Below are positions 1 to 64,000 of a stretch of 64,000 nt of DNA, in pieces (within the stretch, counting starts at the first letter, position 1; every line of letters begins with the position of its first letter). The translations under genes and the position numbers were made by a program. The notes beneath the pieces are model-generated. The model saw only the letters and a program-made list of their open reading frames with translations. It made no database searches and had not been told where the DNA came from. This DNA is from Cytophagales bacterium (lineage in GTDB: Bacteria > Bacteroidota > Bacteroidia > Cytophagales > UBA9547): contig JAAFIH010000027.1 in the NCBI GenBank assembly GCA_013297755.1, positions 3,666 to 67,665 on the forward strand, given 5' to 3'.

Positions 1-811
1 TTATAATCTTACGAGCAATAGAGGTAAATTGTTCGTTTTGATTTTTAAATTTATCATTTATAAAACGCTGAGCACCAAATGCTTTGATAATTTTAATAAA
101 CGATAAAGTTTCTTCTAATGTACTATTGAGTGTGCCAAAAGATTCAAAACTTTCTTTGGCTTGTTTTCTTAATTTTTTTACTAATAAAGAAATAAGACCC
201 CCAGAAATAGGTATAATTAGCAAAGTAAAAAATGTAAGCTTTGCCGAAATCATAAACAAAACTGAAAAATACATAGTCAATGAAATTGGACTAGAAAAAA
301 TAGCTGCAAATGAACTCGAAAGGGAAGTTTCGACTTCTATACTATCAGAAATTGTACGAGTAATTAAATCGCCTTTTTTGTTATTACTAAAGTAAGAAAT
401 ATCTAAAGTCGTGTATTTTTCAAAAATAATATTTCTTAATGACTTTACTATATGAGTTTTAAAATATTCGATACGAATGGCAGTAAGATATTTGAAAAAA
501 TTTGAAATCATTACTGATGCCACAATAATACAACATACAATTTTGAGGGTATCTAATCGACTATAATTTTTTAATAAATCATAAAAATAATAACTAAAAA
601 TATCCTTAAAATAGCCTAAACTGATAGAGAATACTGGTTTTGTAGCATCTTCAATTACTTTTTCGGTACCAAAAAGTACATCTAACAAAGGAATAATCAA
701 TGTAAAATTGAGAAGACCAAAAAAAGTAGCCAAAAAAGTAAAAGTAAAGTATGGAATTATAAATTGATGATATGGCTTGCAATAATGCAACAATCGAAGA
801 AATACTTTCAT
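1..811 (-). CDS. ABC exporter (MsbA-like), N-terminal transmembrane domain; gene continues beyond the window start
   Basis: Absent from the ORF track because it is open at the window edge. Reverse translation from ATG (811..809) gives MKVFLRLLHYCKPYHQFIIPYFTFTFLATFFGLLNF...YFSNNKKGDLITRTISDSIEVE...LLIIPISGGLISLLVKKLRKQAKESF...IKIIKAFGAQRF. This is the typical type-1 ABC exporter TMD pattern. Confidence 0.7.
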   Translation of the reverse strand, partial: MKVFLRLLHYCKPYHQFIIPYFTFTFLATFFGLLNFTLIIPLLDVLFGTEKVIEDATKPVFSISLGYFKDIFSYYFYDLLKNYSRLDTLKIVCCIIVASVMISNFFKYLTAIRIEYFKTHIVKSLRNIIFEKYTTLDISYFSNNKKGDLITRTISDSIEVETSLSSSFAAIFSSPISLTMYFSVLFMISAKLTFFTLLIIPISGGLISLLVKKLRKQAKESFESFGTLNSTLEETLSFIKIIKAFGAQRFINDKFKNQNEQFTSIARKII

Positions 812-926
812 AATTAGTACAAAATTACAAAATAAAAATTTAATATTCGATTTTGATACCTTAATATTAAAAAATATTTGAATAGAATATTATTGTGATA
901 ATTTTGTAGTCAAAATGGCATAATTA

Positions 927-2237
927 ATGCAAAAAATACACGCACCACTTCAATTTTTGTTCGTAAAAAACATACATTACATCACTATTCTGTGTCTAGT
1001 CGTGTTTATAATATGTTGCAACAATTTTGGACGAACGATTGGACTAGTAAATACCTCTGTTGTGGTATTTTTTGTTTCTATTTTAATCCATTATTTATAT
1101 ACAAAATTTAAAAATACACCTTATCCTACATTTATATTACTATCCTACATGGGTATGTTTTTGTGTTATTTTTTAATGTTTTACTTTGATGGTGAATCTT
1201 TAAAAACATTTAAAAGAGAATTTTCAGTAAGATATTCGTTAATATTATTTCCCATAGCTTTTTGGATTTTACCAAGATATAGCCAAAGAATGTATATGAT
1301 TGTTTTTATTACATTTATTACTGGCATTTTTGGTGTTACTGCCAAAGGAATCTACAATCATTGGCACAACCAACATATAGAAACAATTTGTGAACATTGC
1401 ATTCATAGTGGTGCTTTAGAATTTATATTAATCCCATTTTTTCTAGGACATCACATGTTGTCTATTTTTAATAATATTTCTATAATATTACTTTTAATTT
1501 TAATGTCTGATAGATTTAATCTTACATTGTTTTTTAAATTTATTTGTGGAATTTTTATATTGGTATTCATATATTTTATTCATTTTATTGGTGCTAGAGT
1601 GGGTATTATATCACTTTATTGTATGTTAATTACGCTTGGTATTTATTATTCTTTTAGGTTTAAAATGGCAAAATATTATTTTCTCATTGCTTTTACTTTA
1701 ATATCAACTTTTGCAGTTTTGATGTATAAATTTAATGCAAGGGCAAAACATAGGGTAGACGATACTATGGCTCAAATAAGTTTTTCAAAATGGAATATCA
1801 ACGATTATGGTTCAAATTTTGGTTCGAGAATTATGGCCCTAAATGTAGGGATTCAAATACTAAAAGACGATTTTTTATTGGGTTGTAAGTATGGAGATGA
1901 AGAAAAAGTATACAAACAATATTATAATAAAATGTATGGAGTACCCGAAACTGCCCATCCTTGGGGCAATACTGCACTAAAACCACATTTAGAATTTGTA
2001 AGAATGTTGGCCATGATGGGTTTGCCTATTGGGGTTTTGTTTGCTATATTTTATTTTGTGCCTTTTTTTTCAAAACATATTTATCAATATATATATATAT
2101 TACTATTTTTTATACCAGAAACTATATTTTGTTTTACTGACATGCCATTTGAAATGTGGTATTGGTATTATAATTTTTCAATGATGGGGCCATTGCTTGT
2201 TCATTTTTATTTTTCTCAGAAGTATGAATCAGCTTAA
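927..2237 (+). CDS. Polytopic membrane protein, O-antigen ligase/polymerase-like (Wzy_C-like)
   Basis: 436 aa and hydrophobic throughout, with about 10-12 predicted TM segments. It has a periplasmic-loop-like segment (AHPWGNTALKPHLEFVRMLAMMGLPIG) resembling the O-antigen ligase motif. It lies in a glycosyltransferase cluster. Confidence 0.5.
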   Translation: MQKIHAPLQFLFVKNIHYITILCLVVFIICCNNFGRTIGLVNTSVVVFFVSILIHYLYTKFKNTPYPTFILLSYMGMFLCYFLMFYFDGESLKTFKREFSVRYSLILFPIAFWILPRYSQRMYMIVFITFITGIFGVTAKGIYNHWHNQHIETICEHCIHSGALEFILIPFFLGHHMLSIFNNISIILLLILMSDRFNLTLFFKFICGIFILVFIYFIHFIGARVGIISLYCMLITLGIYYSFRFKMAKYYFLIAFTLISTFAVLMYKFNARAKHRVDDTMAQISFSKWNINDYGSNFGSRIMALNVGIQILKDDFLLGCKYGDEEKVYKQYYNKMYGVPETAHPWGNTALKPHLEFVRMLAMMGLPIGVLFAIFYFVPFFSKHIYQYIYILLFFIPETIFCFTDMPFEMWYWYYNFSMMGPLLVHFYFSQKYESA

Positions 2238-3486
2238 AAATATAAACCAAGTTTTAATTACTTATTTATTACCAATAAGCCTTATTATTTTTGGTATAAG
2301 TTTACTTTTTGTTGAAGGATACATAGCTATCTCCTCAATATCGCTTGTTGCTTTAATAATATTACTTTTTTTGTCTAATTTGTGTAAAAAAGAAATCTCA
2401 AAATCTATTCCAAATTATGTAATTATAAGTATTTTATCGACTTTTTTGATTTTAGTATTAGGTATTTTTATATCAAATGGATATAGTTTTTATAATTCAG
2501 CAACTTGGATAAAACGATGGGCCATGTTTTGCTATTGTGGTATGATATTTTATTTATTACCCAAACAACCTAAAATTGTCTATTTTTTACTTTTAGTGTC
2601 ATTTATTTTAGTCATTTTGAGTATTGATATGTATGTTTTTTACAAATATTACCAAATTATAATTATTGACAAAGGTACACATCTGCCTGAATCTACTTGG
2701 ATCAATTTTATTGATTTGATGGGAATTTATATTTTACCGTTTAGATACACGCATCATACATTGGCATTTTTCAACATTTTTGCAATTTCATTATCAATAT
2801 ATTTAATAAAATTATTACCAAAATATACATATTTTTTGATATTATTTTCAGTTTTAATGATTTTAATGGTTCATTTTTATTCTTCGAGAATGGCCATTTT
2901 TGTTATGTATATTTTAGCAGGTGTATATGCTTATAGTTTTGTAAGAAATTTTAAATATAAATTTATAACTTTTGTCTCTGTATTATTACTTTTAATTTTA
3001 TCTTTGTCTATTTTAATAAATAAAATACCTACCTTAGGTTTAAAAGTTGAAAAACTTAAAACTGAATTAAAATTTTATCAAGTTTCGAGTTATGAAGAAA
3101 TAAAAAATGGACCAGAATATAGATTAAAAAGCTATTTTATAGCTTTTGACTATCTAAAAAATAATTTTTGGAAAGGCATAGGATTATCAAATATGGGAGA
3201 AGCATTTGAACATGACACAAAACCCTATCCATTAAACAATTATTTATATCTGGCTGTGGCAATAGGTGTCCCTTGTGCTATTTTGATATTTATTTTTCAT
3301 TTTTTTCCCTTTATTTTTACGAATATTTTTTGTGATATTGGATTAGTAATTGCTACATTTTATGTAAGTTTATTATTTTATAGTGCCATAGATGCAGCCT
3401 TTATTATGCCTGTATATATTAAATTTTTAGCTTTTTGGGGACCAGCTCTCCAACACATAAAACTTCAACTAGATCCTAAAACATGA
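2224..3486 (+). CDS. Second polytopic membrane protein, O-antigen ligase/polymerase-like
   Basis: The ORF track gives 2197..3486. I prefer the ATG at 2224 (MNQLKNINQ...), which overlaps the upstream stop by 14 nt. The protein is multi-TM with a late loop PYPLNNYLYLAVAIGVP, and is a paralogue-like neighbour of 927..2237. Confidence 0.5.
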   Translation: MNQLKNINQVLITYLLPISLIIFGISLLFVEGYIAISSISLVALIILLFLSNLCKKEISKSIPNYVIISILSTFLILVLGIFISNGYSFYNSATWIKRWAMFCYCGMIFYLLPKQPKIVYFLLLVSFILVILSIDMYVFYKYYQIIIIDKGTHLPESTWINFIDLMGIYILPFRYTHHTLAFFNIFAISLSIYLIKLLPKYTYFLILFSVLMILMVHFYSSRMAIFVMYILAGVYAYSFVRNFKYKFITFVSVLLLLILSLSILINKIPTLGLKVEKLKTELKFYQVSSYEEIKNGPEYRLKSYFIAFDYLKNNFWKGIGLSNMGEAFEHDTKPYPLNNYLYLAVAIGVPCAILIFIFHFFPFIFTNIFCDIGLVIATFYVSLLFYSAIDAAFIMPVYIKFLAFWGPALQHIKLQLDPKT

Positions 3487-4607
3487 AAATCGTATTTCTT
3501 ACTAATCATAATCCACATCACAAAGGCTCTTGGTCTGGTATCATCTATCAAATGTATCAAGGATTTGAGAAAAATGGTTTTGAGATATTTTATGTAGGCA
3601 AATCAAAACCATTGATAAGGCATTTTGTAAAGATTTATGCTAAATTATACAAACTATTTAGTAATAAATTATATGACACCAAACATAGTCTTGTGATTTC
3701 TAAAGCACAAGGAAAAATATACAGCAAACAAATAAATGTAATAAACCCAGATTTTGTTTTTGCTCCAGCAGCTTCGTCTGAAATAGCTTTTTTAGATATT
3801 AAAGCAAAAATGATTTATACTTCAGATACCACTTTTGCGTTGATGAATGGCTATTATGATTCATATTCTCACTTTTGCAAAAAGTCTATTTTTCAAGCAA
3901 ATGACATTGAAAAAAGGGCTTTGCAAAATGCAAATTATGTTGTTTATCCTTCTGAATGGGCAGCAAAATCGGCCACAGAATACTATGGCATTGATAAAAA
4001 CAAAGTTAATATCATTGAATATGGCTCTAATCTACAAAATGAAAAAAAATATTTTCCAAAAGAAATTTATCCAAACCAGCCACTAAAGTTTCTGTTTTTG
4101 GGCATAGATTGGCATCGAAAGGGTGGACATATTGTTGTAGACACTTTATTGAAATTACATCAACAAGGGATTGAAGTTTCGTTAACTATTTGTGGATGCA
4201 ATCCTGTTATTGAAGTTCCTTTTAAGGTAATAATTGAAGGTTTTTTAGATAAAAATATTATATCTGAAGAGCTTAAATTAATTGCATTATTAGAAGATGC
4301 TCATTTTTTGTTTGTACCTTCTCTGAGCGAATGTTTTGGAATAGTTTACTGTGAAGCATCTAGCTGCGGCACTCCTAGTTTAGGAATAAATACAGGTGGA
4401 GTATCATCTGCAATAAAACATAATATTAATGGTATTTGCTTAGAAAATAACCACTTGTCTGCTTCTAATTTCGCTATTGAAATTAAAAAAATGATTCAGA
4501 CACCATCTATATATAGAGAGATGTCTAAAAATTGCATTGATGTATACCAATCTACTTTTCGATGGGATGTTTTTATAGATAAAGTTGTAGGATTGACAAA
4601 AAAATAA
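3483..4607 (+). CDS. Glycosyltransferase family 4 (GT-B fold)
   Basis: C-terminal motif FLFVPSLSECFGIVYCEASSCGTPSLGINTGGVSSAIKHNINGICL matches the E-x7-E GT4 signature. The start overlaps the upstream stop (ATGA). Confidence 0.85.
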   Translation: MKIVFLTNHNPHHKGSWSGIIYQMYQGFEKNGFEIFYVGKSKPLIRHFVKIYAKLYKLFSNKLYDTKHSLVISKAQGKIYSKQINVINPDFVFAPAASSEIAFLDIKAKMIYTSDTTFALMNGYYDSYSHFCKKSIFQANDIEKRALQNANYVVYPSEWAAKSATEYYGIDKNKVNIIEYGSNLQNEKKYFPKEIYPNQPLKFLFLGIDWHRKGGHIVVDTLLKLHQQGIEVSLTICGCNPVIEVPFKVIIEGFLDKNIISEELKLIALLEDAHFLFVPSLSECFGIVYCEASSCGTPSLGINTGGVSSAIKHNINGICLENNHLSASNFAIEIKKMIQTPSIYREMSKNCIDVYQSTFRWDVFIDKVVGLTKK

Positions 4608-4611
4608 TAAT

Positions 4612-5511
4612 TTATTTGTCATAAGTTACTGAATATAGATTTTTGAAAGCATTGATATTGGCCACCATCCATTGAGGCATAGCATTGGTAATATTTATTT
4701 TTTTTGTTTTAATTTTATTATCATGTAGCACTTTTCCGTTTTTTATCAAGTTAGAAATATCATTTTTAGTATAATTTTTTTCGGCAACTTCTATGTGAGC
4801 AAATGATGCTATTTTAGTAATAATTTTATCAATTCCGCCCAAATAACTAAAATGCCAACCCCCATTTTTAATGTAAGTATTTTTGGGTTGAATAAATCTA
4901 AGTTTTTCTCTGCAATCTTGTGCTGTGGTGAAATTATTTTTCAATATTATTACTGTTGCTTGCCAAGCAATAGTATTTATATATTTATAATAATATTTTG
5001 GTATTTGTAGTATTTTTCCAAGAAAGTAGTATTTAAGATTAAAATTATTTTTAACCTCAAAATCTACAAAATAATAAAAATTTCTCATTAGTAATATTTT
5101 TGTTTCTTTTACATTTACAAAATATTGGGCCAACACATCTTTATTTGGTATCTCATCTACATCTGATACTAAAATTATATCGTTTGGTAAGGCTTTTTGG
5201 AGACCAAGACTTATGCCATTTCTTTGGTAATGTTCTAAATTCCAGCTTTGATCTTCGTGGTATATGCCAGTGGGCGGCATTTTATCTAATTTCACATGAA
5301 TAATTTTATCTAAAAATGAGGCATATCGTTGCTTATTCTCTTCAAATATGTAATTTTTGGTTTGGCCTTGGTGGGTAAAATTGGCCTCAACCAGTACAAA
5401 ATAATCAACCACAGAGTGTAGTTCATTTAATCTGATTTCGAGTAAATCTAACTCATTGAAAAATGTAAAACAGTCGAAAATTTGAGGTTTGTTTGATTTA
5501 TTTTGTTCCAT
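4612..5511 (-). CDS. Glycosyltransferase family 17-like (GnT-III-like)
   Basis: N-terminus IFDCFTFFNELDLLEIRLNELHSVVDYFVLVEANFTHQGQTK matches the conserved start of bacterial GT17 homologues as I recall them. Confidence 0.7.
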   Translation of the reverse strand: MEQNKSNKPQIFDCFTFFNELDLLEIRLNELHSVVDYFVLVEANFTHQGQTKNYIFEENKQRYASFLDKIIHVKLDKMPPTGIYHEDQSWNLEHYQRNGISLGLQKALPNDIILVSDVDEIPNKDVLAQYFVNVKETKILLMRNFYYFVDFEVKNNFNLKYYFLGKILQIPKYYYKYINTIAWQATVIILKNNFTTAQDCREKLRFIQPKNTYIKNGGWHFSYLGGIDKIITKIASFAHIEVAEKNYTKNDISNLIKNGKVLHDNKIKTKKINITNAMPQWMVANINAFKNLYSVTYDK

Positions 5512-5600
5512 TTTTTGTAATAAAATGTAAAAATATTTAGTTTTTTAGAATTATTATTTTTTCAAAAAAAACATTTTAATAATAATTAAGTTATAAATGT

Positions 5601-6293
5601 ATGAAAAATTATTTAATTATAGGTGCTTCCACAGGAATTGGATTGCAATCTGCCGCTTTATTGAGCAAAAACAACCAAGTTTTTGGCACATATTCAAAAA
5701 ATAAAATAAACAATGCTTCTCAATTACAATATCATTATTGCAATGTGTTGGACGAAACACAAGATTTAAGTTTCTTACCCGAAACCTTAGATGGTTTGGT
5801 ATATTGCCCAGGAGCTGTCAATCTAAAACCTTTTGCAAGAATTAAGCCTGAGGATTTTATCAAAGATTACGAACTTCAAGTATTAGGAGCTATTAAAATT
5901 ATTCAACAAATATTACCAAAATTAAAAGCTGTTGATTTGTCTTCTATTGTATTGTTTTCTACTGTGGCAGTGCAATCTGGTTATAATTTTCACTCATTGG
6001 TGGCCTCTTCTAAAGGTGCTATTGAGGGGCTAACCAAATCTTTGGCTGCTGAGTTTGCTCCCAAAATTAGGGTAAATTGTATTGCTCCATCTATCACAAT
6101 GACTCCACTTGTGGCTGGATTGCTCAATACAGATGACAAAATACAAACCACAGCTGCCAAGCATCCACTCAAAAAAATTGGTTCTGCTACTGATGTAGCC
6201 CATTTGGTAGAGTTTTTGGTAACTGACAAATCTAGTTGGATCACTGGCCAAGTTTTTCATATTGATGGTGGAATGTCTACTTTAAAAGTTTAA
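5601..6293 (+). CDS. Short-chain dehydrogenase/reductase (SDR)
   Basis: Gly-rich NAD(P) motif IIGASTGIG. The catalytic region reads SSKGAIEGLTKSLAAEFAPKIRVNCIAP, and the C-terminus is ITGQVFHIDGG. Confidence 0.85.
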   Translation: MKNYLIIGASTGIGLQSAALLSKNNQVFGTYSKNKINNASQLQYHYCNVLDETQDLSFLPETLDGLVYCPGAVNLKPFARIKPEDFIKDYELQVLGAIKIIQQILPKLKAVDLSSIVLFSTVAVQSGYNFHSLVASSKGAIEGLTKSLAAEFAPKIRVNCIAPSITMTPLVAGLLNTDDKIQTTAAKHPLKKIGSATDVAHLVEFLVTDKSSWITGQVFHIDGGMSTLKV

Positions 6294-6296
6294 ATT

Positions 6297-6584
6297 TTGA
6301 CAAAATCTGAAAATTTCTTTCCTATTGACATTGATAGAATTATAGAAATGGCTTGGGAAGATCGCACACCTTTCGAGGCCATTTTTGCTCAGTTTGGAAC
6401 ATCAGAAGCTGATGTTATCAAAATTATGCGTCAAAATTTGAAGAGATCGAGCTTTAACTTGTGGCGAAAAAGGGTAAACAATGGGGTAAGTCAAAAACAT
6501 TTAAAAAAACGAAGTTTAGATATGAATCGTTTTAAATGTACCCTACAAAGACAAATTACGATTAATAAAATTAGTAAAAGATGA
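6297..6584 (+). CDS. TIGR03643/DUF2805-like small protein
   Basis: RIIEMAWEDRTPFEAIFAQFGTSEADVIKIMRQNLKRSSFNLWRKRV matches the conserved core of this family, which typically sits next to photolyase-related genes. Confidence 0.75.
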   Translation: MTKSENFFPIDIDRIIEMAWEDRTPFEAIFAQFGTSEADVIKIMRQNLKRSSFNLWRKRVNNGVSQKHLKKRSLDMNRFKCTLQRQITINKISKR

Positions 6585-7672
6585 TTTTTTCGACCAACTA
6601 CGCTGATGTATTAAAACTTGTAGACCAAATTGAGCCACACAAATATGGACATACAAGAAACTATGTAGATGGTGCAATTACAAAACTATCGCCTTATATC
6701 TCTAGAGGATTGATTTCTGTAAAAACAATTTTTGATAGTTTGCTTCAAAAAAATATTTCTCCCAATGAAGTAGTCAAATTTGTGCAACAACTTGCTTGGA
6801 GAGAATATTTTCAACATGTATGGCAGCATAAAAATATTGATGAGGACATCAAAAGTAATCAAGAAAATTTTATTGATAATTACTTTTCTGAAGCTATCTA
6901 TCAAGCCAGTACTGGCATCCATGCCATTGATTTAGCTATTCAAGAATTTTATAAAACTGGTTATTTGCATAATCATTTGCGATTATACATAGCAAGTTTG
7001 GCTTGCAATGTGGCACAATCTCATTGGAAAATGCCTGCACAATGGATGTATTATTATCTTTTGGATGCTGATTGGGCAAGCAATTCATGTAGCTGGCAGT
7101 GGGTTGGTGGCTCGTTTTCTAGCAAAAAATATTATGCCAATCAAGAAAATATCAATCATTATACCAAAACTTGGCAACAACATACTTTTTTGGATAAGTC
7201 TTATGAAGAAATTAGAGAAATGAATGTTCCACAACATTTAACGTCCAAAATTGATTTAAAATTAAAAACTAATCTACCTACAAAATCTGATTTAGTTGTT
7301 GATAAAAGTAAGAAAACAGTTATTTATAATTTTTATAATTTAGATCCACTTTGGCATAAAGCGGAAGATGTAAATAGAATATTATTACTTGAGCCATCTC
7401 ATTTTGAAAAATATCCCGTCTGCGATAAATCTTTGAAATTTGCTATTGATTTAAGCAAAAACATACCCCTTTTGAATATTTTTGTGGGCGAATTTTCTGA
7501 AATTATTTCTCAGGTAGATGCTAAAACAATATGCTATAAAGAGCATCCAGCTTTTGCACATTATCAAGGAATAAAAGAAAATAGAGATTGGATTTTTAAA
7601 GATATTCAAGGGTATTATCCTTCTTTTTTTAAATTTTGGCAGCAATGCGAAAAGGTGTTGAAAGATTATTAA
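6581..7672 (+). CDS. Photolyase/cryptochrome FAD-binding-domain protein lacking the N-terminal antenna domain
   Basis: Motifs LSPYISRGLIS, WREYFQHVW, LHNHLRLYIASLA and SNSCSWQWVGGS resemble the photolyase FAD_binding_7 region. It is only 363 aa. The start overlaps the upstream stop. Confidence 0.7.
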   Translation: MIFSTNYADVLKLVDQIEPHKYGHTRNYVDGAITKLSPYISRGLISVKTIFDSLLQKNISPNEVVKFVQQLAWREYFQHVWQHKNIDEDIKSNQENFIDNYFSEAIYQASTGIHAIDLAIQEFYKTGYLHNHLRLYIASLACNVAQSHWKMPAQWMYYYLLDADWASNSCSWQWVGGSFSSKKYYANQENINHYTKTWQQHTFLDKSYEEIREMNVPQHLTSKIDLKLKTNLPTKSDLVVDKSKKTVIYNFYNLDPLWHKAEDVNRILLLEPSHFEKYPVCDKSLKFAIDLSKNIPLLNIFVGEFSEIISQVDAKTICYKEHPAFAHYQGIKENRDWIFKDIQGYYPSFFKFWQQCEKVLKDY

Positions 7673-7823
7673 TTTTTTATAAAAATATTTTTAATTGTAG
7701 GATTTTTTGATTGCAAATTTTAATTTTGCATAAAATTAGTTGAGGTAACCAGCTAAAAATATTCTATTTATATTCAAAAACCTTACCTTAATTCTATTCA
7801 AATGTGATTGGATAGAATATAAT

Positions 7824-7940
7824 GGAACTTCTAAAAACCTCAATTCATAAGAAGCCCTCCCTCTTGGATTCTGTGGCATCAAAACAGAAATTGGTTTGAG
7901 TGGGGTTTTTGAAAATATATTTGAGGTTTTTAGAAGTTCC
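7824..7940. mobile_element. 117-bp MITE-like element with perfect 20-bp terminal inverted repeats
   Basis: GGAACTTCTAAAAACCTCAA at 7824-7843 is the exact reverse complement of 7921-7940. The interior carries one copy of the C-rich/hairpin/G-rich intergenic 'word' found elsewhere in the window. Confidence 0.6.
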
Positions 7941-8002
7941 CATAAGTTGGTTTTAGAATTTCTTAATTTAAAATATTCATATTATAGGTAATAAAATAAA
8001 TC

Positions 8003-8713
8003 ATGGGAAGAGCATTTGAATTTCGTAAAGCCAGAAAAATGAAGCGTTGGTCGGCTATGTCTAAGGCGTTTACACGCATAGGAAAAGATATTTCTATGGC
8101 TGTAAAGGCTGGTGGTGGCGACCCCAACAACAATACAAGGCTTAGAATTGCCATTCAAAATGCTAAGGGTGTAAATATGCCCAAAGATAACGTGGACGCA
8201 GCCATCAAAAAAGCATTGAACAAAGAAGACAAAGATCTTACCGAAATGGTTTATGAAGGCATGGGGCCGCATGGTGTAGCTTTTATGGTGGAGTGTGCTA
8301 CCGATAATGGCAATAGAACAGTGGCAGATTTGAGAGTAATATTTTCGAGAAATGGTGGACTTTTGGGAACTTCTGGCTCTGTAGCTTTCCAATTTGAGCG
8401 TAAAGGTGTTTTCAAATTGGCAGCAGCTGGACTAAATGTAGAAGACTTGGAGCTAGAATTGATAGATTTTGGTGCAGAAGAGGTATTTGAAGAAGATGGC
8501 GAAATTTTTATCCATACCGCTTATACTGATTTCGGGCAAATGCAAAAAGCACTTGATGAGCGTAAAATAACCATTATTAGTTCTGAATTGCAACGAATAC
8601 CTACTATTTATAAAGAGGATCTTACAGAAGAACAGCAAAATGAAGTAAGCGAATTGTTTGATAAGTTAGAAGAAAACGATGATGTGCAAAACGTATTTTC
8701 TACCTTAGCATAA
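8003..8713 (+). CDS. yebC: YebC/PmpR family DNA-binding transcriptional regulator
   Basis: The full-length translation MGRAFEFRKARKMKRWSAMSKAFTRIGKDISMAVKAGGGDPNNNTRLRIAIQNAKGVNMPKDNVDAAIKKA... is the highly conserved YebC family sequence. Confidence 0.95.
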   Translation: MGRAFEFRKARKMKRWSAMSKAFTRIGKDISMAVKAGGGDPNNNTRLRIAIQNAKGVNMPKDNVDAAIKKALNKEDKDLTEMVYEGMGPHGVAFMVECATDNGNRTVADLRVIFSRNGGLLGTSGSVAFQFERKGVFKLAAAGLNVEDLELELIDFGAEEVFEEDGEIFIHTAYTDFGQMQKALDERKITIISSELQRIPTIYKEDLTEEQQNEVSELFDKLEENDDVQNVFSTLA

Positions 8714-8747
8714 CGTACTTTTCAAATAGATATATAGTAATAATTTG

Positions 8748-8803
8748 ATGGTTTATAAACAAAATTTTAAGTTACATACAATTTAATCTTGTTTATAAAC
8801 CAT
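8748..8803. terminator. 13-bp inverted repeat between convergent genes (possible bidirectional terminator)
   Basis: ATGGTTTATAAAC (8748-8760) is the reverse complement of GTTTATAAACCAT (8791-8803), with a 30-nt spacer. The right arm overlaps the stop of the minus-strand OmpA-family gene. Confidence 0.35.
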
Positions 8804-11276
8804 TTCCTTTGGCAGTTTGTAAAGGCACAAATTTCATGTTTTCGAATTTATATTCTGTTTTCGATTCTCTCAAGTTTTCAAATGTCATAGGTGCTATAAT
8901 GTTGCTGGTATTGCTATAAACACGTATGGTAGAGTATGCTTTTAGTTCATCTGATGCAAAGCCATTCATTTGTGTAATTTGTTCTAAAGTCATACTAAAT
9001 TTTTTGGCAATGGTATTGAGGGTTTCTTTGGGTTCTACCACATAAACCATAGCATGTGGCAGATAATTGGCTTTAGAACCTTTGACTAAAAACTCGACTC
9101 TACGATTGAGTTGGCGGCCCCTTAGCGAATGATTGCTGGCTATAGGATTGTCGGCACCCACAGGCGTTACTACAATGGCCAATTCATCAACACCCTTTTG
9201 TATCAAATAATCGTGGCAGGCTTTGGCTCTTTGTTCGGCCAAGTTTTTATTATAATCTACATCGCCATACGAATCTGTGTAGGCCTTTATTTCTATTTTT
9301 GAAACATCTTGGTTTTTATAGAATTTGGCCAAACTATCCATTACAATTTTGCCAGCCGAGGTCAGTTCATAACTATTATAGTCAAAATATACGTTTTCAA
9401 ACGCACCTTTTTTATACTTTTTCTTTATTACTTGTTTTGTTGCCAAATCTATATCTTCAGAAATAGAATCTAGCTTGGTTTCGTCATGCAAAATTTCGTT
9501 TTGATGCTCTGCCACAGTTTCGTCTAGGGTTTTTTCGGATGTTACAACGGCACTTTGTTTGGCTTTCGACATTTTTCTTACATCTTTAAAAAAATCGTCT
9601 TCAGCTTCTGTTGTAACAAAATTATTTTTAATGGCTTGACTGTCTTCTTTATCCAAAACCAATGGTTTTTCGATTAATTTTCCATCGCCATAAAATTTGA
9701 TATTGGTCGAAAATCTAGGGTCGTTGCCCTCTAAAGTAATTTGATAATCCTTACCAGGAGCCATATCATAAAAACGATATTCGCCAGAAGCATCTGTGGT
9801 AGTTTTGTCGATAATCTTACCATCTGCATCTTTTAAATACACAATTGCATTGGCCAAACCTTCGCCAATATCAGTATAAAAAACTTTGCCTTTAGCCTCT
9901 ATTTTATTGAAATTTGCAGTTTCTGTTTTTGATATTTGGCCAATAACGGCTTCTTTGGCATTTCTATTGAATGTGTAAATATCTGTAAGCCCAATGCCAC
10001 CTTTTCGATTGGATACCAAATAGCCTTTGTCTTTGCCCATAATAAAATAAATATCATCTCTACTCGAATTGTATGGAAGACCTAGATTTTCGAGTTTTTC
10101 TTTTTTCAAACCTTTGGCTTTATATACATCCAATCCTCCAAAGCCAATGTATCCATTCGAGGAAATGTAAATTTGCTTTCCAATTGCATCCCAGTAGGGA
10201 GCTATTTCTATGCTTGGGGTGTTTAAATTGGCCACATTGATGGCTGGTCCCCAGTCTTCTTTTTCGCCAGTTTTATCTTTATTTATTACTAACCATATAT
10301 CATGCATACCTTTACCGCCCGATCGTTTTGATACAAAAAGCATAGAATCTGCCTTAGGGGATAAGGTAGGTTGGGCGTTCCAAATGAGGTCGTGGTGCAC
10401 ATCAAAACTAGGATTTACGTTGTCGTTTAGCTTTTGAGGTGGGGTAAATTTGCCATTTACAACTTTGGATACAAAAATAGCACAATTTGGGTCGCAGATG
10501 GTGTAGTAATATTTTTGTCTATCCTTAGTCAATTCGCCAGCACCATCGTCTTTGGTGGTATTTACAATATCAAAATGATCATCGTTGTGGTATCTTTCCC
10601 AACGGTCGCCTTGTTTTTCAAATCTAAAATTATCACTTTTTGATTCTCCAGAGGTTTCATTTAACTCTTTGCCTTTGGCATCTGCTCTGGCCGAAGTAAT
10701 TACAATACAAGAATCGTGTGAAAAAATCATGGGAGCATAGTCAGAGTTTCGTGAGTTTACTGGTGGGGTTAGTACCTTTAAATCCACATCTTTGATGGGT
10801 TTTTTGTACTCTTCTATGGCCATAAGACATCCTTTGTGTTCAAAACTGGCTTCTCTAATTCTAGCTTTGCCTTCGGCATTGGTGGGGCGAAATGTTTTTA
10901 TAAACTTGGCCAAAGAGCTTTCGGCATCGTAGTATTTGCCATTGGTTTTTTGCATTAACCCAAGCCAATAAAGTGCTAAAATGTTTTGTTTATTGTTTTT
11001 TCTTACTATTTTGTCGTAATAAAATTCAGCATCGTCATAGTCATTATTCAAACGACAACTTTCGGCAAGATGCAATTCTACATTGGGGTCATCTTGCTTG
11101 ATTTTGGTGGCTCGCATATATTCTTGTATAGCTTCATAGTATTTTTCATTATAAAAATACTTATCTCCAGCCGAAACATAAGATTTGTATTTGCTCAAAT
11201 CTTTGGTACTAAGCGTTGGCGTATTTTGACCAAAAACAGCGATACTCAAAAATGATAATATAAAATATTTATACAT
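8793..11276 (-). CDS. Large OmpA-family outer-membrane/peptidoglycan-associated protein (TPR + beta-propeller-like + OmpA_C + LysM)
   Basis: It has a signal peptide. The OmpA C-terminal domain reads FENVYFDYNSYELTSAG...NLAEQRAKACHDYLIQKGV...NRRVEFLV. The LysM-like tail is YVVEPKETLNTIAKKFSMTLEQITQMNG. Confidence 0.85.
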   Translation of the reverse strand: MYKYFILSFLSIAVFGQNTPTLSTKDLSKYKSYVSAGDKYFYNEKYYEAIQEYMRATKIKQDDPNVELHLAESCRLNNDYDDAEFYYDKIVRKNNKQNILALYWLGLMQKTNGKYYDAESSLAKFIKTFRPTNAEGKARIREASFEHKGCLMAIEEYKKPIKDVDLKVLTPPVNSRNSDYAPMIFSHDSCIVITSARADAKGKELNETSGESKSDNFRFEKQGDRWERYHNDDHFDIVNTTKDDGAGELTKDRQKYYYTICDPNCAIFVSKVVNGKFTPPQKLNDNVNPSFDVHHDLIWNAQPTLSPKADSMLFVSKRSGGKGMHDIWLVINKDKTGEKEDWGPAINVANLNTPSIEIAPYWDAIGKQIYISSNGYIGFGGLDVYKAKGLKKEKLENLGLPYNSSRDDIYFIMGKDKGYLVSNRKGGIGLTDIYTFNRNAKEAVIGQISKTETANFNKIEAKGKVFYTDIGEGLANAIVYLKDADGKIIDKTTTDASGEYRFYDMAPGKDYQITLEGNDPRFSTNIKFYGDGKLIEKPLVLDKEDSQAIKNNFVTTEAEDDFFKDVRKMSKAKQSAVVTSEKTLDETVAEHQNEILHDETKLDSISEDIDLATKQVIKKKYKKGAFENVYFDYNSYELTSAGKIVMDSLAKFYKNQDVSKIEIKAYTDSYGDVDYNKNLAEQRAKACHDYLIQKGVDELAIVVTPVGADNPIASNHSLRGRQLNRRVEFLVKGSKANYLPHAMVYVVEPKETLNTIAKKFSMTLEQITQMNGFASDELKAYSTIRVYSNTSNIIAPMTFENLRESKTEYKFENMKFVPLQTAKGNGL

Positions 11277-11370
11277 CTTTTTTATTTTGAATTTAAAAGA
11301 TTAAAATTTCAATAGCTAAAAAAATCTTTTTAATTTTTCCATATTTTTATGTATAAACGAATACATAAAA

Positions 11371-11485
11371 GAATGTCTAAAAACCTTAATTCCTATAAAT
11401 CTCTCCCTTTCGTATGCTGAAGCACAATTGCTGAAATTGGTTTGGGTGGAACTTTTATAATTATTTTCAGGGTTTTTATAGGTTC
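11371..11485. repeat. Degenerate copy of the 7824-7940 MITE-like element
   Basis: The left end GAATGTCTAAAAACC and the reverse complement of the right end (GAACCTATAAAAACC) share the TIR core. The interior ...CTCTCCCTTTCG...GCTGAAATTGGTTTGGGTGGAACTTTT parallels the interior of the 7.9-kb copy. Confidence 0.45.
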
Positions 11486-11765
11486 AATTTATTCAATTAA
11501 ATGGATAATTTTAGTTATTTTTAAAACTAATACTACAAATTTAATTATTAAACTTACTTATACAATATTTTATTTAAACAAATTACAAAAGAACTACAAT
11601 TAAATCACTTTAAAATTTAGAAAATTGTTTGATTTAGTACATTTGATAACCAGGAAACTTCTTAAAACTACCTTTAATATTTCTAAAAAAAAGAATAAAA
11701 TCTGATTAAGGATGAGCTAAGAATAGATGTAAGCGCCAATAAAATATAAAAGTTTTTTTTACTGA

Positions 11766-14048
11766 TCAAATATCACCAGCTTTGTTTTCGCTTTTTGGCA
11801 CATACATAGATGGATTTGCAGCCGCTGAATCAGCCAAGATTGTGCCTGAATATTTGCCACAATTTAATTCAAGATTAAAATTATCAGGTCTTGTAAAAGG
11901 GACTTTGGGTAAGTTTATAGATTTGTCAGTATAAATACTGCTCATAAATTCACCAAAAACTGGCATAGCTAGCCGTGCACCTTGCCCAAAGTTGAAATCT
12001 CTAAAATGGATGCTTCTGTCATCGCCACCTACCCAGACTGCAGTTACTAATTTTTGGGTAACGCCCACATACCAACCATCCGAAAAATTTTGTGTTGTAC
12101 CCGTTTTGCCACCAATATCGTTTCCGCCAAATATATTTGGATAACGATACAATCCCAAAGAAGTGCCACCACGCTCTTCTATGCCACCTTTGAGCATGTG
12201 TAGCATGGTGTAAGCGGTTTCTTCGTTGAGAGCTTCTGATGTTACAGGCAAAAATTCCTGTATAATATTACCATTTTTGTCTTCTATTTTAGTAATAAAT
12301 TGAGGTTCTGTATATGTCCCCTTGTTGGCAAATGTGCTGTAAGCACCTGCTAATTCATAAATAGAAACATCAGAAATACCCAAACAAAGGGCAGGTACAG
12401 CGTCTATCTGACCTTTGAAACCTAGTTTTTTGGCATATTGCACCACCATATCTGGGCCAATACGTTTCATCAATAAGGCAGCCACAGTGTTCATAGAGCG
12501 AGCCATGGCTTGTCGTAGGGTTAGCATCTCGCCAGTAGAGGGGCCATCAGAGTTTTGGGGAGTCCAGGTAGATTGAGTGTCTTCTATATAAAACGAAACA
12601 GGCGAATCTTGAACTTTCTGACAGGGATGAAAACCATTGTCCATGGCTGCACAATATAAAATAGGCTTAAAAGTAGAACCTGGTTGGCGTTTACTTTGCT
12701 TTACATGGTCGTATTTAAAATATTTGTGATTGATACCACCTACCCAAGCTTTGATAAATCCTGTTTGGGGTTCGATAGCAACCATTCCAGCTTGCAATAT
12801 TTTTTTGTAATACAGCATAGAATCAATAGAACTAAACATTGTATCACGGTCGCCACCCCAAGCAAAAACTTTCATTTTTCTTTTTTTAGTAAGATAATAT
12901 TGTATTGAATCTTGATTATTTTCGTATAATCCTCTTAGATAAGCGTAAGTTTCGGTTCTTTTGATAGATGTTTCGGCAAAGCCTTTGATTTCTTTCATGT
13001 CTTGGTCTACCCATGGATTGCGACCTTTCCAGTGGATATAAAATTGATTTTGGATGTACTTCATGTGTTTTTCTACGGCTTTTTCAGCATGTGTTTGCAT
13101 ACGTGAATCAATGGTAGTATACACCTTGAGGCCATCAGCATATAAATCTAATTTGCGGGCTTTGCACCAAGAAAGTAGCCAATTATTGGCCACAGATCTA
13201 AAGTAAGTAGCTATGCCTTGGTTATGATTTTCGACCGAATATTTAAGATTTAGGGGTTCAGCTTTAAATTTAATGGCATCGTCTTTTGTAAAATAATTAT
13301 ATTTTTCCATTTGGTCTATCACAGTATTTCTTCGCAATATGGCACGATCTGGATTGTTGATTGGGCTGTATAGCGATGGAGCTTTGAGCATACCAGTAAG
13401 CAAAGCCGCTTGAGGAATAGTAAGTTTTTCGGGACTTGTGTTAAAAAATGTTTCAGAAGCCACTTTTATACCAGCTGCATTGCTCCCAAAATCTACTGAA
13501 TTGAGATACATCGTAATGATTTCTTTTTTGGTGTAAGCCCTCTCAATTTTTATGGCTGTAATCCATTCTTTGGTTTTGATCATAACCATGTCCAACATTT
13601 TGGAATAGCCATGTAGCCAACCACTGTATTTGGATGTGCGTGTGTCAAACAAATTTTTGGCCAACTGCTGTGAAATAGTGCTAGAACCCTTTTTTTTGCC
13701 CATTATTAAGTAAAAAGGTATAGAAACAATGGCTCTAAAATCAATACCTGGATGAGACTCAAATCTTACATCTTCGGTTGCAACTAGGGCATTGAGCATA
13801 TTTTTTGAAATATTTTCAAACATCACAGGACTGCGATTTTCTCTAAAATATTTGCCCATTTCTACTCCATCAGCCGAATATAGCACTGAGGCCACCTCAC
13901 TTTTTGGGTTTTCGAGTACTTCTAAACTAGGCATTTCGCCACTGAGGCCCATAAAGTTATTACTAATTGCAACCACATGAAGTACTACAAATAGTATTGA
14001 AGCCAAAAAAATAATCCATGTATATTTGATAAGTTTTGGTATAAACAT
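11766..14048 (-). CDS. mrcA: Class A penicillin-binding protein 1A (transglycosylase/transpeptidase)
   Basis: The GT51 motif is ATEDVRFESHPGIDFRA. The transpeptidase motifs STFK, SMN and KTGTT are present. There is an N-terminal membrane anchor. Confidence 0.9.
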   Translation of the reverse strand: MFIPKLIKYTWIIFLASILFVVLHVVAISNNFMGLSGEMPSLEVLENPKSEVASVLYSADGVEMGKYFRENRSPVMFENISKNMLNALVATEDVRFESHPGIDFRAIVSIPFYLIMGKKKGSSTISQQLAKNLFDTRTSKYSGWLHGYSKMLDMVMIKTKEWITAIKIERAYTKKEIITMYLNSVDFGSNAAGIKVASETFFNTSPEKLTIPQAALLTGMLKAPSLYSPINNPDRAILRRNTVIDQMEKYNYFTKDDAIKFKAEPLNLKYSVENHNQGIATYFRSVANNWLLSWCKARKLDLYADGLKVYTTIDSRMQTHAEKAVEKHMKYIQNQFYIHWKGRNPWVDQDMKEIKGFAETSIKRTETYAYLRGLYENNQDSIQYYLTKKRKMKVFAWGGDRDTMFSSIDSMLYYKKILQAGMVAIEPQTGFIKAWVGGINHKYFKYDHVKQSKRQPGSTFKPILYCAAMDNGFHPCQKVQDSPVSFYIEDTQSTWTPQNSDGPSTGEMLTLRQAMARSMNTVAALLMKRIGPDMVVQYAKKLGFKGQIDAVPALCLGISDVSIYELAGAYSTFANKGTYTEPQFITKIEDKNGNIIQEFLPVTSEALNEETAYTMLHMLKGGIEERGGTSLGLYRYPNIFGGNDIGGKTGTTQNFSDGWYVGVTQKLVTAVWVGGDDRSIHFRDFNFGQGARLAMPVFGEFMSSIYTDKSINLPKVPFTRPDNFNLELNCGKYSGTILADSAAANPSMYVPKSENKAGDI

Positions 14049-14228
14049 AGTTTGATTGTTGTAATTGTGGTGCTAAATTAGTTTTTTAAAAATAATTAAA
14101 GGTAAAAAAGCTAAAAATAGTTTTACAAGATTTTTCTAATTGTTGCAAATGATTATTTTATTGTAGAAGTAGCAACTTTTTCTTTCATCAAAAATGTAAA
14201 AAAATAAATATTTTCCAATCCTCAATAT

Positions 14229-15146
14229 TCAATTTGGGTTTACATCTATCGATGCACCTTCGTATTTTTTTTCTTGTTTTTTTCTTGTAAAAGTAATATC
14301 AATCTTACCTAGTTTGATACCAGCCCAGCCCACTTGAGCTATCATGGTTCTAAATCCTTCTTTGTTTTGGGTAACCATGGGTTGGTCTAAAAATGTATGT
14401 GTATGAGCCCCCAAAATTAGGTCTATGCCTGATACTTTTTGGGCTAAAATGGTGTCAGAAATCTTTTTTTCATCGTATCTAAAACCCAAGTGCGAGAGGC
14501 AAACCACTAAATCACATCCTTTTTTGGTAAGATCATATACCATTTCTTTGGCTTTTTCTACAGGGTCTAGGTATATTGTGTTTTCGTGCAGTTGAGTAGG
14601 TACAAGTCCTTCAAACTCTATGCCAAGCCCAAAAACGCCTATTTTTAAATTTTGTTTTTCAAATATTTTGTAAGGTTTAAAATAATCTTTGAATCCATTA
14701 TTTTTAAAATCGTAGTTGGCTACGAGCAAAGGAAAATTGGCGTGAGGTAGCATTTGTTGCAATCCTTTGAGGCCATTATCAAAATCGTGATTGCCAAGGG
14801 TGCTGGCATCGTAGCCCATTTGGCTCATTATTTTATATTCTAATTCTCCACCAAAATAATTGAAATATGGTGTACCCTGAAAAACATCTCCTGAGTCTAA
14901 TAAAAGCACATTTTTAGTAAGAGAGCGTATTTTTTTTATTAAAGTAGCCCTACGTGCCATGCCGCCCATGCCGCCATATTTGCGTCCATCGTTGGGGAAG
15001 GGGTCTATGCGAGAGTGCATATCGTTGGTATGCAAAATAGTAAGATTTATCTCTTCGGTGTCGCCAGCCCACGATGGTATATGGTTGGCAACTATGATAC
15101 CGCCAGTGGCAAGTGTGGCTTGTTGTATAAAATCTCTTCTATTCAT
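14229..15146 (-). CDS. Metallophosphoesterase half of a 5'-nucleotidase (UshA N-domain-like) with Tat-type signal
   Basis: The twin-arginine leader is MNRRDFIQQATLATGG. Metallophosphatase motifs are ILHTNDMHS, SGDVFQGT and GNHDFD. Confidence 0.85.
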   Translation of the reverse strand: MNRRDFIQQATLATGGIIVANHIPSWAGDTEEINLTILHTNDMHSRIDPFPNDGRKYGGMGGMARRATLIKKIRSLTKNVLLLDSGDVFQGTPYFNYFGGELEYKIMSQMGYDASTLGNHDFDNGLKGLQQMLPHANFPLLVANYDFKNNGFKDYFKPYKIFEKQNLKIGVFGLGIEFEGLVPTQLHENTIYLDPVEKAKEMVYDLTKKGCDLVVCLSHLGFRYDEKKISDTILAQKVSGIDLILGAHTHTFLDQPMVTQNKEGFRTMIAQVGWAGIKLGKIDITFTRKKQEKKYEGASIDVNPN

Positions 15147-15154
15147 CGTATAGG

Positions 15155-15904
15155 TTATTCAATAATTAAACGTCCTGATATTGTGGGTTGGATGGTATCT
15201 TTTAGGGCTGTATGCTCTTCAAAATATTGGATGAGCAAATCTCTTAATTTAAGATTTAGTTTGGTTTGCTTTACAGCTTTGATAAAAGCAGGTTCGCTAG
15301 AGGCCATATAATCGCTCATGGCTATAGTGTATGTTTGGTTGGTGTCTAGTGGGTTGCCATTGATGTAGGCTTCGCTCAAATATTTGCCTTTGGCTTTTAC
15401 TTTTGTATTAGAAATATGCAATTTTTTGCCAATCTGATAGTTAAAATATTCTTTCATTTGTTTTCCCGAAAGTTCTACCAAAACGAGTTCGTTTTCAAAA
15501 GGCATTAACTCAAACACATGACCTACAGTAATTTTACCTTTTGGCAAGGGCGACCGCAAACCACCATTGTTTACAGCTCCCATATCTACTTTGGCAGAGG
15601 TAAGTTTTTGTGCTTTTTGTTGAATAGCATCAGCCACAAAATTGCCAAGCAAAGATTCGCCTTCGGTTTTGGTAAAGGCTACTTTGGTATATCCAATTTG
15701 GCGATTCATGATGGCATCTAGTTTTTGCCTAAAAGGTCTTATTTGTGCGTCTATGGCACTATCTGGTACTATGGTGCTATCTATTTTTATAGATTTATTG
15801 TTGTAAGCTCCTGGTTTGAGAGGATTTTTACAACTTATAAGGAAGAAAAGCAAGCATATTGTTGATACAATTTGCTTACTTTTTGTTTTATTTAAAATAG
15901 ACAT
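15155..15904 (-). CDS. 5'-nucleotidase C-terminal (substrate-binding) domain lipoprotein
   Basis: The lipobox is LFFLISCKNP. GNFVADAI...GGLRSPLPKGKITVGHVFELMPFENELV is typical of the 5_nucleotid_C domain. Confidence 0.8.
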   Translation of the reverse strand: MSILNKTKSKQIVSTICLLFFLISCKNPLKPGAYNNKSIKIDSTIVPDSAIDAQIRPFRQKLDAIMNRQIGYTKVAFTKTEGESLLGNFVADAIQQKAQKLTSAKVDMGAVNNGGLRSPLPKGKITVGHVFELMPFENELVLVELSGKQMKEYFNYQIGKKLHISNTKVKAKGKYLSEAYINGNPLDTNQTYTIAMSDYMASSEPAFIKAVKQTKLNLKLRDLLIQYFEEHTALKDTIQPTISGRLIIE

Positions 15905-15905
15905 A

Positions 15906-18464
15906 TTATTTTACAATAACTAATTTTAATTTTTGTGATTTTAATTCAGTATCTATGCTTATGTAGTATAAACCTGCTTTAAAATTAGACAAATTTATGG
16001 TTTCATAGCTATTTTTTGTAGAATATTTTAAAACTTCATTTCCCAGTACATCAAAGAAAGAAATGTTGGAATGGGGGAGTAAACCATCAAATATGACTTC
16101 GTTTTGTGCAGGATTTGGATACATATTAATACTAGGATGTATAGCTTGGTTGCTATCGAAACCAGTGGTGCAAGTGGCAGTATGGCTGCCAAGTCCACTA
16201 AAAACATCTACTCCTACAGTTTCCCACTCTAGGTTGGGGTCGAATGTATCGTTTTCGTTTTTGCGACCAGTGCAAACAGATGCTTTTCTTCTCAATGTTT
16301 GGTTTGCTGTACTTACAGAGCCACCCACCCAAGCTACACCTGGGTCGAATCCTTTTTGGCCGATAATATCAACCACAGTATTGTTTTGCAGCAACACTAC
16401 TGCATCGTTTCCATTAAAGAAATATAGCCCTAGTTGGTTGTGGTTGATGCCAGCAATTACGCCATTGGCATTTGTAACTAAATATACGCCACCAGGAGCA
16501 ATGGTTCCAGTAAGTAAAGTTTCGTCTGAGAGTGCAGTAGCACCATTGCCATATCTGGCAGTTTTGAAACCATTGGTGGCCAAATCTACCGCAAAAGTAT
16601 TGGGGTTGTATATTTCCAAAAATTTAGAACTGCCAGAGGTTACTTCTACATATTCGGAGAAAAACAAATTAATATCAGTTCCTACAGGGGGTGCGTCTGC
16701 ATAAATCAATGAAATTGGTTTTATTTCAGTGGCTAAGCCACCGCCCGAAATGGTAATGTTGCCATTGAGTACTGCTGTGGTAAATGGATTTGGTACTTTT
16801 ACATAGATATTTGTAAGACCAATCGAGCCATTTGTGGCCGTAAGTGCAATACTAGAACCAAAACCAGTGGCCGAATTTAAAGAAATCAAAATGCCATTTT
16901 CGGCAGTAAGGGTAGGATTGCCAGTAAGTTTAGTAGCCATAAAACTCATGGCTAGGGCAGTATTTGTAGCTGGTGATAGTTCTATTGGGTCGTTGAAAAT
17001 ATTTAATTCATAGCCAGACAAAGTAGCTGGTGGGGGAGTGATTTCGGTTTTGAAGATGATATTATCTACTATCCACCTTACTGCATTGTTGTTGGAGGCA
17101 CTAGAGTTATATTTAAAACCAAAATAAATAGAACTTTGATTGAATCCTGTCAGGGTAGTTGATGAGTTAGCAGTCATTTCAGTAGTTGTAGTAGTGTTTG
17201 CTCCTGCAAGCGATACACCATCGAGGGGTGTCCAGGTGGCAGTAGCTGCATTAGTACCATTGTAGTTTGTGCTATAAAAAACTTTCATTTGTGGGTGGGG
17301 CAGGCCACTATCTATGAATTTACTTTTGTTGCTAAATTCTAAAATTGTAGTGCCAGTGGCAGTAGCTAAGTTTAGGTTAGGACTAATCAGCCAACCCTCG
17401 CCACCAGGTGCTGTTGATGTAGCAGAAATGCGTCCATTGGCTTCCATCTGTCCACCGCCAAAAGTAGAGCATCTCCAGCTAAGACCAGTGATAGTTACAA
17501 TTTGCCATCCAAATTGTAGGGTAGGGCAACCAGCAAAATCTTGTGCCAAAATAGTTTGAAACAATGGGCCTGTGGTGGTATTTATACCAATCGTTGTGTT
17601 TACGCCAGGGCTTGTATTTACGCCAATCGTTGTATTTACGCCAGTGCTCGAAGAGGTAGCAAAACCCCAAATTTTGCCTGCCCATTGTGGGTTGTCTATA
17701 AATGGATTTCGGTTGTTTTGAACACCATAAACAGCATTATTTCTAGCAATTTCTTTGGCAGATACAGGATCTTGATTGTGCCATTTGGCCAATACATTCA
17801 AAAACCAAACATCGTACACAGGAAACGAAGACCCATCGAGCACATTGCCAGCATTTCCATTATTTACCCATCCACCAATCAGATTTTCGTAGGCAGTAGC
17901 CATATAAAAATATGTACGTGCAAAATCTCCTTTATACTCATCCAAGGGTTCAAAAACAGTGCCTGTATAGCCTGGCGATTTGCTACCACCTAGTTTGCTG
18001 CCGTTTCTAGTAGTGGTTGTGGCAGAACCTACTTCGCCAAACGGAAAATTACTTCTTATGCCATTGACTTTGCCATCTGTGGGATAAAGATGAAAAACAT
18101 CTGATTTCATAGGTGAGGCACTATTAAACCAACTTTGAGGAAACGAATGTTCTCGGTTGTAGCAATCGCCTTCATCTTTATAGCTACCACAATTACCACT
18201 TCCATAACTGTATTCGTAAGGTGGAGTGCCACCAGGTATATCCGAGTACATATCCCACACTTTGCCATTGGCTTTGCGGTCGGTCGTTTGAAATGCAGTA
18301 TAAAGCCCATCATAACTTGGTACTGATTTAGTTTTAATAATATTGTATAGTGCAGTTTTCAAGGCTGCACCCTCTTGAGTGTTGATGGTGCTATAATATC
18401 CATTTGGGATTTGAGCAAACCCACAAAAGCTAATTCCTATTAAAAATATATAAAAATTTTTCAT
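15906..18464 (-). CDS. Secreted endonuclease I family nuclease with lamin-tail (LTD) domain and T9SS C-terminal sorting domain
   Basis: Endonuclease I motifs are NREHSFPQSWF and DVFHLYPTDGKVNGIRSNFPFGEV. The LTD-like region is LFFSEYVEVTSGSSKFLEIYNPN. The CTD is MYPNPAQNEVIF...GLYYISIDTELKSQKLKLVIVK. I prefer the start at M17 (MKNFYIFLIG..., ATG at 18464) over the track start at 18512. Confidence 0.85.
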   Translation of the reverse strand: MKNFYIFLIGISFCGFAQIPNGYYSTINTQEGAALKTALYNIIKTKSVPSYDGLYTAFQTTDRKANGKVWDMYSDIPGGTPPYEYSYGSGNCGSYKDEGDCYNREHSFPQSWFNSASPMKSDVFHLYPTDGKVNGIRSNFPFGEVGSATTTTRNGSKLGGSKSPGYTGTVFEPLDEYKGDFARTYFYMATAYENLIGGWVNNGNAGNVLDGSSFPVYDVWFLNVLAKWHNQDPVSAKEIARNNAVYGVQNNRNPFIDNPQWAGKIWGFATSSSTGVNTTIGVNTSPGVNTTIGINTTTGPLFQTILAQDFAGCPTLQFGWQIVTITGLSWRCSTFGGGQMEANGRISATSTAPGGEGWLISPNLNLATATGTTILEFSNKSKFIDSGLPHPQMKVFYSTNYNGTNAATATWTPLDGVSLAGANTTTTTEMTANSSTTLTGFNQSSIYFGFKYNSSASNNNAVRWIVDNIIFKTEITPPPATLSGYELNIFNDPIELSPATNTALAMSFMATKLTGNPTLTAENGILISLNSATGFGSSIALTATNGSIGLTNIYVKVPNPFTTAVLNGNITISGGGLATEIKPISLIYADAPPVGTDINLFFSEYVEVTSGSSKFLEIYNPNTFAVDLATNGFKTARYGNGATALSDETLLTGTIAPGGVYLVTNANGVIAGINHNQLGLYFFNGNDAVVLLQNNTVVDIIGQKGFDPGVAWVGGSVSTANQTLRRKASVCTGRKNENDTFDPNLEWETVGVDVFSGLGSHTATCTTGFDSNQAIHPSINMYPNPAQNEVIFDGLLPHSNISFFDVLGNEVLKYSTKNSYETINLSNFKAGLYYISIDTELKSQKLKLVIVK

Positions 18465-18741
18465 AAATAAATTGTTTTTTTTGCAAATATATTTAATTTT
18501 GAAATAGTACAAAATTAAGAAATTGTTATGTTACTTATCTATTGTTAATTTCTTGTTAAATGTACCTCAAAAAAAGAGATATTATTTTATTAACAATTAA
18601 ATAACAAAAATTTAATATTAGTATAAGTATCTGATAATCAATGTTTTATAGTATTTTATAGGATGCTATATTTTTAAAATATTACTCACTATTGTATAAG
18701 TGATATTTTAAAATAACATTTGTATATCATAACTATCTACT

Positions 18742-19707
18742 ATGAGCAAAATTATACTATTTGTATGTTTATTGATTTTTAATATAATTTCTTACAGCCA
18801 AAAATTGATGAATCACAAAGCACCTTTGCACCATGATTCGCACATACGCTCTTCTCATTCTATCAAATTTCCTTGGGGCATATTTTTTGGCGTAGGTTCA
18901 AATTCTTACTATGGCGACCTCAGTGGTTTTCGACATTCGTTCAAAGCCATCAATTATCAATTTACTGCTGGTGTGTCTTACAGGTTCAATAAAAGATTTG
19001 CTACTCAAGTATCTTACAGAATTTTGAGGCTTAGGGCTTCTGACGAAGAATCATCTATAGAATCGATAGGACGCAAAAAAAGAAACCTTAGTTTTGCATC
19101 TATGGTACACGAGTTTGGTATCTGTGGTACTTTCGATTTGTTTAATTTTGATTTCAGACGAACCCCAGACTACTCTCATGCTACTGGATTTTTTCCATAT
19201 CTCTTGGCTGGTGTTGGGGTTATCAATTATAATCCTACGGCAGAGTTTGAAGGACAAAATTATGATTTGAGATCATTAAAAACCAGCCGTGAAAAACAAC
19301 AAGGCCTCACTTACAGCAGTTGGGCTGGATATTATACTTATGGCGTAGGTGGCAAAATAAAAGTAAGTTCGTTTATTTGTTTTGGTATGGAACTAACCTA
19401 CACCAATACCCTTACAGATTACCTTGACGATGTAGGTTCTGGCACTCACTACCCTACAAACAACAATGATCCAAATTTTGTAAACACCATAGAAGGGCAT
19501 CTAGCAGATAGAAGCCTAGAATCTCCACTCAACACTAGCCGCAGAGAAGATGGTGGGCTGCGCTCCTTTGACATCAAAGGTGGCCGAAACGATGGATATT
19601 TTGCAATAACTCTTAAAATAGACTATGCTTTCAATAGCTGGGGCAATATATTTAATGAAAAAGCAAGCCATTTCAGAAGAAGAGATACACCGTTCCATAA
19701 ACACTAA
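18742..19707 (+). CDS. Putative outer-membrane beta-barrel protein (porin-family-like)
   Basis: It has a signal peptide and alternating aromatic/hydrophilic beta-strand-like segments (GVSYRFNKRFATQVSYRI, GMELTYTNTLTDY). No enzymatic motif was recognised. Confidence 0.45.
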   Translation: MSKIILFVCLLIFNIISYSQKLMNHKAPLHHDSHIRSSHSIKFPWGIFFGVGSNSYYGDLSGFRHSFKAINYQFTAGVSYRFNKRFATQVSYRILRLRASDEESSIESIGRKKRNLSFASMVHEFGICGTFDLFNFDFRRTPDYSHATGFFPYLLAGVGVINYNPTAEFEGQNYDLRSLKTSREKQQGLTYSSWAGYYTYGVGGKIKVSSFICFGMELTYTNTLTDYLDDVGSGTHYPTNNNDPNFVNTIEGHLADRSLESPLNTSRREDGGLRSFDIKGGRNDGYFAITLKIDYAFNSWGNIFNEKASHFRRRDTPFHKH

Positions 19708-19771
19708 AAGCCCCCTAGCCCCCGAAGGGGGAATAAAAGTAGGTTGGTAGTTGCCTTCGGCATGGTAGAAT

Positions 19772-19819
19772 GGTAGGTTGGTAGGTTGGTAGATTGGTAG
19801 ATTGATAGATTGGTAGAAA
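19772..19819. repeat. Octamer microsatellite (GGTAGRTT) x6
   Basis: The run reads ggtaggtt ggtaggtt ggtagatt ggtagatt gatagatt ggtagaaa directly. Confidence 0.9.
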
Positions 19820-19847
19820 TAAACTGGCGTAAGCCTAAAAATAAAAA

Positions 19848-19897
19848 AATCCGCTTTTAAGCCCCTCCCCTTGGGGAGGGGTTGGGGTGGGGCTTTT
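19848..19897 (+). repeat. GC-rich hairpin 'word' with canonical G-quadruplex motif and GGGGCTTTT end
   Basis: In ...tccgcttttaagCCCCTCCCCttGGGGAGGGGttGGGGtGGGGctttt, the C-rich arm 19862-19870 pairs with 19873-19881. Four GGGG tracts occupy 19873-19892. Confidence 0.85.
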
Positions 19898-20150
19898 AAA
19901 AAATTGCTATAAACGCAATTTTCCCCTTCGGGTTCTACTCATGGAGTAGAATTTGTTGGGGTGGGGCTTTTAAAAAATTGCTATAAACGCAATTTTCCCC
20001 TTCGGGTTCTACGCATGGAGTAGAATTTGTTGGGGTGGGGCTTTTAAAAATTGCTATAAACGCAATTTTCCCCTTCGGGTTCTACGCATGGAGTAGAATT
20101 TGTTTGGGGTGGGGCTTTTAAAAAATTGCTATAAACGCAATTTTCCCTTT
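19898..20150 (+). repeat. Tandem array of a ~74-bp structured unit (3 full copies plus a divergent 4th)
   Basis: The unit is aaaaaattgctataaacgcaattttccccttcgggttctacKcatggagtagaatttgttggggtggggctttt. Copies start at 19898, 19972, 20046 and 20120. Confidence 0.9.
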
Positions 20151-20169
20151 CGGGGGTTTGGGGGCAAAA

Positions 20170-20310
20170 AAAAATAAAAAAAAATCCTATTTCCCCCTCC
20201 CTATGGGATGAGGGGGTAGGGAGTGGGGCTTTTAGAATGGTAGGTTCTAGTTGGGCAGGGGCTTTTAAATCCGCTTTTAAACCCCTCGGGGTTAGGTTGG
20301 GGTTTTTGAA
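20170..20310 (+). repeat. Further GC-rich hairpin words (CCCCCTCCC...GAGGGGG type) ending in GGGGCTTTT
   Basis: The region reads aatcctatttccccctccctatgggatgagggggtagggagtggggctttt, followed by ...gggcaggggctttt and cccctcggggttaggttggggttttt. Confidence 0.8.
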
Positions 20311-20527
20311 AAGTGTTGGAATCTGGTTTTGGAATAAGATTTTGCTTAAAGGTTTTTTGAAGAATATTAGATTGCTTTTTTTGAAAATTGTTTTGCAATG
20401 GGTTTTCTACAAAGGTTTACAAAAGATTTGAGATTAAGAGAATTTAAAAAAAGAATATTCCGATAAAAATTATTTTATAATAACATCGAAAATAACAAAA
20501 ATTAATACAATAAATAACATATACAAA

Positions 20528-23500
20528 ATGACTACATTTTATAAAAACAACATCAAATTTTTAGGATTTATTTTTGTCCTTTTCATGCTTTTGGGGGTGA
20601 AGAAAAGTTGGGGGCAGGCAATATTAACATTTGATTTTGCTGGTTTAGTTGGAAATGAAGCTTCCGCAAATTCAAATTTCAATAATACTAATTTAACCTC
20701 TTCAACAATTTCAAGAGGTGGTGGATTAACAGCAGCCAATAATACAGATAGGTTTAATGCTACTAATTGGGCTATTACTTCAATAGCAAATGCAGTTTCA
20801 GGGAATAATTACATGGAATTTACAATTACTCCTAATAGTGGTTTTCAATTTTCTGTTTCCTCAATAGTTATTCAATTACAAAGATCAGGTACAGGACATA
20901 CTGCAATTGCTTTAAGAAATTCTGTTAGTTCTTATTCTACAAATTTAGATGGAGAAAAATCTGTTGTTGATAATACAAATACTCAATCATTTACTTTTAC
21001 ATTTACTCAATCTAACTCATCAACATCTGTCACATATCGTTTGTATGGTTATGCTGAAGCTACTGGTGGGTCAGGTGGTCCTGGTGATGGTTCTGGTAAT
21101 GACATTGTTGTAAATGGTATAGTTTCTGCCATCTCCTCCTGCACCCCCCCCACCACCCAAGCCACAGCATCTGCAGCTACTTCTATAGCTACTACATCTG
21201 CAACCCTCAATTGGACTCGTGGCAATGGAAATAATGTTTTGGTAGTTGTTCGTCCAAACGCAACTTCAAACGCACTACCTACCAATGGTACATCTTATAC
21301 TCAAAATGCCAATTATGGCAGTGGTGCTACCACTGGTACAAATAACTTTTCTGTTTTTACAGGAACTGGTACTAGTGTAAATGTTAGTGGATTGACAGCA
21401 AATACACTTTATACGCAACAAGTGTATGAATATAACAATACAGGAATTTGCTATTTAACAACACCTGCTACAGGTCAAAATTTTAACTCTTTACACAATG
21501 CCCCAAACATTGGATCTGGCTCAGGTGCTACTGGCACAACTTTTACTGCTAACTGGACTGCCCCAAGTGGAGGTGGTGGTGCAAGTTTTACTTACGAAAT
21601 TCAAGTCAATGATGACAATACTTTTACCAATGCCAATGAATTTACCCAATCTGGTATAGTTTCAGGTACATTATCAGCCAATGCAACAGGTTTAACCCCT
21701 TCAACTACCTATTACTATAGAGTACGTGCCGTTAATGCAGGTGGTAATTCGGCTTGGTCGGCAGTTTCGGCAGGTATAGCAACTACAAATGCAGCGTCTT
21801 TGCCAACCCTTACTACACCCACTGCAACTGCCATAGCACCCACATCGGCCACTTTAGGAGCAAACGTAACCTCCGATGGTGGAGCAACAATTACTGCTAG
21901 GGGTACAGTGTGGAGTACCTCTCCAATTCCAACCACAAATGCCTCTAGTATTGGTGGTACAACAGGAGTGTTTACCGACAATCGTACAGGTTTTTCGCCA
22001 AATACATTATATTATTACAGAGGCTATGCCACCAATAGTGTAGGTACTGCATACTCTCCAGAGAGTTCTTTTACAACTCTAGCTATTTCAAGCCCTACTG
22101 TAACCACACCCACAGCAACAGCTATAACAGCTACTACCGCCACTTTGGGAGCAAACGTAACCTCCGATGGTGGAGCTGCCATAACAGCACGAGGCACTGT
22201 ATGGGGCACAAGCCCAAACCCAACAGGTAATATCGTAAATACTGCAGGCACAACTGGCATATTTACAGAACCAAGATCAGGTTTTTCTCCAAACACATTA
22301 TATTATTACAGAGGTTTTGCTACCAATAGTCAAGGCACAAGCTACTCGCCCGATGGCACATTTACAACGCCTGCTGCTGCCGTTTCTATTTGGACTAACC
22401 CAATTACGGGTACTAATCCTGGTCTTACAACTCCATATATAGCAGGCCAAACTGTAAATGCCAACATTTCAGTTTCTGGTATTTTACGTGGATCTGGTGT
22501 TACAGGAGCTAATGCCAATGACAGATACAATGCTAGCGGTTGGAGTAGTGGGGCTTTGGATGCTAACGATTATTTTGAATTTACTATTGTACCTAACGCA
22601 GGTTATAAGATTGATTTTACAAGTTTTCAATATACCAGTCAACTTAGCAGTGGTACTGCACAGCATACATTCAAATCAAGTGTAGATAATTTTTCAGCAA
22701 GTATTGGTGCTCCTAGTTCAAATGGTACTACTATCAATCTTGGCGCACCCTCTTATCAGAATATTACCTCAGCTATTACTTTTAGATTTTATACTCATAA
22801 TCTAACTGGACTTAATTATAGCATCAACGACTTTACTTTCAATGGATTAGTTTCAGTTAATTGCACACCACCCACAGTAGCCCCAAATACGCCAACTTCT
22901 TCGGCCATTACACCAAACTCTGGTACTATTGGCTGGACACGTGGCAACGGTAGCAATGTAGCTGTAGTGCTTCGCCAAGGTGCAGCCATTAGCACAAACC
23001 CAACAAGTGGCGTAAGTTACACCCCAAACGCAGCTTTTGGCTCAGGTGCAAGCATAGGCTCTGGAAGTGTTGTATATACTGGTGCAGGCACAAACGTAAA
23101 CGTAACCAACTTGCTTTCGAGTACTACTTATCATTATGCTATATATGAATATTCCAACACCAATATTTGCTACAATCAATCGCCACTTATTGGCAGTTTT
23201 ACTACCAGTGCCTGCGTAGCACCTACTACACAAGCCTCTGCATTTACATCTTCTGTACTTGGCACATCAAGCCTCAAAATAGATTGGACACGTGGCAATG
23301 GAGATAATGTAATTGTTTTGGCACGTGCAGGAGCAACCGTAAACGCTACCCCACAATCGGGCAACAACAGCTACACCGACAATAGCACCTTTGGCTCTGG
23401 CTCACAAATAGGCGCAGGCAACTTTGTGGTGTACAAAGGCACAGGCTCATCTGTAAACATAACAGGACTTGCCGCTAATACCACCTATTATTTTGCAGTG

Positions 23501-26500
23501 TATGAATACAGCAACACCAATACTTGTTATAATACTACAGAGTTGTTGGGATTTGAAACGACCGAAGCATCTGGTCAAGTGGGTACTTTTTTGAGACCAG
23601 GAGATATGGTAATAGCAGGATATGATCCATTAACTACACTGGCTGGTATATCAGGAGATGATTATTTTGTTATGTTAACTATGGTAGATTTACTTCCTGG
23701 TACACAATTTATTATTGCCAATGCCCCTTTTGAAACAGGACTTGCTGCAAATGTATCATCAGGTGAGTTTGGTGAAAGTTGTACAGGATGTCAGTTATCT
23801 CACTTTAATCTTACAGTTGGGGGTACTACTATACCAAAAGGCTCAGTTATTTCTTTGGTAGCACCAAATGCTGCCGCTGCGCAACCAACTCAATTTAAGA
23901 TTAATGACATTTCAACTTCAAATATTAATGGAACTTATTATGGAGACCCTACATTAGGAAGAATGAATATAAGTTCATCTGCTGCAGACCAAGTATTTTT
24001 AATGCAAGGCAATTTTACAAACAATGCTTCTGCTAGTGTAGTTAGTTCAACTTTTAATGGTAGAGTATTGTATGGTATCAATAATGGTGCATCTTGGATA
24101 CCTTTTTCTACTGCAACTACCAGTGCAGCTCGAAATAAATCTAGACTACCAAAAGATATTCTTTGTTTTAATTTAGATGTTACTGGTTCATTTGTACAGG
24201 CCAAACAGCATAATGTTGGCAATGTTGGAGTACTCATAAATGCTACCCAAAGAAACTTAATCATAAACATCAGTAATCAATCTAATTGGGCAAATAAAGG
24301 TACTGGAGGTGGAAATGACTTAGATTTTACATCTGTTTTTTCTCCAAATAATGGCTACACAGTTACTGGTTCATCATTTCAGCCTGGCAGATGGATTGGG
24401 GACTTTAATAACGATTGGTTTAATTGTAGCAACTGGGAAAATTTAAGTGTACCAGACAATACAACAGATGTAGATTTTGATGCAAATTCCCTTGTTCGTT
24501 CAGATATTAGGTCTACAGCTACAAATGCACCAGTTTTTAATAACCTTGCCACTTGCAAAAACCTTTCCATCTCCAACCGAGAAGTAAATCTTGAAGGTAG
24601 TGCTAACAACAAACTTTTTGTAAACGGCAACATTATCATCAATGGCACTGGTACTTTAGACATGAGCGATGGCACCAATGGCACTCCAGATGGCCAAATA
24701 ACCATTGCTGGCTCTTGGCTCAACCAACGTGCAGAATCTGAATTTAAAGAAGGCGAAGGCAAAATAACTTTTACCAGCAACCAATCGCAAGGCATTATCA
24801 ACAGTACCTCCGACAACGAAACTTTTTATGATGTAGAAATCAACAACACAGGCACCGAATTTGCTTTAAACTCAAATCTGGCAACAGGACGTAATTTAGT
24901 CATAAATACAGGCAATATCAACGCCATCAACAAAACCGTAAAAATAGGTGGCGATTTTACCAACAACGGCACACTCACGGCCACTGGCAGCACTTTTGAG
25001 TTTAATGGCACTGGCATCCAAAACATCAATGGTACTTTTCAAAATACTTTCAACAACATGGTAGTTTCCAACCCATCGAGCGGGGGAGTGATATTGGGGC
25101 AAAACCAAAACCTTACAAACAAACTGTCGCTTACTGGCACATCTAGTAAATTGACAACAACTGGTCGCCAATTTACATTTTTGTCAGATGCCAATGCTAC
25201 TGCACGTTTGGCTCAAGTCAATGGCACATCTACCATTGTAGGCAATATTACCATGCAACGCTATGTGCCAGGCAATGACAATGTGCGCTTAATCAATTAT
25301 CAATTGGCTTCGCCTGTGCGTGGAGCAGCCGTAAGCCAATGGCAGCCTAGTGGCAACACACCACCCACAGCACCTACCAATGGTTTTTATATTTCGGGTA
25401 GTTTTACAGGCAAAGATGTGCCAGCTAGCACAGGTATTATAGCAGCTTCTTTGGCCAGTTTGCTTACTTACAATACTACTGGTGCAGGTTTTGATCAATT
25501 TCCTTTGGCAGCCAATACCGAAGCATTGAGCGTAGGTCGAGGATACAGAGGGGTTATCAGAGATGGTACAGCCGCCAATGGATTTGCCTCAGTAGTAGCC
25601 AAAACTTTGGCTCTTACAGGCCCACCACACATAGGAAATTTTAGTTTTTCTTTGGCTTTTGGTGGTAGCAATACCCTTACATCTTGGAATTTTGTGGGCA
25701 ACCCATACCCTTGTGAGATTTTTGGCGACCTTACCAATGCAACTCATTATCCTACTCGTACCAATGTCAATCCTGCAGTGTATGTATTCAATTCAGTCAT
25801 GGGTGGGTACAACTCTTATGTAAGTGGTGTAGGTGTATTAGCAGGCGGTGGAGCTTGGGATGGCAAAATACCTTCTTCACAAGGATTTTGGGTTCGAGCC
25901 AATGCTGCCAACCCTGCTCTTACAGTGTCTGAAAATGCCAAAACGGAAGGCCGATCTGCCAGTTGGAGAATCGAAAAACCTCAATTTTACAGAGTAATGC
26001 TAAACAATAGCTTTGGTGCAGACGAAGTTGTGGTGCGACTTTCTGACCAAGCCAGTTATGGTTTTGATGGAGAAATGGATGCCCAAAAATTAAACTCTCC
26101 ACTAAGTAATGGTGCTCCTAGTATCAATTTTACATCAAAAGAGGCCCTAAAACTGACCATCAATAGCATACCCACAGAAGCCATACAGCCTTTTGATACT
26201 GTATGGATAAACTATAGTTCTGGCCAAAGAAATGCCAATAATTTTACTTTTTATGGCTTCGAAAATTTTGATCCAAACGTGGAAGTGTATTTGATTGATA
26301 AAGCCAAAAATGAAATCTCTGATATGAAAAAAATAAATGATTATAGTTTTGATAACATCACATACGCGGGCAATAGATTTGGTATTGTCCACAAAACTAC
26401 ACAACGAGTAGAGGAGGTTACAGCTACTAAAAATAACCAAAAAGAGGGAGTTTTGATTACACTTCAACCAAATCCATGTCAAAATCATCAATTTCAATTA

Positions 26501-26692
26501 CAATCAAATGTAGCGATAGAAACAAATCAAATTAAGATTTACAACATTGTAGGCACTCAAATTCCTTTTGATGTAGCAAATATTGGTGCAAATAAGTATC
26601 AAATTAATTTATCTAATGCCACCAAAGGAATTTTAGTAGTAAAAATAACAACAGCTGAAGCTATTATTATTAAAAAAGTAATTGCTGAATAA
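20528..26692 (+). CDS. Giant (2054 aa) T9SS-secreted surface protein with multiple FN3/Ig-like modules
   Basis: It has a signal peptide. FN3-like modules repeat (ATLNWTRGNGNNVLVVVRP, GTIGWTRGNGSNVAVVLRQ, LKIDWTRGNGDNVIVLARA). The module TPTATAI.P.SATLGANVTSDGGA.ITARGTVW is duplicated. The CTD is LQPNPCQNHQFQL...GILVVKITTAEAIIIKKVIAE. Confidence 0.85.
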   Translation: MTTFYKNNIKFLGFIFVLFMLLGVKKSWGQAILTFDFAGLVGNEASANSNFNNTNLTSSTISRGGGLTAANNTDRFNATNWAITSIANAVSGNNYMEFTITPNSGFQFSVSSIVIQLQRSGTGHTAIALRNSVSSYSTNLDGEKSVVDNTNTQSFTFTFTQSNSSTSVTYRLYGYAEATGGSGGPGDGSGNDIVVNGIVSAISSCTPPTTQATASAATSIATTSATLNWTRGNGNNVLVVVRPNATSNALPTNGTSYTQNANYGSGATTGTNNFSVFTGTGTSVNVSGLTANTLYTQQVYEYNNTGICYLTTPATGQNFNSLHNAPNIGSGSGATGTTFTANWTAPSGGGGASFTYEIQVNDDNTFTNANEFTQSGIVSGTLSANATGLTPSTTYYYRVRAVNAGGNSAWSAVSAGIATTNAASLPTLTTPTATAIAPTSATLGANVTSDGGATITARGTVWSTSPIPTTNASSIGGTTGVFTDNRTGFSPNTLYYYRGYATNSVGTAYSPESSFTTLAISSPTVTTPTATAITATTATLGANVTSDGGAAITARGTVWGTSPNPTGNIVNTAGTTGIFTEPRSGFSPNTLYYYRGFATNSQGTSYSPDGTFTTPAAAVSIWTNPITGTNPGLTTPYIAGQTVNANISVSGILRGSGVTGANANDRYNASGWSSGALDANDYFEFTIVPNAGYKIDFTSFQYTSQLSSGTAQHTFKSSVDNFSASIGAPSSNGTTINLGAPSYQNITSAITFRFYTHNLTGLNYSINDFTFNGLVSVNCTPPTVAPNTPTSSAITPNSGTIGWTRGNGSNVAVVLRQGAAISTNPTSGVSYTPNAAFGSGASIGSGSVVYTGAGTNVNVTNLLSSTTYHYAIYEYSNTNICYNQSPLIGSFTTSACVAPTTQASAFTSSVLGTSSLKIDWTRGNGDNVIVLARAGATVNATPQSGNNSYTDNSTFGSGSQIGAGNFVVYKGTGSSVNITGLAANTTYYFAVYEYSNTNTCYNTTELLGFETTEASGQVGTFLRPGDMVIAGYDPLTTLAGISGDDYFVMLTMVDLLPGTQFIIANAPFETGLAANVSSGEFGESCTGCQLSHFNLTVGGTTIPKGSVISLVAPNAAAAQPTQFKINDISTSNINGTYYGDPTLGRMNISSSAADQVFLMQGNFTNNASASVVSSTFNGRVLYGINNGASWIPFSTATTSAARNKSRLPKDILCFNLDVTGSFVQAKQHNVGNVGVLINATQRNLIINISNQSNWANKGTGGGNDLDFTSVFSPNNGYTVTGSSFQPGRWIGDFNNDWFNCSNWENLSVPDNTTDVDFDANSLVRSDIRSTATNAPVFNNLATCKNLSISNREVNLEGSANNKLFVNGNIIINGTGTLDMSDGTNGTPDGQITIAGSWLNQRAESEFKEGEGKITFTSNQSQGIINSTSDNETFYDVEINNTGTEFALNSNLATGRNLVINTGNINAINKTVKIGGDFTNNGTLTATGSTFEFNGTGIQNINGTFQNTFNNMVVSNPSSGGVILGQNQNLTNKLSLTGTSSKLTTTGRQFTFLSDANATARLAQVNGTSTIVGNITMQRYVPGNDNVRLINYQLASPVRGAAVSQWQPSGNTPPTAPTNGFYISGSFTGKDVPASTGIIAASLASLLTYNTTGAGFDQFPLAANTEALSVGRGYRGVIRDGTAANGFASVVAKTLALTGPPHIGNFSFSLAFGGSNTLTSWNFVGNPYPCEIFGDLTNATHYPTRTNVNPAVYVFNSVMGGYNSYVSGVGVLAGGGAWDGKIPSSQGFWVRANAANPALTVSENAKTEGRSASWRIEKPQFYRVMLNNSFGADEVVVRLSDQASYGFDGEMDAQKLNSPLSNGAPSINFTSKEALKLTINSIPTEAIQPFDTVWINYSSGQRNANNFTFYGFENFDPNVEVYLIDKAKNEISDMKKINDYSFDNITYAGNRFGIVHKTTQRVEEVTATKNNQKEGVLITLQPNPCQNHQFQLQSNVAIETNQIKIYNIVGTQIPFDVANIGANKYQINLSNATKGILVVKITTAEAIIIKKVIAE

Positions 26693-26732
26693 TATTTTAG
26701 ACATAACCTAGCACCTATTTACTAAGAAAAAA

Positions 26733-27011
26733 ATGAAAAATTTTAAATTCCTATTTACAAAAGTATTTTTGATACTTTCCCTTGTTGTAGTAAGTTTATC
26801 CAATGCTCAAGAATCATGTGTGCCAAATAGCTTGGATGGTCCATGTCCAGACCCTTGCAACAGAATGTGTTGCGAGTACGACCCAGATAATGACACCTGT
26901 ATCCCTATCAATTCAGACAAAAATTACTTAATCATTCTTGGCATTTGTATGATTGGAGCAGTGTGGTTTATTACCTATAAATCTCAGAAAAAAATCGCTA
27001 TTTTGGAGTAA
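26733..27011 (+). CDS. Small Cys-rich secreted protein with C-terminal membrane anchor
   Basis: 92 aa. The signal peptide is MKNFKFLFTKVFLILSLVVVSLSNA. Seven Cys fall within ~31 residues (CVPNSLDGPCPDPCNRMCCEYDPDNDTC). This is followed by a TM helix (LIILGICMIGAVWFI) and a basic tail. Confidence 0.45.
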   Translation: MKNFKFLFTKVFLILSLVVVSLSNAQESCVPNSLDGPCPDPCNRMCCEYDPDNDTCIPINSDKNYLIILGICMIGAVWFITYKSQKKIAILE

Positions 27012-27228
27012 TTAGATTTAAAAGTAGTATAAATCGTTATAATAAAATATAACTTTAAAAATAATATTTTAAGAAATAATAGCTTCAAAAGTTCCTATCT
27101 TTTGGATTCTTTGGCTTAATAACAGAAATTGGGGTGGGGCTTAAAAAACAGGCTTTATTTTAATAAAATCTTAAATGTGCCTGCATTTCTTTTTAATAAG
27201 ATTTTTAAATTTTCAAATAAATTTATTG

Positions 27229-27236
27229 TATATTTG
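27229..27236 (+). promoter_or_regulatory. Bacteroidota -7 promoter box TAnnTTTG
   Basis: TATATTTG ends 20 nt upstream of the ATG at 27256. An identical box with identical spacing occurs in copy B (39377-39384). Confidence 0.4.
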
Positions 27237-27255
27237 TCTACATAATTCTAAAATC

Positions 27256-27498
27256 ATGGCACAAGTAGCAACACTAAAAATCCAAACTAATAATACTGGT
27301 TCACAAACCAATACGAATTTAGATTTTAAAAAAAACGATAAAATTACTTTTTCTGAAACATCGTTAAACCAAAAAACAGAGGAAGACCTCGAAAGAGAAG
27401 CGTTTTATAAAAAAATTAATAATCCCTCAAATTTGACAGGAGACGAATTATTTGCTCGTGTAAACAAACATATTGATTCGTTGCCATGGCAAGCATAA
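27256..27498 (+). CDS. Small putative antitoxin-like protein (81 aa), family not recognised
   Basis: I prefer ATG 27256 (MAQVATLKIQ...) because conservation with copy B begins just upstream. The track start at 27175 lies in unconserved promoter sequence. The N-half is Q/T/N-rich and the C-half is helical (EEDLEREAF...GDELFARVNKHIDSLPWQA). It overlaps the next ORF by 13 nt. Confidence 0.5.
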   Translation: MAQVATLKIQTNNTGSQTNTNLDFKKNDKITFSETSLNQKTEEDLEREAFYKKINNPSNLTGDELFARVNKHIDSLPWQA

Positions 27499-27815
27499 TT
27501 TATTCTGAAAAACTAGAATATAAACTAAATGAATTGGTAGATATTTTATTTGAAAAAAGATATTTTGGTTATAAAGAATCCGCAAAAGAATATGTACAAC
27601 TTATTAGAAATTTTATAGAAACCATCCCAAACCAAACCATAGTATATGTTTGCTCAAAACCTACGTATGGCAAATATTATGCTAGATACACCAATAAAAA
27701 AAGTAAGTTTAAATATTATATAACCTATGATTCAATGGATGGAATATATTACATAGAAAATATTATAAGTCCCAAAACAAAAGCCTATTTAGACATCAGT
27801 GGCTCGAAAAAATAA
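27486..27815 (+). CDS. Putative RelE/ParE-superfamily-like toxin (109 aa)
   Basis: Size and predicted topology fit ParE-like toxins: two N-terminal helices (KLNELVDILFEKRYFGYKESAKEYVQLIRNFIETIP) followed by beta strands (YYARYTNKKSKFKYYITYDSMDGIYYIENIIS). It is translationally coupled to a small upstream ORF. The assignment is by pattern only. Confidence 0.4.
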   Translation: MASIIYSEKLEYKLNELVDILFEKRYFGYKESAKEYVQLIRNFIETIPNQTIVYVCSKPTYGKYYARYTNKKSKFKYYITYDSMDGIYYIENIISPKTKAYLDISGSKK

Positions 27816-27953
27816 AGAATACAAAGTAATATTTTTTAGAATAAATAATTAGAAGCTACCACATTAAACTCAAACCCTAAAAGTTTAGGTAATAGATAAT
27901 TTCATTTTTTTCAAAAGCTCTTGGGTTTGTTTATTGATTTCAGTAATTACACT

Positions 27954-28166
27954 TTAGGTATGGTTGTATCTTATTTTTTTGATAGACTTTAGATGGTTTA
28001 TTGTGTCTGAGATGGAGTATTTATGGCTTAGTTTTTGGGTTTTATTTAATCGTGTTGTTTTTAGTATTTTAGATAATTTATAAATCATTAGCATGCTCAA
28101 GTGATTGATAAACATCCAACCATTGAGTGATTCTTCACGCTGCATGCTTGAAATTTGCTCTTCCAT
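27954..28166 (-). pseudogene. C-terminal remnant of an IS4/IS1634-type transposase
   Basis: ...REESLNGWMFINHLSMLMIYKLSKILK... resembles the conserved C-terminal end of DDE IS4/IS1634 transposases as I recall them. Only ~70 codons remain and there is no upstream catalytic region. Confidence 0.45.
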
Positions 28167-28612
28167 TGTTTTTAAAATTTAATTTATTATAGTTTAATAG
28201 AAAATTATTTATTTAGTAATAATTACATAAAATAATATAAAATTATCTCATTTATTTCTTTGTGGTAAGCTGCCATTTTAAACAATGATTCATCCTCTAT
28301 CTCATCGTCTTCAAAATCAATTGAGTCATAAAACTTAGAATACTCTTCTATTGTGATTTTATTAAGGTCTGCTATTAAAAGACACGTCTAATCTTGGTGT
28401 GCATCCAAAGCTTGTGATATATCTAAAAAAGTAAGCTTAATACATAGTTGTAAGTAAAACTTCATCTTTTTTATCTGGGACAAGATTGTTGTCGAGTAAT
28501 ATTTAGTTGATTGTCATTTTTTTTTATTTGTTGAATTAAATTTAAGAAAATTCATTTAAAATATTTTTTTTGTCTATTTTTTTAGTATAAATTGATATTG
28601 AAGTTGAAATTT

Positions 28613-29095
28613 TTAATGCCAAACGAAATAAATAAATCCATTTAAAGTGCCTTCTTTAGAGTTATTTTCAAAGTCTTGTTTGTCAATCAAGCAATAAAAT
28701 GTCTCCATTTTATTCCATAAGTTAAATCCAAGCATATCATCTGTTATACCAAGTGGACTTAAAAATTTTCGATCAGAGTTCATAAAATTGCCTGCATTTA
28801 TTTCACCAGAATCGCAATCGTCTATTTTCAAATTAAGCAATTCAGTTATATCTGAATCATCATAAAAATTAAAATCTGCTATTAGATTATACCATTGTCC
28901 ACCAATACCTAGATCCTTAACTAAAACAGATATTTTTTTTATTGATAATAAATTAGTACCAATTTGTGGAAAAAAAGTATAGGGGCTAAAATTTTGATTT
29001 AAATCAATAACTTCATCAAAGATGACTTTAGAGGCATTATGATGTAATTTTATTTTTTCGACTGCTTCTTGAAAAGGTATTTTAATATAATTCAT
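28613..29095 (-). CDS. Hypothetical cytoplasmic protein (160 aa), immunity-protein-like orphan
   Basis: It is a clean ORF with no signal peptide and is acidic. No motif was recognised. It is a member of the minus-strand run of small orphans. Confidence 0.5.
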   Translation of the reverse strand: MNYIKIPFQEAVEKIKLHHNASKVIFDEVIDLNQNFSPYTFFPQIGTNLLSIKKISVLVKDLGIGGQWYNLIADFNFYDDSDITELLNLKIDDCDSGEINAGNFMNSDRKFLSPLGITDDMLGFNLWNKMETFYCLIDKQDFENNSKEGTLNGFIYFVWH

Positions 29096-29225
29096 TGTTA
29101 TATGGTTTATTATTGTAAAATTAATAAAATTATAAATTTATTTGTAAATCTTAACCAAAAAATAAACTAGTATCTTGATTCTTTGGGTAAGTATTTTTTT
29201 ATGATTTAAAACTAAAGAAATCTAG

Positions 29226-29462
29226 TTATAGTACTCCAAAATTATCTTCATATTTGTGTAAACATTCATGTTTATTCTTCTCACCACCAAAGTATTGCTT
29301 ATCAATAAATATTTTTTTTATCAATAATTCAAAAAACACTCTATTATTTAAGGTTGAGTCTATTATGATATCTTTTAAAACATATTTTTTGTTAACGAAA
29401 TATGTAGGGTAAGAATTCATACTAATGAAAATAATATAAAGTACTCCAAAAATTATCTTCAT
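29226..29462 (-). pseudogene. Truncated tandem duplicate of the C-terminus of 29422..29949
   Basis: YVLKDIIIDSTLNNRVFFELLIKKIFIDKQYFGGEKNKHECLHKYEDNFGVL aligns with YVLRDYIIDTSINERVFLELFVKKAFIDKKYFGTKGQNECLGKYEDNFW of the upstream gene. The DNA of ~29226-29415 parallels ~29422-29610. Confidence 0.55.
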
Positions 29463-29949
29463 ATTTACCTAAACACTCATTTTGTCCTTTAGTACCAAAG
29501 TATTTTTTATCTATAAAAGCTTTTTTTACAAATAATTCTAAAAATACCCTTTCATTTATTGATGTGTCTATTATATAATCTCTCAATACATAAATGTTTT
29601 TATTAAATTGACTATAGATTAAATACATTTCACCAACTATATCACTATTTATTAATTTTTTTTTATTCAATTTTTCAATAGATACATGTATCTCTCCATA
29701 ATCTGCTGGACCATAATCTACAAAATATTGAGCTAGATTTGTTGAAAATATAATTAATTCATCCTGTGTATGATTAGACAAATCTAATTTTGAGTAATAC
29801 TCGCTAGAAATCAAGGTTGTACATATTAAAGAGTCATATATTACTTCTGCAAACGATATATATTCTTTATTATATGTATCAAATGTATCTAATTTTTCTA
29901 GATTTGAGTCTTCTATTTTTTTAATTTCTAATAATTCGATAACGTTCAT
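29422..29949 (-). CDS. Hypothetical cytoplasmic protein (175 aa), immunity-protein-like orphan
   Basis: It is a clean ORF with no signal peptide. It has a partial paralogue immediately downstream. Confidence 0.55.
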   Translation of the reverse strand: MNVIELLEIKKIEDSNLEKLDTFDTYNKEYISFAEVIYDSLICTTLISSEYYSKLDLSNHTQDELIIFSTNLAQYFVDYGPADYGEIHVSIEKLNKKKLINSDIVGEMYLIYSQFNKNIYVLRDYIIDTSINERVFLELFVKKAFIDKKYFGTKGQNECLGKYEDNFWSTLYYFH

Positions 29950-29969
29950 TTGTTGGAAATTTAAAGTGG

Positions 29970-30299
29970 TTAAAATTGATTAATTAATATACCTTTAACT
30001 AAGTAATATTTATCTAAAATATTCATTTTCAAGGTATTATATTTTTTATTCGCTTTTAATTGGTAATATTTTCCGAAAATCGAATTAATATTTTTGCGTT
30101 CCTCTTCAGTAAGTTTGTGCTTAATCTTTTCATACCTTATTTCAAAAGAGTTTATCTGTCTATCATATTCTTCCCAAGTTGTTTCGTCAGCCGAAAGCTG
30201 ATTGTATTCAACAGTTTGTATAAATTTTTTTAACTCTTTAATAAAGCTAAACTCTTGTTGAAAATTTAGTAATAAAATAATAAATAATAATGTTTTCAT
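29970..30299 (-). CDS. Small secreted helical protein (109 aa)
   Basis: It has an N-terminal hydrophobic leader, MKTLLFIILLLNF. The rest is charged and helical (EEYDRQINSFEIRYEKIKHKLTEEERKNI). Confidence 0.5.
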   Translation of the reverse strand: MKTLLFIILLLNFQQEFSFIKELKKFIQTVEYNQLSADETTWEEYDRQINSFEIRYEKIKHKLTEEERKNINSIFGKYYQLKANKKYNTLKMNILDKYYLVKGILINQF

Positions 30300-30322
30300 G
30301 GATTTTTTTATTAATGTTTAAA

Positions 30323-30353
30323 AATTGTCCCCTGGTATTACCAGGGGACAATT
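30323..30353 (-). terminator. Intrinsic terminator (13-bp perfect stem) for 30358..30819
   Basis: aattgtcccctgg-tatta-ccaggggacaatt. On the minus strand it is followed by TTTT. It sits 5 nt downstream of the stop at 30358. Confidence 0.75.
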
Positions 30354-30357
30354 TGAT

Positions 30358-30819
30358 TTATTTGAATAATGTTAAACCAAAGACAGAAGCTGCCATTGGT
30401 TTAATGATAGGTTTCAGATATGTTTTGAAAATATATATAGAGGGGTGTTCAAATTTGAACAATTTTTTATTAGATTCATGAAGGCATCTTTCAAGATCTA
30501 CAATACGTGATAAATACACATCGTTTTTGGCTCTTGATAAAACATAAGAAATTTGAAAGGCTTTAGGCCTATTTTTTATTGTTTCTGCTGAAATTTGATA
30601 AACATTAGTAAGTTTAGTTAGTTCAGATTCAGTTATATATTGTAATTCATTTAGTAATAAATCACAATTAAACTTAGGTTCTATTTCATATTTTATCATT
30701 CCTTGAATAGTCCTTTTGGCAAGAAATAATATTAGAGGAGGTTCTAAATCTTGAGTCACAAATCGTAAGATGTTGGAATCAATTGTGTCAATCATTTTTT
30801 CTAATTCTGCAACTTTCAT
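30358..30819 (-). CDS. Hypothetical protein (153 aa)
   Basis: It is a clean ORF followed by a strong terminator. No motif was recognised. Confidence 0.55.
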   Translation of the reverse strand: MKVAELEKMIDTIDSNILRFVTQDLEPPLILFLAKRTIQGMIKYEIEPKFNCDLLLNELQYITESELTKLTNVYQISAETIKNRPKAFQISYVLSRAKNDVYLSRIVDLERCLHESNKKLFKFEHPSIYIFKTYLKPIIKPMAASVFGLTLFK

Positions 30820-31155
30820 AATTAAATTGTTTTAACAGATGAATAATAATTTAGAAAAGAGCACAGGGACAATGTCTTCCCCGTGCTATAAATAGGCATC
30901 ATGCAAAACATGAGCTTATCTTTAGATATAAAAATAAAAATCAAAATTTCAAAGAACTTCTGAAGCATCGTTTGCTTCTGGTGTATAGTAGATATTTTTA
31001 TCAAAAAGTAAACCAAATTTTTATTTTTGCCTTTTGATGATACAAAGTTGTTGTAATATTTTAAAAATAAAAAATTGTTATTTAATTATTTTTTAACCTC
31101 AATTATTACTTTAAATTATATTCTTCAAATTTATCTTTCAATATTAGGACAGAAA

Positions 31156-31187
31156 ATGAGGTCTTAATTTTAGGTCTCATTTTTTTT
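31156..31187 (+). terminator. Terminator-like hairpin in the 5' leader of the ECF operon (possible attenuator)
   Basis: atgaggtct-taatttt-aggtctcat forms a 9-bp stem including 2 G-U pairs, followed by T7. It lies 63 nt upstream of ATG 31250, with no plus-strand gene upstream to terminate. Confidence 0.5.
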
Positions 31188-31249
31188 AATAGTTGATTAT
31201 TTTTTTTTAATTTAATTTTTAACATTTGTAAAAATTAAATAAAATTCAA

Positions 31250-31855
31250 ATGAGCAATTTAGATTCAAATCAAAAATCCAATATGTTGGCACTTGCATTT
31301 ATACCTTTAGCAATAGCTATTAATGTAGGTATTGGAGCAATTGTCAAAGCACTTAATTTACCCTTGTATGTAGATTCCATTGGAACAATTATTGCTACTA
31401 TTTTACTTGGGTGGAAAAGAGGTGCTATAGTTGGTGTTTTAGGGTTTGTACTTACCTCAATTATTATTAATCCTTTTGCTATTTATTTTTGTGGCACACA
31501 ATTAGTCATTGCCTTATTGACACATTTTGTTGGCAAAAAAGAAATGTTTAGCAACTTGTTTAAAACAATATTAAGTGGAATTGGCTTAGGTATTGTTTCA
31601 GCCATTGTAAGTGCTCCCATAATTGTTTATCTTTTTCAAGGTGCTACAGGTAATGGAGCATCATTAGTTACATCTTTCTTTGTTAAAATGGGAAATCAAA
31701 TTGTTAATTCAGTTTTATTAAGTGGATTTTCTATTGAACCAATCGACAAAGTTATTCAGTGTATATTAGCCTTTTTAGTTATCAAAGGAATACCAAAAAA
31801 TTTATTAGAAAATTTTAAAGGGGGTAGTTTAAAAGAAAATAATTTTTTAAATTAA
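31250..31855 (+). CDS. ECF-transporter S-component-like 6-TM protein
   Basis: 201 aa with six hydrophobic helices. The motif LPLYVDSIGTIIATILLGWKRGAIVGVLG is of the kind seen in ECF substrate-capture subunits. EcfT- and EcfA-like genes follow directly. Confidence 0.6.
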   Translation: MSNLDSNQKSNMLALAFIPLAIAINVGIGAIVKALNLPLYVDSIGTIIATILLGWKRGAIVGVLGFVLTSIIINPFAIYFCGTQLVIALLTHFVGKKEMFSNLFKTILSGIGLGIVSAIVSAPIIVYLFQGATGNGASLVTSFFVKMGNQIVNSVLLSGFSIEPIDKVIQCILAFLVIKGIPKNLLENFKGGSLKENNFLN

Positions 31856-32577
31856 TGGAGAACAAAAATTATTATATACATCCATTTGTAAGAATTACTT
31901 TTTTGCTTTGTGCATTCACAGGTTCGATATTATGTGATAATGTTTTAATAGTTTTTGCATTTTACTTGACTATAATAGTTCCATTATTTTTTTTACAGAA
32001 TAAAATCTTTACACATCTTAAATTTCTGTTATTGGGTGTTGTTCCAATATTCTTGTCTTTTATACTGCTTAATATTATTGTACTTCAAAGTAAAAGTGGA
32101 GGATGGGAATATATTTTTGAAAGAGTTTTACGGCTTACAGTTTATGCAAGTATATTTCAAATTGTATTAACAATACCAGCAAACGATTTATTTAATACAT
32201 TTAAAAAGTGGGGGTTAAAAGGAGAAAGTTTAGTAACTGTAATTAGTGCATTTGCAGTATGGAGTGAAATTACTAATAGGGCTGATAAAATAGTAACTGC
32301 AAGATTATCTAAAGGGTATGTTAAGAGAAGAAATATTTTTAGTATGGCCATGCAATTCCCTTATACATTGAATCCTTTAATTATTGGAGTTATAAGAACT
32401 GCTGTAGAAAGGGCAGATAGTTGGCACAATAAAAATATTTTGAACTTGATTGATAATTATATAGGTACTGAAAATAAATATAACTTGATTTTAAATACTG
32501 TAATTGTCATTATTAGTATCTCTTATTTGTGTGTTATACTTTTTTTAGTTTTGACTAAATACAATTTTGCACTATGA
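31855..32577 (+). CDS. ECF transporter T component (CbiQ/EcfT-like)
   Basis: 240 aa and multi-TM. The coupling-helix-like Ala-Arg motifs are KIVTARLSKGY and VIRTAVERADSW. The start shares the upstream stop (TAATG). Confidence 0.6.
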   Translation: MENKNYYIHPFVRITFLLCAFTGSILCDNVLIVFAFYLTIIVPLFFLQNKIFTHLKFLLLGVVPIFLSFILLNIIVLQSKSGGWEYIFERVLRLTVYASIFQIVLTIPANDLFNTFKKWGLKGESLVTVISAFAVWSEITNRADKIVTARLSKGYVKRRNIFSMAMQFPYTLNPLIIGVIRTAVERADSWHNKNILNLIDNYIGTENKYNLILNTVIVIISISYLCVILFLVLTKYNFAL

Positions 32578-33791
32578 ATTTAAATGATAAACTAATTTTT
32601 CTTAAAGGAAATAACTTTTCAGGAAGAACTTCATATTTTTTGAATAATTTAAAAAATAGTAATGAAAATGATCAAAGTGAAACCACTTTAATAATAAAAG
32701 AACTACCAGTAAATAATATTACTGGAATATTTAGTAGTGTAATTGAAGAATTAAACTTACACGGTTCAAGCACTGATATGGTACTTAAAGATAATATTTT
32801 TGAGTTTTTATATCAAATTGGTTTTGATGAACATTTTGCAAAAAACCCATTCAGCTTGTCAGGTGGGGAACAAACAATTTTAGTATTAGTCTGTAATCTA
32901 TTGTTGCAACCAAAAGTACTCTTTATTGATACTACAATAGAACAACTGAATGAAACTTGGTATAGACCTTTCTTTGATTTCATAAACAATTGTAATACAG
33001 TATTTAGTAAAATTATTGTTGCTGATAATAGGTATAAAGAATATGGGATAGTCGAATTAAATGAATTTGAGGCAACCAAAGAAAAAATTGAGTATGATAA
33101 TAATTTTGAACTCCCAAAATTATTAAATGACTTGACTAAAAATGATAATAGACAAACCATTTCAGTAAAAAATTTAAGTTTTGGATATTCTAAAAATAAT
33201 TCTATTTTCAAAAATATCAATTTTGATTTTGAAATAGGAAATATTTACCATTTGAAAGGTAAAAATGGAGCAGGTAAATCTACTTTAGCAAAAATACTTA
33301 CAGGTGTTTTGAAAGTACCCGAACAAGCATTGTTTGTTAATGGTAAGATATACAATAGTTTTAAAAAACCAGGTTCATTATGTGGCTATTCGTTTCAAAA
33401 TCCTGATGAACAAATATTTTCTGAAACAATCGAGAACGAAGTGCTACCATTGATTAAAAATGAGCAATCAGAATACACAAAAAGAAGAAATTTGTATTTA
33501 GAAATGTTTGGGCTACAAAACATCAAAAAAAAACACCCCGCAGAAATGCCTTTTGTAATCCGAAAACGCATAGCTTTGGCCTCTACATTGGCTATGGAGA
33601 GGCAATGGTATATTATAGACGAACCAACATTGGGGCAAGACAATAATTTTGTGTGTTTTTTCGCAGATTTATTACATCTTTTATGTCATAATGGCAAAGG
33701 TATTATTTTAATTACCCATTGCAAATTTCTGATACAAAAATTAAATTGCATTGAATTTGTTTTAAAACACGAAAACCATGGCTACAAATAA
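32574..33791 (+). CDS. Fused tandem ABC ATPase (EcfA-A'-like) with one degenerate nucleotide site
   Basis: NBD1 has Walker A GNNFSGRT (Lys replaced by Arg), signature LSGGE and Walker B LFIDTT (no catalytic Glu). NBD2 has Walker A GKNGAGKST, Q-loop FQNPDEQ, a degenerate signature (MPFVIRKR), Walker B YIIDEPT and H-loop ILITHC. Confidence 0.8.
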   Translation: MNLNDKLIFLKGNNFSGRTSYFLNNLKNSNENDQSETTLIIKELPVNNITGIFSSVIEELNLHGSSTDMVLKDNIFEFLYQIGFDEHFAKNPFSLSGGEQTILVLVCNLLLQPKVLFIDTTIEQLNETWYRPFFDFINNCNTVFSKIIVADNRYKEYGIVELNEFEATKEKIEYDNNFELPKLLNDLTKNDNRQTISVKNLSFGYSKNNSIFKNINFDFEIGNIYHLKGKNGAGKSTLAKILTGVLKVPEQALFVNGKIYNSFKKPGSLCGYSFQNPDEQIFSETIENEVLPLIKNEQSEYTKRRNLYLEMFGLQNIKKKHPAEMPFVIRKRIALASTLAMERQWYIIDEPTLGQDNNFVCFFADLLHLLCHNGKGIILITHCKFLIQKLNCIEFVLKHENHGYK

Positions 33792-35058
33792 TAAAGTACT
33801 GAATGTTGTTTCTTGGGAAAAAGTAAAAGAAATGCTCCCAAATGAAAATATACATCAAGAGTTGATTGATGCACTTGATAGTGTATGCTCAACACTTAAA
33901 AAATCTCAAATGGATTACTTTTATTTAGCTGAATTTGAATTTGGAGAATACTTAATAAGCAAAGGGAAATTGGCATTTGAAAATGTTTATATTAATTCAG
34001 CAAACAACAAAACTACATATAATTTTAAAAAAGACACTGAATATACGGAAGACCCTTTAGGATTAATTTTAGAAGGAAATTTAGAAGTTTTTGTAGATAA
34101 TTATTGCAATTTAAACAGATATTATGTACCAATTACTATAATTGAAAATGGGGAGTTATTTGGCACTTTTGGTACATTGGATTATGAAAATAACATTAAA
34201 ATAGGTAAAAAACAACGAGATTGGTTTGTAGTATGTGGTAATCTGGCAACCCTTTATGTTGCATCAGGACTACATACTAATATAGGTGGAAAAGAAGCTT
34301 TGAATGAAAATATAATTAAATTTTTTGAACAAGAAGATGTCAATAAAAAAGTTGATCCATCCAAATGGAAAAGATTTATTAACCAGTATAAGGATACAAA
34401 ATTGAATTGCAAGGTTTTGTATTTCCCAAAACATATAGTCGATTTACTTTTAAAACAAAATAGCTCAATAATTTATAAAATTGGATGGAAACAGGCATTT
34501 CCACTACGAACTGTACTTTTTAACGACAACGAAGTTGCAAATGCCATTGATAAAATTAGAAGTGAGAGTTTAAAAAACAATAGAATTTTTTTACTCAATA
34601 CTTATAGTTTTATATTGAAAGCTGTTAATGGAGAATTGCCAGCTTTTGTACCGATTAAGGAAAATATCAATATACTTGAAAATGCTATCAAAAACTTTTC
34701 AAGCCAAAACCCTAAAGTAAAACCTACTTTTAACCAATTTCTTTATCGTACAGTACCAAAAAATGAAATTGGTTTATTATTTCTTTACTGTTTACCTATT
34801 TTAAATAATTATAAGATTAGTTCCCTTAATGATTTACTGTCAGATATTAAAAAGATAAATGATGAAGTAAAAAGTAATGAGTATAAAGTATGGGAATTTA
34901 TTGAAGGTTACAATAATACAAGGGCAAAAGATTCTTTAGTTAAACATTTTGACAAACTAAAAACCGAATATTTATCAAAATATTTTGACACTGATAAGAG
35001 TAAAATTGTGTTAACCTCTAATGAATTTTCTAATATCATTCTAATTAAAAGAAAGTAA
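33778..35058 (+). CDS. Orphan 426-aa soluble protein, possible cNMP-binding-like beta-barrel near the N-terminus
   Basis: It overlaps the ATPase gene by 14 nt. The segment FEFGEYLISKGK...LGLILEGNLEVFVDN...ITIIENGELFGTFGTLD weakly resembles the CAP/cNMP-binding pattern. I did not recognise the rest. Confidence 0.55.
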   Translation: MATNNKVLNVVSWEKVKEMLPNENIHQELIDALDSVCSTLKKSQMDYFYLAEFEFGEYLISKGKLAFENVYINSANNKTTYNFKKDTEYTEDPLGLILEGNLEVFVDNYCNLNRYYVPITIIENGELFGTFGTLDYENNIKIGKKQRDWFVVCGNLATLYVASGLHTNIGGKEALNENIIKFFEQEDVNKKVDPSKWKRFINQYKDTKLNCKVLYFPKHIVDLLLKQNSSIIYKIGWKQAFPLRTVLFNDNEVANAIDKIRSESLKNNRIFLLNTYSFILKAVNGELPAFVPIKENINILENAIKNFSSQNPKVKPTFNQFLYRTVPKNEIGLLFLYCLPILNNYKISSLNDLLSDIKKINDEVKSNEYKVWEFIEGYNNTRAKDSLVKHFDKLKTEYLSKYFDTDKSKIVLTSNEFSNIILIKRK

Positions 35059-36309
35059 ATGCTGTTCAAAGAATATTCTGTATTAGAAAGATTGCTAATA
35101 AACCACAAGCATAAAAAGAAGCTCAATAATTATTTTATAATTTCTGTACAGCATTTATTGAGTTCTACTGGCTCTATGTTTGAGGCATTAATTCGTTACG
35201 GTTTTGAACCAAATAATATTTTTCTTACTGGAAAACTATACTCAACACATACAGAAACAAAAGAAAAAATAAAGCAGTTGGGTGTGAATGTAATTGATAG
35301 TAGTATAAGCAATAATTTAGGAGAGTATGCTATTACATTAGAAAATGATGTAAAAAAAATGTGGCTTGATTTAGAAAAAGTACTAAAGCCAAATAGCAAA
35401 ATAATTATTTTAGACGATGGAGGTTATACTTTAAAAACTACACCTACCAATATTTTAAACAAATACAAAGTATATGGCATTGAACAAACCACAAGTGGTA
35501 TAAAAATGCAAAAAACTTTTGGTAAATTTCCCGTAATTCATTTGGCTTCATCTGCAAATAAGGTGCTTATAGAACCTAAAATTGTAAGTGAGGCAATAAA
35601 AATACAACTAGGCAAAATCATTGATGACTTAAAGCCAAAAAATATTGGAGTAGTTGGCTATGGAAATATAGGAAAGGCCATAGTTAAAGAGTTTAAAGAC
35701 CAATACAAACTGTTTGCTTTTGATATTAAAAACGAATTAAACAATGAGATAATAGAGGGAGTAGATTACTGTCATAGCATGAATGATATTTTAGAAAATG
35801 TAGATGTTTTGATTGGAGCAACTGGACAAGATATTTCTAATATTGGCTGGATTAGTGAAATTAAAAATAACATTACCCTTATTAGTGCTTCGTCTGGGGA
35901 TATTGAGTTTAATAGCTTATTGAAAAATGCAAAACCTTATCTTATTGAACCTATTAAAACTCCTTTAGATGTACTGCAAATTAAAACATTGAATAACAAA
36001 GTTATTAAAATTTTAAGAGGAGGAATGGTTGCAAATTTTACAGGATTGCCTGATTCAAGTCCAGGAGAAACTATACAAGTTACAAGAGGTTTATTGTTTT
36101 CTGCAATTATTCAAATTGTTGAGAATGAAAAGAAATTTAAAAATAAATATGGAGCAATTATGTTATCACCAATATTGCAAAAAGAAGTTACAAAATACTG
36201 GTTTGATGATCAACCACAACGCAAAAAAGATTACAGCATTACAGTTATTAATGGATTTAAAAGCAATGATTGGATAAAAACCAATTCTGGGGGTACACAC
36301 ATTTGCTAG
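35059..36309 (+). CDS. Divergent S-adenosylhomocysteine-hydrolase-fold NAD-binding protein
   Basis: The following segments are colinear with SAHH motifs recalled from memory: IILDDGGYTLK (SAHH MILDDGGDLTN), GIEQTTSGI (EETTTGV), FPVIHLASSANKVLIEP (FPAINVNDSVTKSKFDN), IGVVGYGNIGKAIV (VVAGYGDVGKGCA), LIGATGQ (VTTTGC). It starts 1 nt after the upstream stop. Confidence 0.65.
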   Translation: MLFKEYSVLERLLINHKHKKKLNNYFIISVQHLLSSTGSMFEALIRYGFEPNNIFLTGKLYSTHTETKEKIKQLGVNVIDSSISNNLGEYAITLENDVKKMWLDLEKVLKPNSKIIILDDGGYTLKTTPTNILNKYKVYGIEQTTSGIKMQKTFGKFPVIHLASSANKVLIEPKIVSEAIKIQLGKIIDDLKPKNIGVVGYGNIGKAIVKEFKDQYKLFAFDIKNELNNEIIEGVDYCHSMNDILENVDVLIGATGQDISNIGWISEIKNNITLISASSGDIEFNSLLKNAKPYLIEPIKTPLDVLQIKTLNNKVIKILRGGMVANFTGLPDSSPGETIQVTRGLLFSAIIQIVENEKKFKNKYGAIMLSPILQKEVTKYWFDDQPQRKKDYSITVINGFKSNDWIKTNSGGTHIC

Positions 36310-36563
36310 CAAATTTTGAAAATGATGAGTTATTATCAAACTTTTTGGATAACTGAAAAATATGCAAAAATTATATAAAAAGAAATTTTAACATCACTTA
36401 CAAAAAATTTGGGTTTAAAGAAAAAAGAAAAATAATTGTGGAATAATCTTTATTATTCCACAAAAATTAATCATTTTTAATGTATTAGCCGAAGTTATCA
36501 CAGCTTAGATAATAGAATATAGTTGCAAATCAATAAACTAAGATATTTTTTATAGAAATAAAT

Positions 36564-36600
36564 AAAAAAATGAGGTCTAGTATTTAGACCTCATTTTTTA
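36564..36600. terminator. Bidirectional intrinsic terminator closing the ECF operon
   Basis: A7-atgaggtct-agtattt-agacctcat-T5 has a perfect 9-bp stem. Its left arm is identical to that of the hairpin at 31156. Confidence 0.7.
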
Positions 36601-36770
36601 ATTTTATTTTTAAAAATAAAATTAAAACATACTTTTTAGCGTAAGAATTGAGGTCAAATCAATTTGAATGAATCGCTTTTTTTTCGTTTTTTTTTTGTAT
36701 TATTTTGAATCGTGGCAGGCAAAATACCTCAAACGGTTTGAGATTTTAACAGCTTGCCACAATATAAAAA

Positions 36771-39017
36771 ATGAAAAATCGCATACTCAATTTTGGCGCA
36801 ACTTTGCTGATAGCATCTGCTAGCATGGGTCAAACGACCATCAACACAAGCCCTGCACAAGGCGTTGATAACAGTCCAGGTTCAACCACAAGCTACTATG
36901 GCAGCAGCCTACAGGGCACCACAGGGTTTGTAGAAAGTGGCTCTCAAGTTGTATATACAGGGGGTACATTACAAGTCAAATATAATGGAAAAGTAGGCAA
37001 TAATCTTACTTTTACAGTTTCAAAACAAAAGGCACCAGTTACTTTTGGGTTGGCTGGGCGTGCTTTTGTAAAAGATGACAAAGGGTCAGGGATAGTAGGA
37101 ACAACAACTTACAATGCTGGGATTACAAGCTTTGATATTACTATCCCAGAGTCAAGTATCTTTACTGGAACTTCAAAATTAAGGTTTTTTGCTCAATCTA
37201 ATACGCCAATTTCTTACTTATATGCTGGTGAGATCTCTATAGAGAAATCGATAGCTGTTAATAATGCCATTGATGTTTCAAACACTAGTTTTTCTTATAA
37301 TGACAATGCTGGAGATGTAAGCACAGTGAATGTAACCTCTGCTTTGGCATGGTCGGCAACAGCCGATGTTAGCTGGATTCAAGTAAAAGAAAAATTTAAT
37401 GATCAGTTTTATTTTGAAATAACAGGTTCGAATCCTGAAACTATATCAAGAACAGGTACAATCACTGTAAGCAATGGAATTAACTCTAAGACGATAAGTA
37501 TATCCCAGGCAGGTAAAACAGTAGTTGCCCCACCAAATAATACTTATCTTAGTCTTAATGGGACAAATTTCACAGTATCTAGCTCTCTTTCAACAGTTTA
37601 CGTTGAGGTAGCTTCAAGCTCAAATTTCACAGTATCAACAGGTGGCACTTCATGGTTGATATTTTATGTAAGCAATGCTAATACAATTGTTTTATCAGCA
37701 GCTGCCAATACTACATCAAATACAAGAAATGCGACAGTTACTGTACTCAATGGAGATAATCTAGCAACTACAATATCTATAACTCAAGAAGGCGTAGTTT
37801 TGCCTCCAAACCCTAATCCAGCACCCATAGATTCAAATGTAGTGTATAGGGTTTCGAATTATAATTTGAATGATCGATTAGGCATGGGTAACTTCTCTAA
37901 CCAATTTTCTTGGAAAAATAGTATTTATGATGCTATAAATAAATTAAATCCACCTTTTTCATTGGCTGAAGAAATTAAATCTCTATATGTAGTAATTAAC
38001 TCAGGCGTTTGTTTTGGACAAGCTAAGTCAATCGAGTATCGTGTAAACTTTAATGGGTTTAATCAGATTTTAGATCTGTATTCAAGCACTTTACTATTAG
38101 AAAATACTTCTAATGAAGTAAAATCTAAAATTGCCGAACAGCAAGTTTTGAGTTGGTTTTATCAACGAACAAGCTCTAATATTACTAATTTAAAAGGAAA
38201 TATTGAACTCTTTGATAAAATTCAAGAAAGAATCAAAAAAAACAAGTCCTCTACATTTACATATTTTAATCATAATAATAGTGGGCATGCTATTTTAGGA
38301 TATAAAGTGACTATAAATACAATAAGTGGTATTAGAATATTTGAATTTTTAGATAGTAATGTACCAGAAAAACCTCAGTATGTCAAAGTTTACAAAGATG
38401 GAAGCTTTTCTTTTTCAAATCCAGCAAGAAACACAATTAGAGATATAGTTTTATTTGCTGATACAATATGTAATACAATAGATTGCGCATCTAAACAAAA
38501 CAATTTTAGGCTTGAATCTAGTGAATTTACAATAATTTCTGCCAATAACTACAAATCAGGTAGAGTTATAGACACATTGTTTATTCCAACAGGTTTAAAT
38601 AACAATTCAATTTATTTTAAAGTAGAATCAAATAACCTTGAATTCGTTGGAACTGGTAACTTGCTTATGGGAAATGACAAATTTATTTCAATTACTCAGT
38701 CTGGTCTAAACACTTCTAGTCTAATTAGTGAATTTCCGTTTATTACATCTAGTGGTAGTGCAACTATTGAAGTTAAAGAAGTAAATAAGCCTACAAGTCT
38801 TTTATTTCAAGAAAAAAAAGATTTTTACTACACCTATTTAAACAGTGTAATAACATCTAATGCTAAATTAGTTGGTGTAACCAATATTTTAGGTCAAATC
38901 ATATATTTTCAAAATATTGATGCAAACGAGTACAAAATAGAACAACATTCTGGTTTAATTATTTTGAAATTCTTAACCGAAAATGGCGAAATTGTTATCA
39001 AAAAACTATATATCTAA
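36771..39017 (+). CDS. T9SS-secreted protein with two BACON domains and a possible Cys/His peptidase-like domain
   Basis: It has a signal peptide. BACON-like segments are ...AWSATADVSWIQV...SRTGTITVSNGINSKTISISQAG and ...NTRNATVTVLNGDNLATTISITQEG. Candidate catalytic residues are NSGVCFGQAKS and NSGHAILGYKV. The CTD-like end is ILGQIIYFQNI...GLIILKFLTENGEIVIKKLYI. Confidence 0.7.
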   Translation: MKNRILNFGATLLIASASMGQTTINTSPAQGVDNSPGSTTSYYGSSLQGTTGFVESGSQVVYTGGTLQVKYNGKVGNNLTFTVSKQKAPVTFGLAGRAFVKDDKGSGIVGTTTYNAGITSFDITIPESSIFTGTSKLRFFAQSNTPISYLYAGEISIEKSIAVNNAIDVSNTSFSYNDNAGDVSTVNVTSALAWSATADVSWIQVKEKFNDQFYFEITGSNPETISRTGTITVSNGINSKTISISQAGKTVVAPPNNTYLSLNGTNFTVSSSLSTVYVEVASSSNFTVSTGGTSWLIFYVSNANTIVLSAAANTTSNTRNATVTVLNGDNLATTISITQEGVVLPPNPNPAPIDSNVVYRVSNYNLNDRLGMGNFSNQFSWKNSIYDAINKLNPPFSLAEEIKSLYVVINSGVCFGQAKSIEYRVNFNGFNQILDLYSSTLLLENTSNEVKSKIAEQQVLSWFYQRTSSNITNLKGNIELFDKIQERIKKNKSSTFTYFNHNNSGHAILGYKVTINTISGIRIFEFLDSNVPEKPQYVKVYKDGSFSFSNPARNTIRDIVLFADTICNTIDCASKQNNFRLESSEFTIISANNYKSGRVIDTLFIPTGLNNNSIYFKVESNNLEFVGTGNLLMGNDKFISITQSGLNTSSLISEFPFITSSGSATIEVKEVNKPTSLLFQEKKDFYYTYLNSVITSNAKLVGVTNILGQIIYFQNIDANEYKIEQHSGLIILKFLTENGEIVIKKLYI

Positions 39018-39042
39018 GCAAATTATACTTTTTAATTATATT

Positions 39043-39076
39043 TGCCCTTGATTTTATTAACAAGGGCATTTTTTTT
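39043..39076 (+). terminator. Intrinsic terminator of 36771..39017
   Basis: tgcccttg-attttattaa-caagggca is followed by T8. Confidence 0.75.
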
Positions 39077-39085
39077 AGAATTAAT

Positions 39086-39290
39086 ATGAAAATTATTACA
39101 ATAGGCGACATACACGGTAGAGCGTATTGGAAACAAGCTCTTGAAAAAGAGGCTGATGTATATGTTTTTCTTGGAGATTACTTGGATCCTGAGAAGACCA
39201 TGCCTATGGCCGACTTGCCTAATGTGATCCCTAATTTAAAAAAAATAGTGGAAGCCAAAATAAAACAACCTAATAAGATTGTTCTACGAG
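39086..39290 (+). pseudogene. 5' fragment of a metallophosphoesterase gene, truncated at the repeat-B junction
   Basis: MKIITIGDIHGRAYWKQALEKEADVYVFLGDYLD...KIVL carries phosphoesterase motifs I and II. Where GNHD is expected the sequence diverges, and the frame reads through into repeat-B promoter sequence (track ORF 39086..39646). Confidence 0.6.
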
Positions 39291-39403
39291 GATGCTACAA
39301 ATGTGTAGCCACAAAAAAAGTCGAGTTGGTGTTTTTAATAAATTATTTTTATTCTTTTTTTGTAACTAATTTATTGTATATTTGTGTATATAATTCTAAA
39401 ATC

Positions 39404-39646
39404 ATGGCACAAGTAGCAACACTAAAAACCCAAACCAATACTACAGGTTCACAAACCAATGCGAATTTAGATTTAAAAATAGTCCCCCAAAACACTCTAC
39501 CTGAAATATCATTACACCAAAAAACAGAAGAAGACCTTGAAAGAGAAGCGTTTGAAAAAGAATGGAATGATCCCACAAATTTGACAGGAGACGAATTATT
39601 TGCTCGTGTAAACAAACATATTGATTCGTTGCCATGGCAAGCATAA
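39404..39646 (+). CDS. Small putative antitoxin-like protein (81 aa), paralogue of 27256..27498
   Basis: MAQVATLKTQTNTTGSQTNANLDLKIVPQ...EEDLEREAFEKEWNDPTNLTGDELFARVNKHIDSLPWQA. The C-terminal 25 aa are identical to copy A. Confidence 0.5.
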   Translation: MAQVATLKTQTNTTGSQTNANLDLKIVPQNTLPEISLHQKTEEDLEREAFEKEWNDPTNLTGDELFARVNKHIDSLPWQA

Positions 39647-39963
39647 TTTACTCTGAAAAACTAGAATATAAACTAAATGAATTGGTAGATATTTTATTTG
39701 AAAAGAGATATTTTGGTTACAAAGAATCTGCAAAAGAATATGTGCAACTTATTAGAAATTTTATAGAAACCATCCCAAACCAAACCATAGTATATGTTTG
39801 CTCAAAACCTACGTATGGTAAATATTATGCTCGATACACCAACAAAAAAAGTAAGTTTAAATATTATATAACATATAATCTAAGCGATGAAAGATATTAC
39901 ATCAAAGACATAATAAGTCCCAAAACAAAAGCCTATTTGGACATCAAAGGCTCGAAAAAATAA
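39634..39963 (+). CDS. Putative RelE/ParE-superfamily-like toxin, paralogue of 27486..27815
   Basis: It is identical to copy A over the first ~80 aa and differs near the C-terminus (YNLSDERYYIKDI vs YDSMDGIYYIENI). Confidence 0.4.
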   Translation: MASIIYSEKLEYKLNELVDILFEKRYFGYKESAKEYVQLIRNFIETIPNQTIVYVCSKPTYGKYYARYTNKKSKFKYYITYNLSDERYYIKDIISPKTKAYLDIKGSKK

Positions 39964-40422
39964 TGAATACATCATTAGTCTACCAATGATAAACTTGATT
40001 CCAATGAAGACCTTTCTTTTGGATTTTAAATTATTATAATAGAATTTTGATTGGAGCTCATTTAAAACTATAATCAATATCTTCACCCTTTTGATGGTAT
40101 TAGCACACACTCAAATGATATACATTAAATAATTGTTAAGTTTAAAGAAACTACAATGGTTAATATTTAATGTTTTAATAACCTCACAAATCGATTGTTT
40201 ACTATTTTTATATCTAAGTTTGTACCATGATTCTATAATAAAAAAAAAATACCCAGTGTTTCAATCTTGTAGATTTGAGAAAAATCATCTTTTTTAAAAA
40301 ATCAATTAGATTTTAAATGCAATTATTTGAAAAAATGTATTTTATTTGATAATTCAATTTATTCTTGATGCATAAATATTAAAAAAATACATTTTAATGT
40401 CAATAGAATATAAATTTTAATA

Positions 40423-41754
40423 ATGAAACGACTTCTGCTTCTTTACATATCAATTTTTACTTTACAAATTTTTGTAGTTCAGGCTCAAAAGGACACCTTA
40501 ACTGTGATGCAATATAACCTGATGCGATATGGAGCTGCCTCATTGGGTATCAATTGCACGCCCCCAGCTTATACAACTAGAGCCAATTACATGAATACCA
40601 TTGTTGGTTTTGTTTTGCCTGATGTATTGGCAGTAGAGGAAATGCAGCAAGGCACTTCTACTTACGCTCAATATTTATTAACTAATGCTATGAACCAAAA
40701 TGGCCGCACATACTACAAAAGAGCCACTTATAACACAGAATCTGGGGATGATATTACTGATATGCTTTATTACAATGGCGATATACTAACTCTTACTAGC
40801 CAGTTTACCATTGGTTGCACGCCACGTAGTGTACATGGATACAAACTTTTATATGCCAATCCTGCCAACAGTGCAGACACAGTAAGTCTTACTTTTTTGG
40901 TAGCCCATTTCAAAGCTGGTACTACCAATCCTGCTTCTGCCACAGCACCTGATGCCCTAGCCAGAGGCACTTGTGCCAACAACGTAATCAATTACATGAA
41001 ACAAAATATGAGTGTTACTGGTAATTATTTTTTTATGGGAGATTTCAACTTATATATGAGTAGCGAACCTGCCTGGCAAAATATGACCAATTCTACTTTG
41101 CCAAGTGCAGTAAGATTTTTTGACCCAATCAACCAAATAGGTACTTGGACAAATAATGCATCTTTTGCTTCATTTCATACCCAAAGCACAAGGTCTAGTG
41201 CATCTGCCAACGATTGTTTTTCTACTGGTGGCATGGACGATAGGTTTGATTTTATACTTACAACCAACAATGTGCTACCCTCTGGCGACCCAAACAATAA
41301 AGTAAAATATATACCAGCTTCTTACAAAGCCGTGGGCAACGATGGCCAAAGATTTAATGGAGCAGTATATGATCCATCCAATCCCAATGCCAATGGTTCT
41401 GTGCCATCCAATGTAGCTGAGGCACTTTTTAATATGTCAGACCATATTCCTGTACGATTAAAATTAGAAATAAAATTACAAAATGCTACAACTACAGGCT
41501 TAGCTTTGGCCGAACAAGAATCAAAAATTTGGTTTACCAATCCTGTTTCTACAAATCAGCTTATTTTTTATTTTAAGCAAACCCTACATCTTACTATTTT
41601 TGATGCCATTGGGACTATCAAAATGAAAGACTTGGAAGTTTCGCAACAAAAAAGTATAGATATTTCAGCTTTAAATAATGGTATGTATTTGCTTGTATTT
41701 TCTGATAAATATGGACAAAAACTAGTAAAAAAATTAATTATCAATAAAGAATAA
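40423..41754 (+). CDS. Secreted endonuclease/exonuclease/phosphatase (EEP) family protein with T9SS CTD
   Basis: EEP motifs are LTVMQYNLMRYG, VLAVEEMQ, FMGDFNL, DDRFDFILTT and SDHIPVRLKLE. The CTD is NPVSTNQLIFYF...GMYLLVFSDKYGQKLVKKLIINKE. Confidence 0.8.
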   Translation: MKRLLLLYISIFTLQIFVVQAQKDTLTVMQYNLMRYGAASLGINCTPPAYTTRANYMNTIVGFVLPDVLAVEEMQQGTSTYAQYLLTNAMNQNGRTYYKRATYNTESGDDITDMLYYNGDILTLTSQFTIGCTPRSVHGYKLLYANPANSADTVSLTFLVAHFKAGTTNPASATAPDALARGTCANNVINYMKQNMSVTGNYFFMGDFNLYMSSEPAWQNMTNSTLPSAVRFFDPINQIGTWTNNASFASFHTQSTRSSASANDCFSTGGMDDRFDFILTTNNVLPSGDPNNKVKYIPASYKAVGNDGQRFNGAVYDPSNPNANGSVPSNVAEALFNMSDHIPVRLKLEIKLQNATTTGLALAEQESKIWFTNPVSTNQLIFYFKQTLHLTIFDAIGTIKMKDLEVSQQKSIDISALNNGMYLLVFSDKYGQKLVKKLIINKE

Positions 41755-43856
41755 TGCCTTTAAAAATTGCCTTTTTTCTTTTATTTTTTAATATATTGGC
41801 CTTTACTCAGTCATTTTATGCTGAAAAAAAAACCAGTAAGTCAAATATAGAAACAACCATAAGCAATTTAGGCCTTATTGGTAATTCGTTTCGTGGAAGC
41901 TATCAATCTCAAAGTTGGGGATCGTTGGAGTTTCCTGCCAAATCTAACATAGAACATGCTTTTTTGGGTGGCCTTTGGATAGGTGCTATCATCAATGGAG
42001 GCGTTACGGCCGTAAGTACTGGGGCTGTTGGTTCGGCCAATGGCTATAGTACTGGTGCATCTGGGTACGAATTTACGGCTCCATTGGGTTCTACTTTGCA
42101 AACAAAATCACGACTACAAGACGACCCTTTTTATGACCCCAAAGCGGTTTCTCATCAAGATTTTATAGGCAATTTTACTGATAGCAATGTATTTATACCA
42201 GGCTCACCACAACGAATTGTTGGCCACGAAAACCCATTGAAAGTGTCTGTAAAATTCGAATCTTATAATTGGAATAGCTCATCTGCCAACTTTTTTATTC
42301 CTCTCAAATTTGTAATTAAAAATACAGGAAAAAATGTATTGTCAGATGTATGTGTGGGTTATTGGGCCGATTTTGTCATTCGCAACGTATCGCAATATCC
42401 ACCAGGTGGCACACCTTTTTTCTCTTCTGGTCGCAATGGATTTATTGATTCTTTGGCAATGGCTTATGAATGGGATGGCGAAACCTCAGTGCCAAATGCT
42501 CAGAGTTATGCTGGATTGATGTATTTGGGTGCTGTCGATAAAAATGGCGTTGTTCGTTATCCAAATACTATCACAAGTCCAGAGATTAAAACAAATTATA
42601 ACACTTGGACTTTTAATGGAGCAGACAATAATTTTGGAGTTCCTATTTCAGATTTTGATAAATATGCCCGATTAAAAGAAGGACAAAATCAAAGATCTAC
42701 TTGGGCAAATACCCAAAATTTGATACGCCAAAACGGCAATCGCTCTAATCTCATTTCTGCTGGGCCTTTTGCCACACTCAATCCAGGTGATGAAATGGAA
42801 ATTATGTTTGCAGTCGTTTGTGGCTCTACGATAGAAGATGGAGCTAAACATCCATCAGAAAATACGCCTTTGCAAATATCTCAATTTATAAAAAATGCTA
42901 ACGATGCACGCACATCCTATGCAGGTGAAGACAAAAACCGAAATGGTATCCTCGATTTGGGTGAAGACATCAATCTAAATGGAAAAATCGATCGCTTGAT
43001 TTTCCCAGAACCACCTGCTACTCCCAAAACAAAATTTATAGTTGGCGATGGCAAAATAGATATGTATTGGACCAATAACTCTGTTATTTCTAGAGACCCT
43101 GTAACCCAAAAATTAGATTTTGAAGGATTTAGAATTTATCGCACCCAACTTGCTTATGATATGCAAAAAAGCGTTGACATAGACAAAAGCCTCAAATTGA
43201 TACGATCTTACGACAAAACTGATAATATTTTCTTTTTAAATAACGGCTTTTCTGAAATAGAGTTAAAAGAACCCATCACTTTTGAGGGCGACCCCAATGT
43301 GTATTATTATAAATATACTTTCAATAACATGGCCAGTGGTTGGCAACATGCCATAGCACTTACAGCCTTTGATTCAGGCGATACACTACTGAATGTGGCA
43401 CCTCAAGAATCATCAAAATTAGAAAACATATTTCGTATTTTTCCAGGCAAACCAGCCAATGGAAGTATCCAATCAAACGAGCCTTATGTTTATCCAAACC
43501 CATACTATGGCATAGCCAGTTGGGAGGGCTCAAGCAATTTTGAAGAATCTAAAAAATTAATTTTTGCAAATTTACCCAAACGATGCACCATAAAAATATA
43601 TACCCTAGCAGGCGATTTGATAGACACCATCAACCATGACGAAAATTACAATGGCTCAGATATGGCCTCAAAAAGCCCTCAAGGTTGGTTTACCATTTAT
43701 TCTGATACCGAAAAAAATATATTTTCAGGTGGCGAACACGCTTGGTCGCTGATGTCGGCCAACTCTCAAATCATTGCACGTGGATTTTATATTTTCAATG
43801 TAGAAGACACCAAAACTGGTGAAACCTTTGTAGGGAAATTTACAGTAATCAAATAA
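41754..43856 (+). CDS. Secreted 700-aa protein with Ca-binding-like D/N loop, FN3-like and C-terminal FlgD-Ig-like domain
   Basis: The start overlaps the EEP stop (TAATG). It has a signal peptide. The D/N loop is DKNRNGILDLGEDINLNGKID and the FN3-like segment is KIDMYWTNN...FEGFRIYRT. The C-terminus is CTIKIYTLAGDLI...GFYIFNVEDTKTGETFVGKFTVIK. Confidence 0.6.
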   Translation: MPLKIAFFLLFFNILAFTQSFYAEKKTSKSNIETTISNLGLIGNSFRGSYQSQSWGSLEFPAKSNIEHAFLGGLWIGAIINGGVTAVSTGAVGSANGYSTGASGYEFTAPLGSTLQTKSRLQDDPFYDPKAVSHQDFIGNFTDSNVFIPGSPQRIVGHENPLKVSVKFESYNWNSSSANFFIPLKFVIKNTGKNVLSDVCVGYWADFVIRNVSQYPPGGTPFFSSGRNGFIDSLAMAYEWDGETSVPNAQSYAGLMYLGAVDKNGVVRYPNTITSPEIKTNYNTWTFNGADNNFGVPISDFDKYARLKEGQNQRSTWANTQNLIRQNGNRSNLISAGPFATLNPGDEMEIMFAVVCGSTIEDGAKHPSENTPLQISQFIKNANDARTSYAGEDKNRNGILDLGEDINLNGKIDRLIFPEPPATPKTKFIVGDGKIDMYWTNNSVISRDPVTQKLDFEGFRIYRTQLAYDMQKSVDIDKSLKLIRSYDKTDNIFFLNNGFSEIELKEPITFEGDPNVYYYKYTFNNMASGWQHAIALTAFDSGDTLLNVAPQESSKLENIFRIFPGKPANGSIQSNEPYVYPNPYYGIASWEGSSNFEESKKLIFANLPKRCTIKIYTLAGDLIDTINHDENYNGSDMASKSPQGWFTIYSDTEKNIFSGGEHAWSLMSANSQIIARGFYIFNVEDTKTGETFVGKFTVIK

Positions 43857-44157
43857 TTGAGAATTGAGAATTGAGAATTGAGAATAATATTAATTAATTA
43901 TAATGAACAAACAAAAAACGGGAGTAAGCCTAAAAAATTAAAAAAATCCGCTTTCAAGTCCCCTTCGGGGATTTAGGGGCTTTAAAAATTAAAAAAATCC
44001 ACTCTAGCCCCTCCCTTTTATGGGGTTCTACGCATGGAGTAGAATTTGTTGGGGTGGGGGCAAATATAGTCCTTATAATTCCTCCTTCGGGGGCTAGTAG
44101 GCTTTTATGAATTGAACCATTAATAATTAACCATTAACCATTAACCATTAAAAACAG
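43857..44157 (+). repeat. Mosaic intergenic repeat array (heptamers + GC hairpin words)
   Basis: (TTGAGAA)x4 starts directly at the stop codon. It is followed by gtaagcctaaaaaattaaaaaaatccgctttcaagtccccttcggggatttaggggcttt and then cccctcccttttatggggttctacgcatggagtagaatttgttggggtggggg. cctccttcggggg comes next, and (AACCATT)x4-5 ends 9 nt before ATG 44158. Confidence 0.9.
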
Positions 44158-46644
44158 ATGCTTAAAAAATTACTTAAAATTTCGACAATCGCTTCACTAG
44201 CAATGGCTTTGCATACACAAGCCCAAACTCAGGTACATCCATTGACTGGTGCCACAATAACAGGTGCAATCGTTACATCTATTGCAGAAGTACAAACAAT
44301 TATTGGTAGTCGCCTTGCTTTGTGTGATGACAAATCCCCATTTCTCAATATGACTGTAACAGTACGTGGTAGAATGGTGGCACCAGGTAGGGTAACATTT
44401 CCTGCCATGACTATAGATGGTATTGCTTATCCTACAACAACTGTTGTTAATGCTGTTGGTAATGGAGGACAAGAACTTTATATTCAACAAGGGATGATAG
44501 CAGGTTTGTCAGTAAGACGTTCTGGATCTGGTACTTCAAAAAATTATAACGGTCCTAATTTAACATCTTTACTTGCTGGAGACAGTGTAGAAATTACTGG
44601 AAATCTTAATGAATTTCGTGGTATGTCTCAATTAGAACCTATCAATGTAAGTATCATTGGAGTAAATTCTATTGCAGGTCTTCCAGCCCTTGTCGATGGA
44701 AATCAACTAGAAGGAATTGCTCCTCTCACGATTAGCAATCTCGGCAATTTGAATAATTCAAATCGAATAAATAACCTTGAAGATGGCGAAAAATATGAAG
44801 GCATGTATGTGGAATTAAGGAATGTTAGAGTACAAGAAGTAAGCCCAGCACCACCTTATACCAATGCCTCTCGTCCATATATTGTTTTGGTAGATGACGA
44901 TGGAAATCAAGTTATTATAAATGATAGATTCAAAGCTGGCAGACTAGCCATTGGCTCTTCTACTAGTAGTTCTAGTCCTGTAATTGCAGGAGAAGGTCGA
45001 TTAATAGTTCCTTTAGTTGGACAAAAATATAAATCAATAAAAGGAATGTTGTATCATGCCAAAACACAGCAATCTACCAATGGTTGTTCGTCTGCAACTG
45101 GCGAGTTTGAAACTTTTCCAGCTGCTAGCTACCAAATTCATCCTTGGCATCCTTCTCAGTTTGATTTAGATCCTAATTTTTCGCCAATCATATCTAGTGT
45201 TTCATTTGCTCCATTAGCTCCTTCTACATCAAGTAATATTACCATTTCTGCCAATGTTTCTCCACAATCATCTTTTAACATTTCTTCAGCTGGAGTATAT
45301 TTTTCTACTGATACACTAAATTATGATTCTTGGTCGAGTGTAGCCATGACATCTACTGGAAATCAATTCTCCGCCAATATTCCCAATACTTTTGCAGATG
45401 GACAAATGGTATTTTTTTATGTTGTAGCTTCAGACAATCGTGGTCTTACTTCTGTTTTTCCTAATGTACCTACTTCAATTAGTGGTATCAAAGGAAATTC
45501 AAAGCCAAATATGCTTGTTGTTCGCAATGGTGGTCTTACCATCAAAGATATACAATATACCCCATTTTCAAATGGACGTTCTCCTTATGAAGGTAAAGTT
45601 GTAACAGTATCTGGTATTGTTACTGCTACCGTTAAAGATGGTGAGCAAAACATGAGCAATGTAGTTATCCAACAAGAAAATGCCACAGAGTGGGCTGGTT
45701 TACTGTTACAAACCAATTCGCTACTAAGCAATGCAGCCATGGGAAGCAAAATAACTGTGCAAGGAAGAGTAACCGAAATTACTGCTGGTGGTGCATCTAC
45801 ATTTACAACTATGGATAATATTGCAAGTGTAGTTGCCAATGGTACAGGTTCTATTACACCACTTACACTATCAGTAAACACATTTAGTGGGGCTTATAAT
45901 TTCAAAAACCACGAAAAATTTGAAGGGATGTTGGTAAAATTGGTAAATCCAATCGCAAATGAAAATTTATTTGTAGTAGATGCCAATGCAGACTCAGACC
46001 CTCGTTTTACTTCAAATACTCAAGGCGAGTATAGAATTGGTACAGATACCATGACAATCAAAAACTTGGCAACAACACTTACAGGAGCTGCTAAAAACAC
46101 TTTAATTGCAGGTACAAGAGTACTAACTGGTCGTAATAGTTCTGCAACTTCTCCTAACTCTCAGTACGTTTCTTTGATTGCTCAACAAACGACTGCCACT
46201 GGATCTGCCCAAAAATCTATTGTAGAAGCCAATACAGGTGTCAATGCAGTCATTGCTAGCTCCAAAGTAAGTTTCAAATCGATGACTGGTATAGTGCAAC
46301 ATTCGTTTGGAAATATGAAATTATTACCAAGAAATAATGCAGACATTGAACTTATATCGATTTTAGGAGTTACATACTCATTTACTGGTCAGAACACTCC
46401 AGATAGAGTAGTGGCCAATATTTACCCTAATCCTACATCAGGTCAATTAAATATTGATTTTACTAATTCAGGTTCTTATCTTTTAGAAATTGCCAACATA
46501 CAAGGTCAGTCAATTTACCAAGAAAAAATAAATACCTCAAAAACAACTGTTGATTTATCAACCAAAAATGCAGGGGTTTATATACTAAAAATAACAAATA
46601 CAAATTCTGGGTTTTCATATTTTCAAAAATTAATTTTAAAATAA
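44158..46644 (+). CDS. T9SS-secreted protein with repeated YhcR/ExeM-NucH-type OB-fold-like modules, no nuclease domain
   Basis: The OB-like modules are LNMTVTVRGRMVAPG...ELYIQQG...LLAGDSVEITGNLNEFRGMSQLEP and YEGKVVTVSGIVTATVKDG...VVIQQE...GSKITVQGRVTEITAGG. The CTD is NIYPNPTSGQLNIDF...GVYILKITNTNSGFSYFQKLILK. Confidence 0.65.
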   Translation: MLKKLLKISTIASLAMALHTQAQTQVHPLTGATITGAIVTSIAEVQTIIGSRLALCDDKSPFLNMTVTVRGRMVAPGRVTFPAMTIDGIAYPTTTVVNAVGNGGQELYIQQGMIAGLSVRRSGSGTSKNYNGPNLTSLLAGDSVEITGNLNEFRGMSQLEPINVSIIGVNSIAGLPALVDGNQLEGIAPLTISNLGNLNNSNRINNLEDGEKYEGMYVELRNVRVQEVSPAPPYTNASRPYIVLVDDDGNQVIINDRFKAGRLAIGSSTSSSSPVIAGEGRLIVPLVGQKYKSIKGMLYHAKTQQSTNGCSSATGEFETFPAASYQIHPWHPSQFDLDPNFSPIISSVSFAPLAPSTSSNITISANVSPQSSFNISSAGVYFSTDTLNYDSWSSVAMTSTGNQFSANIPNTFADGQMVFFYVVASDNRGLTSVFPNVPTSISGIKGNSKPNMLVVRNGGLTIKDIQYTPFSNGRSPYEGKVVTVSGIVTATVKDGEQNMSNVVIQQENATEWAGLLLQTNSLLSNAAMGSKITVQGRVTEITAGGASTFTTMDNIASVVANGTGSITPLTLSVNTFSGAYNFKNHEKFEGMLVKLVNPIANENLFVVDANADSDPRFTSNTQGEYRIGTDTMTIKNLATTLTGAAKNTLIAGTRVLTGRNSSATSPNSQYVSLIAQQTTATGSAQKSIVEANTGVNAVIASSKVSFKSMTGIVQHSFGNMKLLPRNNADIELISILGVTYSFTGQNTPDRVVANIYPNPTSGQLNIDFTNSGSYLLEIANIQGQSIYQEKINTSKTTVDLSTKNAGVYILKITNTNSGFSYFQKLILK

Positions 46645-47040
46645 TACATTAAAAAAATCCATTTCAAGCCCCTCCCTTTTATGGGGAGTGGTTGGGGTGG
46701 GGTTTTTATTATTCTTTAAAATAAAAAATGTGTAAGCATAAAAAATTACAAAAAGTCCATTTTAAGTCCCTCCCCTTGGGGTTCTGCGAAATCGTAGCAG
46801 AATTTGTTAGGGTGGGGTTATAAATCAGCTCAAGCCCCTTGTCCTTTGAGAAGGGTTTGGGTGAGGCTTTTGAAATAATACAACATATCTTTTCTTTAAA
46901 AGAAAGGATATGTTTAATCTAAATTTATAATTTTTAAAATCTTATGAATCATTTAATCATAAAAATCAAAGTTTAGACAATTTAAAAACTCCGCTTTCAA
47001 GTCCCCTTCGGGGGTTTGGGGGCTTTTAAACACACAAACA
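46645..47040 (+). repeat. Mosaic intergenic repeat array (GC hairpin words)
   Basis: At least four words are present. The first two are cccctcccttttatggggagtggttggggtggggttttt and tccctccccttggggttctgcgaaatcgtagcagaatttgttagggtggggtt. The last two are gccccttgtcctttgagaagggtttgggtgaggctttt and tccccttcgggggtttgggggctttt. Confidence 0.9.
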
Positions 47041-47041
47041 A

Positions 47042-48502
47042 GTGAATACATTGAAATACTTATACTTATTAGCATCACTTACTTTTTTTGTTTTCTCTTG
47101 CAAAGATCGCTCTGGAGACTTAAATGTATCAAAAACACCTGAAACATCTATTTTTGTATCTACTATCAATCTTGGAGGTATCAATAGCTTGTCAGGAAAT
47201 ATTAAATTGAATTGGAGTGGCGAATCGCCCAACGGTTTTATCAAATCTTATGAATTTGCCATAGACTATAACTCTTGTACCAATGATGTTGCTGCACTCA
47301 ATGCTTTGACTTGGACTAAAACATCAAAAACCGATAGTACATTTTTATTCAACATCCCTAAAGGGCAAATTTTTTCTAAAGTTACTTTTTATGTACGAGC
47401 CATAGACCAATTGGATTTGAAAGATGCAACTCCAGCTTGTCTTGAGATTCCCATTAAAAATTCTATACCTACCATTACTTTTGATAAATTGTATAATGCT
47501 AAAGTAATTTACGATACCATCCATAGCGTTTTTACACTAAGCTGGAAAGCCGATGATGTAGATGGTGCCGCCAATTTAGACTCCGTTTTTATCAAAATAA
47601 ATGACAGCAAATGGGTAGGATTGCCCAAGTCGATCAATCAAGTTACTTTTGTGCCACTCAATCCATCGTCTATGGATTCTACTTTTTGTAAAATTCTTAC
47701 AGGAAACGATGCCAAATTATTCTCAAAAAATATTGCTGGATTACGACTAAATAGTAGTAATAGACTAATGATAAAATCAAAAGACATTAGCAATAGTTTT
47801 AGTAAAATTGACAGTACAAATCTATTTTATTGCAAACGAAAAATTAGCGATTTATTGTATATAGACGCTTTTTCTACCAATGAAGACCTCAATATACTTA
47901 ATCCAATATTCAATGATTTATTTCCTCAAGGCGTTGATAAAATTAATTTAATTTCTTTTAAACCTTTATTGTGGAATATTACATTCAAAGAATATCTAAA
48001 ATTGTATAAAAAAGTATATTGGAATAATGATGACTCAAATTTGTTAGAACTAGCCTCATCCTCCTTAGAAAGTTATTTGTCTGATGGCGGCAAAATTTTA
48101 ATCTCCTCTGAAGTAAATGTAAGAGATAACAATTCACCACTTATTAGATTTGCTCCTTTTGATAGTTTATCCAATAATGAAAATGTACAACCACGAATAA
48201 ATACATTAAATACAATTACAGGTTATGGAACAAACGAAACTTATAAATTATCATCTAGTCAAACTTTAATAAATGTTTACACGCAATATCCAAAAGTAAA
48301 TGCAGATTCTTACCTAAAATTAGTAAATAAACCAACTACAAATACTGCTTGGTTAGGTACAAATATTATTGCCTCTATGACTAAAAGAAACAACAAACCC
48401 AACCAAATTTTCTTTACCATTCCATTACACCGGCTCAATGGCAACCCTACTGAACTCAAAAATCTATTAAACCAAATCCTAAATACAGAATTTGCTGACT
48501 GA
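47042..48502 (+). CDS. Hypothetical lipoprotein (486 aa), translationally coupled to the TonB-dependent receptor
   Basis: It has a GTG start. The lipobox is LTFFVFSCKD. FN3-like segments are present (LNWSGESPNGFIKSYEF, LSWKADDVDGAANLDSVFIKI). The stop overlaps the next start (TGATG). Confidence 0.6.
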   Translation: MNTLKYLYLLASLTFFVFSCKDRSGDLNVSKTPETSIFVSTINLGGINSLSGNIKLNWSGESPNGFIKSYEFAIDYNSCTNDVAALNALTWTKTSKTDSTFLFNIPKGQIFSKVTFYVRAIDQLDLKDATPACLEIPIKNSIPTITFDKLYNAKVIYDTIHSVFTLSWKADDVDGAANLDSVFIKINDSKWVGLPKSINQVTFVPLNPSSMDSTFCKILTGNDAKLFSKNIAGLRLNSSNRLMIKSKDISNSFSKIDSTNLFYCKRKISDLLYIDAFSTNEDLNILNPIFNDLFPQGVDKINLISFKPLLWNITFKEYLKLYKKVYWNNDDSNLLELASSSLESYLSDGGKILISSEVNVRDNNSPLIRFAPFDSLSNNENVQPRINTLNTITGYGTNETYKLSSSQTLINVYTQYPKVNADSYLKLVNKPTTNTAWLGTNIIASMTKRNNKPNQIFFTIPLHRLNGNPTELKNLLNQILNTEFAD

Positions 48503-51441
48503 TGAAAAATAAATTTTACAAAGCTATTATCACATTATTATTACTATCTTTTGCATCTTTTGCCCAAGAAACAAGCAATTTGGCTGTTTTAAATGGTATA
48601 ATCAAAGACAAAATCTCTGGCGAACCTCTCATAGGTGCTACCATTCAATTGATTGGCTCTTACAAAGCTGCTGTAACAGATTTGGATGGAAAATACGAAA
48701 TAAAAGACATTAAACCAGGTGATTATAACATAAAGATTTCTTACATTGGCTATGCAGATAAAATTTATAATGGTATTAAAATAGCCTCTGGTTCTCCCAA
48801 AACTTTGAGTGTGGATATGGTAGAAGTTGGCAATACGCTTGGCGAGGTTTTGATTGAGGGCGAAAAAACTTTAGTTGATTTAGAAGACGGTAAATCAAAA
48901 TTTAAAATTACTTCTGACGACATCAAAGAAATGAATGTGCGTGATGTGCAACAAATTGTAGCACTCCAACCTGGCGTAAACCAAACCCCAGATGGTATTC
49001 AGATTCGTGGAAGTCGAGCCTACGAAACTTCTTATTATGTAGATGGCATTTCTGCCCAAGATCCTTTGGCGGGTACTGGCTTTGGTGTAGGTGTCAATGC
49101 CAATTCTATCCAACAATTAGATGTTATTACTGGTGGTGCAGGTGCCGAATATGGCGATGCTGTCGCTGGGGTCATTGCTACAAAAATACGTGAAGGGGGC
49201 GACAAATGGCGAGCAACAGGTAATTGGATTACCGACAACCAAACCCGTTTGTGGAACTCTTCTTCTATGGGTTGGAACACTGACAATGTCAATTTTGGTA
49301 TTGGTGGCCCAATTATCAAGAAAAAACTTACCTTTTTCTCCAGTATTGATATGAATCTTACAGACGAATACACCTCTGTACCCAACGAGCCTTGCATTAC
49401 TGGCCAACCTTGTCTTACCAAAGATAGTCGATTTAAAGCTACTCAATTAGTAAGTTCTTTGCACGATAATGTAGAAAAAAACGATATTAGTTTCTCCAAA
49501 TTATTTGCTCCCCGACAAGACAACCGTTGGGCAAATACGCTAAAATTGGCCTACACCATAGGCAATGGCATGAAAATAACCATTACCAACCAATCCAGTT
49601 TGGCCATCAATCAAAACACTCGATCGCTACAAGTAGTAGGTTTCGACCAAGTTTTTTCGCCTGGTTTTCAATATAGGTTTAGCCGAAATATGGATAATGC
49701 CACTACATATACTAATCAAACAAATCTTACTTCTCTCAACTTCAAGCATTTTTTTGGAAAACAATGGAATTATGACATTACACTTGGTCGTATGTTTTCA
49801 AATCTAAGAGCCGATGCCAACGGTCGCCCTTTCAGGCCCGAAACTATCGATCAAGTCTACGATGCCGAATCTATTGTGTCTGACCCTGTTACAGTGTATG
49901 GCAACTCGCCCAATCCCCAAATCAAATATGTAAATCCTGGCCCTGGGTATGTAAACAACGGTGGAATTAGCAGTGTGTGGCACGATCATTATGTACAAGA
50001 AATTACTTTTAAAGGCAAAATTACACGAACATCAGAAAACAAAAAAAGTACTTTTACAGCAGGTATAGAACATATAGAACAAGAATTTCAGTGGGCTGAT
50101 GTAGACAAACCTTGGGTAGGTGCTCCAATCAAAATCAATAGCCAATTATCCACCCCCTCCACAAGTGTTGGCTCAAAAAGCGATATTTGGAAAGTAAATC
50201 CTTGTAAAGGTGGTATTTTCATCAACGAAGACCTAAAATACAAAGGCATTATTGCCTCATTTGGACTCAGGCTAGATTATTGGGCTTTTGGAAAATACGT
50301 AGACGATGCCATAAACGACCCCATTTCGCCAATTTCTGAAGCAGGTCGACTAAAATACAAAGAAAGTTCTCTAGATTTGGGACGAAGATTTCAGGCTCGT
50401 TTGTTGCCAAACCTCAATGTTTCTTTTCCTATTACGGATAACAATGTGTTGTATTTTAATTACAGCCACGCTAAGCGTTTAGAGCATCCTCGTTATTATT
50501 ACCAAGCCCTTAATCCCGAATTTCAATCCCGAAGTTTTTTGTCTGAAGTAGGCAACCCAACTCTCAAACCTCAAACTACTGTGGCTTATGAATTAGGTTA
50601 TAAATCTCAAATTACTCAAAACACGGCCATAGAATTTAAAGCTTTTTATAAAGACATTTTCGATTATGTAACCAAACGTCAGGCTGTATTGCTTGATAGA
50701 ACAGGTCAGTTTGTCGAACGACAAATTTACATCAACCAAGATTATGCCCGTGTGCGTGGCATCGAGTTTGTGTATTCTCAACGTATAGCTCGTTCTTTTA
50801 GAACTGTAGCCAGTGTAACCTACCAAATAGCCACTGGCAAAGCCAATTCTGCAGCAGAAGCCACTTTGCAAATCAGGCAACAAGGTTTTGTAGGTGCCAA
50901 TAAAGAACGCCCTCTTGTATGGGATACCCCTATAGACGCTAAATTGACCCTTATTTTTACCCCAGATTCTACCTGGAAAATTGGTCGTTTCAAACTCAAT
51001 GGTTTTAGATTTTTCCTAAGTTCTGTTTTCAAATCCAATAATATGAGATACACCCCTCAAATTGTTACCTACAAAACCGATATTCAACGCATCAACAATC
51101 CCAACGATTTCAGAAATGCCTACGAGGATCATCCAGTATTGAGAGACACAGAATTAAGCCAAGCTATGTTTTGGACTGATTTGAAAATAAGTCGAGATTT
51201 TACTGTGGCCAAAAAATTGAATATGTCTGTATCTTTAGAATTTAAAAATATTTTTAATAATCAAAATTCTCAAATAGTCAATAAAGTTACAGGTCGTGCC
51301 TATTCTGATGGCGATCAATTGCCCATTAGTGATAGAGATCCTTATTACCAAAATCCACAAGACAACGGTGAGATGCCTTTCGATCCTGCACGTTTTCGGC
51401 AGCCAAGACAAATGTTGATAGGTATTTCGTTTAATATTTAA
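48502..51441 (+). CDS. TonB-dependent outer-membrane receptor with N-terminal CarboxypepD_reg domain
   Basis: The N-terminal domain reads LNGIIKDKISGEPLIGATIQLIGSYKAAVTDLDGKYEIKDIKPGDYNIKISYIGY. The plug is QQIVALQPGV...IQIRGSRAYETSYYVDGI. It has a long beta-barrel and a terminal aromatic residue (...LIGISFNI). Confidence 0.85.
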   Translation: MKNKFYKAIITLLLLSFASFAQETSNLAVLNGIIKDKISGEPLIGATIQLIGSYKAAVTDLDGKYEIKDIKPGDYNIKISYIGYADKIYNGIKIASGSPKTLSVDMVEVGNTLGEVLIEGEKTLVDLEDGKSKFKITSDDIKEMNVRDVQQIVALQPGVNQTPDGIQIRGSRAYETSYYVDGISAQDPLAGTGFGVGVNANSIQQLDVITGGAGAEYGDAVAGVIATKIREGGDKWRATGNWITDNQTRLWNSSSMGWNTDNVNFGIGGPIIKKKLTFFSSIDMNLTDEYTSVPNEPCITGQPCLTKDSRFKATQLVSSLHDNVEKNDISFSKLFAPRQDNRWANTLKLAYTIGNGMKITITNQSSLAINQNTRSLQVVGFDQVFSPGFQYRFSRNMDNATTYTNQTNLTSLNFKHFFGKQWNYDITLGRMFSNLRADANGRPFRPETIDQVYDAESIVSDPVTVYGNSPNPQIKYVNPGPGYVNNGGISSVWHDHYVQEITFKGKITRTSENKKSTFTAGIEHIEQEFQWADVDKPWVGAPIKINSQLSTPSTSVGSKSDIWKVNPCKGGIFINEDLKYKGIIASFGLRLDYWAFGKYVDDAINDPISPISEAGRLKYKESSLDLGRRFQARLLPNLNVSFPITDNNVLYFNYSHAKRLEHPRYYYQALNPEFQSRSFLSEVGNPTLKPQTTVAYELGYKSQITQNTAIEFKAFYKDIFDYVTKRQAVLLDRTGQFVERQIYINQDYARVRGIEFVYSQRIARSFRTVASVTYQIATGKANSAAEATLQIRQQGFVGANKERPLVWDTPIDAKLTLIFTPDSTWKIGRFKLNGFRFFLSSVFKSNNMRYTPQIVTYKTDIQRINNPNDFRNAYEDHPVLRDTELSQAMFWTDLKISRDFTVAKKLNMSVSLEFKNIFNNQNSQIVNKVTGRAYSDGDQLPISDRDPYYQNPQDNGEMPFDPARFRQPRQMLIGISFNI

Positions 51442-51454
51442 TATTTTAAAGATA

Positions 51455-52474
51455 ATGTTTAAGAATTTTATTTCAATATTATTTATTTTTTCTTACTCCA
51501 CTAAGGCCCAACTATTCCCTAATTTGGGTGGTCAGCGTACAGGTATATCTACACTTACATTTCTTAAAGAAGATGTCAGTCCACGCTCTATTGCTATGGG
51601 CGGTGCCACCACTACCCTCAAAGGCGATGCTTATGCTGCACACTGGAATCCCGCAGGGCTTACCGAAATTCCCAATCACTCCTTTGCAGCATCTGTACGT
51701 GTGTTTCCGGCTGCTATTACACATGCCTTTTTTGCAGCCAATTTCAAATTGCGTGAAACCGATGTATTGGCTTTTTCTATCAATAATTTTAATCTTGCCA
51801 ATCAAGAAGTTCGTACCGAATTTCAACCTCAGGGCACAGGTCAAAAATTTATTGCCAATAATATGGCCTTTACTGCCACTTACGCCAAAGCATTAACCTA
51901 TAAATTTAGTATGGGGCTATCCTTACGCTACATCAACGAGCGTATGGATATGTACACTGCCCACGCAGTAGCTGCCGATTTGGGTTTTATCTACAAAACA
52001 GATTTTAAAGATTTACGTTTTGGTATATTCTTACAAAATTTTGGTCCAAACTCCAAAGCCACTGGAGCGTATGTGCCACCTAGTTTTGCTAACAAAACTT
52101 TCGCCCCAGATGCTTATTCATTACCAAATGTTTTCAAATTAGGAGTAGCCATAGTACCTTTCAAAAAAAATAACCATTCAATAACCACTGCTGTCGAACT
52201 ACATTCGCCAAGCGACAATGCAGCCAATATTCGACTTGGGGTTGAATATAGCTATATGGAAATGTTTTTTGCCCGCACAGGCTATATGATTAATTTCAAC
52301 ACCTATATAATACCAACTTTTGGAGCAGGAGTCAAAGCCAATACCAAAGCAGGCACATTTTATATAACCTATTCGTTTGCAACATCACGTACATTTATGG
52401 GCACAAATCATGGCATAGGACTAGAATACATCATCAATAAACCAAAACAAGAAACCCCATTGAAAGATATTTAG
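51455..52474 (+). CDS. PorV/PorQ-family outer-membrane beta-barrel protein
   Basis: The N-terminal region GISTLTFLKEDVSPRSIAMGGATTTLKGDAYAAHWNPAGL matches the PorV/PorQ family signature as I recall it. At 339 aa it is barrel-sized. Confidence 0.65.
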   Translation: MFKNFISILFIFSYSTKAQLFPNLGGQRTGISTLTFLKEDVSPRSIAMGGATTTLKGDAYAAHWNPAGLTEIPNHSFAASVRVFPAAITHAFFAANFKLRETDVLAFSINNFNLANQEVRTEFQPQGTGQKFIANNMAFTATYAKALTYKFSMGLSLRYINERMDMYTAHAVAADLGFIYKTDFKDLRFGIFLQNFGPNSKATGAYVPPSFANKTFAPDAYSLPNVFKLGVAIVPFKKNNHSITTAVELHSPSDNAANIRLGVEYSYMEMFFARTGYMINFNTYIIPTFGAGVKANTKAGTFYITYSFATSRTFMGTNHGIGLEYIINKPKQETPLKDI

Positions 52475-53265
52475 TTGATTATTGATTATTGATTATTGAT
52501 TATTGATTATTGATTATTGATTATTAATTAAAATTCGTGCATTCGTGGCTTTATAAATGCGTTAGCTAATCCCCCTTCGGGGGTTTGGGGGCTTTTATTC
52601 AGAGGGCTTGGGGGCTTTTAAAAAAAACCTATTTCCCCCCCTCTTTTTTGGAGAGGTGGGGCAGGGGGGTGAGGCTTAAATATTGCGTTAGCATTAAAAA
52701 TAAAAAAAAATCCTATTTCCCCCTCCATAAGGAATGAGGGGGCAGTGGGTGGGGCTTTTTTAAGAATTGAGAATTGAGAATTGAGAATTGAGAATTGATT
52801 ATTGATTAAAATTCGTGCTAAGTGGCGATAAAATTGCTAATATCGCAATTTCCCCTTCGGGGGTTTGGGGGCTTTAAAAAATTAAAAAAAATCCTATTTC
52901 CCCCCTCCCTATGGGATGAGGGGGCAGGGGGTGGGGCTTTTTTAAGAATTAAGAATTGAGAATTGAGAATTGATTATTGATTAAAATTCGTGCATTCGTG
53001 GCTTTATAAATGCGTTAGCTAAGCCCCCTTCGGGGGTTTGGGGGCTTTTAAAAAAATCCTATTTCCTCCTCCATAAGGAATGAGGGGGCAGTGGGTGGGG
53101 CTTTTTTAAGAATTGAGAATTGAGAATTGAGAATTGAGAATTGATTATTGATTAAAATTCGTGCTAAGTGGCGATAAAATTGCTAATATCGCAATTTCCC
53201 CTTCAGGGGTTTGGGGGCTTTTATTCAGAGGGTTTGGGGGCTTTTAAAAACTAAAAAAATATAAA
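52475..53265 (+). repeat. ~790-bp higher-order mosaic repeat array
   Basis: (TTGATTA)x7 sits at the stop codon. Modules then alternate between two variants: X1 (aaattcgtgcattcgtggctttataaatgcgttagctaa) and X2 (aaattcgtgctaagtggcgataaaattgctaatatcgcaattt). Each is followed by ccccttcgggggtttgggggctttt, then tcctatttccccctcc...gagggggcagtgggtggggctttttt, then (GAGAATT)x3-5 GATTATTGATT. Confidence 0.9.
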
Positions 53266-53266
53266 T

Positions 53267-54493
53267 ATGCTTAAAAATTATAAATTAAATATTATTATCA
53301 ATACAATTTTGATAATAATTACAACCAGTTGCAACCCTTTTGGTACAAAAACCGATCTTAGTTTTATTCCTCAGCCTAGCAATCAATTTAGGCCAATATC
53401 TTATGTGCCTATTTTGCCTGCTGTGCAAGGCCAGTTTGTAGAACTTTCAGATATTACGATGGGTTACGATGAGCTGATTTATGTTGTAGACAAAGGCACA
53501 CAAGAAGTCATCGTTTATAATACTGCAATGGTAAAATTGGCTTCCAAATTCGTAAAAGGTGCCACAAAAGTGGTTCAAGACCGAAAGCTAAATCTATTGG
53601 TTCTTGGTACCTCCGACACCACCATTGGCAACGTAAATTATACCAACCTTGCCACTGTGTATCGTTTTAAGCTAGATAACACTACTTATGGATTATCAAA
53701 TGCTGTTTTAAAAAAGAAAATTGTACACCCTTTTTATTTTCCTGCCAATTCAGTCATTACAAATACAGTCAAGTTTACTGATATTTGCATAGTTGGCGAC
53801 AATATCTTGGGCGATAACTTTTATTACTTGGCTCGTACAGGAGCCAACAACAATCCACTCAATCCTGGTGGGCCAGACGATGCCATACTTTTATTCAACG
53901 AAAACGACAATTTTCAATATTTTGTCCAAATATTAGGAAATGAAGGCGTAAAAACCGATTTTTTCAAATCTCCAACTGCTTTAGTAAGTGCAGTACAGCC
54001 CCCACAATCTGATAGAGCCATTCGTAGCATGAATTTTATGTATGCCACTGCCACTCCCTTTGAGCCAGAAAGTAGACGCAAAGTCTTACCAATATTGTAC
54101 GAAGCCTCCCCTGAGGGCATTACATACACACAATCCATCAACCTTGTAATAGACGATACAACCAAGGCAAATGGTTTTTTGCTTACACTCGACAAATTTA
54201 AGGCCATTTCTGATATGGCAGCCTCTGGTGATGGCACCAATTTACTTTTTGTGGCCGATAATATCAAAGATTCTATCTTTGTATTTGGCCTCAATACTGG
54301 TCTCGAGGGCATTACCCCACCTGCTGGCTCTAGGGGACGAAAAAACATCAAAGTATCGTTTGGCGGCACTGGCAAAGAATTTACTCAATTCGATAATCCT
54401 GTAGCTTTGGTTTATGCCAAAGAAATATTATATGTAGCCGATGCCGGAAACAACCGTATTGTGCGTTTTAAACTTACTTCTGATTTTAGATAA
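53267..54493 (+). CDS. NHL-repeat lipoprotein
   Basis: The lipobox is IIITTSCNPF. The C-terminal NHL-like repeat is FDNPVALVYAKEILYVADAGNNRIVRFKL, with an earlier YDELIYVVDKGTQEVIVYN. Confidence 0.6.
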   Translation: MLKNYKLNIIINTILIIITTSCNPFGTKTDLSFIPQPSNQFRPISYVPILPAVQGQFVELSDITMGYDELIYVVDKGTQEVIVYNTAMVKLASKFVKGATKVVQDRKLNLLVLGTSDTTIGNVNYTNLATVYRFKLDNTTYGLSNAVLKKKIVHPFYFPANSVITNTVKFTDICIVGDNILGDNFYYLARTGANNNPLNPGGPDDAILLFNENDNFQYFVQILGNEGVKTDFFKSPTALVSAVQPPQSDRAIRSMNFMYATATPFEPESRRKVLPILYEASPEGITYTQSINLVIDDTTKANGFLLTLDKFKAISDMAASGDGTNLLFVADNIKDSIFVFGLNTGLEGITPPAGSRGRKNIKVSFGGTGKEFTQFDNPVALVYAKEILYVADAGNNRIVRFKLTSDFR

Positions 54494-54651
54494 TTCAAAA
54501 TTATGTTCGTTTTTGAACCTTATTTTAATTATTTTCAATGTTTTCAATTATTTAATCATTTAATAACATGATATTTTTTTTAAAATAAATATCTTTTAGC
54601 TATTTTGCATCTTATTAACCTAACCTCGTCAAACCTTAATCTTTATTAAAA

Positions 54652-57600
54652 ATGAAAAAAATTTACATTTCTTTGCTATCAACTTTGATGTTTTTTTACT
54701 CGTTTGGGCAAACTATTATTCCTGTTTCTGATGAGCTTTTGTTGCCTCAATATATGATAAATGGTGCTTTAACTACAGGTAGAACTCCATTTGTAACTCG
54801 CTTAAAATTAACTGGCCTTAATGCTAATTATACATACAAGTATTATGTTAGTGCTTCAAATTCTGCTACTTTACTCTCTGGCGGACCTGGCAATATGTTT
54901 ATCATCAACAATAATGCTACACCTCCTTTTGGAAATATTGTAGGACATGCCTCTGGAAAAGCTTTTACTCCAGTAAGCTCACTTTTGGGTTCTGACTTAT
55001 TTGCAATTTCTAATAGTTATTATGGCGAATTTACTACAGCAAGTGATGGTAGCTATACAGGATGGTTTTCGGTTTTGCCAAGTGGTAATGCTGTTTTTAA
55101 TGGTGGCAACGATTTATATCCTTATATTTTCGTAAATAATGGCTTTGGCACTACAGTTACTTCTGCATTTAGAACAACATCAACAGTCAAAAGTTTAGTT
55201 TACAACAACATTGTGAATACAACCTCTTGCTCTGCCATTACAGCAGCATCTACTATGCCAGGCGAAACATTTGTAATGGTCTATGAAAACAATACTGGTA
55301 CAGGTCGTCCTCTTATTGGTTCTTGGACCGAAAACGATGGTATTACCACCAATTTTTCAAATTTCAATACACTTAACGCATCTGGAGTATGGTCTGGTGC
55401 TATTCCAAACAATCTTCCCAATGGATTCAACAAAGTTTCTTATATTGATATTAATGGAGCAGAAATTAATAACCAAACCACTTCTGGTGGTGTTTGGAAT
55501 GGATCTAGTACAGCAAATCTAACAAATGATTTTACCCCAGTCAGGATTAATATAAACCCATATCCTTTGTCTTCTGGCAAAAATATTTCTTTTTTTATCC
55601 TTCAAGGTGGTTTTACAGCTACTATTTCTGGGCTTAACGTAAACCTCAATGTTCCTTTTGGTACTAACATCACTAATCTTACTGTGGGTGGTTTTATATC
55701 CTCATTTGCTACTGTTAGTCCTTCTTTTATTACTCCAAAAGATTATTCTGTACCAGTTTTTTATACTGTTACTGCCGAAGATTTAAGCATGCAAACATAT
55801 ACAGTTAATGTAAATACATTACCGCCAGTACTTTCTTCAGCCAAATCTATCACTGGCTTTACCCTTCAAGGCAATTTCCCAAGTGTTATTTCTGGCAATA
55901 TCATCAGTGTTACTGTTCCTTTTGGCACAAATCTCTCAGCTTTATCAGCCACTGGTGTAAATTCACCTTTATCTACCGTAAATCCAAGTTTTGCTTCATT
56001 TTTAAATTATAGTAATCCTCAAATATTTACGGTTACAGCCCAAAATTTAACTACCAATGTGTACACAGTACAAGTTGCCGTTTTACCAGGTTCTTCTGCC
56101 AACTCTATCTCTGGTTTCACTTTGCAAGGCAACTATCCTGCCATTGTTGCTGGAAATATGATAAATATAACTGTTCCTAGTGGTACTATTATTACAAATT
56201 TATCTGCTTCTGGCACAAATTCAGCTTTATCAACCGTAAGCCCAAGTTTTGCCACTTTCTTAGATTATTCTAGTCCTAAAACATTTACGGTTACAGCCCA
56301 AAATTTATCTACCAATGTGTACACTGTCAATGTATCAGTTCTAGTAAGTTTATCCTCAGCCAAATCAATTACAGGCTTCACTTTGCAAGGCAATTATAAT
56401 GGAGTTATTTCTGGTAATATCATCAATGTTACAGTTCCTTTTGGTACAAACCTTACCTCTTTGTCCGCCACTGGTGTAAATTCTTTAGCTTCTACCGTCA
56501 ATCCAAGCTTTGCTACTTTTTTAGATTATACATCTATGCAAAATTTTACTGTTACAGCTCAAGATTTAAGCACACATATATATAGTGTAAATGTAACCAC
56601 TGCCCCTGCATCAAGTGCAAACGATATTACATCATTCATTTTGCAAGGCAACTATCTAGGTATCATTTCTGGTAATATCATCAATGTTACAGTTCCATTT
56701 GGTACAAACCTTGCATCTTTATCAGCCACTGGCACAAACTCTTTGGTTTCAACCGTAAGTCCAAGTTTTGCTACTTTGCTAAATTATAACACTGCACAAA
56801 CATTTACAGTTACTGCCCAAAATTTAGCTACCAATGTGTATACAGTGCAAGTGGCGGTAGCACCTCAAGTAGTGGTGGTAAGCAATATTACGCCAATAGC
56901 AACACTTAGAAATTCACTTAATTTAGATGGTATTCCAACCATCACTGGTTTGGTTTCTATTGCAGGTCAAGTCTATGGTTTCAATTCTGGAGGTGGTACT
57001 CGTCAATTTCAGTTAATTGATGCCACTGGTGCCATTACATTAAGAGGCAATACATTGCCTGCAACCCTTGCCGAAGGCGATTTGATTACAGTAACTGGTG
57101 GATTTAATGGAACTGGCATAAATTACGGCTCTTTCAATGGTTTATTACAAATGAATAATATTGTTTCTGTGATTACCTCTACAAGTACAAATCCAAGAAA
57201 ATCACCACAATTGGTTTCTGTTTTAGACGAATCCACAGAGTCTAATTTTATAAAAGTTATTGCCGATGTTGATCCTTTAAGTTGGACTGGTGCTGCCTCT
57301 TCTTATACTTGTATTATTACAGTTGGTGGAATACCATATCAAATGCGAATCAACAATTGGTCTGAATTTACCAATAAATCTTTTGCCACTGTTTTTGGTT
57401 CATCAAATGGCAAGAATGTAACTTTTTCTGGTTTAGGATGGCAGTTTCAAGGTCCTAGAGAAACAACCGTAATTGGTACAAATAATCTTATAATCCCAAG
57501 TGGTACAGTAAGCGGATTTTTTGGGGGCTATCAATTTGTCCCTTATAGACTTTCAGATTTACAATTACCTTTATCTCCTGCCAATTCTATCACTGGCTTT

Positions 57601-60600
57601 ACTTTGCAAGGAAACTTTCCTACCATTATTTCTGGTAATATCATCAATATAACAGTTCCTTTTGGCACAAATCTTTTAAATCTATCAGCAACAGGTGTTA
57701 ATTCTCCTTTTTCTACCGTAAATCCTAGTTTTGCTTCTATGCTTAATTATAGCAATTCTCAATCATTTACAGTTACGGCCCAAAATTTGTCTACCAATAT
57801 ATATAGTGTATCAATTACAACTATTCCTCCCTCTTCGGCCAATAAAATTACTGGTTTCACTATTGCAGGTGTTTCAGCCATGATTAATGGCAATATTATT
57901 AATGTAACTTTACCCAATGGTACAATGGTCAATAGCATATCAGCCAAGGGCATTAATGATGCTCTATCTACCGTTAGTCCAAGTTTTGCTACACTACTCG
58001 ATTATAACTTTCCACAAACTTTCACTGTTACAGCCCAAAATATGGCTACCAATGTGTATACAGTTCAAGTTGCTGTATCCTCATCTTTATCTGCAGCAAA
58101 TTCTATTACTGGCTTCACTTTGCAAGGCAATTATAATGGAGTTATTTCTGGTAATATAATTAATGTTACAGTTCCATTTGGTACAAACCTTGCATCTTTA
58201 TCAGCTACTGGCACAAACTCTTTGGTTTCAACCGTTAGTCCAAGTTTTGCCACTTTGCTTAATTATACCACTACACAAACATTTACTGTTACTGCCCAAA
58301 ATATGGCTACCAATGTGTATACAATTCAAGTGGCCGTTTTGTCTGCATCATCAGCCAATTCCATTTCTGGTTTTACATTAGCAGGTTCGCAAGCTATCAT
58401 TTCTGGAAACATTATCAATGTTACAGTTCCATTTGGTACAAACCTTACAGCTTTATCAGCCACTGGCACAAACTCTTTGGTTTCAACCGTAAGTCCAAGT
58501 TTTGCTACTTTGCTAAATTATAACACTGCACAAACATTTACAGTTACTGCCCAAAATATGGCTACCAATGTTTTTACAGTTCAAGTGGCAATAGCACCAG
58601 GTTCGGCTTCCAATTCCATTACAGGTTTTACATTAGCAGGTTCGCAAGCTATCATTTCTGGAAACATAATCAATGTTACAGTTCCTTTTGGTACAAACCT
58701 TACCTCTTTGTCAGCCACTGGTGTCAATTCTTTAGCTTCTACCGTCAATCCAAGTTTTGCTACTTTGATAAATTATAACACTGCACAAACATTTACAGTT
58801 ACTGCCCAAAATATGGCTACCAATGTTTTTACAGTTCAAGTGGCAATAGCACCAAGCATAACTGGAGGTTCATTGAATCAAACAGTTGCTTTTAGTGAAA
58901 ATTTTGGAACCGTAACTGGTACAGGTTCTATAGCTTCTTTCAATGGATGGCAAAATCAAAGTGTTATATTTAGTTCTATATCAGGTGTTAATCCTGTTTC
59001 AGTAATAGGAGTAGGAAATATTACTACCTCAGTAGCTCCTGATAAAAGAAGTACATTTCCTTCCTCAGGATATTCTTTTGCTTCTGCCATATCAAATATT
59101 TATTTTGGGCCTGTAACTTCTGATGCTAGAACTTTTTTTATGTCAAATATTAACACAAGCACAATTTTAGGAAATGTCGGTTTTAGATTTGGATACACTA
59201 GAAATTCTGCTACAATAGATGATTTAAGAATAGCTTACAGTACTGATAATGTAAATTATACAGAAGTAACATATACTTCAACTTCTGTTACTGGTTGGCA
59301 GGTAATAACTATTCCAAACAATACTTTACCAAAATCAAGCACCTTATCTTTAATGTTTTTTAAAACTTCAACTGCAAGTATTCAACATAGAATTGATGAT
59401 GTTCAAATTTTAGATGTTCCAATAGCTAATATTTCCTCAGCCAATTCCATTACTGGTTTCCAATTGGCAGGTATTCCAGCTGTTATTTCTGGTAATATTA
59501 TCAATGTTACAGTTCCTTTTGGCACAAATCTTACATCTTTATCAGCCACAGGTTCTATTTCTCCTTTAGCTAACGTAAACCCAAGTTTTGCTACATTATT
59601 AGATTACAGCACCGCTAAAACATTTACTGTTACAGCCCAAAACTTAGCTACCAATGTATATACCGTAAATGCAGTTGTGTCTGCTACCTTGTCAGATGCC
59701 AATTCAATCACTGGCTTTACTTTACAAGGAGGGTATCAGGCTACTATCAATGGAAACATGATTAATCTTACAGTTCCATTTGGCACAAATCTTAGCTCAT
59801 TATCTGCCACAGGTACAAACTCGTTGGTATCAACCGTAAACCCAAGTTTTGCCACTTTGCTTAATTATAGTACTGCACAAACATTTACTGTTACAGCCCA
59901 AAATTTAGCCACCAATGTGTATACTGTAAACGTAACCATAGCTGCAAGTGTGTCAGGTGTGGTAGTACCTTACTTGTCGTTATCTACGCTTAGAGCTTCG
60001 CTCAACGCCAGTGGAATAACCACCATTACAGGTCAATTTACAACTTCTGGACAAATATATGGTATCAATGCCTTTACTACTGGCCAACAATTTAGTTTAA
60101 TAGATGCTACAGGAGCTATAACTTTAAGAACATCCCTTACAACTCCAGCCATGAAAGAAGGCGATATAGTTACCATTACTGGCGGCTTTGGAGGTACAGG
60201 AAATTCTTACGGAAATTTCAATGGACTTCAACAAGTAACCAACATTACCAGTATTACTATTGGCTCAAGTAACAATCCAAGAAAATCTCCAACTTTAGTT
60301 TCAGAACTTACCGAATCTTTAGAATCTGATTTTGTCTCAGTTGTTGCCAACATCAATCGTGCCTCATGGATAGATGCTCCAATTACACCAACATTAACTT
60401 TATCTGGGTTTACAGTTATAATGACTGTAAATGGTGTAGTTACGCAACTAAGAATTTCAAACATGAATACCGAAATATATGGTAAAACATTTGAAGAATT
60501 GTTTGATACCAATACAGATGCCATGAACGTAACCATTTCTGGTTTAGTCGGTCAGTTTCAACGATCTTCGGTTTCAAATGTTACTGTTGGTGGTGTTGTC

Positions 60601-60921
60601 GTATTTACAACCCCTGCAGGTCCTCCTTTCAATGCAGGCTATCAATTAATCCCATACAGAGCTGCCGACATCAAAATACCTACTGCTACATCTGTTGCCA
60701 CTATCCAAAAACAACTATCACAAATTGCTGTATATCCAAACCCCTCAAATGGAGTATTTTATCTTAATAAAATAGTTCAATCTGCCATTGTTTCTGATAT
60801 TTCTGGTCGAGTTATTGCAACTTTCAACCAAACAAATACCATAGACCTTACCCAATTTACCAAAGGGTTATACATCCTATATATCAATGATTCTCAAAGA
60901 ATCAAAATTGTAAAAGAATAA
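54652..60921 (+). CDS. Giant (2089 aa) T9SS-secreted protein: 12 copies of an ~85-aa Ig-like repeat plus two OB-fold-like modules
   Basis: The repeat unit is SANSITGFTLQGNY..ISGNIINVTVPFGTNL.SLSATG.NS..STV.PSFATLLNY...QTFTVTAQN.ATNVYTVQVA. The two OB-like blocks share the motif LIDATGAITLR, and their arms continue GDLITVTGGFNGTG...FNGLLQM and GDIVTITGGFGGTG...FNGLQQV. The CTD is VYPNPSNGVFYLNK...GLYILYINDSQRIKIVKE. Confidence 0.85.
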   Translation: MKKIYISLLSTLMFFYSFGQTIIPVSDELLLPQYMINGALTTGRTPFVTRLKLTGLNANYTYKYYVSASNSATLLSGGPGNMFIINNNATPPFGNIVGHASGKAFTPVSSLLGSDLFAISNSYYGEFTTASDGSYTGWFSVLPSGNAVFNGGNDLYPYIFVNNGFGTTVTSAFRTTSTVKSLVYNNIVNTTSCSAITAASTMPGETFVMVYENNTGTGRPLIGSWTENDGITTNFSNFNTLNASGVWSGAIPNNLPNGFNKVSYIDINGAEINNQTTSGGVWNGSSTANLTNDFTPVRININPYPLSSGKNISFFILQGGFTATISGLNVNLNVPFGTNITNLTVGGFISSFATVSPSFITPKDYSVPVFYTVTAEDLSMQTYTVNVNTLPPVLSSAKSITGFTLQGNFPSVISGNIISVTVPFGTNLSALSATGVNSPLSTVNPSFASFLNYSNPQIFTVTAQNLTTNVYTVQVAVLPGSSANSISGFTLQGNYPAIVAGNMINITVPSGTIITNLSASGTNSALSTVSPSFATFLDYSSPKTFTVTAQNLSTNVYTVNVSVLVSLSSAKSITGFTLQGNYNGVISGNIINVTVPFGTNLTSLSATGVNSLASTVNPSFATFLDYTSMQNFTVTAQDLSTHIYSVNVTTAPASSANDITSFILQGNYLGIISGNIINVTVPFGTNLASLSATGTNSLVSTVSPSFATLLNYNTAQTFTVTAQNLATNVYTVQVAVAPQVVVVSNITPIATLRNSLNLDGIPTITGLVSIAGQVYGFNSGGGTRQFQLIDATGAITLRGNTLPATLAEGDLITVTGGFNGTGINYGSFNGLLQMNNIVSVITSTSTNPRKSPQLVSVLDESTESNFIKVIADVDPLSWTGAASSYTCIITVGGIPYQMRINNWSEFTNKSFATVFGSSNGKNVTFSGLGWQFQGPRETTVIGTNNLIIPSGTVSGFFGGYQFVPYRLSDLQLPLSPANSITGFTLQGNFPTIISGNIINITVPFGTNLLNLSATGVNSPFSTVNPSFASMLNYSNSQSFTVTAQNLSTNIYSVSITTIPPSSANKITGFTIAGVSAMINGNIINVTLPNGTMVNSISAKGINDALSTVSPSFATLLDYNFPQTFTVTAQNMATNVYTVQVAVSSSLSAANSITGFTLQGNYNGVISGNIINVTVPFGTNLASLSATGTNSLVSTVSPSFATLLNYTTTQTFTVTAQNMATNVYTIQVAVLSASSANSISGFTLAGSQAIISGNIINVTVPFGTNLTALSATGTNSLVSTVSPSFATLLNYNTAQTFTVTAQNMATNVFTVQVAIAPGSASNSITGFTLAGSQAIISGNIINVTVPFGTNLTSLSATGVNSLASTVNPSFATLINYNTAQTFTVTAQNMATNVFTVQVAIAPSITGGSLNQTVAFSENFGTVTGTGSIASFNGWQNQSVIFSSISGVNPVSVIGVGNITTSVAPDKRSTFPSSGYSFASAISNIYFGPVTSDARTFFMSNINTSTILGNVGFRFGYTRNSATIDDLRIAYSTDNVNYTEVTYTSTSVTGWQVITIPNNTLPKSSTLSLMFFKTSTASIQHRIDDVQILDVPIANISSANSITGFQLAGIPAVISGNIINVTVPFGTNLTSLSATGSISPLANVNPSFATLLDYSTAKTFTVTAQNLATNVYTVNAVVSATLSDANSITGFTLQGGYQATINGNMINLTVPFGTNLSSLSATGTNSLVSTVNPSFATLLNYSTAQTFTVTAQNLATNVYTVNVTIAASVSGVVVPYLSLSTLRASLNASGITTITGQFTTSGQIYGINAFTTGQQFSLIDATGAITLRTSLTTPAMKEGDIVTITGGFGGTGNSYGNFNGLQQVTNITSITIGSSNNPRKSPTLVSELTESLESDFVSVVANINRASWIDAPITPTLTLSGFTVIMTVNGVVTQLRISNMNTEIYGKTFEELFDTNTDAMNVTISGLVGQFQRSSVSNVTVGGVVVFTTPAGPPFNAGYQLIPYRAADIKIPTATSVATIQKQLSQIAVYPNPSNGVFYLNKIVQSAIVSDISGRVIATFNQTNTIDLTQFTKGLYILYINDSQRIKIVKE

Positions 60922-60940
60922 TTTATTGTATTGTTTTTTA

Positions 60941-60972
60941 AAGCCCTTTCATTTTGGAAGGGCTTTTTTTTA
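60941..60972 (+). terminator. Intrinsic terminator of the 2089-aa gene
   Basis: aagccctt-tcattttgg-aagggctt is followed by a T-run, 20 nt after the stop. Confidence 0.7.
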
Positions 60973-61200
60973 TTTTTTTTATAGAAAAGCCTATTTAGTT
61001 ATTCGGAGAGTTTAAAAGCAATTTTGTAATATTTTTTACAAATAAAAAGTCCCTCCCCTTGGATTCTGCTCAAAACGGTGTAGGAACACGCCTTTTGGCG
61101 TGTTCTTTTGGCGTGCTCTTTTGGCTCCCTTGTTCAAATTCCGAGTGTTTGCCAAATAATTCATCCAATTTTGGCAAATCTTTTTCCGTACATTCTCTAA

Positions 61201-62100
61201 TTATATATTCCATTGTTGATTGATTTCTGTTTGTAAAAATTCAATAAAGTGATTAAAATAGTTTGGATATATTTTGTTGTTCATAATTGCAATAAAATGT
61301 TTCCTTTTTAATCCATTTTTACCAATTTTAATCGTTTTTAGAGAATTGTCTTTCAAATAAGGTTGCACTGCCCATTTTGCCATAGCCATAATTCCCATAT
61401 CTGCTTTTACCATTTCTATCGATGCCTCTGTAAGCGGAAGTGGTGTTATTTTTTTAGGTGCTATTTTCGCTGGTGCTAAAATAAATTGATGAATTGTAAC
61501 TGTTTCCAAAGGTAAGGAATGTATCAATAAGTGTTCATTGATAAAATCTTCTGCTACAACATATTTTTTGTCTACCCAAGCGTGATTAGCAGAAACAACC
61601 ATTAACATTTCGTCTTGAAAGAGCTCCAAGTATTTTATATTATTGTCTTTTATGGGGTCGCTTGTTATTGCTATATCTATGATATTTTCTTGTAATTTCT
61701 GTAATGGATAATGTGTTGCTTCCATTATTATTTGTAAATCTACATTTGGGTAAAGTAGATGAAATTGCTTTAAAACAGAAGGCAACCAATGATAACTTGA
61801 ATAACATTCGGTACTTATTTTGATTGTACCAAATTCGCCAAAAATCATTTGCTTTATTTCTTTTTCTGTGCTTGATAGTTTTTCTAAAACTTCGTTTGCA
61901 GTTTCATATATTTTTTCACCTGCCCTAGTTAGAATTAATTTTTTATTTTGACGTGAAAATATTTGAGTACCCAACTGATGCTCTGCTTCTTTAAGTTGAT
62001 GACTTAAAGCAGACTGCGTTAAATGCAATTTATCGATAGCTTTTGTAATACTACCTTCTTCTACAATCGCTTTAATAAGTTTTAAATGCCGTATCTCCAT
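61201..62100 (-). CDS. LysR-family transcriptional regulator (MetR-like)
   Basis: I prefer the start at M51 of the track ORF (MEIRHLKLIKAIVEEGSITKAIDKLHLTQSALSHQLKEAEHQLG...). This is where the wHTH begins, and the upstream 50 codons are low-complexity. TQSALSHQ and ECYSSYHWLP resemble E. coli MetR. Confidence 0.8.
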   Translation of the reverse strand: MEIRHLKLIKAIVEEGSITKAIDKLHLTQSALSHQLKEAEHQLGTQIFSRQNKKLILTRAGEKIYETANEVLEKLSSTEKEIKQMIFGEFGTIKISTECYSSYHWLPSVLKQFHLLYPNVDLQIIMEATHYPLQKLQENIIDIAITSDPIKDNNIKYLELFQDEMLMVVSANHAWVDKKYVVAEDFINEHLLIHSLPLETVTIHQFILAPAKIAPKKITPLPLTEASIEMVKADMGIMAMAKWAVQPYLKDNSLKTIKIGKNGLKRKHFIAIMNNKIYPNYFNHFIEFLQTEINQQWNI

Positions 62101-62253
62101 TTTTTTAATTGATGAAATTATTTTCAAAGAAACAAAAATTAATTCTTGTGTTTGCATGAAAATAATGAATGAATTTGATGAATTATTTTCGTTTTTTTTA
62201 TCTAAACTGCTGTTATAGTTTTGCATCATTATTAAGTATAAAATTTCCAAAAA

Positions 62254-62649
62254 ATGGATTTACAAATTAAACATTACCAAAACAAACTGGCGTTTGAAAT
62301 GGACCCTTCAGATTTGTTTGATGCCTTAAACAATGGCGAAAAAGTTATTGCTCTTGATACAAGGAAAGCATTTGGTTTTGAAGCCGAACATATTCCAACC
62401 TCTATCAATATTCCTCATCGTGAAATAAATGAAGTATCTACCAAACATTTAGACAAAGATTTTGTCTATGTTACATATTGCGATGGAATCGGTTGCAACG
62501 CCTCTACAAAAGGAGCATTGAATATGTCAAAACTTGGTTTTAAAGTCAAAGAATTAATAGGTGGAATTGAATGGTGGAAGTTTGATGGCTACGCAACAGA
62601 AGGTACAAAAGCAAGTCAAACTGGTGCAAAAATTCAATGTGCTTGTTAA
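62254..62649 (+). CDS. Rhodanese-domain protein (sulfurtransferase-like)
   Basis: 131 aa. The rhodanese layout is ALDTRKAFGFEAEHIPTSINIP...VYVTYCDGIGCNASTKGA...GGIEWW, with a Cys in the active-site loop. It is divergent from the LysR gene. Confidence 0.7.
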   Translation: MDLQIKHYQNKLAFEMDPSDLFDALNNGEKVIALDTRKAFGFEAEHIPTSINIPHREINEVSTKHLDKDFVYVTYCDGIGCNASTKGALNMSKLGFKVKELIGGIEWWKFDGYATEGTKASQTGAKIQCAC

Positions 62650-62659
62650 AATTTGTTAG

Positions 62660-62707
62660 TCGGGTAAATATAGATTTTGAAATTGTCTATGTCTACCCGA
62701 TTTCGTT
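62660..62707 (+). terminator. Hairpin downstream of the rhodanese gene (possible terminator)
   Basis: tcgggta...tacccga (62660-62666 / 62694-62700) with inner ataga/tctat pairing, followed by tttcgttt. Confidence 0.4.
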
Positions 62708-62974
62708 TGAAGTGCCTGTTATGCTTACACGCAACATTATCGTTTACCTAAGAATCAGATTATCTTTCTCCTTCGGAGAAAGACTAATATAGAGGCATTA
62801 AAAATTCCTAAGTAAGCGACATAAATATATGTATCATAAAGTTATCTTGCCTATAATAATTTTTAAAATAAAATTTTATCATTTTATAGTAAATTTTTTT
62901 CATTTTTCAAAAATTTAAAAGATTATTTGTTTTAATAATAAAAGTAAACCAAATTACAAATAAATTAACATCTA

Positions 62975-64000
62975 ATGGCTCAAATCCTCCCAAACACCCA
63001 ATATCACAACCTTTCAATAGAACAACTTTCTCAGCATCTGCTTCAAAACAAAGAAGGCCATCTCACCGATACCCAAGCTATATTAGTTACAACAGGCACT
63101 TTTACAGGACGCAGCCCAGATGATAAATTTTTTGTTAAAGACCAAAATACCGCTCCTATCATTGATTGGGGTGGCTTCAACCATCCAATTTCCGAAAATC
63201 ATTACCAAACCCTAAAAAATGATTTCCTGATTTATGCCAAATCAAATGCAAATTATTCTAGAAATATGTTTGCTGCCTCAAATCAAAATCAAATCAATTT
63301 AACACTTTTCTCCGAAACTGCATACCATAATCTTTTTGCAGCCAACATGTTCATTCAACCAACCAATGAACAATTACAAAACTTTACCTCAGAATACACC
63401 ATCATACACATGCCCAATTTTTTTGCCAACCCCTCCATTCATGGCACAAAAAACAAAAACTTTAGCGTATTCAACCTTACCGAAAAATTAGTCCTAGTAG
63501 GTGGTACCGCCTATACTGGCGAAATCAAAAAAGGTATTTTCTCTATTTTTAATTATATTTTACCCCAAAAAAACATCCTTTCTCTACATGCTGCAGCCAA
63601 TAAATCCTCAAACGGAGAAACAGCTCTTTTTATTGGTCTTTCAGGTACTGGCAAAACAACTTTATCTGCCGATCCAAATAGAAATTTAATCGGTGATGAC
63701 GAAATTATTTGGGACGATAACGGCATTTCAAACATCGAAGGCGGGTGCTATGCCAAAACAATTAATTTAAGTACTCAAAATGAACCTCTTATTTGGAATG
63801 CAATTAAAAAAAACGCCCTCATAGAAAATTGTAAATTTTATCCAAATTCCAATATAATCGATTACTCCGACACCTCACTATCTCAAAATACACGTGTTTC
63901 TTACAAATTAAATCACATTCCAAATTTCGATACAAATACAATCCACAACCACCCAAATCATATCATTTTTCTTACAGCAGATGCCTTTGGAGTATTACCA
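62975..64000 (+). CDS. pckA: Phosphoenolpyruvate carboxykinase (ATP), 5' portion; runs off the window end
   Basis: Absent from the ORF track because it is open at the edge. The translation is MAQILPNTQYHNLSIEQLSQHLLQNKEGHLT...VTTGTFTGRSPDDKFFVKD...GGTAYTGEIKKGIFS...FIGLSGTGKTTLSADPNRNLIGDDE...GGCYAKTINL, which carries the conserved ATP-PEPCK motifs. Confidence 0.95.
   Translation, partial: MAQILPNTQYHNLSIEQLSQHLLQNKEGHLTDTQAILVTTGTFTGRSPDDKFFVKDQNTAPIIDWGGFNHPISENHYQTLKNDFLIYAKSNANYSRNMFAASNQNQINLTLFSETAYHNLFAANMFIQPTNEQLQNFTSEYTIIHMPNFFANPSIHGTKNKNFSVFNLTEKLVLVGGTAYTGEIKKGIFSIFNYILPQKNILSLHAAANKSSNGETALFIGLSGTGKTTLSADPNRNLIGDDEIIWDDNGISNIEGGCYAKTINLSTQNEPLIWNAIKKNALIENCKFYPNSNIIDYSDTSLSQNTRVSYKLNHIPNFDTNTIHNHPNHIIFLTADAFGVLP

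Follow-up and report, generated by a model that had tools for sequence, protein, structure and literature searches.

A dispersed GC-rich hairpin word in an uncultured Cytophagales-like lineage as the core of a MITE and of derivatives without terminal repeats

The repeated word and related hairpin modules in the window

The window (i.e., the whole stretch of DNA that was analysed, 64,000 nt) is chromosomal Bacteroidota DNA with 24-41% GC and encodes PBP1A, YebC, a TonB-dependent receptor, a PorV-like protein, and very large proteins with type IX secretion tails. Its YebC shares 83% identity with the protein of RDZG01 (‘Bacteroidetes bacterium PH2015_06S_32_163’) and ~63% with that of Pontibacter, which places the organism in an uncultured Cytophagales-like lineage. 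Between the genes lie copies of a repeated word with the same anatomy at all six sites read: a C-rich arm, TTGG or TTCG, an inner stem TTCTnn/nnAGAA, a T-rich linker, and the G-arm GGGGTGGGG. The flagged copy (W module; 46767-46819, + strand) consists of the C-arm TCCCTCCCC, the inner hairpin TTCTGC-gaaatcgta-GCAGAA, the linker TTTGTTA, and the G-arm GGGTGGGG. It follows a shared leader that begins at ~46745, folds as RNA into a two-tier hairpin (-23.1 kcal/mol, z = -2.9), and is matched by a covariance model of the family at 46750-46827 (E=6e-15).

Further copies were located on the + strand throughout the window, all of them intergenic. The copy at 7857-7910 (inner stem TTCTGT/ACAGAA) forms the core of the intact element described below. 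Three cores with the inner stem TTCTAC/GTAGAA (19921-19971, 19995-20045, and 20068-20119) belong to a tandem array at 19881-20154 (+; 74-bp unit x 3.7, 97% matches, TRF), the unit of which is composed of a small AT hairpin and a W core with CCCCTTCGGG as its 5' arm. The same inner stem is found at 44008-44060, where the word has no U-tail and has the loop gcatgga in common with two of the three array copies. A degenerate copy at 27092-27142 (TTCTTT/ACAGAA with one inner-stem mismatch; covariance model E=2e-11, fold z=-0.3) has an intact G-arm and a C-arm decayed to T-rich sequence, and the copy at 61050-61070 ends after TTCTGC and is followed by an unrelated hairpin and a 13-nt tandem repeat. 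Every copy listed in the initial annotation, including the truncated one, was thus found as described. Added to these were the full element around the 7.87 kb copy, an eroded full-length copy at 11376-11485 (+; nhmmer E=7e-10, covariance model 11383-11461 with E=5e-8), and an AT-eroded relic of the element core at 39992-40066 (+; covariance model E=9e-4). The 11376-11485 copy sits between two minus-strand genes, so that it is opposite to local transcription and antisense to both neighbours. In total, one copy in the window is intact (7823-7941) and two are eroded; a further seven, including the truncated one, are cores that lack terminal repeats.

The enrichment of the word was assessed with simple patterns and with the covariance model (R1), which was built from 50 distinct copies and run on the window with filters off. 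The pattern TTCT-N-AGAAWTTG matched nine times in the window against 1.0 expected (none of 100 shuffles reached nine), and GGGGTGGGG with up to one mismatch matched 23 times against 3.55 expected. The covariance-model scan, which had been proposed in the initial annotation, returned 13 window matches at E<0.05, all on the + strand, including the two eroded copies and four modules of the B type defined below. The accompanying statement that all copies carry their G-rich end on the plus strand holds for the word itself and fails for a related A-type module, which is reversed at 19706-19735.

The word is one subset of a larger family of GC-hairpin modules that also includes types A and B. The A type is built as CCCC-TTCG-GGGG-TTT-GGGGG-CTTTT, i.e., as a UUCG-capped hairpin with G·U pairs, and is found at 47003-47027 (+) as well as at 20145-20165, ~43960-43986, 52571-52596, 52852-52875, 53024-53049, and 53198-53222. 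B-type modules (CCCCTCCCC-TTGG-GGAGGGG-TT-GGGGTGGGG-CTTTT) have the leader, C-arm, G-arm, and tail of the word and occupy the same positions as W modules, though without the inner hairpin. They are located at 19862-19897 (+), 20193-20233, 46669-46707, 52635-52677, 52719-52761, 52900-52943, and ~53066-53107, and four of them are matched by the W-built covariance model (E=1e-6 to 0.05). Common to W core copies, A modules, and B modules are a ~45-nt A-rich leader (…AAAAAATCCGCTTTCAAG), the G-arm GGGGTGGGG, and a CTTTT(A)n tail. The presence of one C-arm and two G-arms in the B type was considered as a switch or triplex, which was dropped as folding pairs the second G-arm with the U-rich leader via G·U pairs, lengthening one hairpin. 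Some B modules contain a G-quadruplex motif (at least four runs of at least three G; motif only), e.g., GGGGAGGGGTTGGGGTGGGG at 19873-19892, which the W word with its two G runs does not have.

Modules of the three types have been shuffled and tandemly amplified into mosaic arrays just 3' of plus-strand genes, where they stand head-to-tail and all in direct orientation. The largest intergenic array (52475-53266, +) has four composite units of roughly 160-290 bp each, every one with a heptamer microsatellite, a small AT hairpin, and an A module, and units 1-3 also with one or two B modules; it exemplifies how GC-hairpin modules build BIME-like arrays. Assemblies of this organism from short reads stop precisely at such arrays, including 52475-53266; the repeat family accounts for these intergenic breaks.

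The full element, its relatives, and its hairpin

Copies from the MAG REAG01 (Cytophagales bacterium PH2015_03D_30_9) were aligned together with their flanks, which yielded a near-palindrome of 117-119 nt with the word at its exact centre. The consensus reads GGGAACTCCTAAAAACCTCAAT ... CCCTCCCAC-TTGGA-TTCTGC-loop-GCAGAA-ATTGGTTT-GGGTGGGG ... ATTGGGGTTTTTAGAGGTTCCC, where GGGAACTCCTAAAAACCTCAAT and ATTGGGGTTTTTAGAGGTTCCC are the arms of terminal inverted repeats of ~22 bp. The element has no coding capacity, as no ORF is possible in 117-119 bp, and its insertion sites lie in AT-rich intergenic DNA, of which 4 bp are duplicated. Exact 4-bp direct repeats (TTAA, TAAA, ATAA, TTAC, TTTT, AAAT) were found in 12 of the 24 full copies, one base outside GGAAC...GTTCC, against 2.3 expected when right flanks were permuted among copies (P<0.0005), and no signal was obtained at any other offset or length. 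Because such repeats are the signature of a target-site duplication generated by transposition, the element was classified as a MITE. The intact window copy at 7823-7941 (+) has the arms GGAACTTCTAAAAACCTCAA and TTGAGGTTTTTAGAAGTTCC, which form a perfect 20-bp inverted repeat, and is flanked by the duplication ATAA at 7819-7822 and 7942-7945; it is matched over its full length by nhmmer (E=2e-24) and folds as RNA with -47.2 kcal/mol (z=-6.3). Hence, the word is no free-standing RNA motif; it is the central two-tier hairpin of an undescribed MITE and of derivatives without terminal repeats.

Most window copies are without terminal repeats or duplications. At 46767-46819, both were sought and are absent, and the profile match is confined to the core (model positions 13-87), flanked by the shared A-rich leader and unrelated sequence. 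This copy is no intact MITE; it derives from the MITE core or is related to it. Core copies without terminal repeats might also be the older form, captured by the MITE later.

An autonomous partner with the same terminal repeats was not found in roughly 200 kb of MAG sequence: matches to the terminal repeats were all ~97 bp apart and none more than 100 bp apart, so that they represent the MITE itself. There was no transposase among the 20 window ORFs scanned, and a plasmid BLAST with the consensus element gave no match. A 4-bp duplication would suit an IS5-like parent. In the closest relatives, whose YebC orthologues were used to look for an orthologous empty site, the gene order around yebC differs.

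To determine the distribution of the family, 185,579 species genomes were searched once for a pattern spanning the inner stem and the G-arm. Of the 95 loci returned, ~60 were chance matches in unrelated phyla and were discarded on inspection. REAG01 had at least 29 exact pattern matches in 28 stretches, in which nhmmer found 42 matches, and RDZG01 had two pattern matches in the genome scan. Both MAGs derive from Eel River cyanobacterial mats (PMC6776057). Mat samples that contain the window organism are represented by the runs SRR9948931-34, which carry identical genes. The host of the element is an uncultured Cytophagales-like lineage within the Bacteroidota, found in cyanobacterial mats of rivers. 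A stricter pattern used on metagenomes returned eight loci, two of which (L107, L109) are one real new copy seen in two samples; the other six carry the coding motif LLRVLQEKEFERVGG of sigma-54 activators and are no element copies. Viral contigs gave three chance matches, the inspected one having neither stem nor C-arm, and family copies were absent from 39 kb of related contigs (31 kb from the closest MAG). The comparison with Rfam proposed in the initial annotation produced no matching family, either for the whole window at gathering thresholds or for two intergenic regions at E<=1, where mir-6134 and U6atac appeared at chance level. A scan for tRNA and tmRNA found none.

Across the alignment of 50 distinct copies, 81% of cells pair in the two-tier hairpin versus 38-60% with slid partners, and covariation scores 0.204, compared with 0.163±0.008 for shuffles. 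The two double changes reported for the inner stem were confirmed. At pair 5, 42 copies have G-C, 4 have A-U, and 1 has G·U, while 3 are broken; at pair 6, 42 have C-G, 2 have U-A, and 2 have U·G, while 4 are broken. The four TTCTAC/GTAGAA copies were counted as one event, since three are tandem duplicates and the 44.0 kb copy has the loop of two of these. Compensation has therefore occurred about twice independently across the 50 distinct copies, set against seven pair-breaking single changes and three wobble intermediates in pairs 5-6. The young MAG copies hold intermediates of every kind (TTCTGC/ACAGAA, TTCTGT/GCAGAA, and TTCTGC/GTAGAA). Of the earlier argument from covariation to selection, the conserved two-tier hairpin thus stands, whereas the paired changes fit the upkeep of a foldback and are too few to prove selection on the structure. 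Template-switch correction inside a palindrome would give the same pattern of paired changes. G-arm conservation in the fetched loci is partly a matter of construction, as the search pattern required GGGTGGGG; an asymmetry of substitutions between G-arm and C-arm was rejected as a sign of RNA-level selection on the same ground.

In the window, the word is on the + strand at nine of nine independent loci (p=0.004), and at eight of them it runs in the direction of the upstream gene (p=0.039), the eroded copy at 11.4 kb being the one that does not. The plus-strand bias could reflect the direction of replication or local duplication instead of transcription. In REAG01, the copy-richest genome, 41 of 42 copies are intergenic; those with terminal repeats are co-directional with the upstream gene in 7 cases and opposite in 12 (p=0.36), and partial or core-only copies in 8 and 7 cases, respectively, all counts from this genome being based on our own simple ORF calls. 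The initial annotation had named an orientation random with respect to transcription as grounds against its case; as judged from REAG01, orientation in the family at large is random in this sense.

Several features of the window modules differ between strands. Owing to G·U pairs, 26 of the 27 modules give a more stable fold on the + strand than on the - strand. The UUCG tetraloop C(UUCG)G, as CCTTCGGG, occurs 10 times in the window against 0.45 expected (9 on the + strand), and the tails GGGGCTTTT / GGGGCUUUU occur 16 times against 0.82 expected (15 on the + strand). Modules begin 24-150 nt past stop codons, and a canonical terminator of the same build (AAAGCCC...GGGCTTTTTTTT) is present at 60943-60970. 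A U-run (CUUUU to CUUUUUU) directly follows the hairpin in A and B modules, in the array W copies, and in the MITE; there is no proper U-run after the W copies at 44.0 kb (GGGGGCAAAT), 46.8 kb (GGGGTTATAA), and 27.1 kb. A simple terminator scan picked two A modules only and was uninformative, as its loop limit of <=8 nt misses two-tier hairpins. From the G·U-rich stems, UUCG loops, and U-tails of the + strand, a terminator or 3'-end stabilising role is predicted; they suggest that the window copies form hairpins at RNA 3' ends.

Interpretation and alternative explanations

The reading preferred here, to which a probability of roughly 0.7 is assigned, is that the word is the core of a MITE and that its stripped copies behind genes probably serve as transcript-end hairpins, as in REP/BIME and Correia elements. 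The hairpin would persist since survival of the element depends on the foldback, and the paired stem changes would reflect maintenance of this foldback with no dedicated RNA gene involved. Copies would last when their orientation gives the upstream gene a transcript with a stable G·U hairpin and subsequent U's at its end, and they may act as intrinsic terminators or 3'-end stabilisers like REP/BIME and Correia elements.

Among the alternatives, the original reading as a dedicated structured ncRNA or cis-regulatory RNA motif with a directly selected hairpin draws on the conserved hairpin with its two compensatory changes, on the strand-specific G·U pairs and UUCG loops, and on significant fold z-scores. 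Against it stand the absence of any Rfam match up to E<=1, the lack of a constant gene association, the terminal inverted repeats and target-site duplications of the copies, and their random orientation relative to genes in the copy-richest genome; furthermore, one copy lies antisense and in frame within LeuRS, B modules do without the inner hairpin at the same positions, and the family is patchy among close relatives, with no copies in the 39 kb of related contigs. An RNA motif of this kind is hence considered extremely improbable. Terminal inverted repeats also bear on a second explanation, namely that the modules are REP/BIME-type palindromes mobilised by a REP-associated tyrosine transposase (RAYT) via hairpins of single-stranded DNA. 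Extragenic GC-rich imperfect palindromes in mosaic arrays with other short motifs, GTAG in the loop of many copies, and the strict single-strand bias in the window (9/9 loci) would all suit this mechanism, as elements handled as single-stranded DNA (IS200/IS605, REP) show strand bias. However, the 22-bp terminal inverted repeats and 4-bp duplications of full copies are not known to be produced by Y1-transposase or RAYT mobilisation; modules are arranged head-to-tail without the inverted pairs typical of REPINs, and no Y1 transposase (Y1_Tnp) was present among the 20 window ORFs scanned, which makes RAYT mobilisation very unlikely.

That the copies are functionless, decaying relics, in which the paired changes arose by template-switch ‘quasipalindrome correction’ during replication with no selection, is unlikely as well. 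In its favour, erosion towards AT is visible in the copies at 11.4, 27.1, and 40.0 kb, the inner stem shows more pair-breaking changes (7) than compensated ones (about 2), and all intermediate stem types occur among the MAG copies. Neutral decay does not, however, predict G·U on the + strand rather than C·A, nor UUCG loops and U-tails, and the arrays downstream of genes are amplified and well preserved. A different route of spread would apply if modules without terminal repeats were the ends or footprints of cassettes of DUF559 (Vsr-like) endonucleases, moving with or through the nuclease. Such a link is indicated by the closest MAG, where an in-frame DUF559 domain in LeuRS is bracketed by a B-type module and a W word, and by about seven of ten DUF559 homologues with border peptides of the module type, which amounts to one DNA locus plus peptide motifs. 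As no DUF559 sequence occurs in the window or in the other loci collected, and as the full-length element's own inverted repeats and duplications indicate a different mechanism, this is regarded as highly improbable. In a broader version, the W, A, and B modules would be self-propagating ‘portable hairpin’ cassettes of ~40-60 nt in some Bacteroidota that spread through AT-rich genomes by some means besides classical transposition and are kept behind genes as terminators or mRNA stabilisers, the MITE being just one vehicle into which the W cassette was taken up; their spread would possibly be linked to DUF559, and they would be tolerated in frame in essential genes (LeuRS). This version as a whole is judged decidedly unlikely.

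The MITE reading can be placed among known systems. Bacterial MITEs include BrickBuilt and MITE239-type elements of Porphyromonas gingivalis (PMC4596501). Like these and the Correia elements (CREE/NEMIS, Neisseria), the present element is ~120 bp long, non-coding, multi-copy, and intergenic, and it has the terminal inverted repeats, short AT-rich target-site duplications, and long hairpin fold of bacterial MITEs, with possible internal tandem repeats or nearby terminators. Correia elements, which affect transcript ends, duplicate TA, whereas 4 bp are duplicated here. Distinctive of the element are the absence of sequence similarity to the described elements covered by the searches (plasmid BLAST, Rfam), an unusually GC-rich two-tier core in a genome of roughly 30% GC, and window copies most of which have lost, or never had, terminal repeats. 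Extragenic GC-rich palindromes that form mosaic arrays with other short motifs, in intergenic regions and at the ends of operons, are shared with REP/BIME of Enterobacteria and Pseudomonas, as is, by analogy, a likely effect on mRNA 3'-end stability or termination; the inverted repeats and duplications of full copies, the head-to-tail modules, and the lack of any RAYT seen are not. Mobile GC clusters of yeast mitochondrial genomes are likewise short GC-rich palindromes in AT-rich intergenic DNA, sometimes tandem and occasionally in frame in a gene (PMC4478555), but they are eukaryotic, organellar, and unrelated in sequence. With intrinsic terminators, the modules have in common an A-run, a GC-rich stem, and a U-run just past stop codons, co-directional at 8/9 window loci, as well as UUCG tetraloops. 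Unlike terminators, they are repeated, mutually homologous, and often several in a row; their U-run is short (CUUUU), with some modules having none, and their stems contain internal loops as well as a second hairpin.

The word is therefore an ordinary kind of bacterial repeat and no new RNA gene or family, and annotators are cautioned against calling it an RNA gene. An undescribed MITE is added from an uncultured Cytophagales-like lineage, together with a clear example, in a genome of roughly 30% GC, of GC-rich hairpin modules being rearranged into BIME-like arrays downstream of genes that encode secreted and outer-membrane proteins. If well-oriented selfish hairpins do stay as terminators, this would be a compact case of a mobile element co-opted to form transcript 3' ends in the Bacteroidota, a phylum whose terminators have received less study.

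Modules within a LeuRS gene outside the window

In-frame insertions of modules in ORFs were not seen within the window. At one RDZG01 locus (L084), a LeuRS ORF of 1185 aa stays open across three modules, all of which are insertions relative to solved LeuRS structures and fall in gaps against T. thermophilus LeuRS 1h3n. The W word at this locus is antisense and in frame and is translated as KTPPLTNSASISQNHLGEGK. The modules thus behave as selfish insertions, like Rickettsia palindromic elements (RPE), i.e., a palindromic family that is both intergenic and in frame in an essential gene. Compared with RPEs, the in-frame case here is a single locus outside the window, taxon and sequence differ, and RPEs form no GC-rich islands.

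Two of the three modules (the B-type module and the W word) bracket an in-frame DUF559 (Vsr-like) endonuclease-like domain, an association that hints at a second mobility route. A tblastn search with the DUF559 segment against the window and the other loci collected matched its own locus only. About 7 of the 10 DUF559 homologues inspected from other Bacteroidota have border peptides like SPPLGEG or RPPLTPPTGEN, which correspond to the translation products of such modules. Several of the listed homologues are fused to domains of other host proteins.

GC-hairpin modules and DUF559 in coding sequence

The metagenome-assembled genome closest to the window organism (RDZG01) carries, at locus L084 (RDZG01000108.1, positions 1238-4795, minus strand), a leucyl-tRNA synthetase (LeuRS) gene of 1185 aa, whose reading frame is unbroken across three GC-hairpin modules, one of them a W word (the ~55-nt two-tier hairpin) in antisense orientation. 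A DUF559 endonuclease-like domain is inserted in the same protein at aa 610-716, and, compared with the LeuRS of T. thermophilus, the three modules and the DUF559 domain are all insertions. Ten DUF559 proteins from diverse Bacteroidota were inspected among homologues of the L084 DUF559 segment (P0122-P0237), and about seven of them have border peptides like SPPLGGTGG, SPPLEGLGEV, and RPPLTPPTGEN, which are the translation of CCCCTCCCC…GGGGAGGGG hairpins. Several of the listed homologues join DUF559 to an RNase H, alpha/beta hydrolase, or methionine-synthase domain from Pfam; the DUF559 domain of P0223 is nested within the alpha/beta hydrolase. Taken together, the hairpin-encoded border peptides and these domain combinations suggest that DUF559 is a mobile domain tied to GC hairpins.

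Microsatellites and assembly breaks at mosaic arrays

Each unit of the mosaic arrays (intergenic runs of modules, microsatellites, and AT hairpins) in the window begins with a heptamer or octamer microsatellite. Perfect microsatellites of this kind were located at 19763-19817, 43855-43885, 44110-44151, 52475-52530, 52763-52798, 52945-52973, and 53109-53144, and the repeat units in the window comprise (AATTGAG)n, (TTGATTA)8, (AGAATTG)5, (TGGTAGAT)7, and (AACCATT)5. They are placed at or shortly past stop codons, or else shortly ahead of start codons, and are reminiscent of the cyanobacterial STRR heptamers. Four Logan contigs (L001-L004, from SRR9948931-34) encoding proteins identical to window proteins all stop shortly past the PorV-like gene, where the 52.5-53.3 kb array begins, which indicates that short-read assemblies were broken by the repeats. 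The sole reversed module of the window is an A-type (UUCG-capped GC) hairpin at 19706-19735 on the minus strand; the plus-strand ORF at 18742-19707 ends in a stop codon that this hairpin overlaps.

Low-GC stretch and other repeats

Between approximately 26000 and 32000, where GC content falls to 24-29%, eight small ORFs (26733-27011, 27175-27498, 27486-27815, 28613-29095, 29422-29949, 29970-30299, 30358-30819, and 31250-31855) had no Pfam match; this stretch may be a foreign island. A 255-bp tandem repeat (57970-58845; 3.4 copies, 85% identity) sits within a 2089-aa ORF with a type IX secretion tail (DUF5018 repeats). Adjoining the truncated W copy, the region 61071-61125 holds a strong, unrelated hairpin (GGAACACGCC-TTTT-GGCGTGTTC) and 2.6 copies of a 13-nt tandem repeat (CTTTTGGCGTGCT), both of which may be members of another repeat family.

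Follow-up and report, generated by a model that had tools for sequence, protein, structure and literature searches.

The question raised by this locus is what fills the spacer between two co-directional genes (52475-53266, 790 bp) in the 64-kb stretch of Cytophagales DNA analysed here (hereafter the window), and how it came to lie there. The spacer is nearly all repeats, composed of heptamer microsatellites, two alternating linkers of about 40 nt (X1 and X2) and eight G/C-rich hairpin units, each carrying a G-rich tail. This layout is based on the raw sequence, Tandem Repeats Finder (TRF), a repeat search and a regular-expression (regex) map, which agree, with small corrections, with the initial annotation of this DNA. 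Its main claim, a higher-order mosaic of hairpin words and heptamers filling the spacer, is confirmed. The 39-nt identity of the X1 copies, the match of the X2 copies over 43 nt with a G>A change in the following core, and the four GAGGGGG hairpin units with G-rich tail and T-run were likewise recovered. Among the corrected details, the repeats, said to occupy the whole spacer, leave out its last 21 nt (53246-53266), which are unique and A-rich, and the opening (TTGATTA)x7 has seven perfect copies as described but carries one extra TTAATTA (8.0 copies by TRF). The features of the array and its flanking genes are as follows.

51455-52474, + strand: upstream gene, PorV/PorQ-like outer-membrane protein of 339 aa (Pfam PF19572, E = 1.3e-07), C-terminus alignable to relatives
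52475-52530, + strand: heptamer microsatellite (TTGATTA)x7 plus TTAATTA (TRF period 7, 8.0 copies, 97% matches; regex map)
52531-52569, + strand: linker X1 copy a, AT-rich, with a weak internal hairpin; 39 nt identical to 52984-53022
52571-52596, + strand: unit A1, CCCCC-ttc-GGGGG-ttt-GGGGG-C-TTTT, perfect class II triplex motif with 5-nt arms (motif scan, regex map)
52597-52619, + strand: unit A'1, tail-only fragment ATTCAGAGGGCTTGGGGGCTTTT without pyrimidine arm; second copy at 53223-53245 (regex map)
52620-52681, + strand: unit B1, A-run, CCTATTT leader, CCCCCCCTCT/AGAGGTGGGG hairpin and GGGGGGTGAGG tail; degenerate (RNA fold -21.4 kcal/mol)
52696-52761, + strand: unit B2, A-run, TCCTATTT leader, CCCCCTC (52719-52725) / GAGGGGG (52736-52742), tail GTGGGTG-GGGC, T6; third arm one mismatch from the mirror (RNA fold -21.5 kcal/mol)
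52762-52808, + strand: heptamer block, AAGAATT plus (GAGAATT)x4 leading into (TTGATTA)x2 (TRF, regex map)
52809-52851, + strand: linker X2 copy a, with a GCGATA...TATCGC hairpin; 43 nt identical to 53155-53197
52852-52875, + strand: unit A2, CCCC-ttcg-GGGG-g-ttt-g-GGGG-C-TTT (regex map)
52876-52943, + strand: unit B3, CCCCCTC (52901-52907) / GAGGGGG (52918-52924) / ca / GGGGGTG (52927-52933), then GGGC and T6; perfect 7-nt class II motif with a T·A-T triad (RNA fold -25.5 kcal/mol)
52944-52983, + strand: heptamer block, AAGAATT, AAGAATT, GAGAATT x2, TTGATTA x2 (TRF, regex map)
52984-53022, + strand: linker X1 copy b (regex map)
53024-53049, + strand: unit A3, perfect 5-nt class II motif with AAG directly 5' (motif scan, regex map)
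53050-53107, + strand: unit B4, like B2 with the pyrimidine arm mutated to CCTCCTC; inside the 99%-identical 172-nt block
53108-53154, + strand: heptamer block, AAGAATT plus (GAGAATT)x4 plus (TTGATTA)x2 (TRF, regex map)
53155-53197, + strand: linker X2 copy b (regex map)
53198-53245, + strand: unit A4 (loop G>A: CCCCTTCAGGGG...) followed by the tail-only unit A'2 (regex map)
53246-53266, + strand: unique A-rich 21 nt without a TAnnTTTG -7 box, ending at the start codon (sequence, promoter-box scan)
53267-54493, + strand: downstream gene, 408 aa, weak NHL repeat match (Pfam; relatives' alignments)

The TAG stop codon of the PorV-like gene directly adjoins the array. Inside it, the repeat search found a 172-nt block (52704-52875) repeated at 53050-53221 with 99% identity and a second duplicated block of 112 nt with 88% identity. 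The core CCCC(C)TTCGGGGGTTTGGGGGCTTT(T) is present four times (starts 52571, 52852, 53024 and 53198, the last with the G>A change), and so are units of the form CCCCCTC...GAGGGGG with G-rich tail and T-run (52620-52681, degenerate; 52696-52761; 52876-52943; 53050-53107). All units stand on the + strand in direct (tandem) orientation, and the array holds 198 G vs 104 C. Nearly every unit in the source genome ends in GGGGC-TTTT(TT). The 3' half of X2 resembles, by eye, the leader of a 74-nt unit in another array at 19.9 kb. The initial annotation excluded a CRISPR array, and rightly so: there are no unique spacers, and all inter-unit sequence recurs.

Each unit consists of three arms: one of pyrimidines, one of purines that is its Watson-Crick complement, and a G-rich third in mirror order to the second. 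By sequence, these three-arm units are putative class II purine-motif intrastrand triplex motifs, the architecture of the E. coli BoxC/PIT/TM_ECO elements. All array units conform to the block order pyrimidine arm, loop, purine arm, loop, reverse-Hoogsteen arm; the triads sought were G·G-C and A·A-T or T·A-T, and the third arm found is antiparallel. It is perfect in A1, A3 and B3, has one mismatch in B2 and B4, and is degenerate in B1. This mirror relation between G-rich tail and purine arm had escaped the initial annotation. The window contains eight perfect three-arm motifs vs 0.1 expected (30 dinucleotide shuffles). Across the window and the Bacteroidota loci (873 kb), 217 class II motifs vs one class I motif were found, and none in the shuffles. 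More than half of the non-redundant motifs (107/208) are independent of the searched word, with many different stems, and 51 of these 107 have arms of 6-9 nt.

The mirror relation was assessed on asymmetric hairpins (n = 188), 43 of which have a third arm that mirrors the purine arm perfectly, against 11 in which it is a direct copy without mismatch (binomial p = 1.4e-05). This test replaced a first idea, X-Y-Z covariation within the 26-mer, which was dropped as evidence because there were only two haplotypes and many variants with a variable linker. The third-arm base opposite a purine-arm A is A in 68 cases and T in 35, counts that are only descriptive because the search itself demanded A or T there; both are triads allowed in the purine motif (PMC4666352). 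The ITxF search of the same study accepts no arms shorter than 6 nt and takes loops of 1-6 nt. Arms of that length are found in B3 (7 nt) and in a unit at 19862 (9 nt), whereas the A units have 4-5 nt; the B units have a first loop of 10 nt vs 1-6 nt, and the third arm is imperfect in 2/4. Most units have 5-nt arms, below the 6-nt floor, and may therefore be too short for a stable triplex. The E. coli elements form triplexes in vitro, yet were undetected by in vivo DMS footprinting. RNA reportedly does not adopt purine-motif triplexes (PMC4666352), so any transcript-level role would depend solely on the hairpin.

TM_ECO has been reported in 262 proteobacterial genomes (Holder et al. 2015, NAR 43:10126, PMC4666352). 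The Bacteroidota units share its one-strand order of pyrimidine arm, loop, purine arm, short loop and mirror purine arm, a T or A facing A in the third arm, and a second loop of about 3 nt (TTA, TTT). In both cases G/C-rich units lie mainly intergenically in an ordinary genome, inverted pairs are frequent, copy numbers differ greatly between close relatives, and there is a link to local rearrangement. Arms close to those of TM_ECO are even seen in some Bacteroidota copies (e.g., CCCCTCTCC/GGAGAGGGG/GGGGTGAGG). The two differ in host (Proteobacteria vs Bacteroidota) and in their arms, which are 9-nt CCCTCNCCC in TM_ECO and here mostly 5-nt C5/G5/G5 in an AAG...C-T frame. More specifically, against the TM_ECO consensus CCCTCNCCC-N3-6-GGGNGAGGG-N3-GGGNGAGGG, the window units read C5/G5/G5, CCCCCTC/GAGGGGG/GGGGGTG or CCCCTCCCC/GGGGAGGGG/GGGGTGGGG. 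Protein matches place the host of the window units in Bacteroidota, the nearest being those in Cytophagales MAGs. TM_ECO is described as always intergenic and without such clustering, whereas the Bacteroidota units show strict polar placement, have in-frame copies inside ORFs, and build tandem arrays with linkers and heptamer microsatellites.

The repeat vocabulary is common to four other sites in the window, among them three further arrays.

19706-20300, + strand: second array, with an inverted copy over the preceding gene's stop codon (19706-19731) and an octamer microsatellite (TGGTAGAT)n
43855-44151, + strand: third array, (AATTGAG)x4.4 at the stop codon, TCCCC/GGGGA/AGGGG at 43959, split and degenerate units
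46650-47035, + strand: fourth array, four units, the last (47003-47023) 18 nt from the next ORF

The second array also holds the perfect 9-nt motif CCCCTCCCC/GGGGAGGGG/GGGGTGGGG from 19862, a 74-nt unit in 3.7 copies and more units; short-read contigs end there at 19800. The third closes with (AACCATT)x5 ahead of the next start codon. In the closest relative, the spacer homologous to the fourth array is 97 nt long and has no such units. Of the GGGGCTTTT words in the window, 15/16 lie on the + strand. Beyond the window, at least 109 stretches contain the 21-nt core word; about 105 carry a Bacteroidota label, and several orders are represented. The words are thus dispersed, and their confinement to the window, which the initial annotation had named as speaking against its reading, was not what the search showed.

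The family is spread over the whole phylum Bacteroidota and apparently has not been described there so far. Searches of the accessible literature with the exact words and sub-words returned nothing, the 21-nt core word had no matches in viral contigs, and RepRanger, which gives only genome-level counts for Bacteroidota, held no matching repeat. The 4227 covariance models of Rfam gave no match at the gathering threshold over the whole window, and at E <= 10 only chance-level sub-threshold matches on the array. One sub-threshold match, to CRISPR-DR21, lies on the opposite strand inside the upstream gene. Units often form inverted doublets whose members lie 12-60 nt apart. On their 5' flank the consensus reads A-A-(A/T/C)-(T/G), and AAG[CT] in the case of the core word. 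Placement is strictly polar, with the third arm adjoining a gene boundary (start or stop codon), and across the phylum orientation relative to the neighbouring genes is unbiased (24/21 and 20/21).

Units are also found within coding sequence. A methylase gene of another genome (L106) carries three in-frame units, 3/3 missing from a 94%-identical homologue; each takes the place of a short homologue stretch, for a net gain of 12, 15 and 21 nt. By this comparison, the units were gained recently and in frame inside the ORF. In-ORF units are 26-36 nt long and code for Pro/Gly/Ser-rich loops of about 10 residues. Copies in leuS encode KPPSGVWG in eight Flavobacteriales, in a region whose PDB alignment shows no more than that it is variable; nucleotide conservation at leuS is not judgeable because the loci were chosen by the word itself. 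RPEs are about 100-150 bp and confined to Rickettsia; the Bacteroidota units differ from them both in their length of 26-36 nt and in replacing a short host stretch rather than being plainly inserted. Like RPEs and in-frame REPs, they are short palindromes tolerated in coding genes with the frame kept (PMC6006769, PMC3733652), and like RPEs they are present in one and absent from another of two close homologues.

Three relatives, L115 (79% aa identity), L119 and L121 (both about 55%), have the same five-gene cluster, but with the genes that flank the array site sharing 14-17 nt. The comparison marks the array as an insertion specific to this lineage and as the derived state at this junction, a history that could not be known to the initial annotation, made without database searches. 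GC skew was uninformative about replication orientation. The triplex-motif identity of the repeats and the derived-insertion status of the array are, taken jointly, well supported.

A partly artefactual array, i.e., a repeat collapsed or over-expanded in a metagenome-assembled contig, is very improbable. Logan contigs stop at 52503, inside the first microsatellite (6 contigs read; 3 places among the matches listed), and begin again at 53214 (3 contigs, one place being represented by a contig listed in 9 samples). All short-read assemblies of the organism thus break at the array edges, and the 172-nt blocks of 99% identity are beyond ordering by 150-nt reads. However, independent short-read assemblies from several runs reproduce both edges with unique gene junctions, while not covering the interior copy number, and the same unit types occur at the four other window sites and in isolate genomes of many genera. 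An artefact could alter the copy number, not the existence of the array. A metagenome scan with the left flank of the array returned no matches.

Given this architecture and history, several functional readings have to be weighed. One holds that the spacer is a functional intercistronic RNA element, a terminator, attenuator or 3'-end-protecting hairpin stack with a REP/BIME-like function; this we judge rather unlikely, and equally so that it would fix how strongly the outer-membrane genes upstream are expressed relative to the secreted-protein genes downstream. All units do lie on the coding strand of co-directional genes, in keeping with the + strand excess of the GGGGCTTTT words in the window, and RNAfold extends the B units by G-U pairs into an A-run, a stem of about 20 bp and U6 (-20 to -25 kcal/mol), a predicted fold that looks like an intrinsic terminator. 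Loops of the C(UUCG)G type are, in addition, very stable in RNA. Yet the G-rich arm lies between core stem and T-run, so that the T-run follows the tail and not the stem, and a consensus terminator scan (stem rich in G/C, 3-8-nt loop, U-tract beginning 0-2 nt behind the stem) returned two sites vs 1.6 expected. The "about ten" terminator-like hairpins of the initial annotation reduce to eight pyrimidine/purine hairpins and two tail-only units (52597-52619, 53223-53245), with the T-run placed behind the tail. The whole-array RNA fold is unexceptional (z = -1.7), and family-wide the extended leader-tail stem scores 4.34 vs 4.33 in permutations. Units do share with intrinsic terminators the coding-strand G/C-rich stem-loop, the nearby T-runs and, in the B units, A-run/T-run flanks, but termination has no need of a mirror third arm, an RNA signal would show the orientation bias that is lacking phylum-wide, and conservation extends far beyond terminator needs. 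Relatives do without the spacer altogether, their genes overlapping, no TAnnTTTG -7 box for a transcription restart was found in the array, and E. coli PIT elements showed neither terminator nor promoter activity (cited in PMC4666352). At 30319-30357 the same genome has a conventional palindromic terminator-like hairpin that looks different from the array units. Sigma-70-type promoter matches fall in the heptamers and were set aside, the sigma-70 consensus not being applicable to Bacteroidota. A G-quadruplex formed by the purine arm with the tail or neighbouring units, affecting replication or transcription on the G-rich strand, seems improbable as the relevant structure. The unit at 19862 reads G4-A-G4-TT-G4-T-G4 and is predicted as a quadruplex when RNAfold is given G4 energies (-47.7 vs -27.8 kcal/mol), B3 has four G-runs, the array is rich in G over C, and polar G-rich heptamer repeats near ORFs are known from Xanthomonas and Nostoc (PMC4692102). 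The commonest unit, however, has two G-runs and hence no intramolecular G4, the A-bearing variants GGGGA-ttt-AGGGG and GGGGAGG-tta-GGAGGGG preserve mirror symmetry and not G-run number, and all other folded stretches, including 9/9 from the array, stay hairpins with G4 energies. The heptanucleotide repeats of Calothrix (STRR), Xanthomonas (GGGAATC) and Nostoc (GGGGA(C/T)T) are, as here, period-7, intergenic and length-variable, and lie asymmetrically near one ORF irrespective of its orientation (PMC4692102); the heptamers of this genome (TTGATTA, GAGAATT, AACCATT) differ in being AT-rich, not G4-forming, and in flanking G/C-rich units instead of standing alone.

The units could also be a REP/REPIN family mobilised by a RAYT (Y1 HUH transposase), with the array as equivalent of a BIME cluster; we consider this unlikely, as we do the RAYTs that would then be candidates, the Bacteroidetes-specific subclass 2.6 or subclass 2.4. 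As in REP/BIME/REPIN systems, short many-copy palindromes form composite intergenic mosaics with specific linkers between co-transcribed genes, and the mRNA stabilisation, attenuation and genome plasticity proposed for those systems are plausible here too. The units are short palindromes whose 5' foot is conserved, A-A at -4/-3 being followed by G or T, and inverted doublets are common. Next to the RAYTs of the Bacteroidetes subclass lie "atypical secondary structures", which are likewise seen at other places in the genome (PMC6006769), and frame-preserving REP insertions are known for subclass 2.4. Against this, the GT[AG]G or CGTC foot is absent, a third mirror arm is present, and the REP table of PMC6006769, including subclass 2.6, has no matches for TTCGGGG or CCCCGAA. 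The BIME/REP-like mosaic noted by the initial annotation holds as to defined linkers and a different vocabulary; the array units are, however, all direct, whereas BIMEs alternate. REP families are normally lineage-specific, within one genus, while here the family is conserved phylum-wide and the 21-mer is identical across orders. As to the RAYT/IS200-like gene that the annotation proposed to look for elsewhere in the genome, the 64-kb window has no RAYT-like (HUH/Y-motif) ORF. The only one in the 940 kb examined (L106) lacks a Pfam match, and the repeats beside it are GTAG-TGGTTGGTG repeats of its own instead of array-type units. In the sequence covered, no transposase or other mobilising gene for the units and no cognate RAYT was found.

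Overall, in a judgement that blends structure and mechanism, we find it probable that the spacer is a lineage-specific, tandemly amplified cluster of triplex-motif repeats acting as a DNA-level element. Its mechanism, selfish and instability-driven at the DNA level, is much less certain and stands at somewhat under even chances. The array appears to have been recently inserted and, as near-identical duplicated blocks inside it show, tandemly amplified, and our best guess at the function of the units is a selfish, instability-prone DNA-level element with mRNA side effects. Under this scheme, the family would spread as a non-autonomous element acting on folded single-stranded DNA, via an enzyme or a repair route. 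A unit or small composite may have landed in the ancestral gene overlap, with duplication of the overlap segment leaving both genes intact. Growth would have proceeded by duplication of a two-module block of about 450 bp (X1 module plus X2 module) and by slippage of the flanking heptamers, with polymerase stalling at folded units as the likely driver. RNA-level features would be by-products: hairpins and U-runs may dampen read-through or lend stability to the upstream mRNA, the ancestral translational coupling would have been abolished by the units, and the downstream genes probably still rely on read-through.

What had looked like a terminator array is re-identified here as a cluster of intrastrand-triplex motifs, and a little-studied triplex repeat class is extended from Proteobacteria and Cyanobacteria to the phylum Bacteroidota. 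The variety of arms in Bacteroidota shows mirror covariation, a comparative triplex test that is impossible with the near-invariant E. coli elements. Three changes are documented, namely invasion of a coupled gene overlap, growth to 790 bp within an operon, and in-frame entry into coding sequence, with bearing on genome plasticity, operon evolution and protein loop insertion. Such repeats break short-read assemblies at gene boundaries, and Bacteroidota MAGs would therefore show systematic fragmentation and wrongly called start and stop codons at these places.

A bolder possibility, which we hold doubtful, is that the units are a phylum-wide, structure-selected class of single-stranded-DNA elements with propagation machinery of their own. 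Three features fit none of the described REP, MITE or IS200-type mechanisms: copying into new sites by short-patch replacement instead of cut-and-paste with target duplication, in-frame tolerance inside genes, and the third-strand end against the start or stop codon. If this were true, the covariation of the mirror arms would be the first comparative evidence for in vivo selection on intrastrand triplex folding. The replacement of a short stretch without target duplication matches no known transposition scheme.

The array at window positions 52475-53266 is 792 nt long and consists of repeats throughout except for its last 21 nt. Its components and bordering genes are:

51455-52474: upstream PorV/PorQ-like gene (Pfam PF19572), whose stop codon borders the array
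52475-52530: (TTGATTA) x8.0 (Tandem Repeats Finder)
52763, 52945 and 53109: (AGAATTG) runs (Tandem Repeats Finder)
52704-52875, again 53050-53221: 172-nt block, 99% identity (repeat search)
52486-52597, again 52939-53050: 112-nt block, 88% identity (repeat search)
52531 and 52984: linker X1, 39 nt identical
52809 and 53155: linker X2, 43 nt identical
53267-54493: downstream gene, 408 aa, whose ATG borders the array

The repeat finders and a regex map agree with the initial annotation that this intergenic space is a higher-order mosaic of hairpin words and heptamers. Four super-modules are resolved, each running from heptamers through a linker to the G/C-rich unit A, in some cases the tail-only unit A', and unit B. 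Since X1 and X2 each recur, the array amounts to a block of one X1-module and one X2-module in two copies, with ~107 additional nt in the first X1 module (A'1, B1 and an X1 fragment). A hairpin array is thus present as described, but of the roughly ten hairpins first counted eight are pyrimidine/purine hairpins and the other two are tail-only fragments. The base composition is skewed (198 G versus 104 C). Logan short-read contigs bearing the proteins of both flanks (SRA runs SRR9948920 and SRR9948931-34) stop at 52503 and resume at 53214; at the other large array (19706-20300) they stop at 19800. The array edges are real, and such breaks are exactly what multi-copy repeats produce; because the short-read contigs stop there, the internal module number is that of the submitted contig only.

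The G-rich tail of the units follows a rule: in units with an asymmetric stem, this third arm mirrors the purine arm, as in the following examples (the last from the array):

CCTCCCC-ttc-GGGGAGG-tta-GGAGGGG
CTCCCCC-ttc-GGGGGAG-tcg-GAGGGGG
TCCTCCCC-ttc-GGGGAGGA-ttt-AGGTGGGG
CCCCTCTCC-atc-GGAGAGGGG-ttg-GGGGTGAGG
CCCCCTC...GAGGGGG-ca-GGGGGTG

Among 188 asymmetric hairpins the third arm is a perfect mirror in 43 and a perfect direct copy in 11 (p = 1.4e-05). The window holds 8 perfect three-arm motifs versus 0.1 in dinucleotide shuffles, and across 873 kb (window plus compared Bacteroidota loci) the order pyrimidine-purine-mirror occurs 217 times, the reverse order once, and neither in shuffles. 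More than half of the non-redundant motifs (107/208) are independent of the 21-nt core word used to collect the loci, and these use more than 25 different stems. Opposite a purine-arm A, the third arm carries A in 68 cases and T in 35, the search permitting A or T only. The predicted triads are those of the purine (reverse-Hoogsteen) motif, namely C-G*G, T-A*A and T-A*T, and Holder et al. 2015 (PMC4666352) call such a succession of blocks 'class II'. Pairing of the tail with the upstream leader as a longer RNA stem found no support across the family (mean longest helix 4.34 versus 4.33 in permutations).

The array vocabulary recurs in the window at 19706-20300, 43855-44151, 46650-47035 and 27129. 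Every site is intergenic and all copies lie on the + strand, save one inverted copy over the stop codon 19705-19707; GGGGCTTTT is found 15 times on the + strand and once on the - strand. The larger sites are:

19706-20300: second large array of the same family, with an inverted unit over the stop codon of a DUF6089 gene
43855-44151 and 46650-47035: two more arrays, at other junctions of the same gene cluster

The gene ending at 43856 likewise has the heptamer GAGAATT beginning at its stop codon, and X2 is similar in its 3' half to the leader of a 74-nt unit at 19.9 kb. In the 19706-20300 array, an octamer microsatellite (TGGTAGAT/TGGTAGGT), within which lies a small GTAG-footed hairpin (GGTAGTTGCCTTCGGCATGGTAG), comes after the inverted unit. 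Next is a perfect 9-nt triplex motif, which doubles as a textbook G4 motif, and then 3.7 copies of the 74-nt unit, which has an extra hairpin TTCTAC-gcatgga-GTAGAA within its second loop. The two cluster arrays show (AATTGAG)x4.4 from a stop codon and (AACCATT)x5 ahead of the next start codon. A lone intergenic tail-only fragment (TTGGGGTGGGGCTTAAAAAA), with neither pyrimidine nor purine arm, lies at 27125-27145.

The suggestion that the words form a dispersed family is borne out by these sites and by a scan of one genome per species, in which the core word CCCCTTCGGGGRTTTRGGGGC was found in at least 109 stretches, ~105 of them labelled Bacteroidota among the matches listed. The listed matches span Flavobacteriales, Chitinophagales, Cytophagales, Bacteroidales and Sphingobacteriales and include the isolates Flavobacterium soli, Bizionia, Aequorivita, Chryseobacterium and Kaistella. 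Conservation covers a 26-nt core (AAG[CT]-CCCC-TTCG-GGGG-R-TTT-R-GGGGC-T), with unrelated flanks between loci. The word had no match in 2.9 million viral contigs, in Rfam or in the searchable literature. Density is extreme in an 8-kb stretch of a Paludibacter MAG (12 units, at nearly every gene boundary), where units also form same-strand pairs of a 4-nt-arm unit followed by a 5-nt-arm unit. In six loci from Chryseobacterium, Kaistella and Bergeyella (L020, L034, L041, L048, L075, L098), the word lies at the beginning of a small ORF (MKMKHPIINALKSPLRGFGG...) and its context is identical for at least 50 nt on the 5' side and 40 nt on the 3' side, which suggests a recently shared mobile region.

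We compared the gene cluster with the closest relative, Cytophagales MAG REAG01 (flanking proteins 79% and 76% aa identity), and two more distant genomes (~55%). All three keep the five-gene cluster (T9SS-sorted protein, 487-aa protein, TonB-dependent-receptor-like protein, PorV-like protein, NHL-repeat protein), and each has an overlap of 14-17 nt between the final two genes. In the window, the PorV-like C-terminus (...LKDI*) and the downstream N-terminus (MLKNYK...) are both intact and alignable with the relatives; therefore the overlap segment must, we infer, have been duplicated when the two genes were parted. The REAG01 spacer matching window 46645-47041 is a plain 97 nt without triplex-motif units, so the lineage of the window has seen at least two junctions of this cluster invaded. 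The description that suits the array best is a cluster of Bacteroidota triplex-motif repeats, specific to this lineage and amplified in tandem, that was inserted into an operon. In REAG01, 3' of the NHL gene (L115:8300-8385), there is a ~40-nt tandem duplication cacaccatcgaaag(t/a)gggttggtatcattaaaa, unrelated to triplex motifs.

The initial annotation left room for a conventional promoter only within the repeats, and the array itself has no Bacteroidetes -7 box (TAnnTTTG). Given this and the ancestral coupling to the upstream gene, read-through is the likeliest route by which the downstream genes would be expressed. The hairpins had also been called terminator-like. In RNAfold, B units do take the shape of an A-run, long stem and U6 (-20 to -25 kcal/mol), for which reason partial termination or 3'-end protection is kept as a possible effect; however, a consensus terminator scan of the array gave two sites, not above shuffles (whole-array fold z = -1.7). 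A G-quadruplex is predicted to be preferred only by the 19862 unit. RNA is reported not to form purine-motif triplexes (PMC4666352); together with the absence of transcription-orientation bias and the conserved mirror arm, this argues that selection acts on a property of the DNA, in which case mRNA effects would be secondary. The likely setting is DNA in single-stranded form, as in replication, repair or transposition. The array illustrates plasticity driven by repeats; what most deserves pursuing is the phylum-wide family, given the covariation of its mirror arms and its odd way of inserting. For an ordinary terminator-like hairpin of this genome, an example is the conventional perfect palindrome at 30319-30357 (AAAAATTGTCCCCTGG-tatt-ACCAGGGGACAATTT), which has A/T flanks and lies between two minus-strand genes.

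The closest match among known systems is the BoxC/PIT/TM-type class II intrastrand triplex repeats, whose architectural features the Bacteroidota units share; they differ from E. coli TM_ECO (for example CCCTCTCCC-ttga-GGGAGAGGG-tta-GGGTGAGGG) in consensus and host range, and most units, with 5-nt arms, fall short of the strict arm-length criterion. TM_ECO forms a triplex in vitro, is intergenic and often in inverted pairs, lacks promoter or terminator activity and has been associated with instability of the genome nearby; the text of that paper makes no mention of such elements in Bacteroidetes, and its supplement gives total motif counts per genome only (PMC4666352). The proposed likeness to BIME/REP mosaics holds for the mosaic with linkers, but the units lack a GTAG or CGTC foot, all point the same way in the array, and no RAYT of their own was found in the 940 kb searched. 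The lone RAYT-like ORF (L106:150-665, - strand, 171 aa, motifs NHIH...WQ...YIHNNP, no Pfam match) has GTAG-TGGTTGGTG-type palindromes on either side, which belong to another repeat family than the triplex motifs of the same contig. The core is also absent from the published Bacteroidetes REP list (PMC6006769). Period-7 intergenic microsatellites are a known bacterial peculiarity and show a polar arrangement of their own close to ORFs (PMC4692102).

Family members often form inverted doublets (reverse copy, 12-60 nt, forward copy), as TM_ECO does. Placement relative to genes is polar:

Independent copies: third-arm (H) end within 25 nt of an ORF boundary 31/50, pyrimidine (Y) end 6/50; H side nearer 38, Y side nearer 12 (p 3e-4)
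Word-containing copies: H end 39/55, pyrimidine end 3/55; H side nearer 48, Y side nearer 7 (p 1e-8)

ORF calls were crude in this test; the polarity is also visible by eye, e.g. ...GGGGC-tttaaaat-ATG upstream of ychF. The boundary next to the H end is a gene start if the gene is co-oriented and a gene stop if it lies on the opposite strand, and no gene-direction bias was seen across the loci examined. In L004-L112 the 3' end lies a median of ~10 nt from the start or stop codon and the 5' end faces a ~100 nt spacer. Such placement could come about through target choice or selection, or because the unit forms one end of a longer element.

About one third of copies lie deep within long ORFs and may point either way; these intragenic copies have their analogue in RPEs and in-frame REP insertions. 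The word is in frame in leuS of eight Flavobacteriales (L007, L033, L051, L083, L088, L096, L097, L102), encoding KPPSG(V/I)WG just 5' of the conserved LELNTMPGWAGSSWY; synonymous differences are numerous in the flanks, which is no gauge of constraint as the loci were chosen by the word itself. A 764-aa type III-like DNA methylase of a Segetibacter MAG (L106:1148-3442, - strand) holds three in-frame units encoding LSPQTPEGGL, LSPFGGAGGGF and SSPSGRSGGAL. All three are missing from a 94%-identical homologue (L125:1501-3747) and from most of the other 12 aligned homologues; homologue lengths run from 683 to 764 aa. At the second of the three sites a comparable insert is present in P0153, a homologue from Bacteroidales. 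In the DNA, each unit substitutes for a short homologue stretch (net +12, +15 and +21 nt). The comparison shows a recent, frame-preserving gain, which does not look like insertion with target-site duplication. Within the window, a 255-nt tandem repeat (57970-58845, 3.4 copies, 85% matches) in a 2089-aa T9SS-sorted protein is an ordinary coding repeat and corresponds to DUF5018-type domains that recur along the protein.
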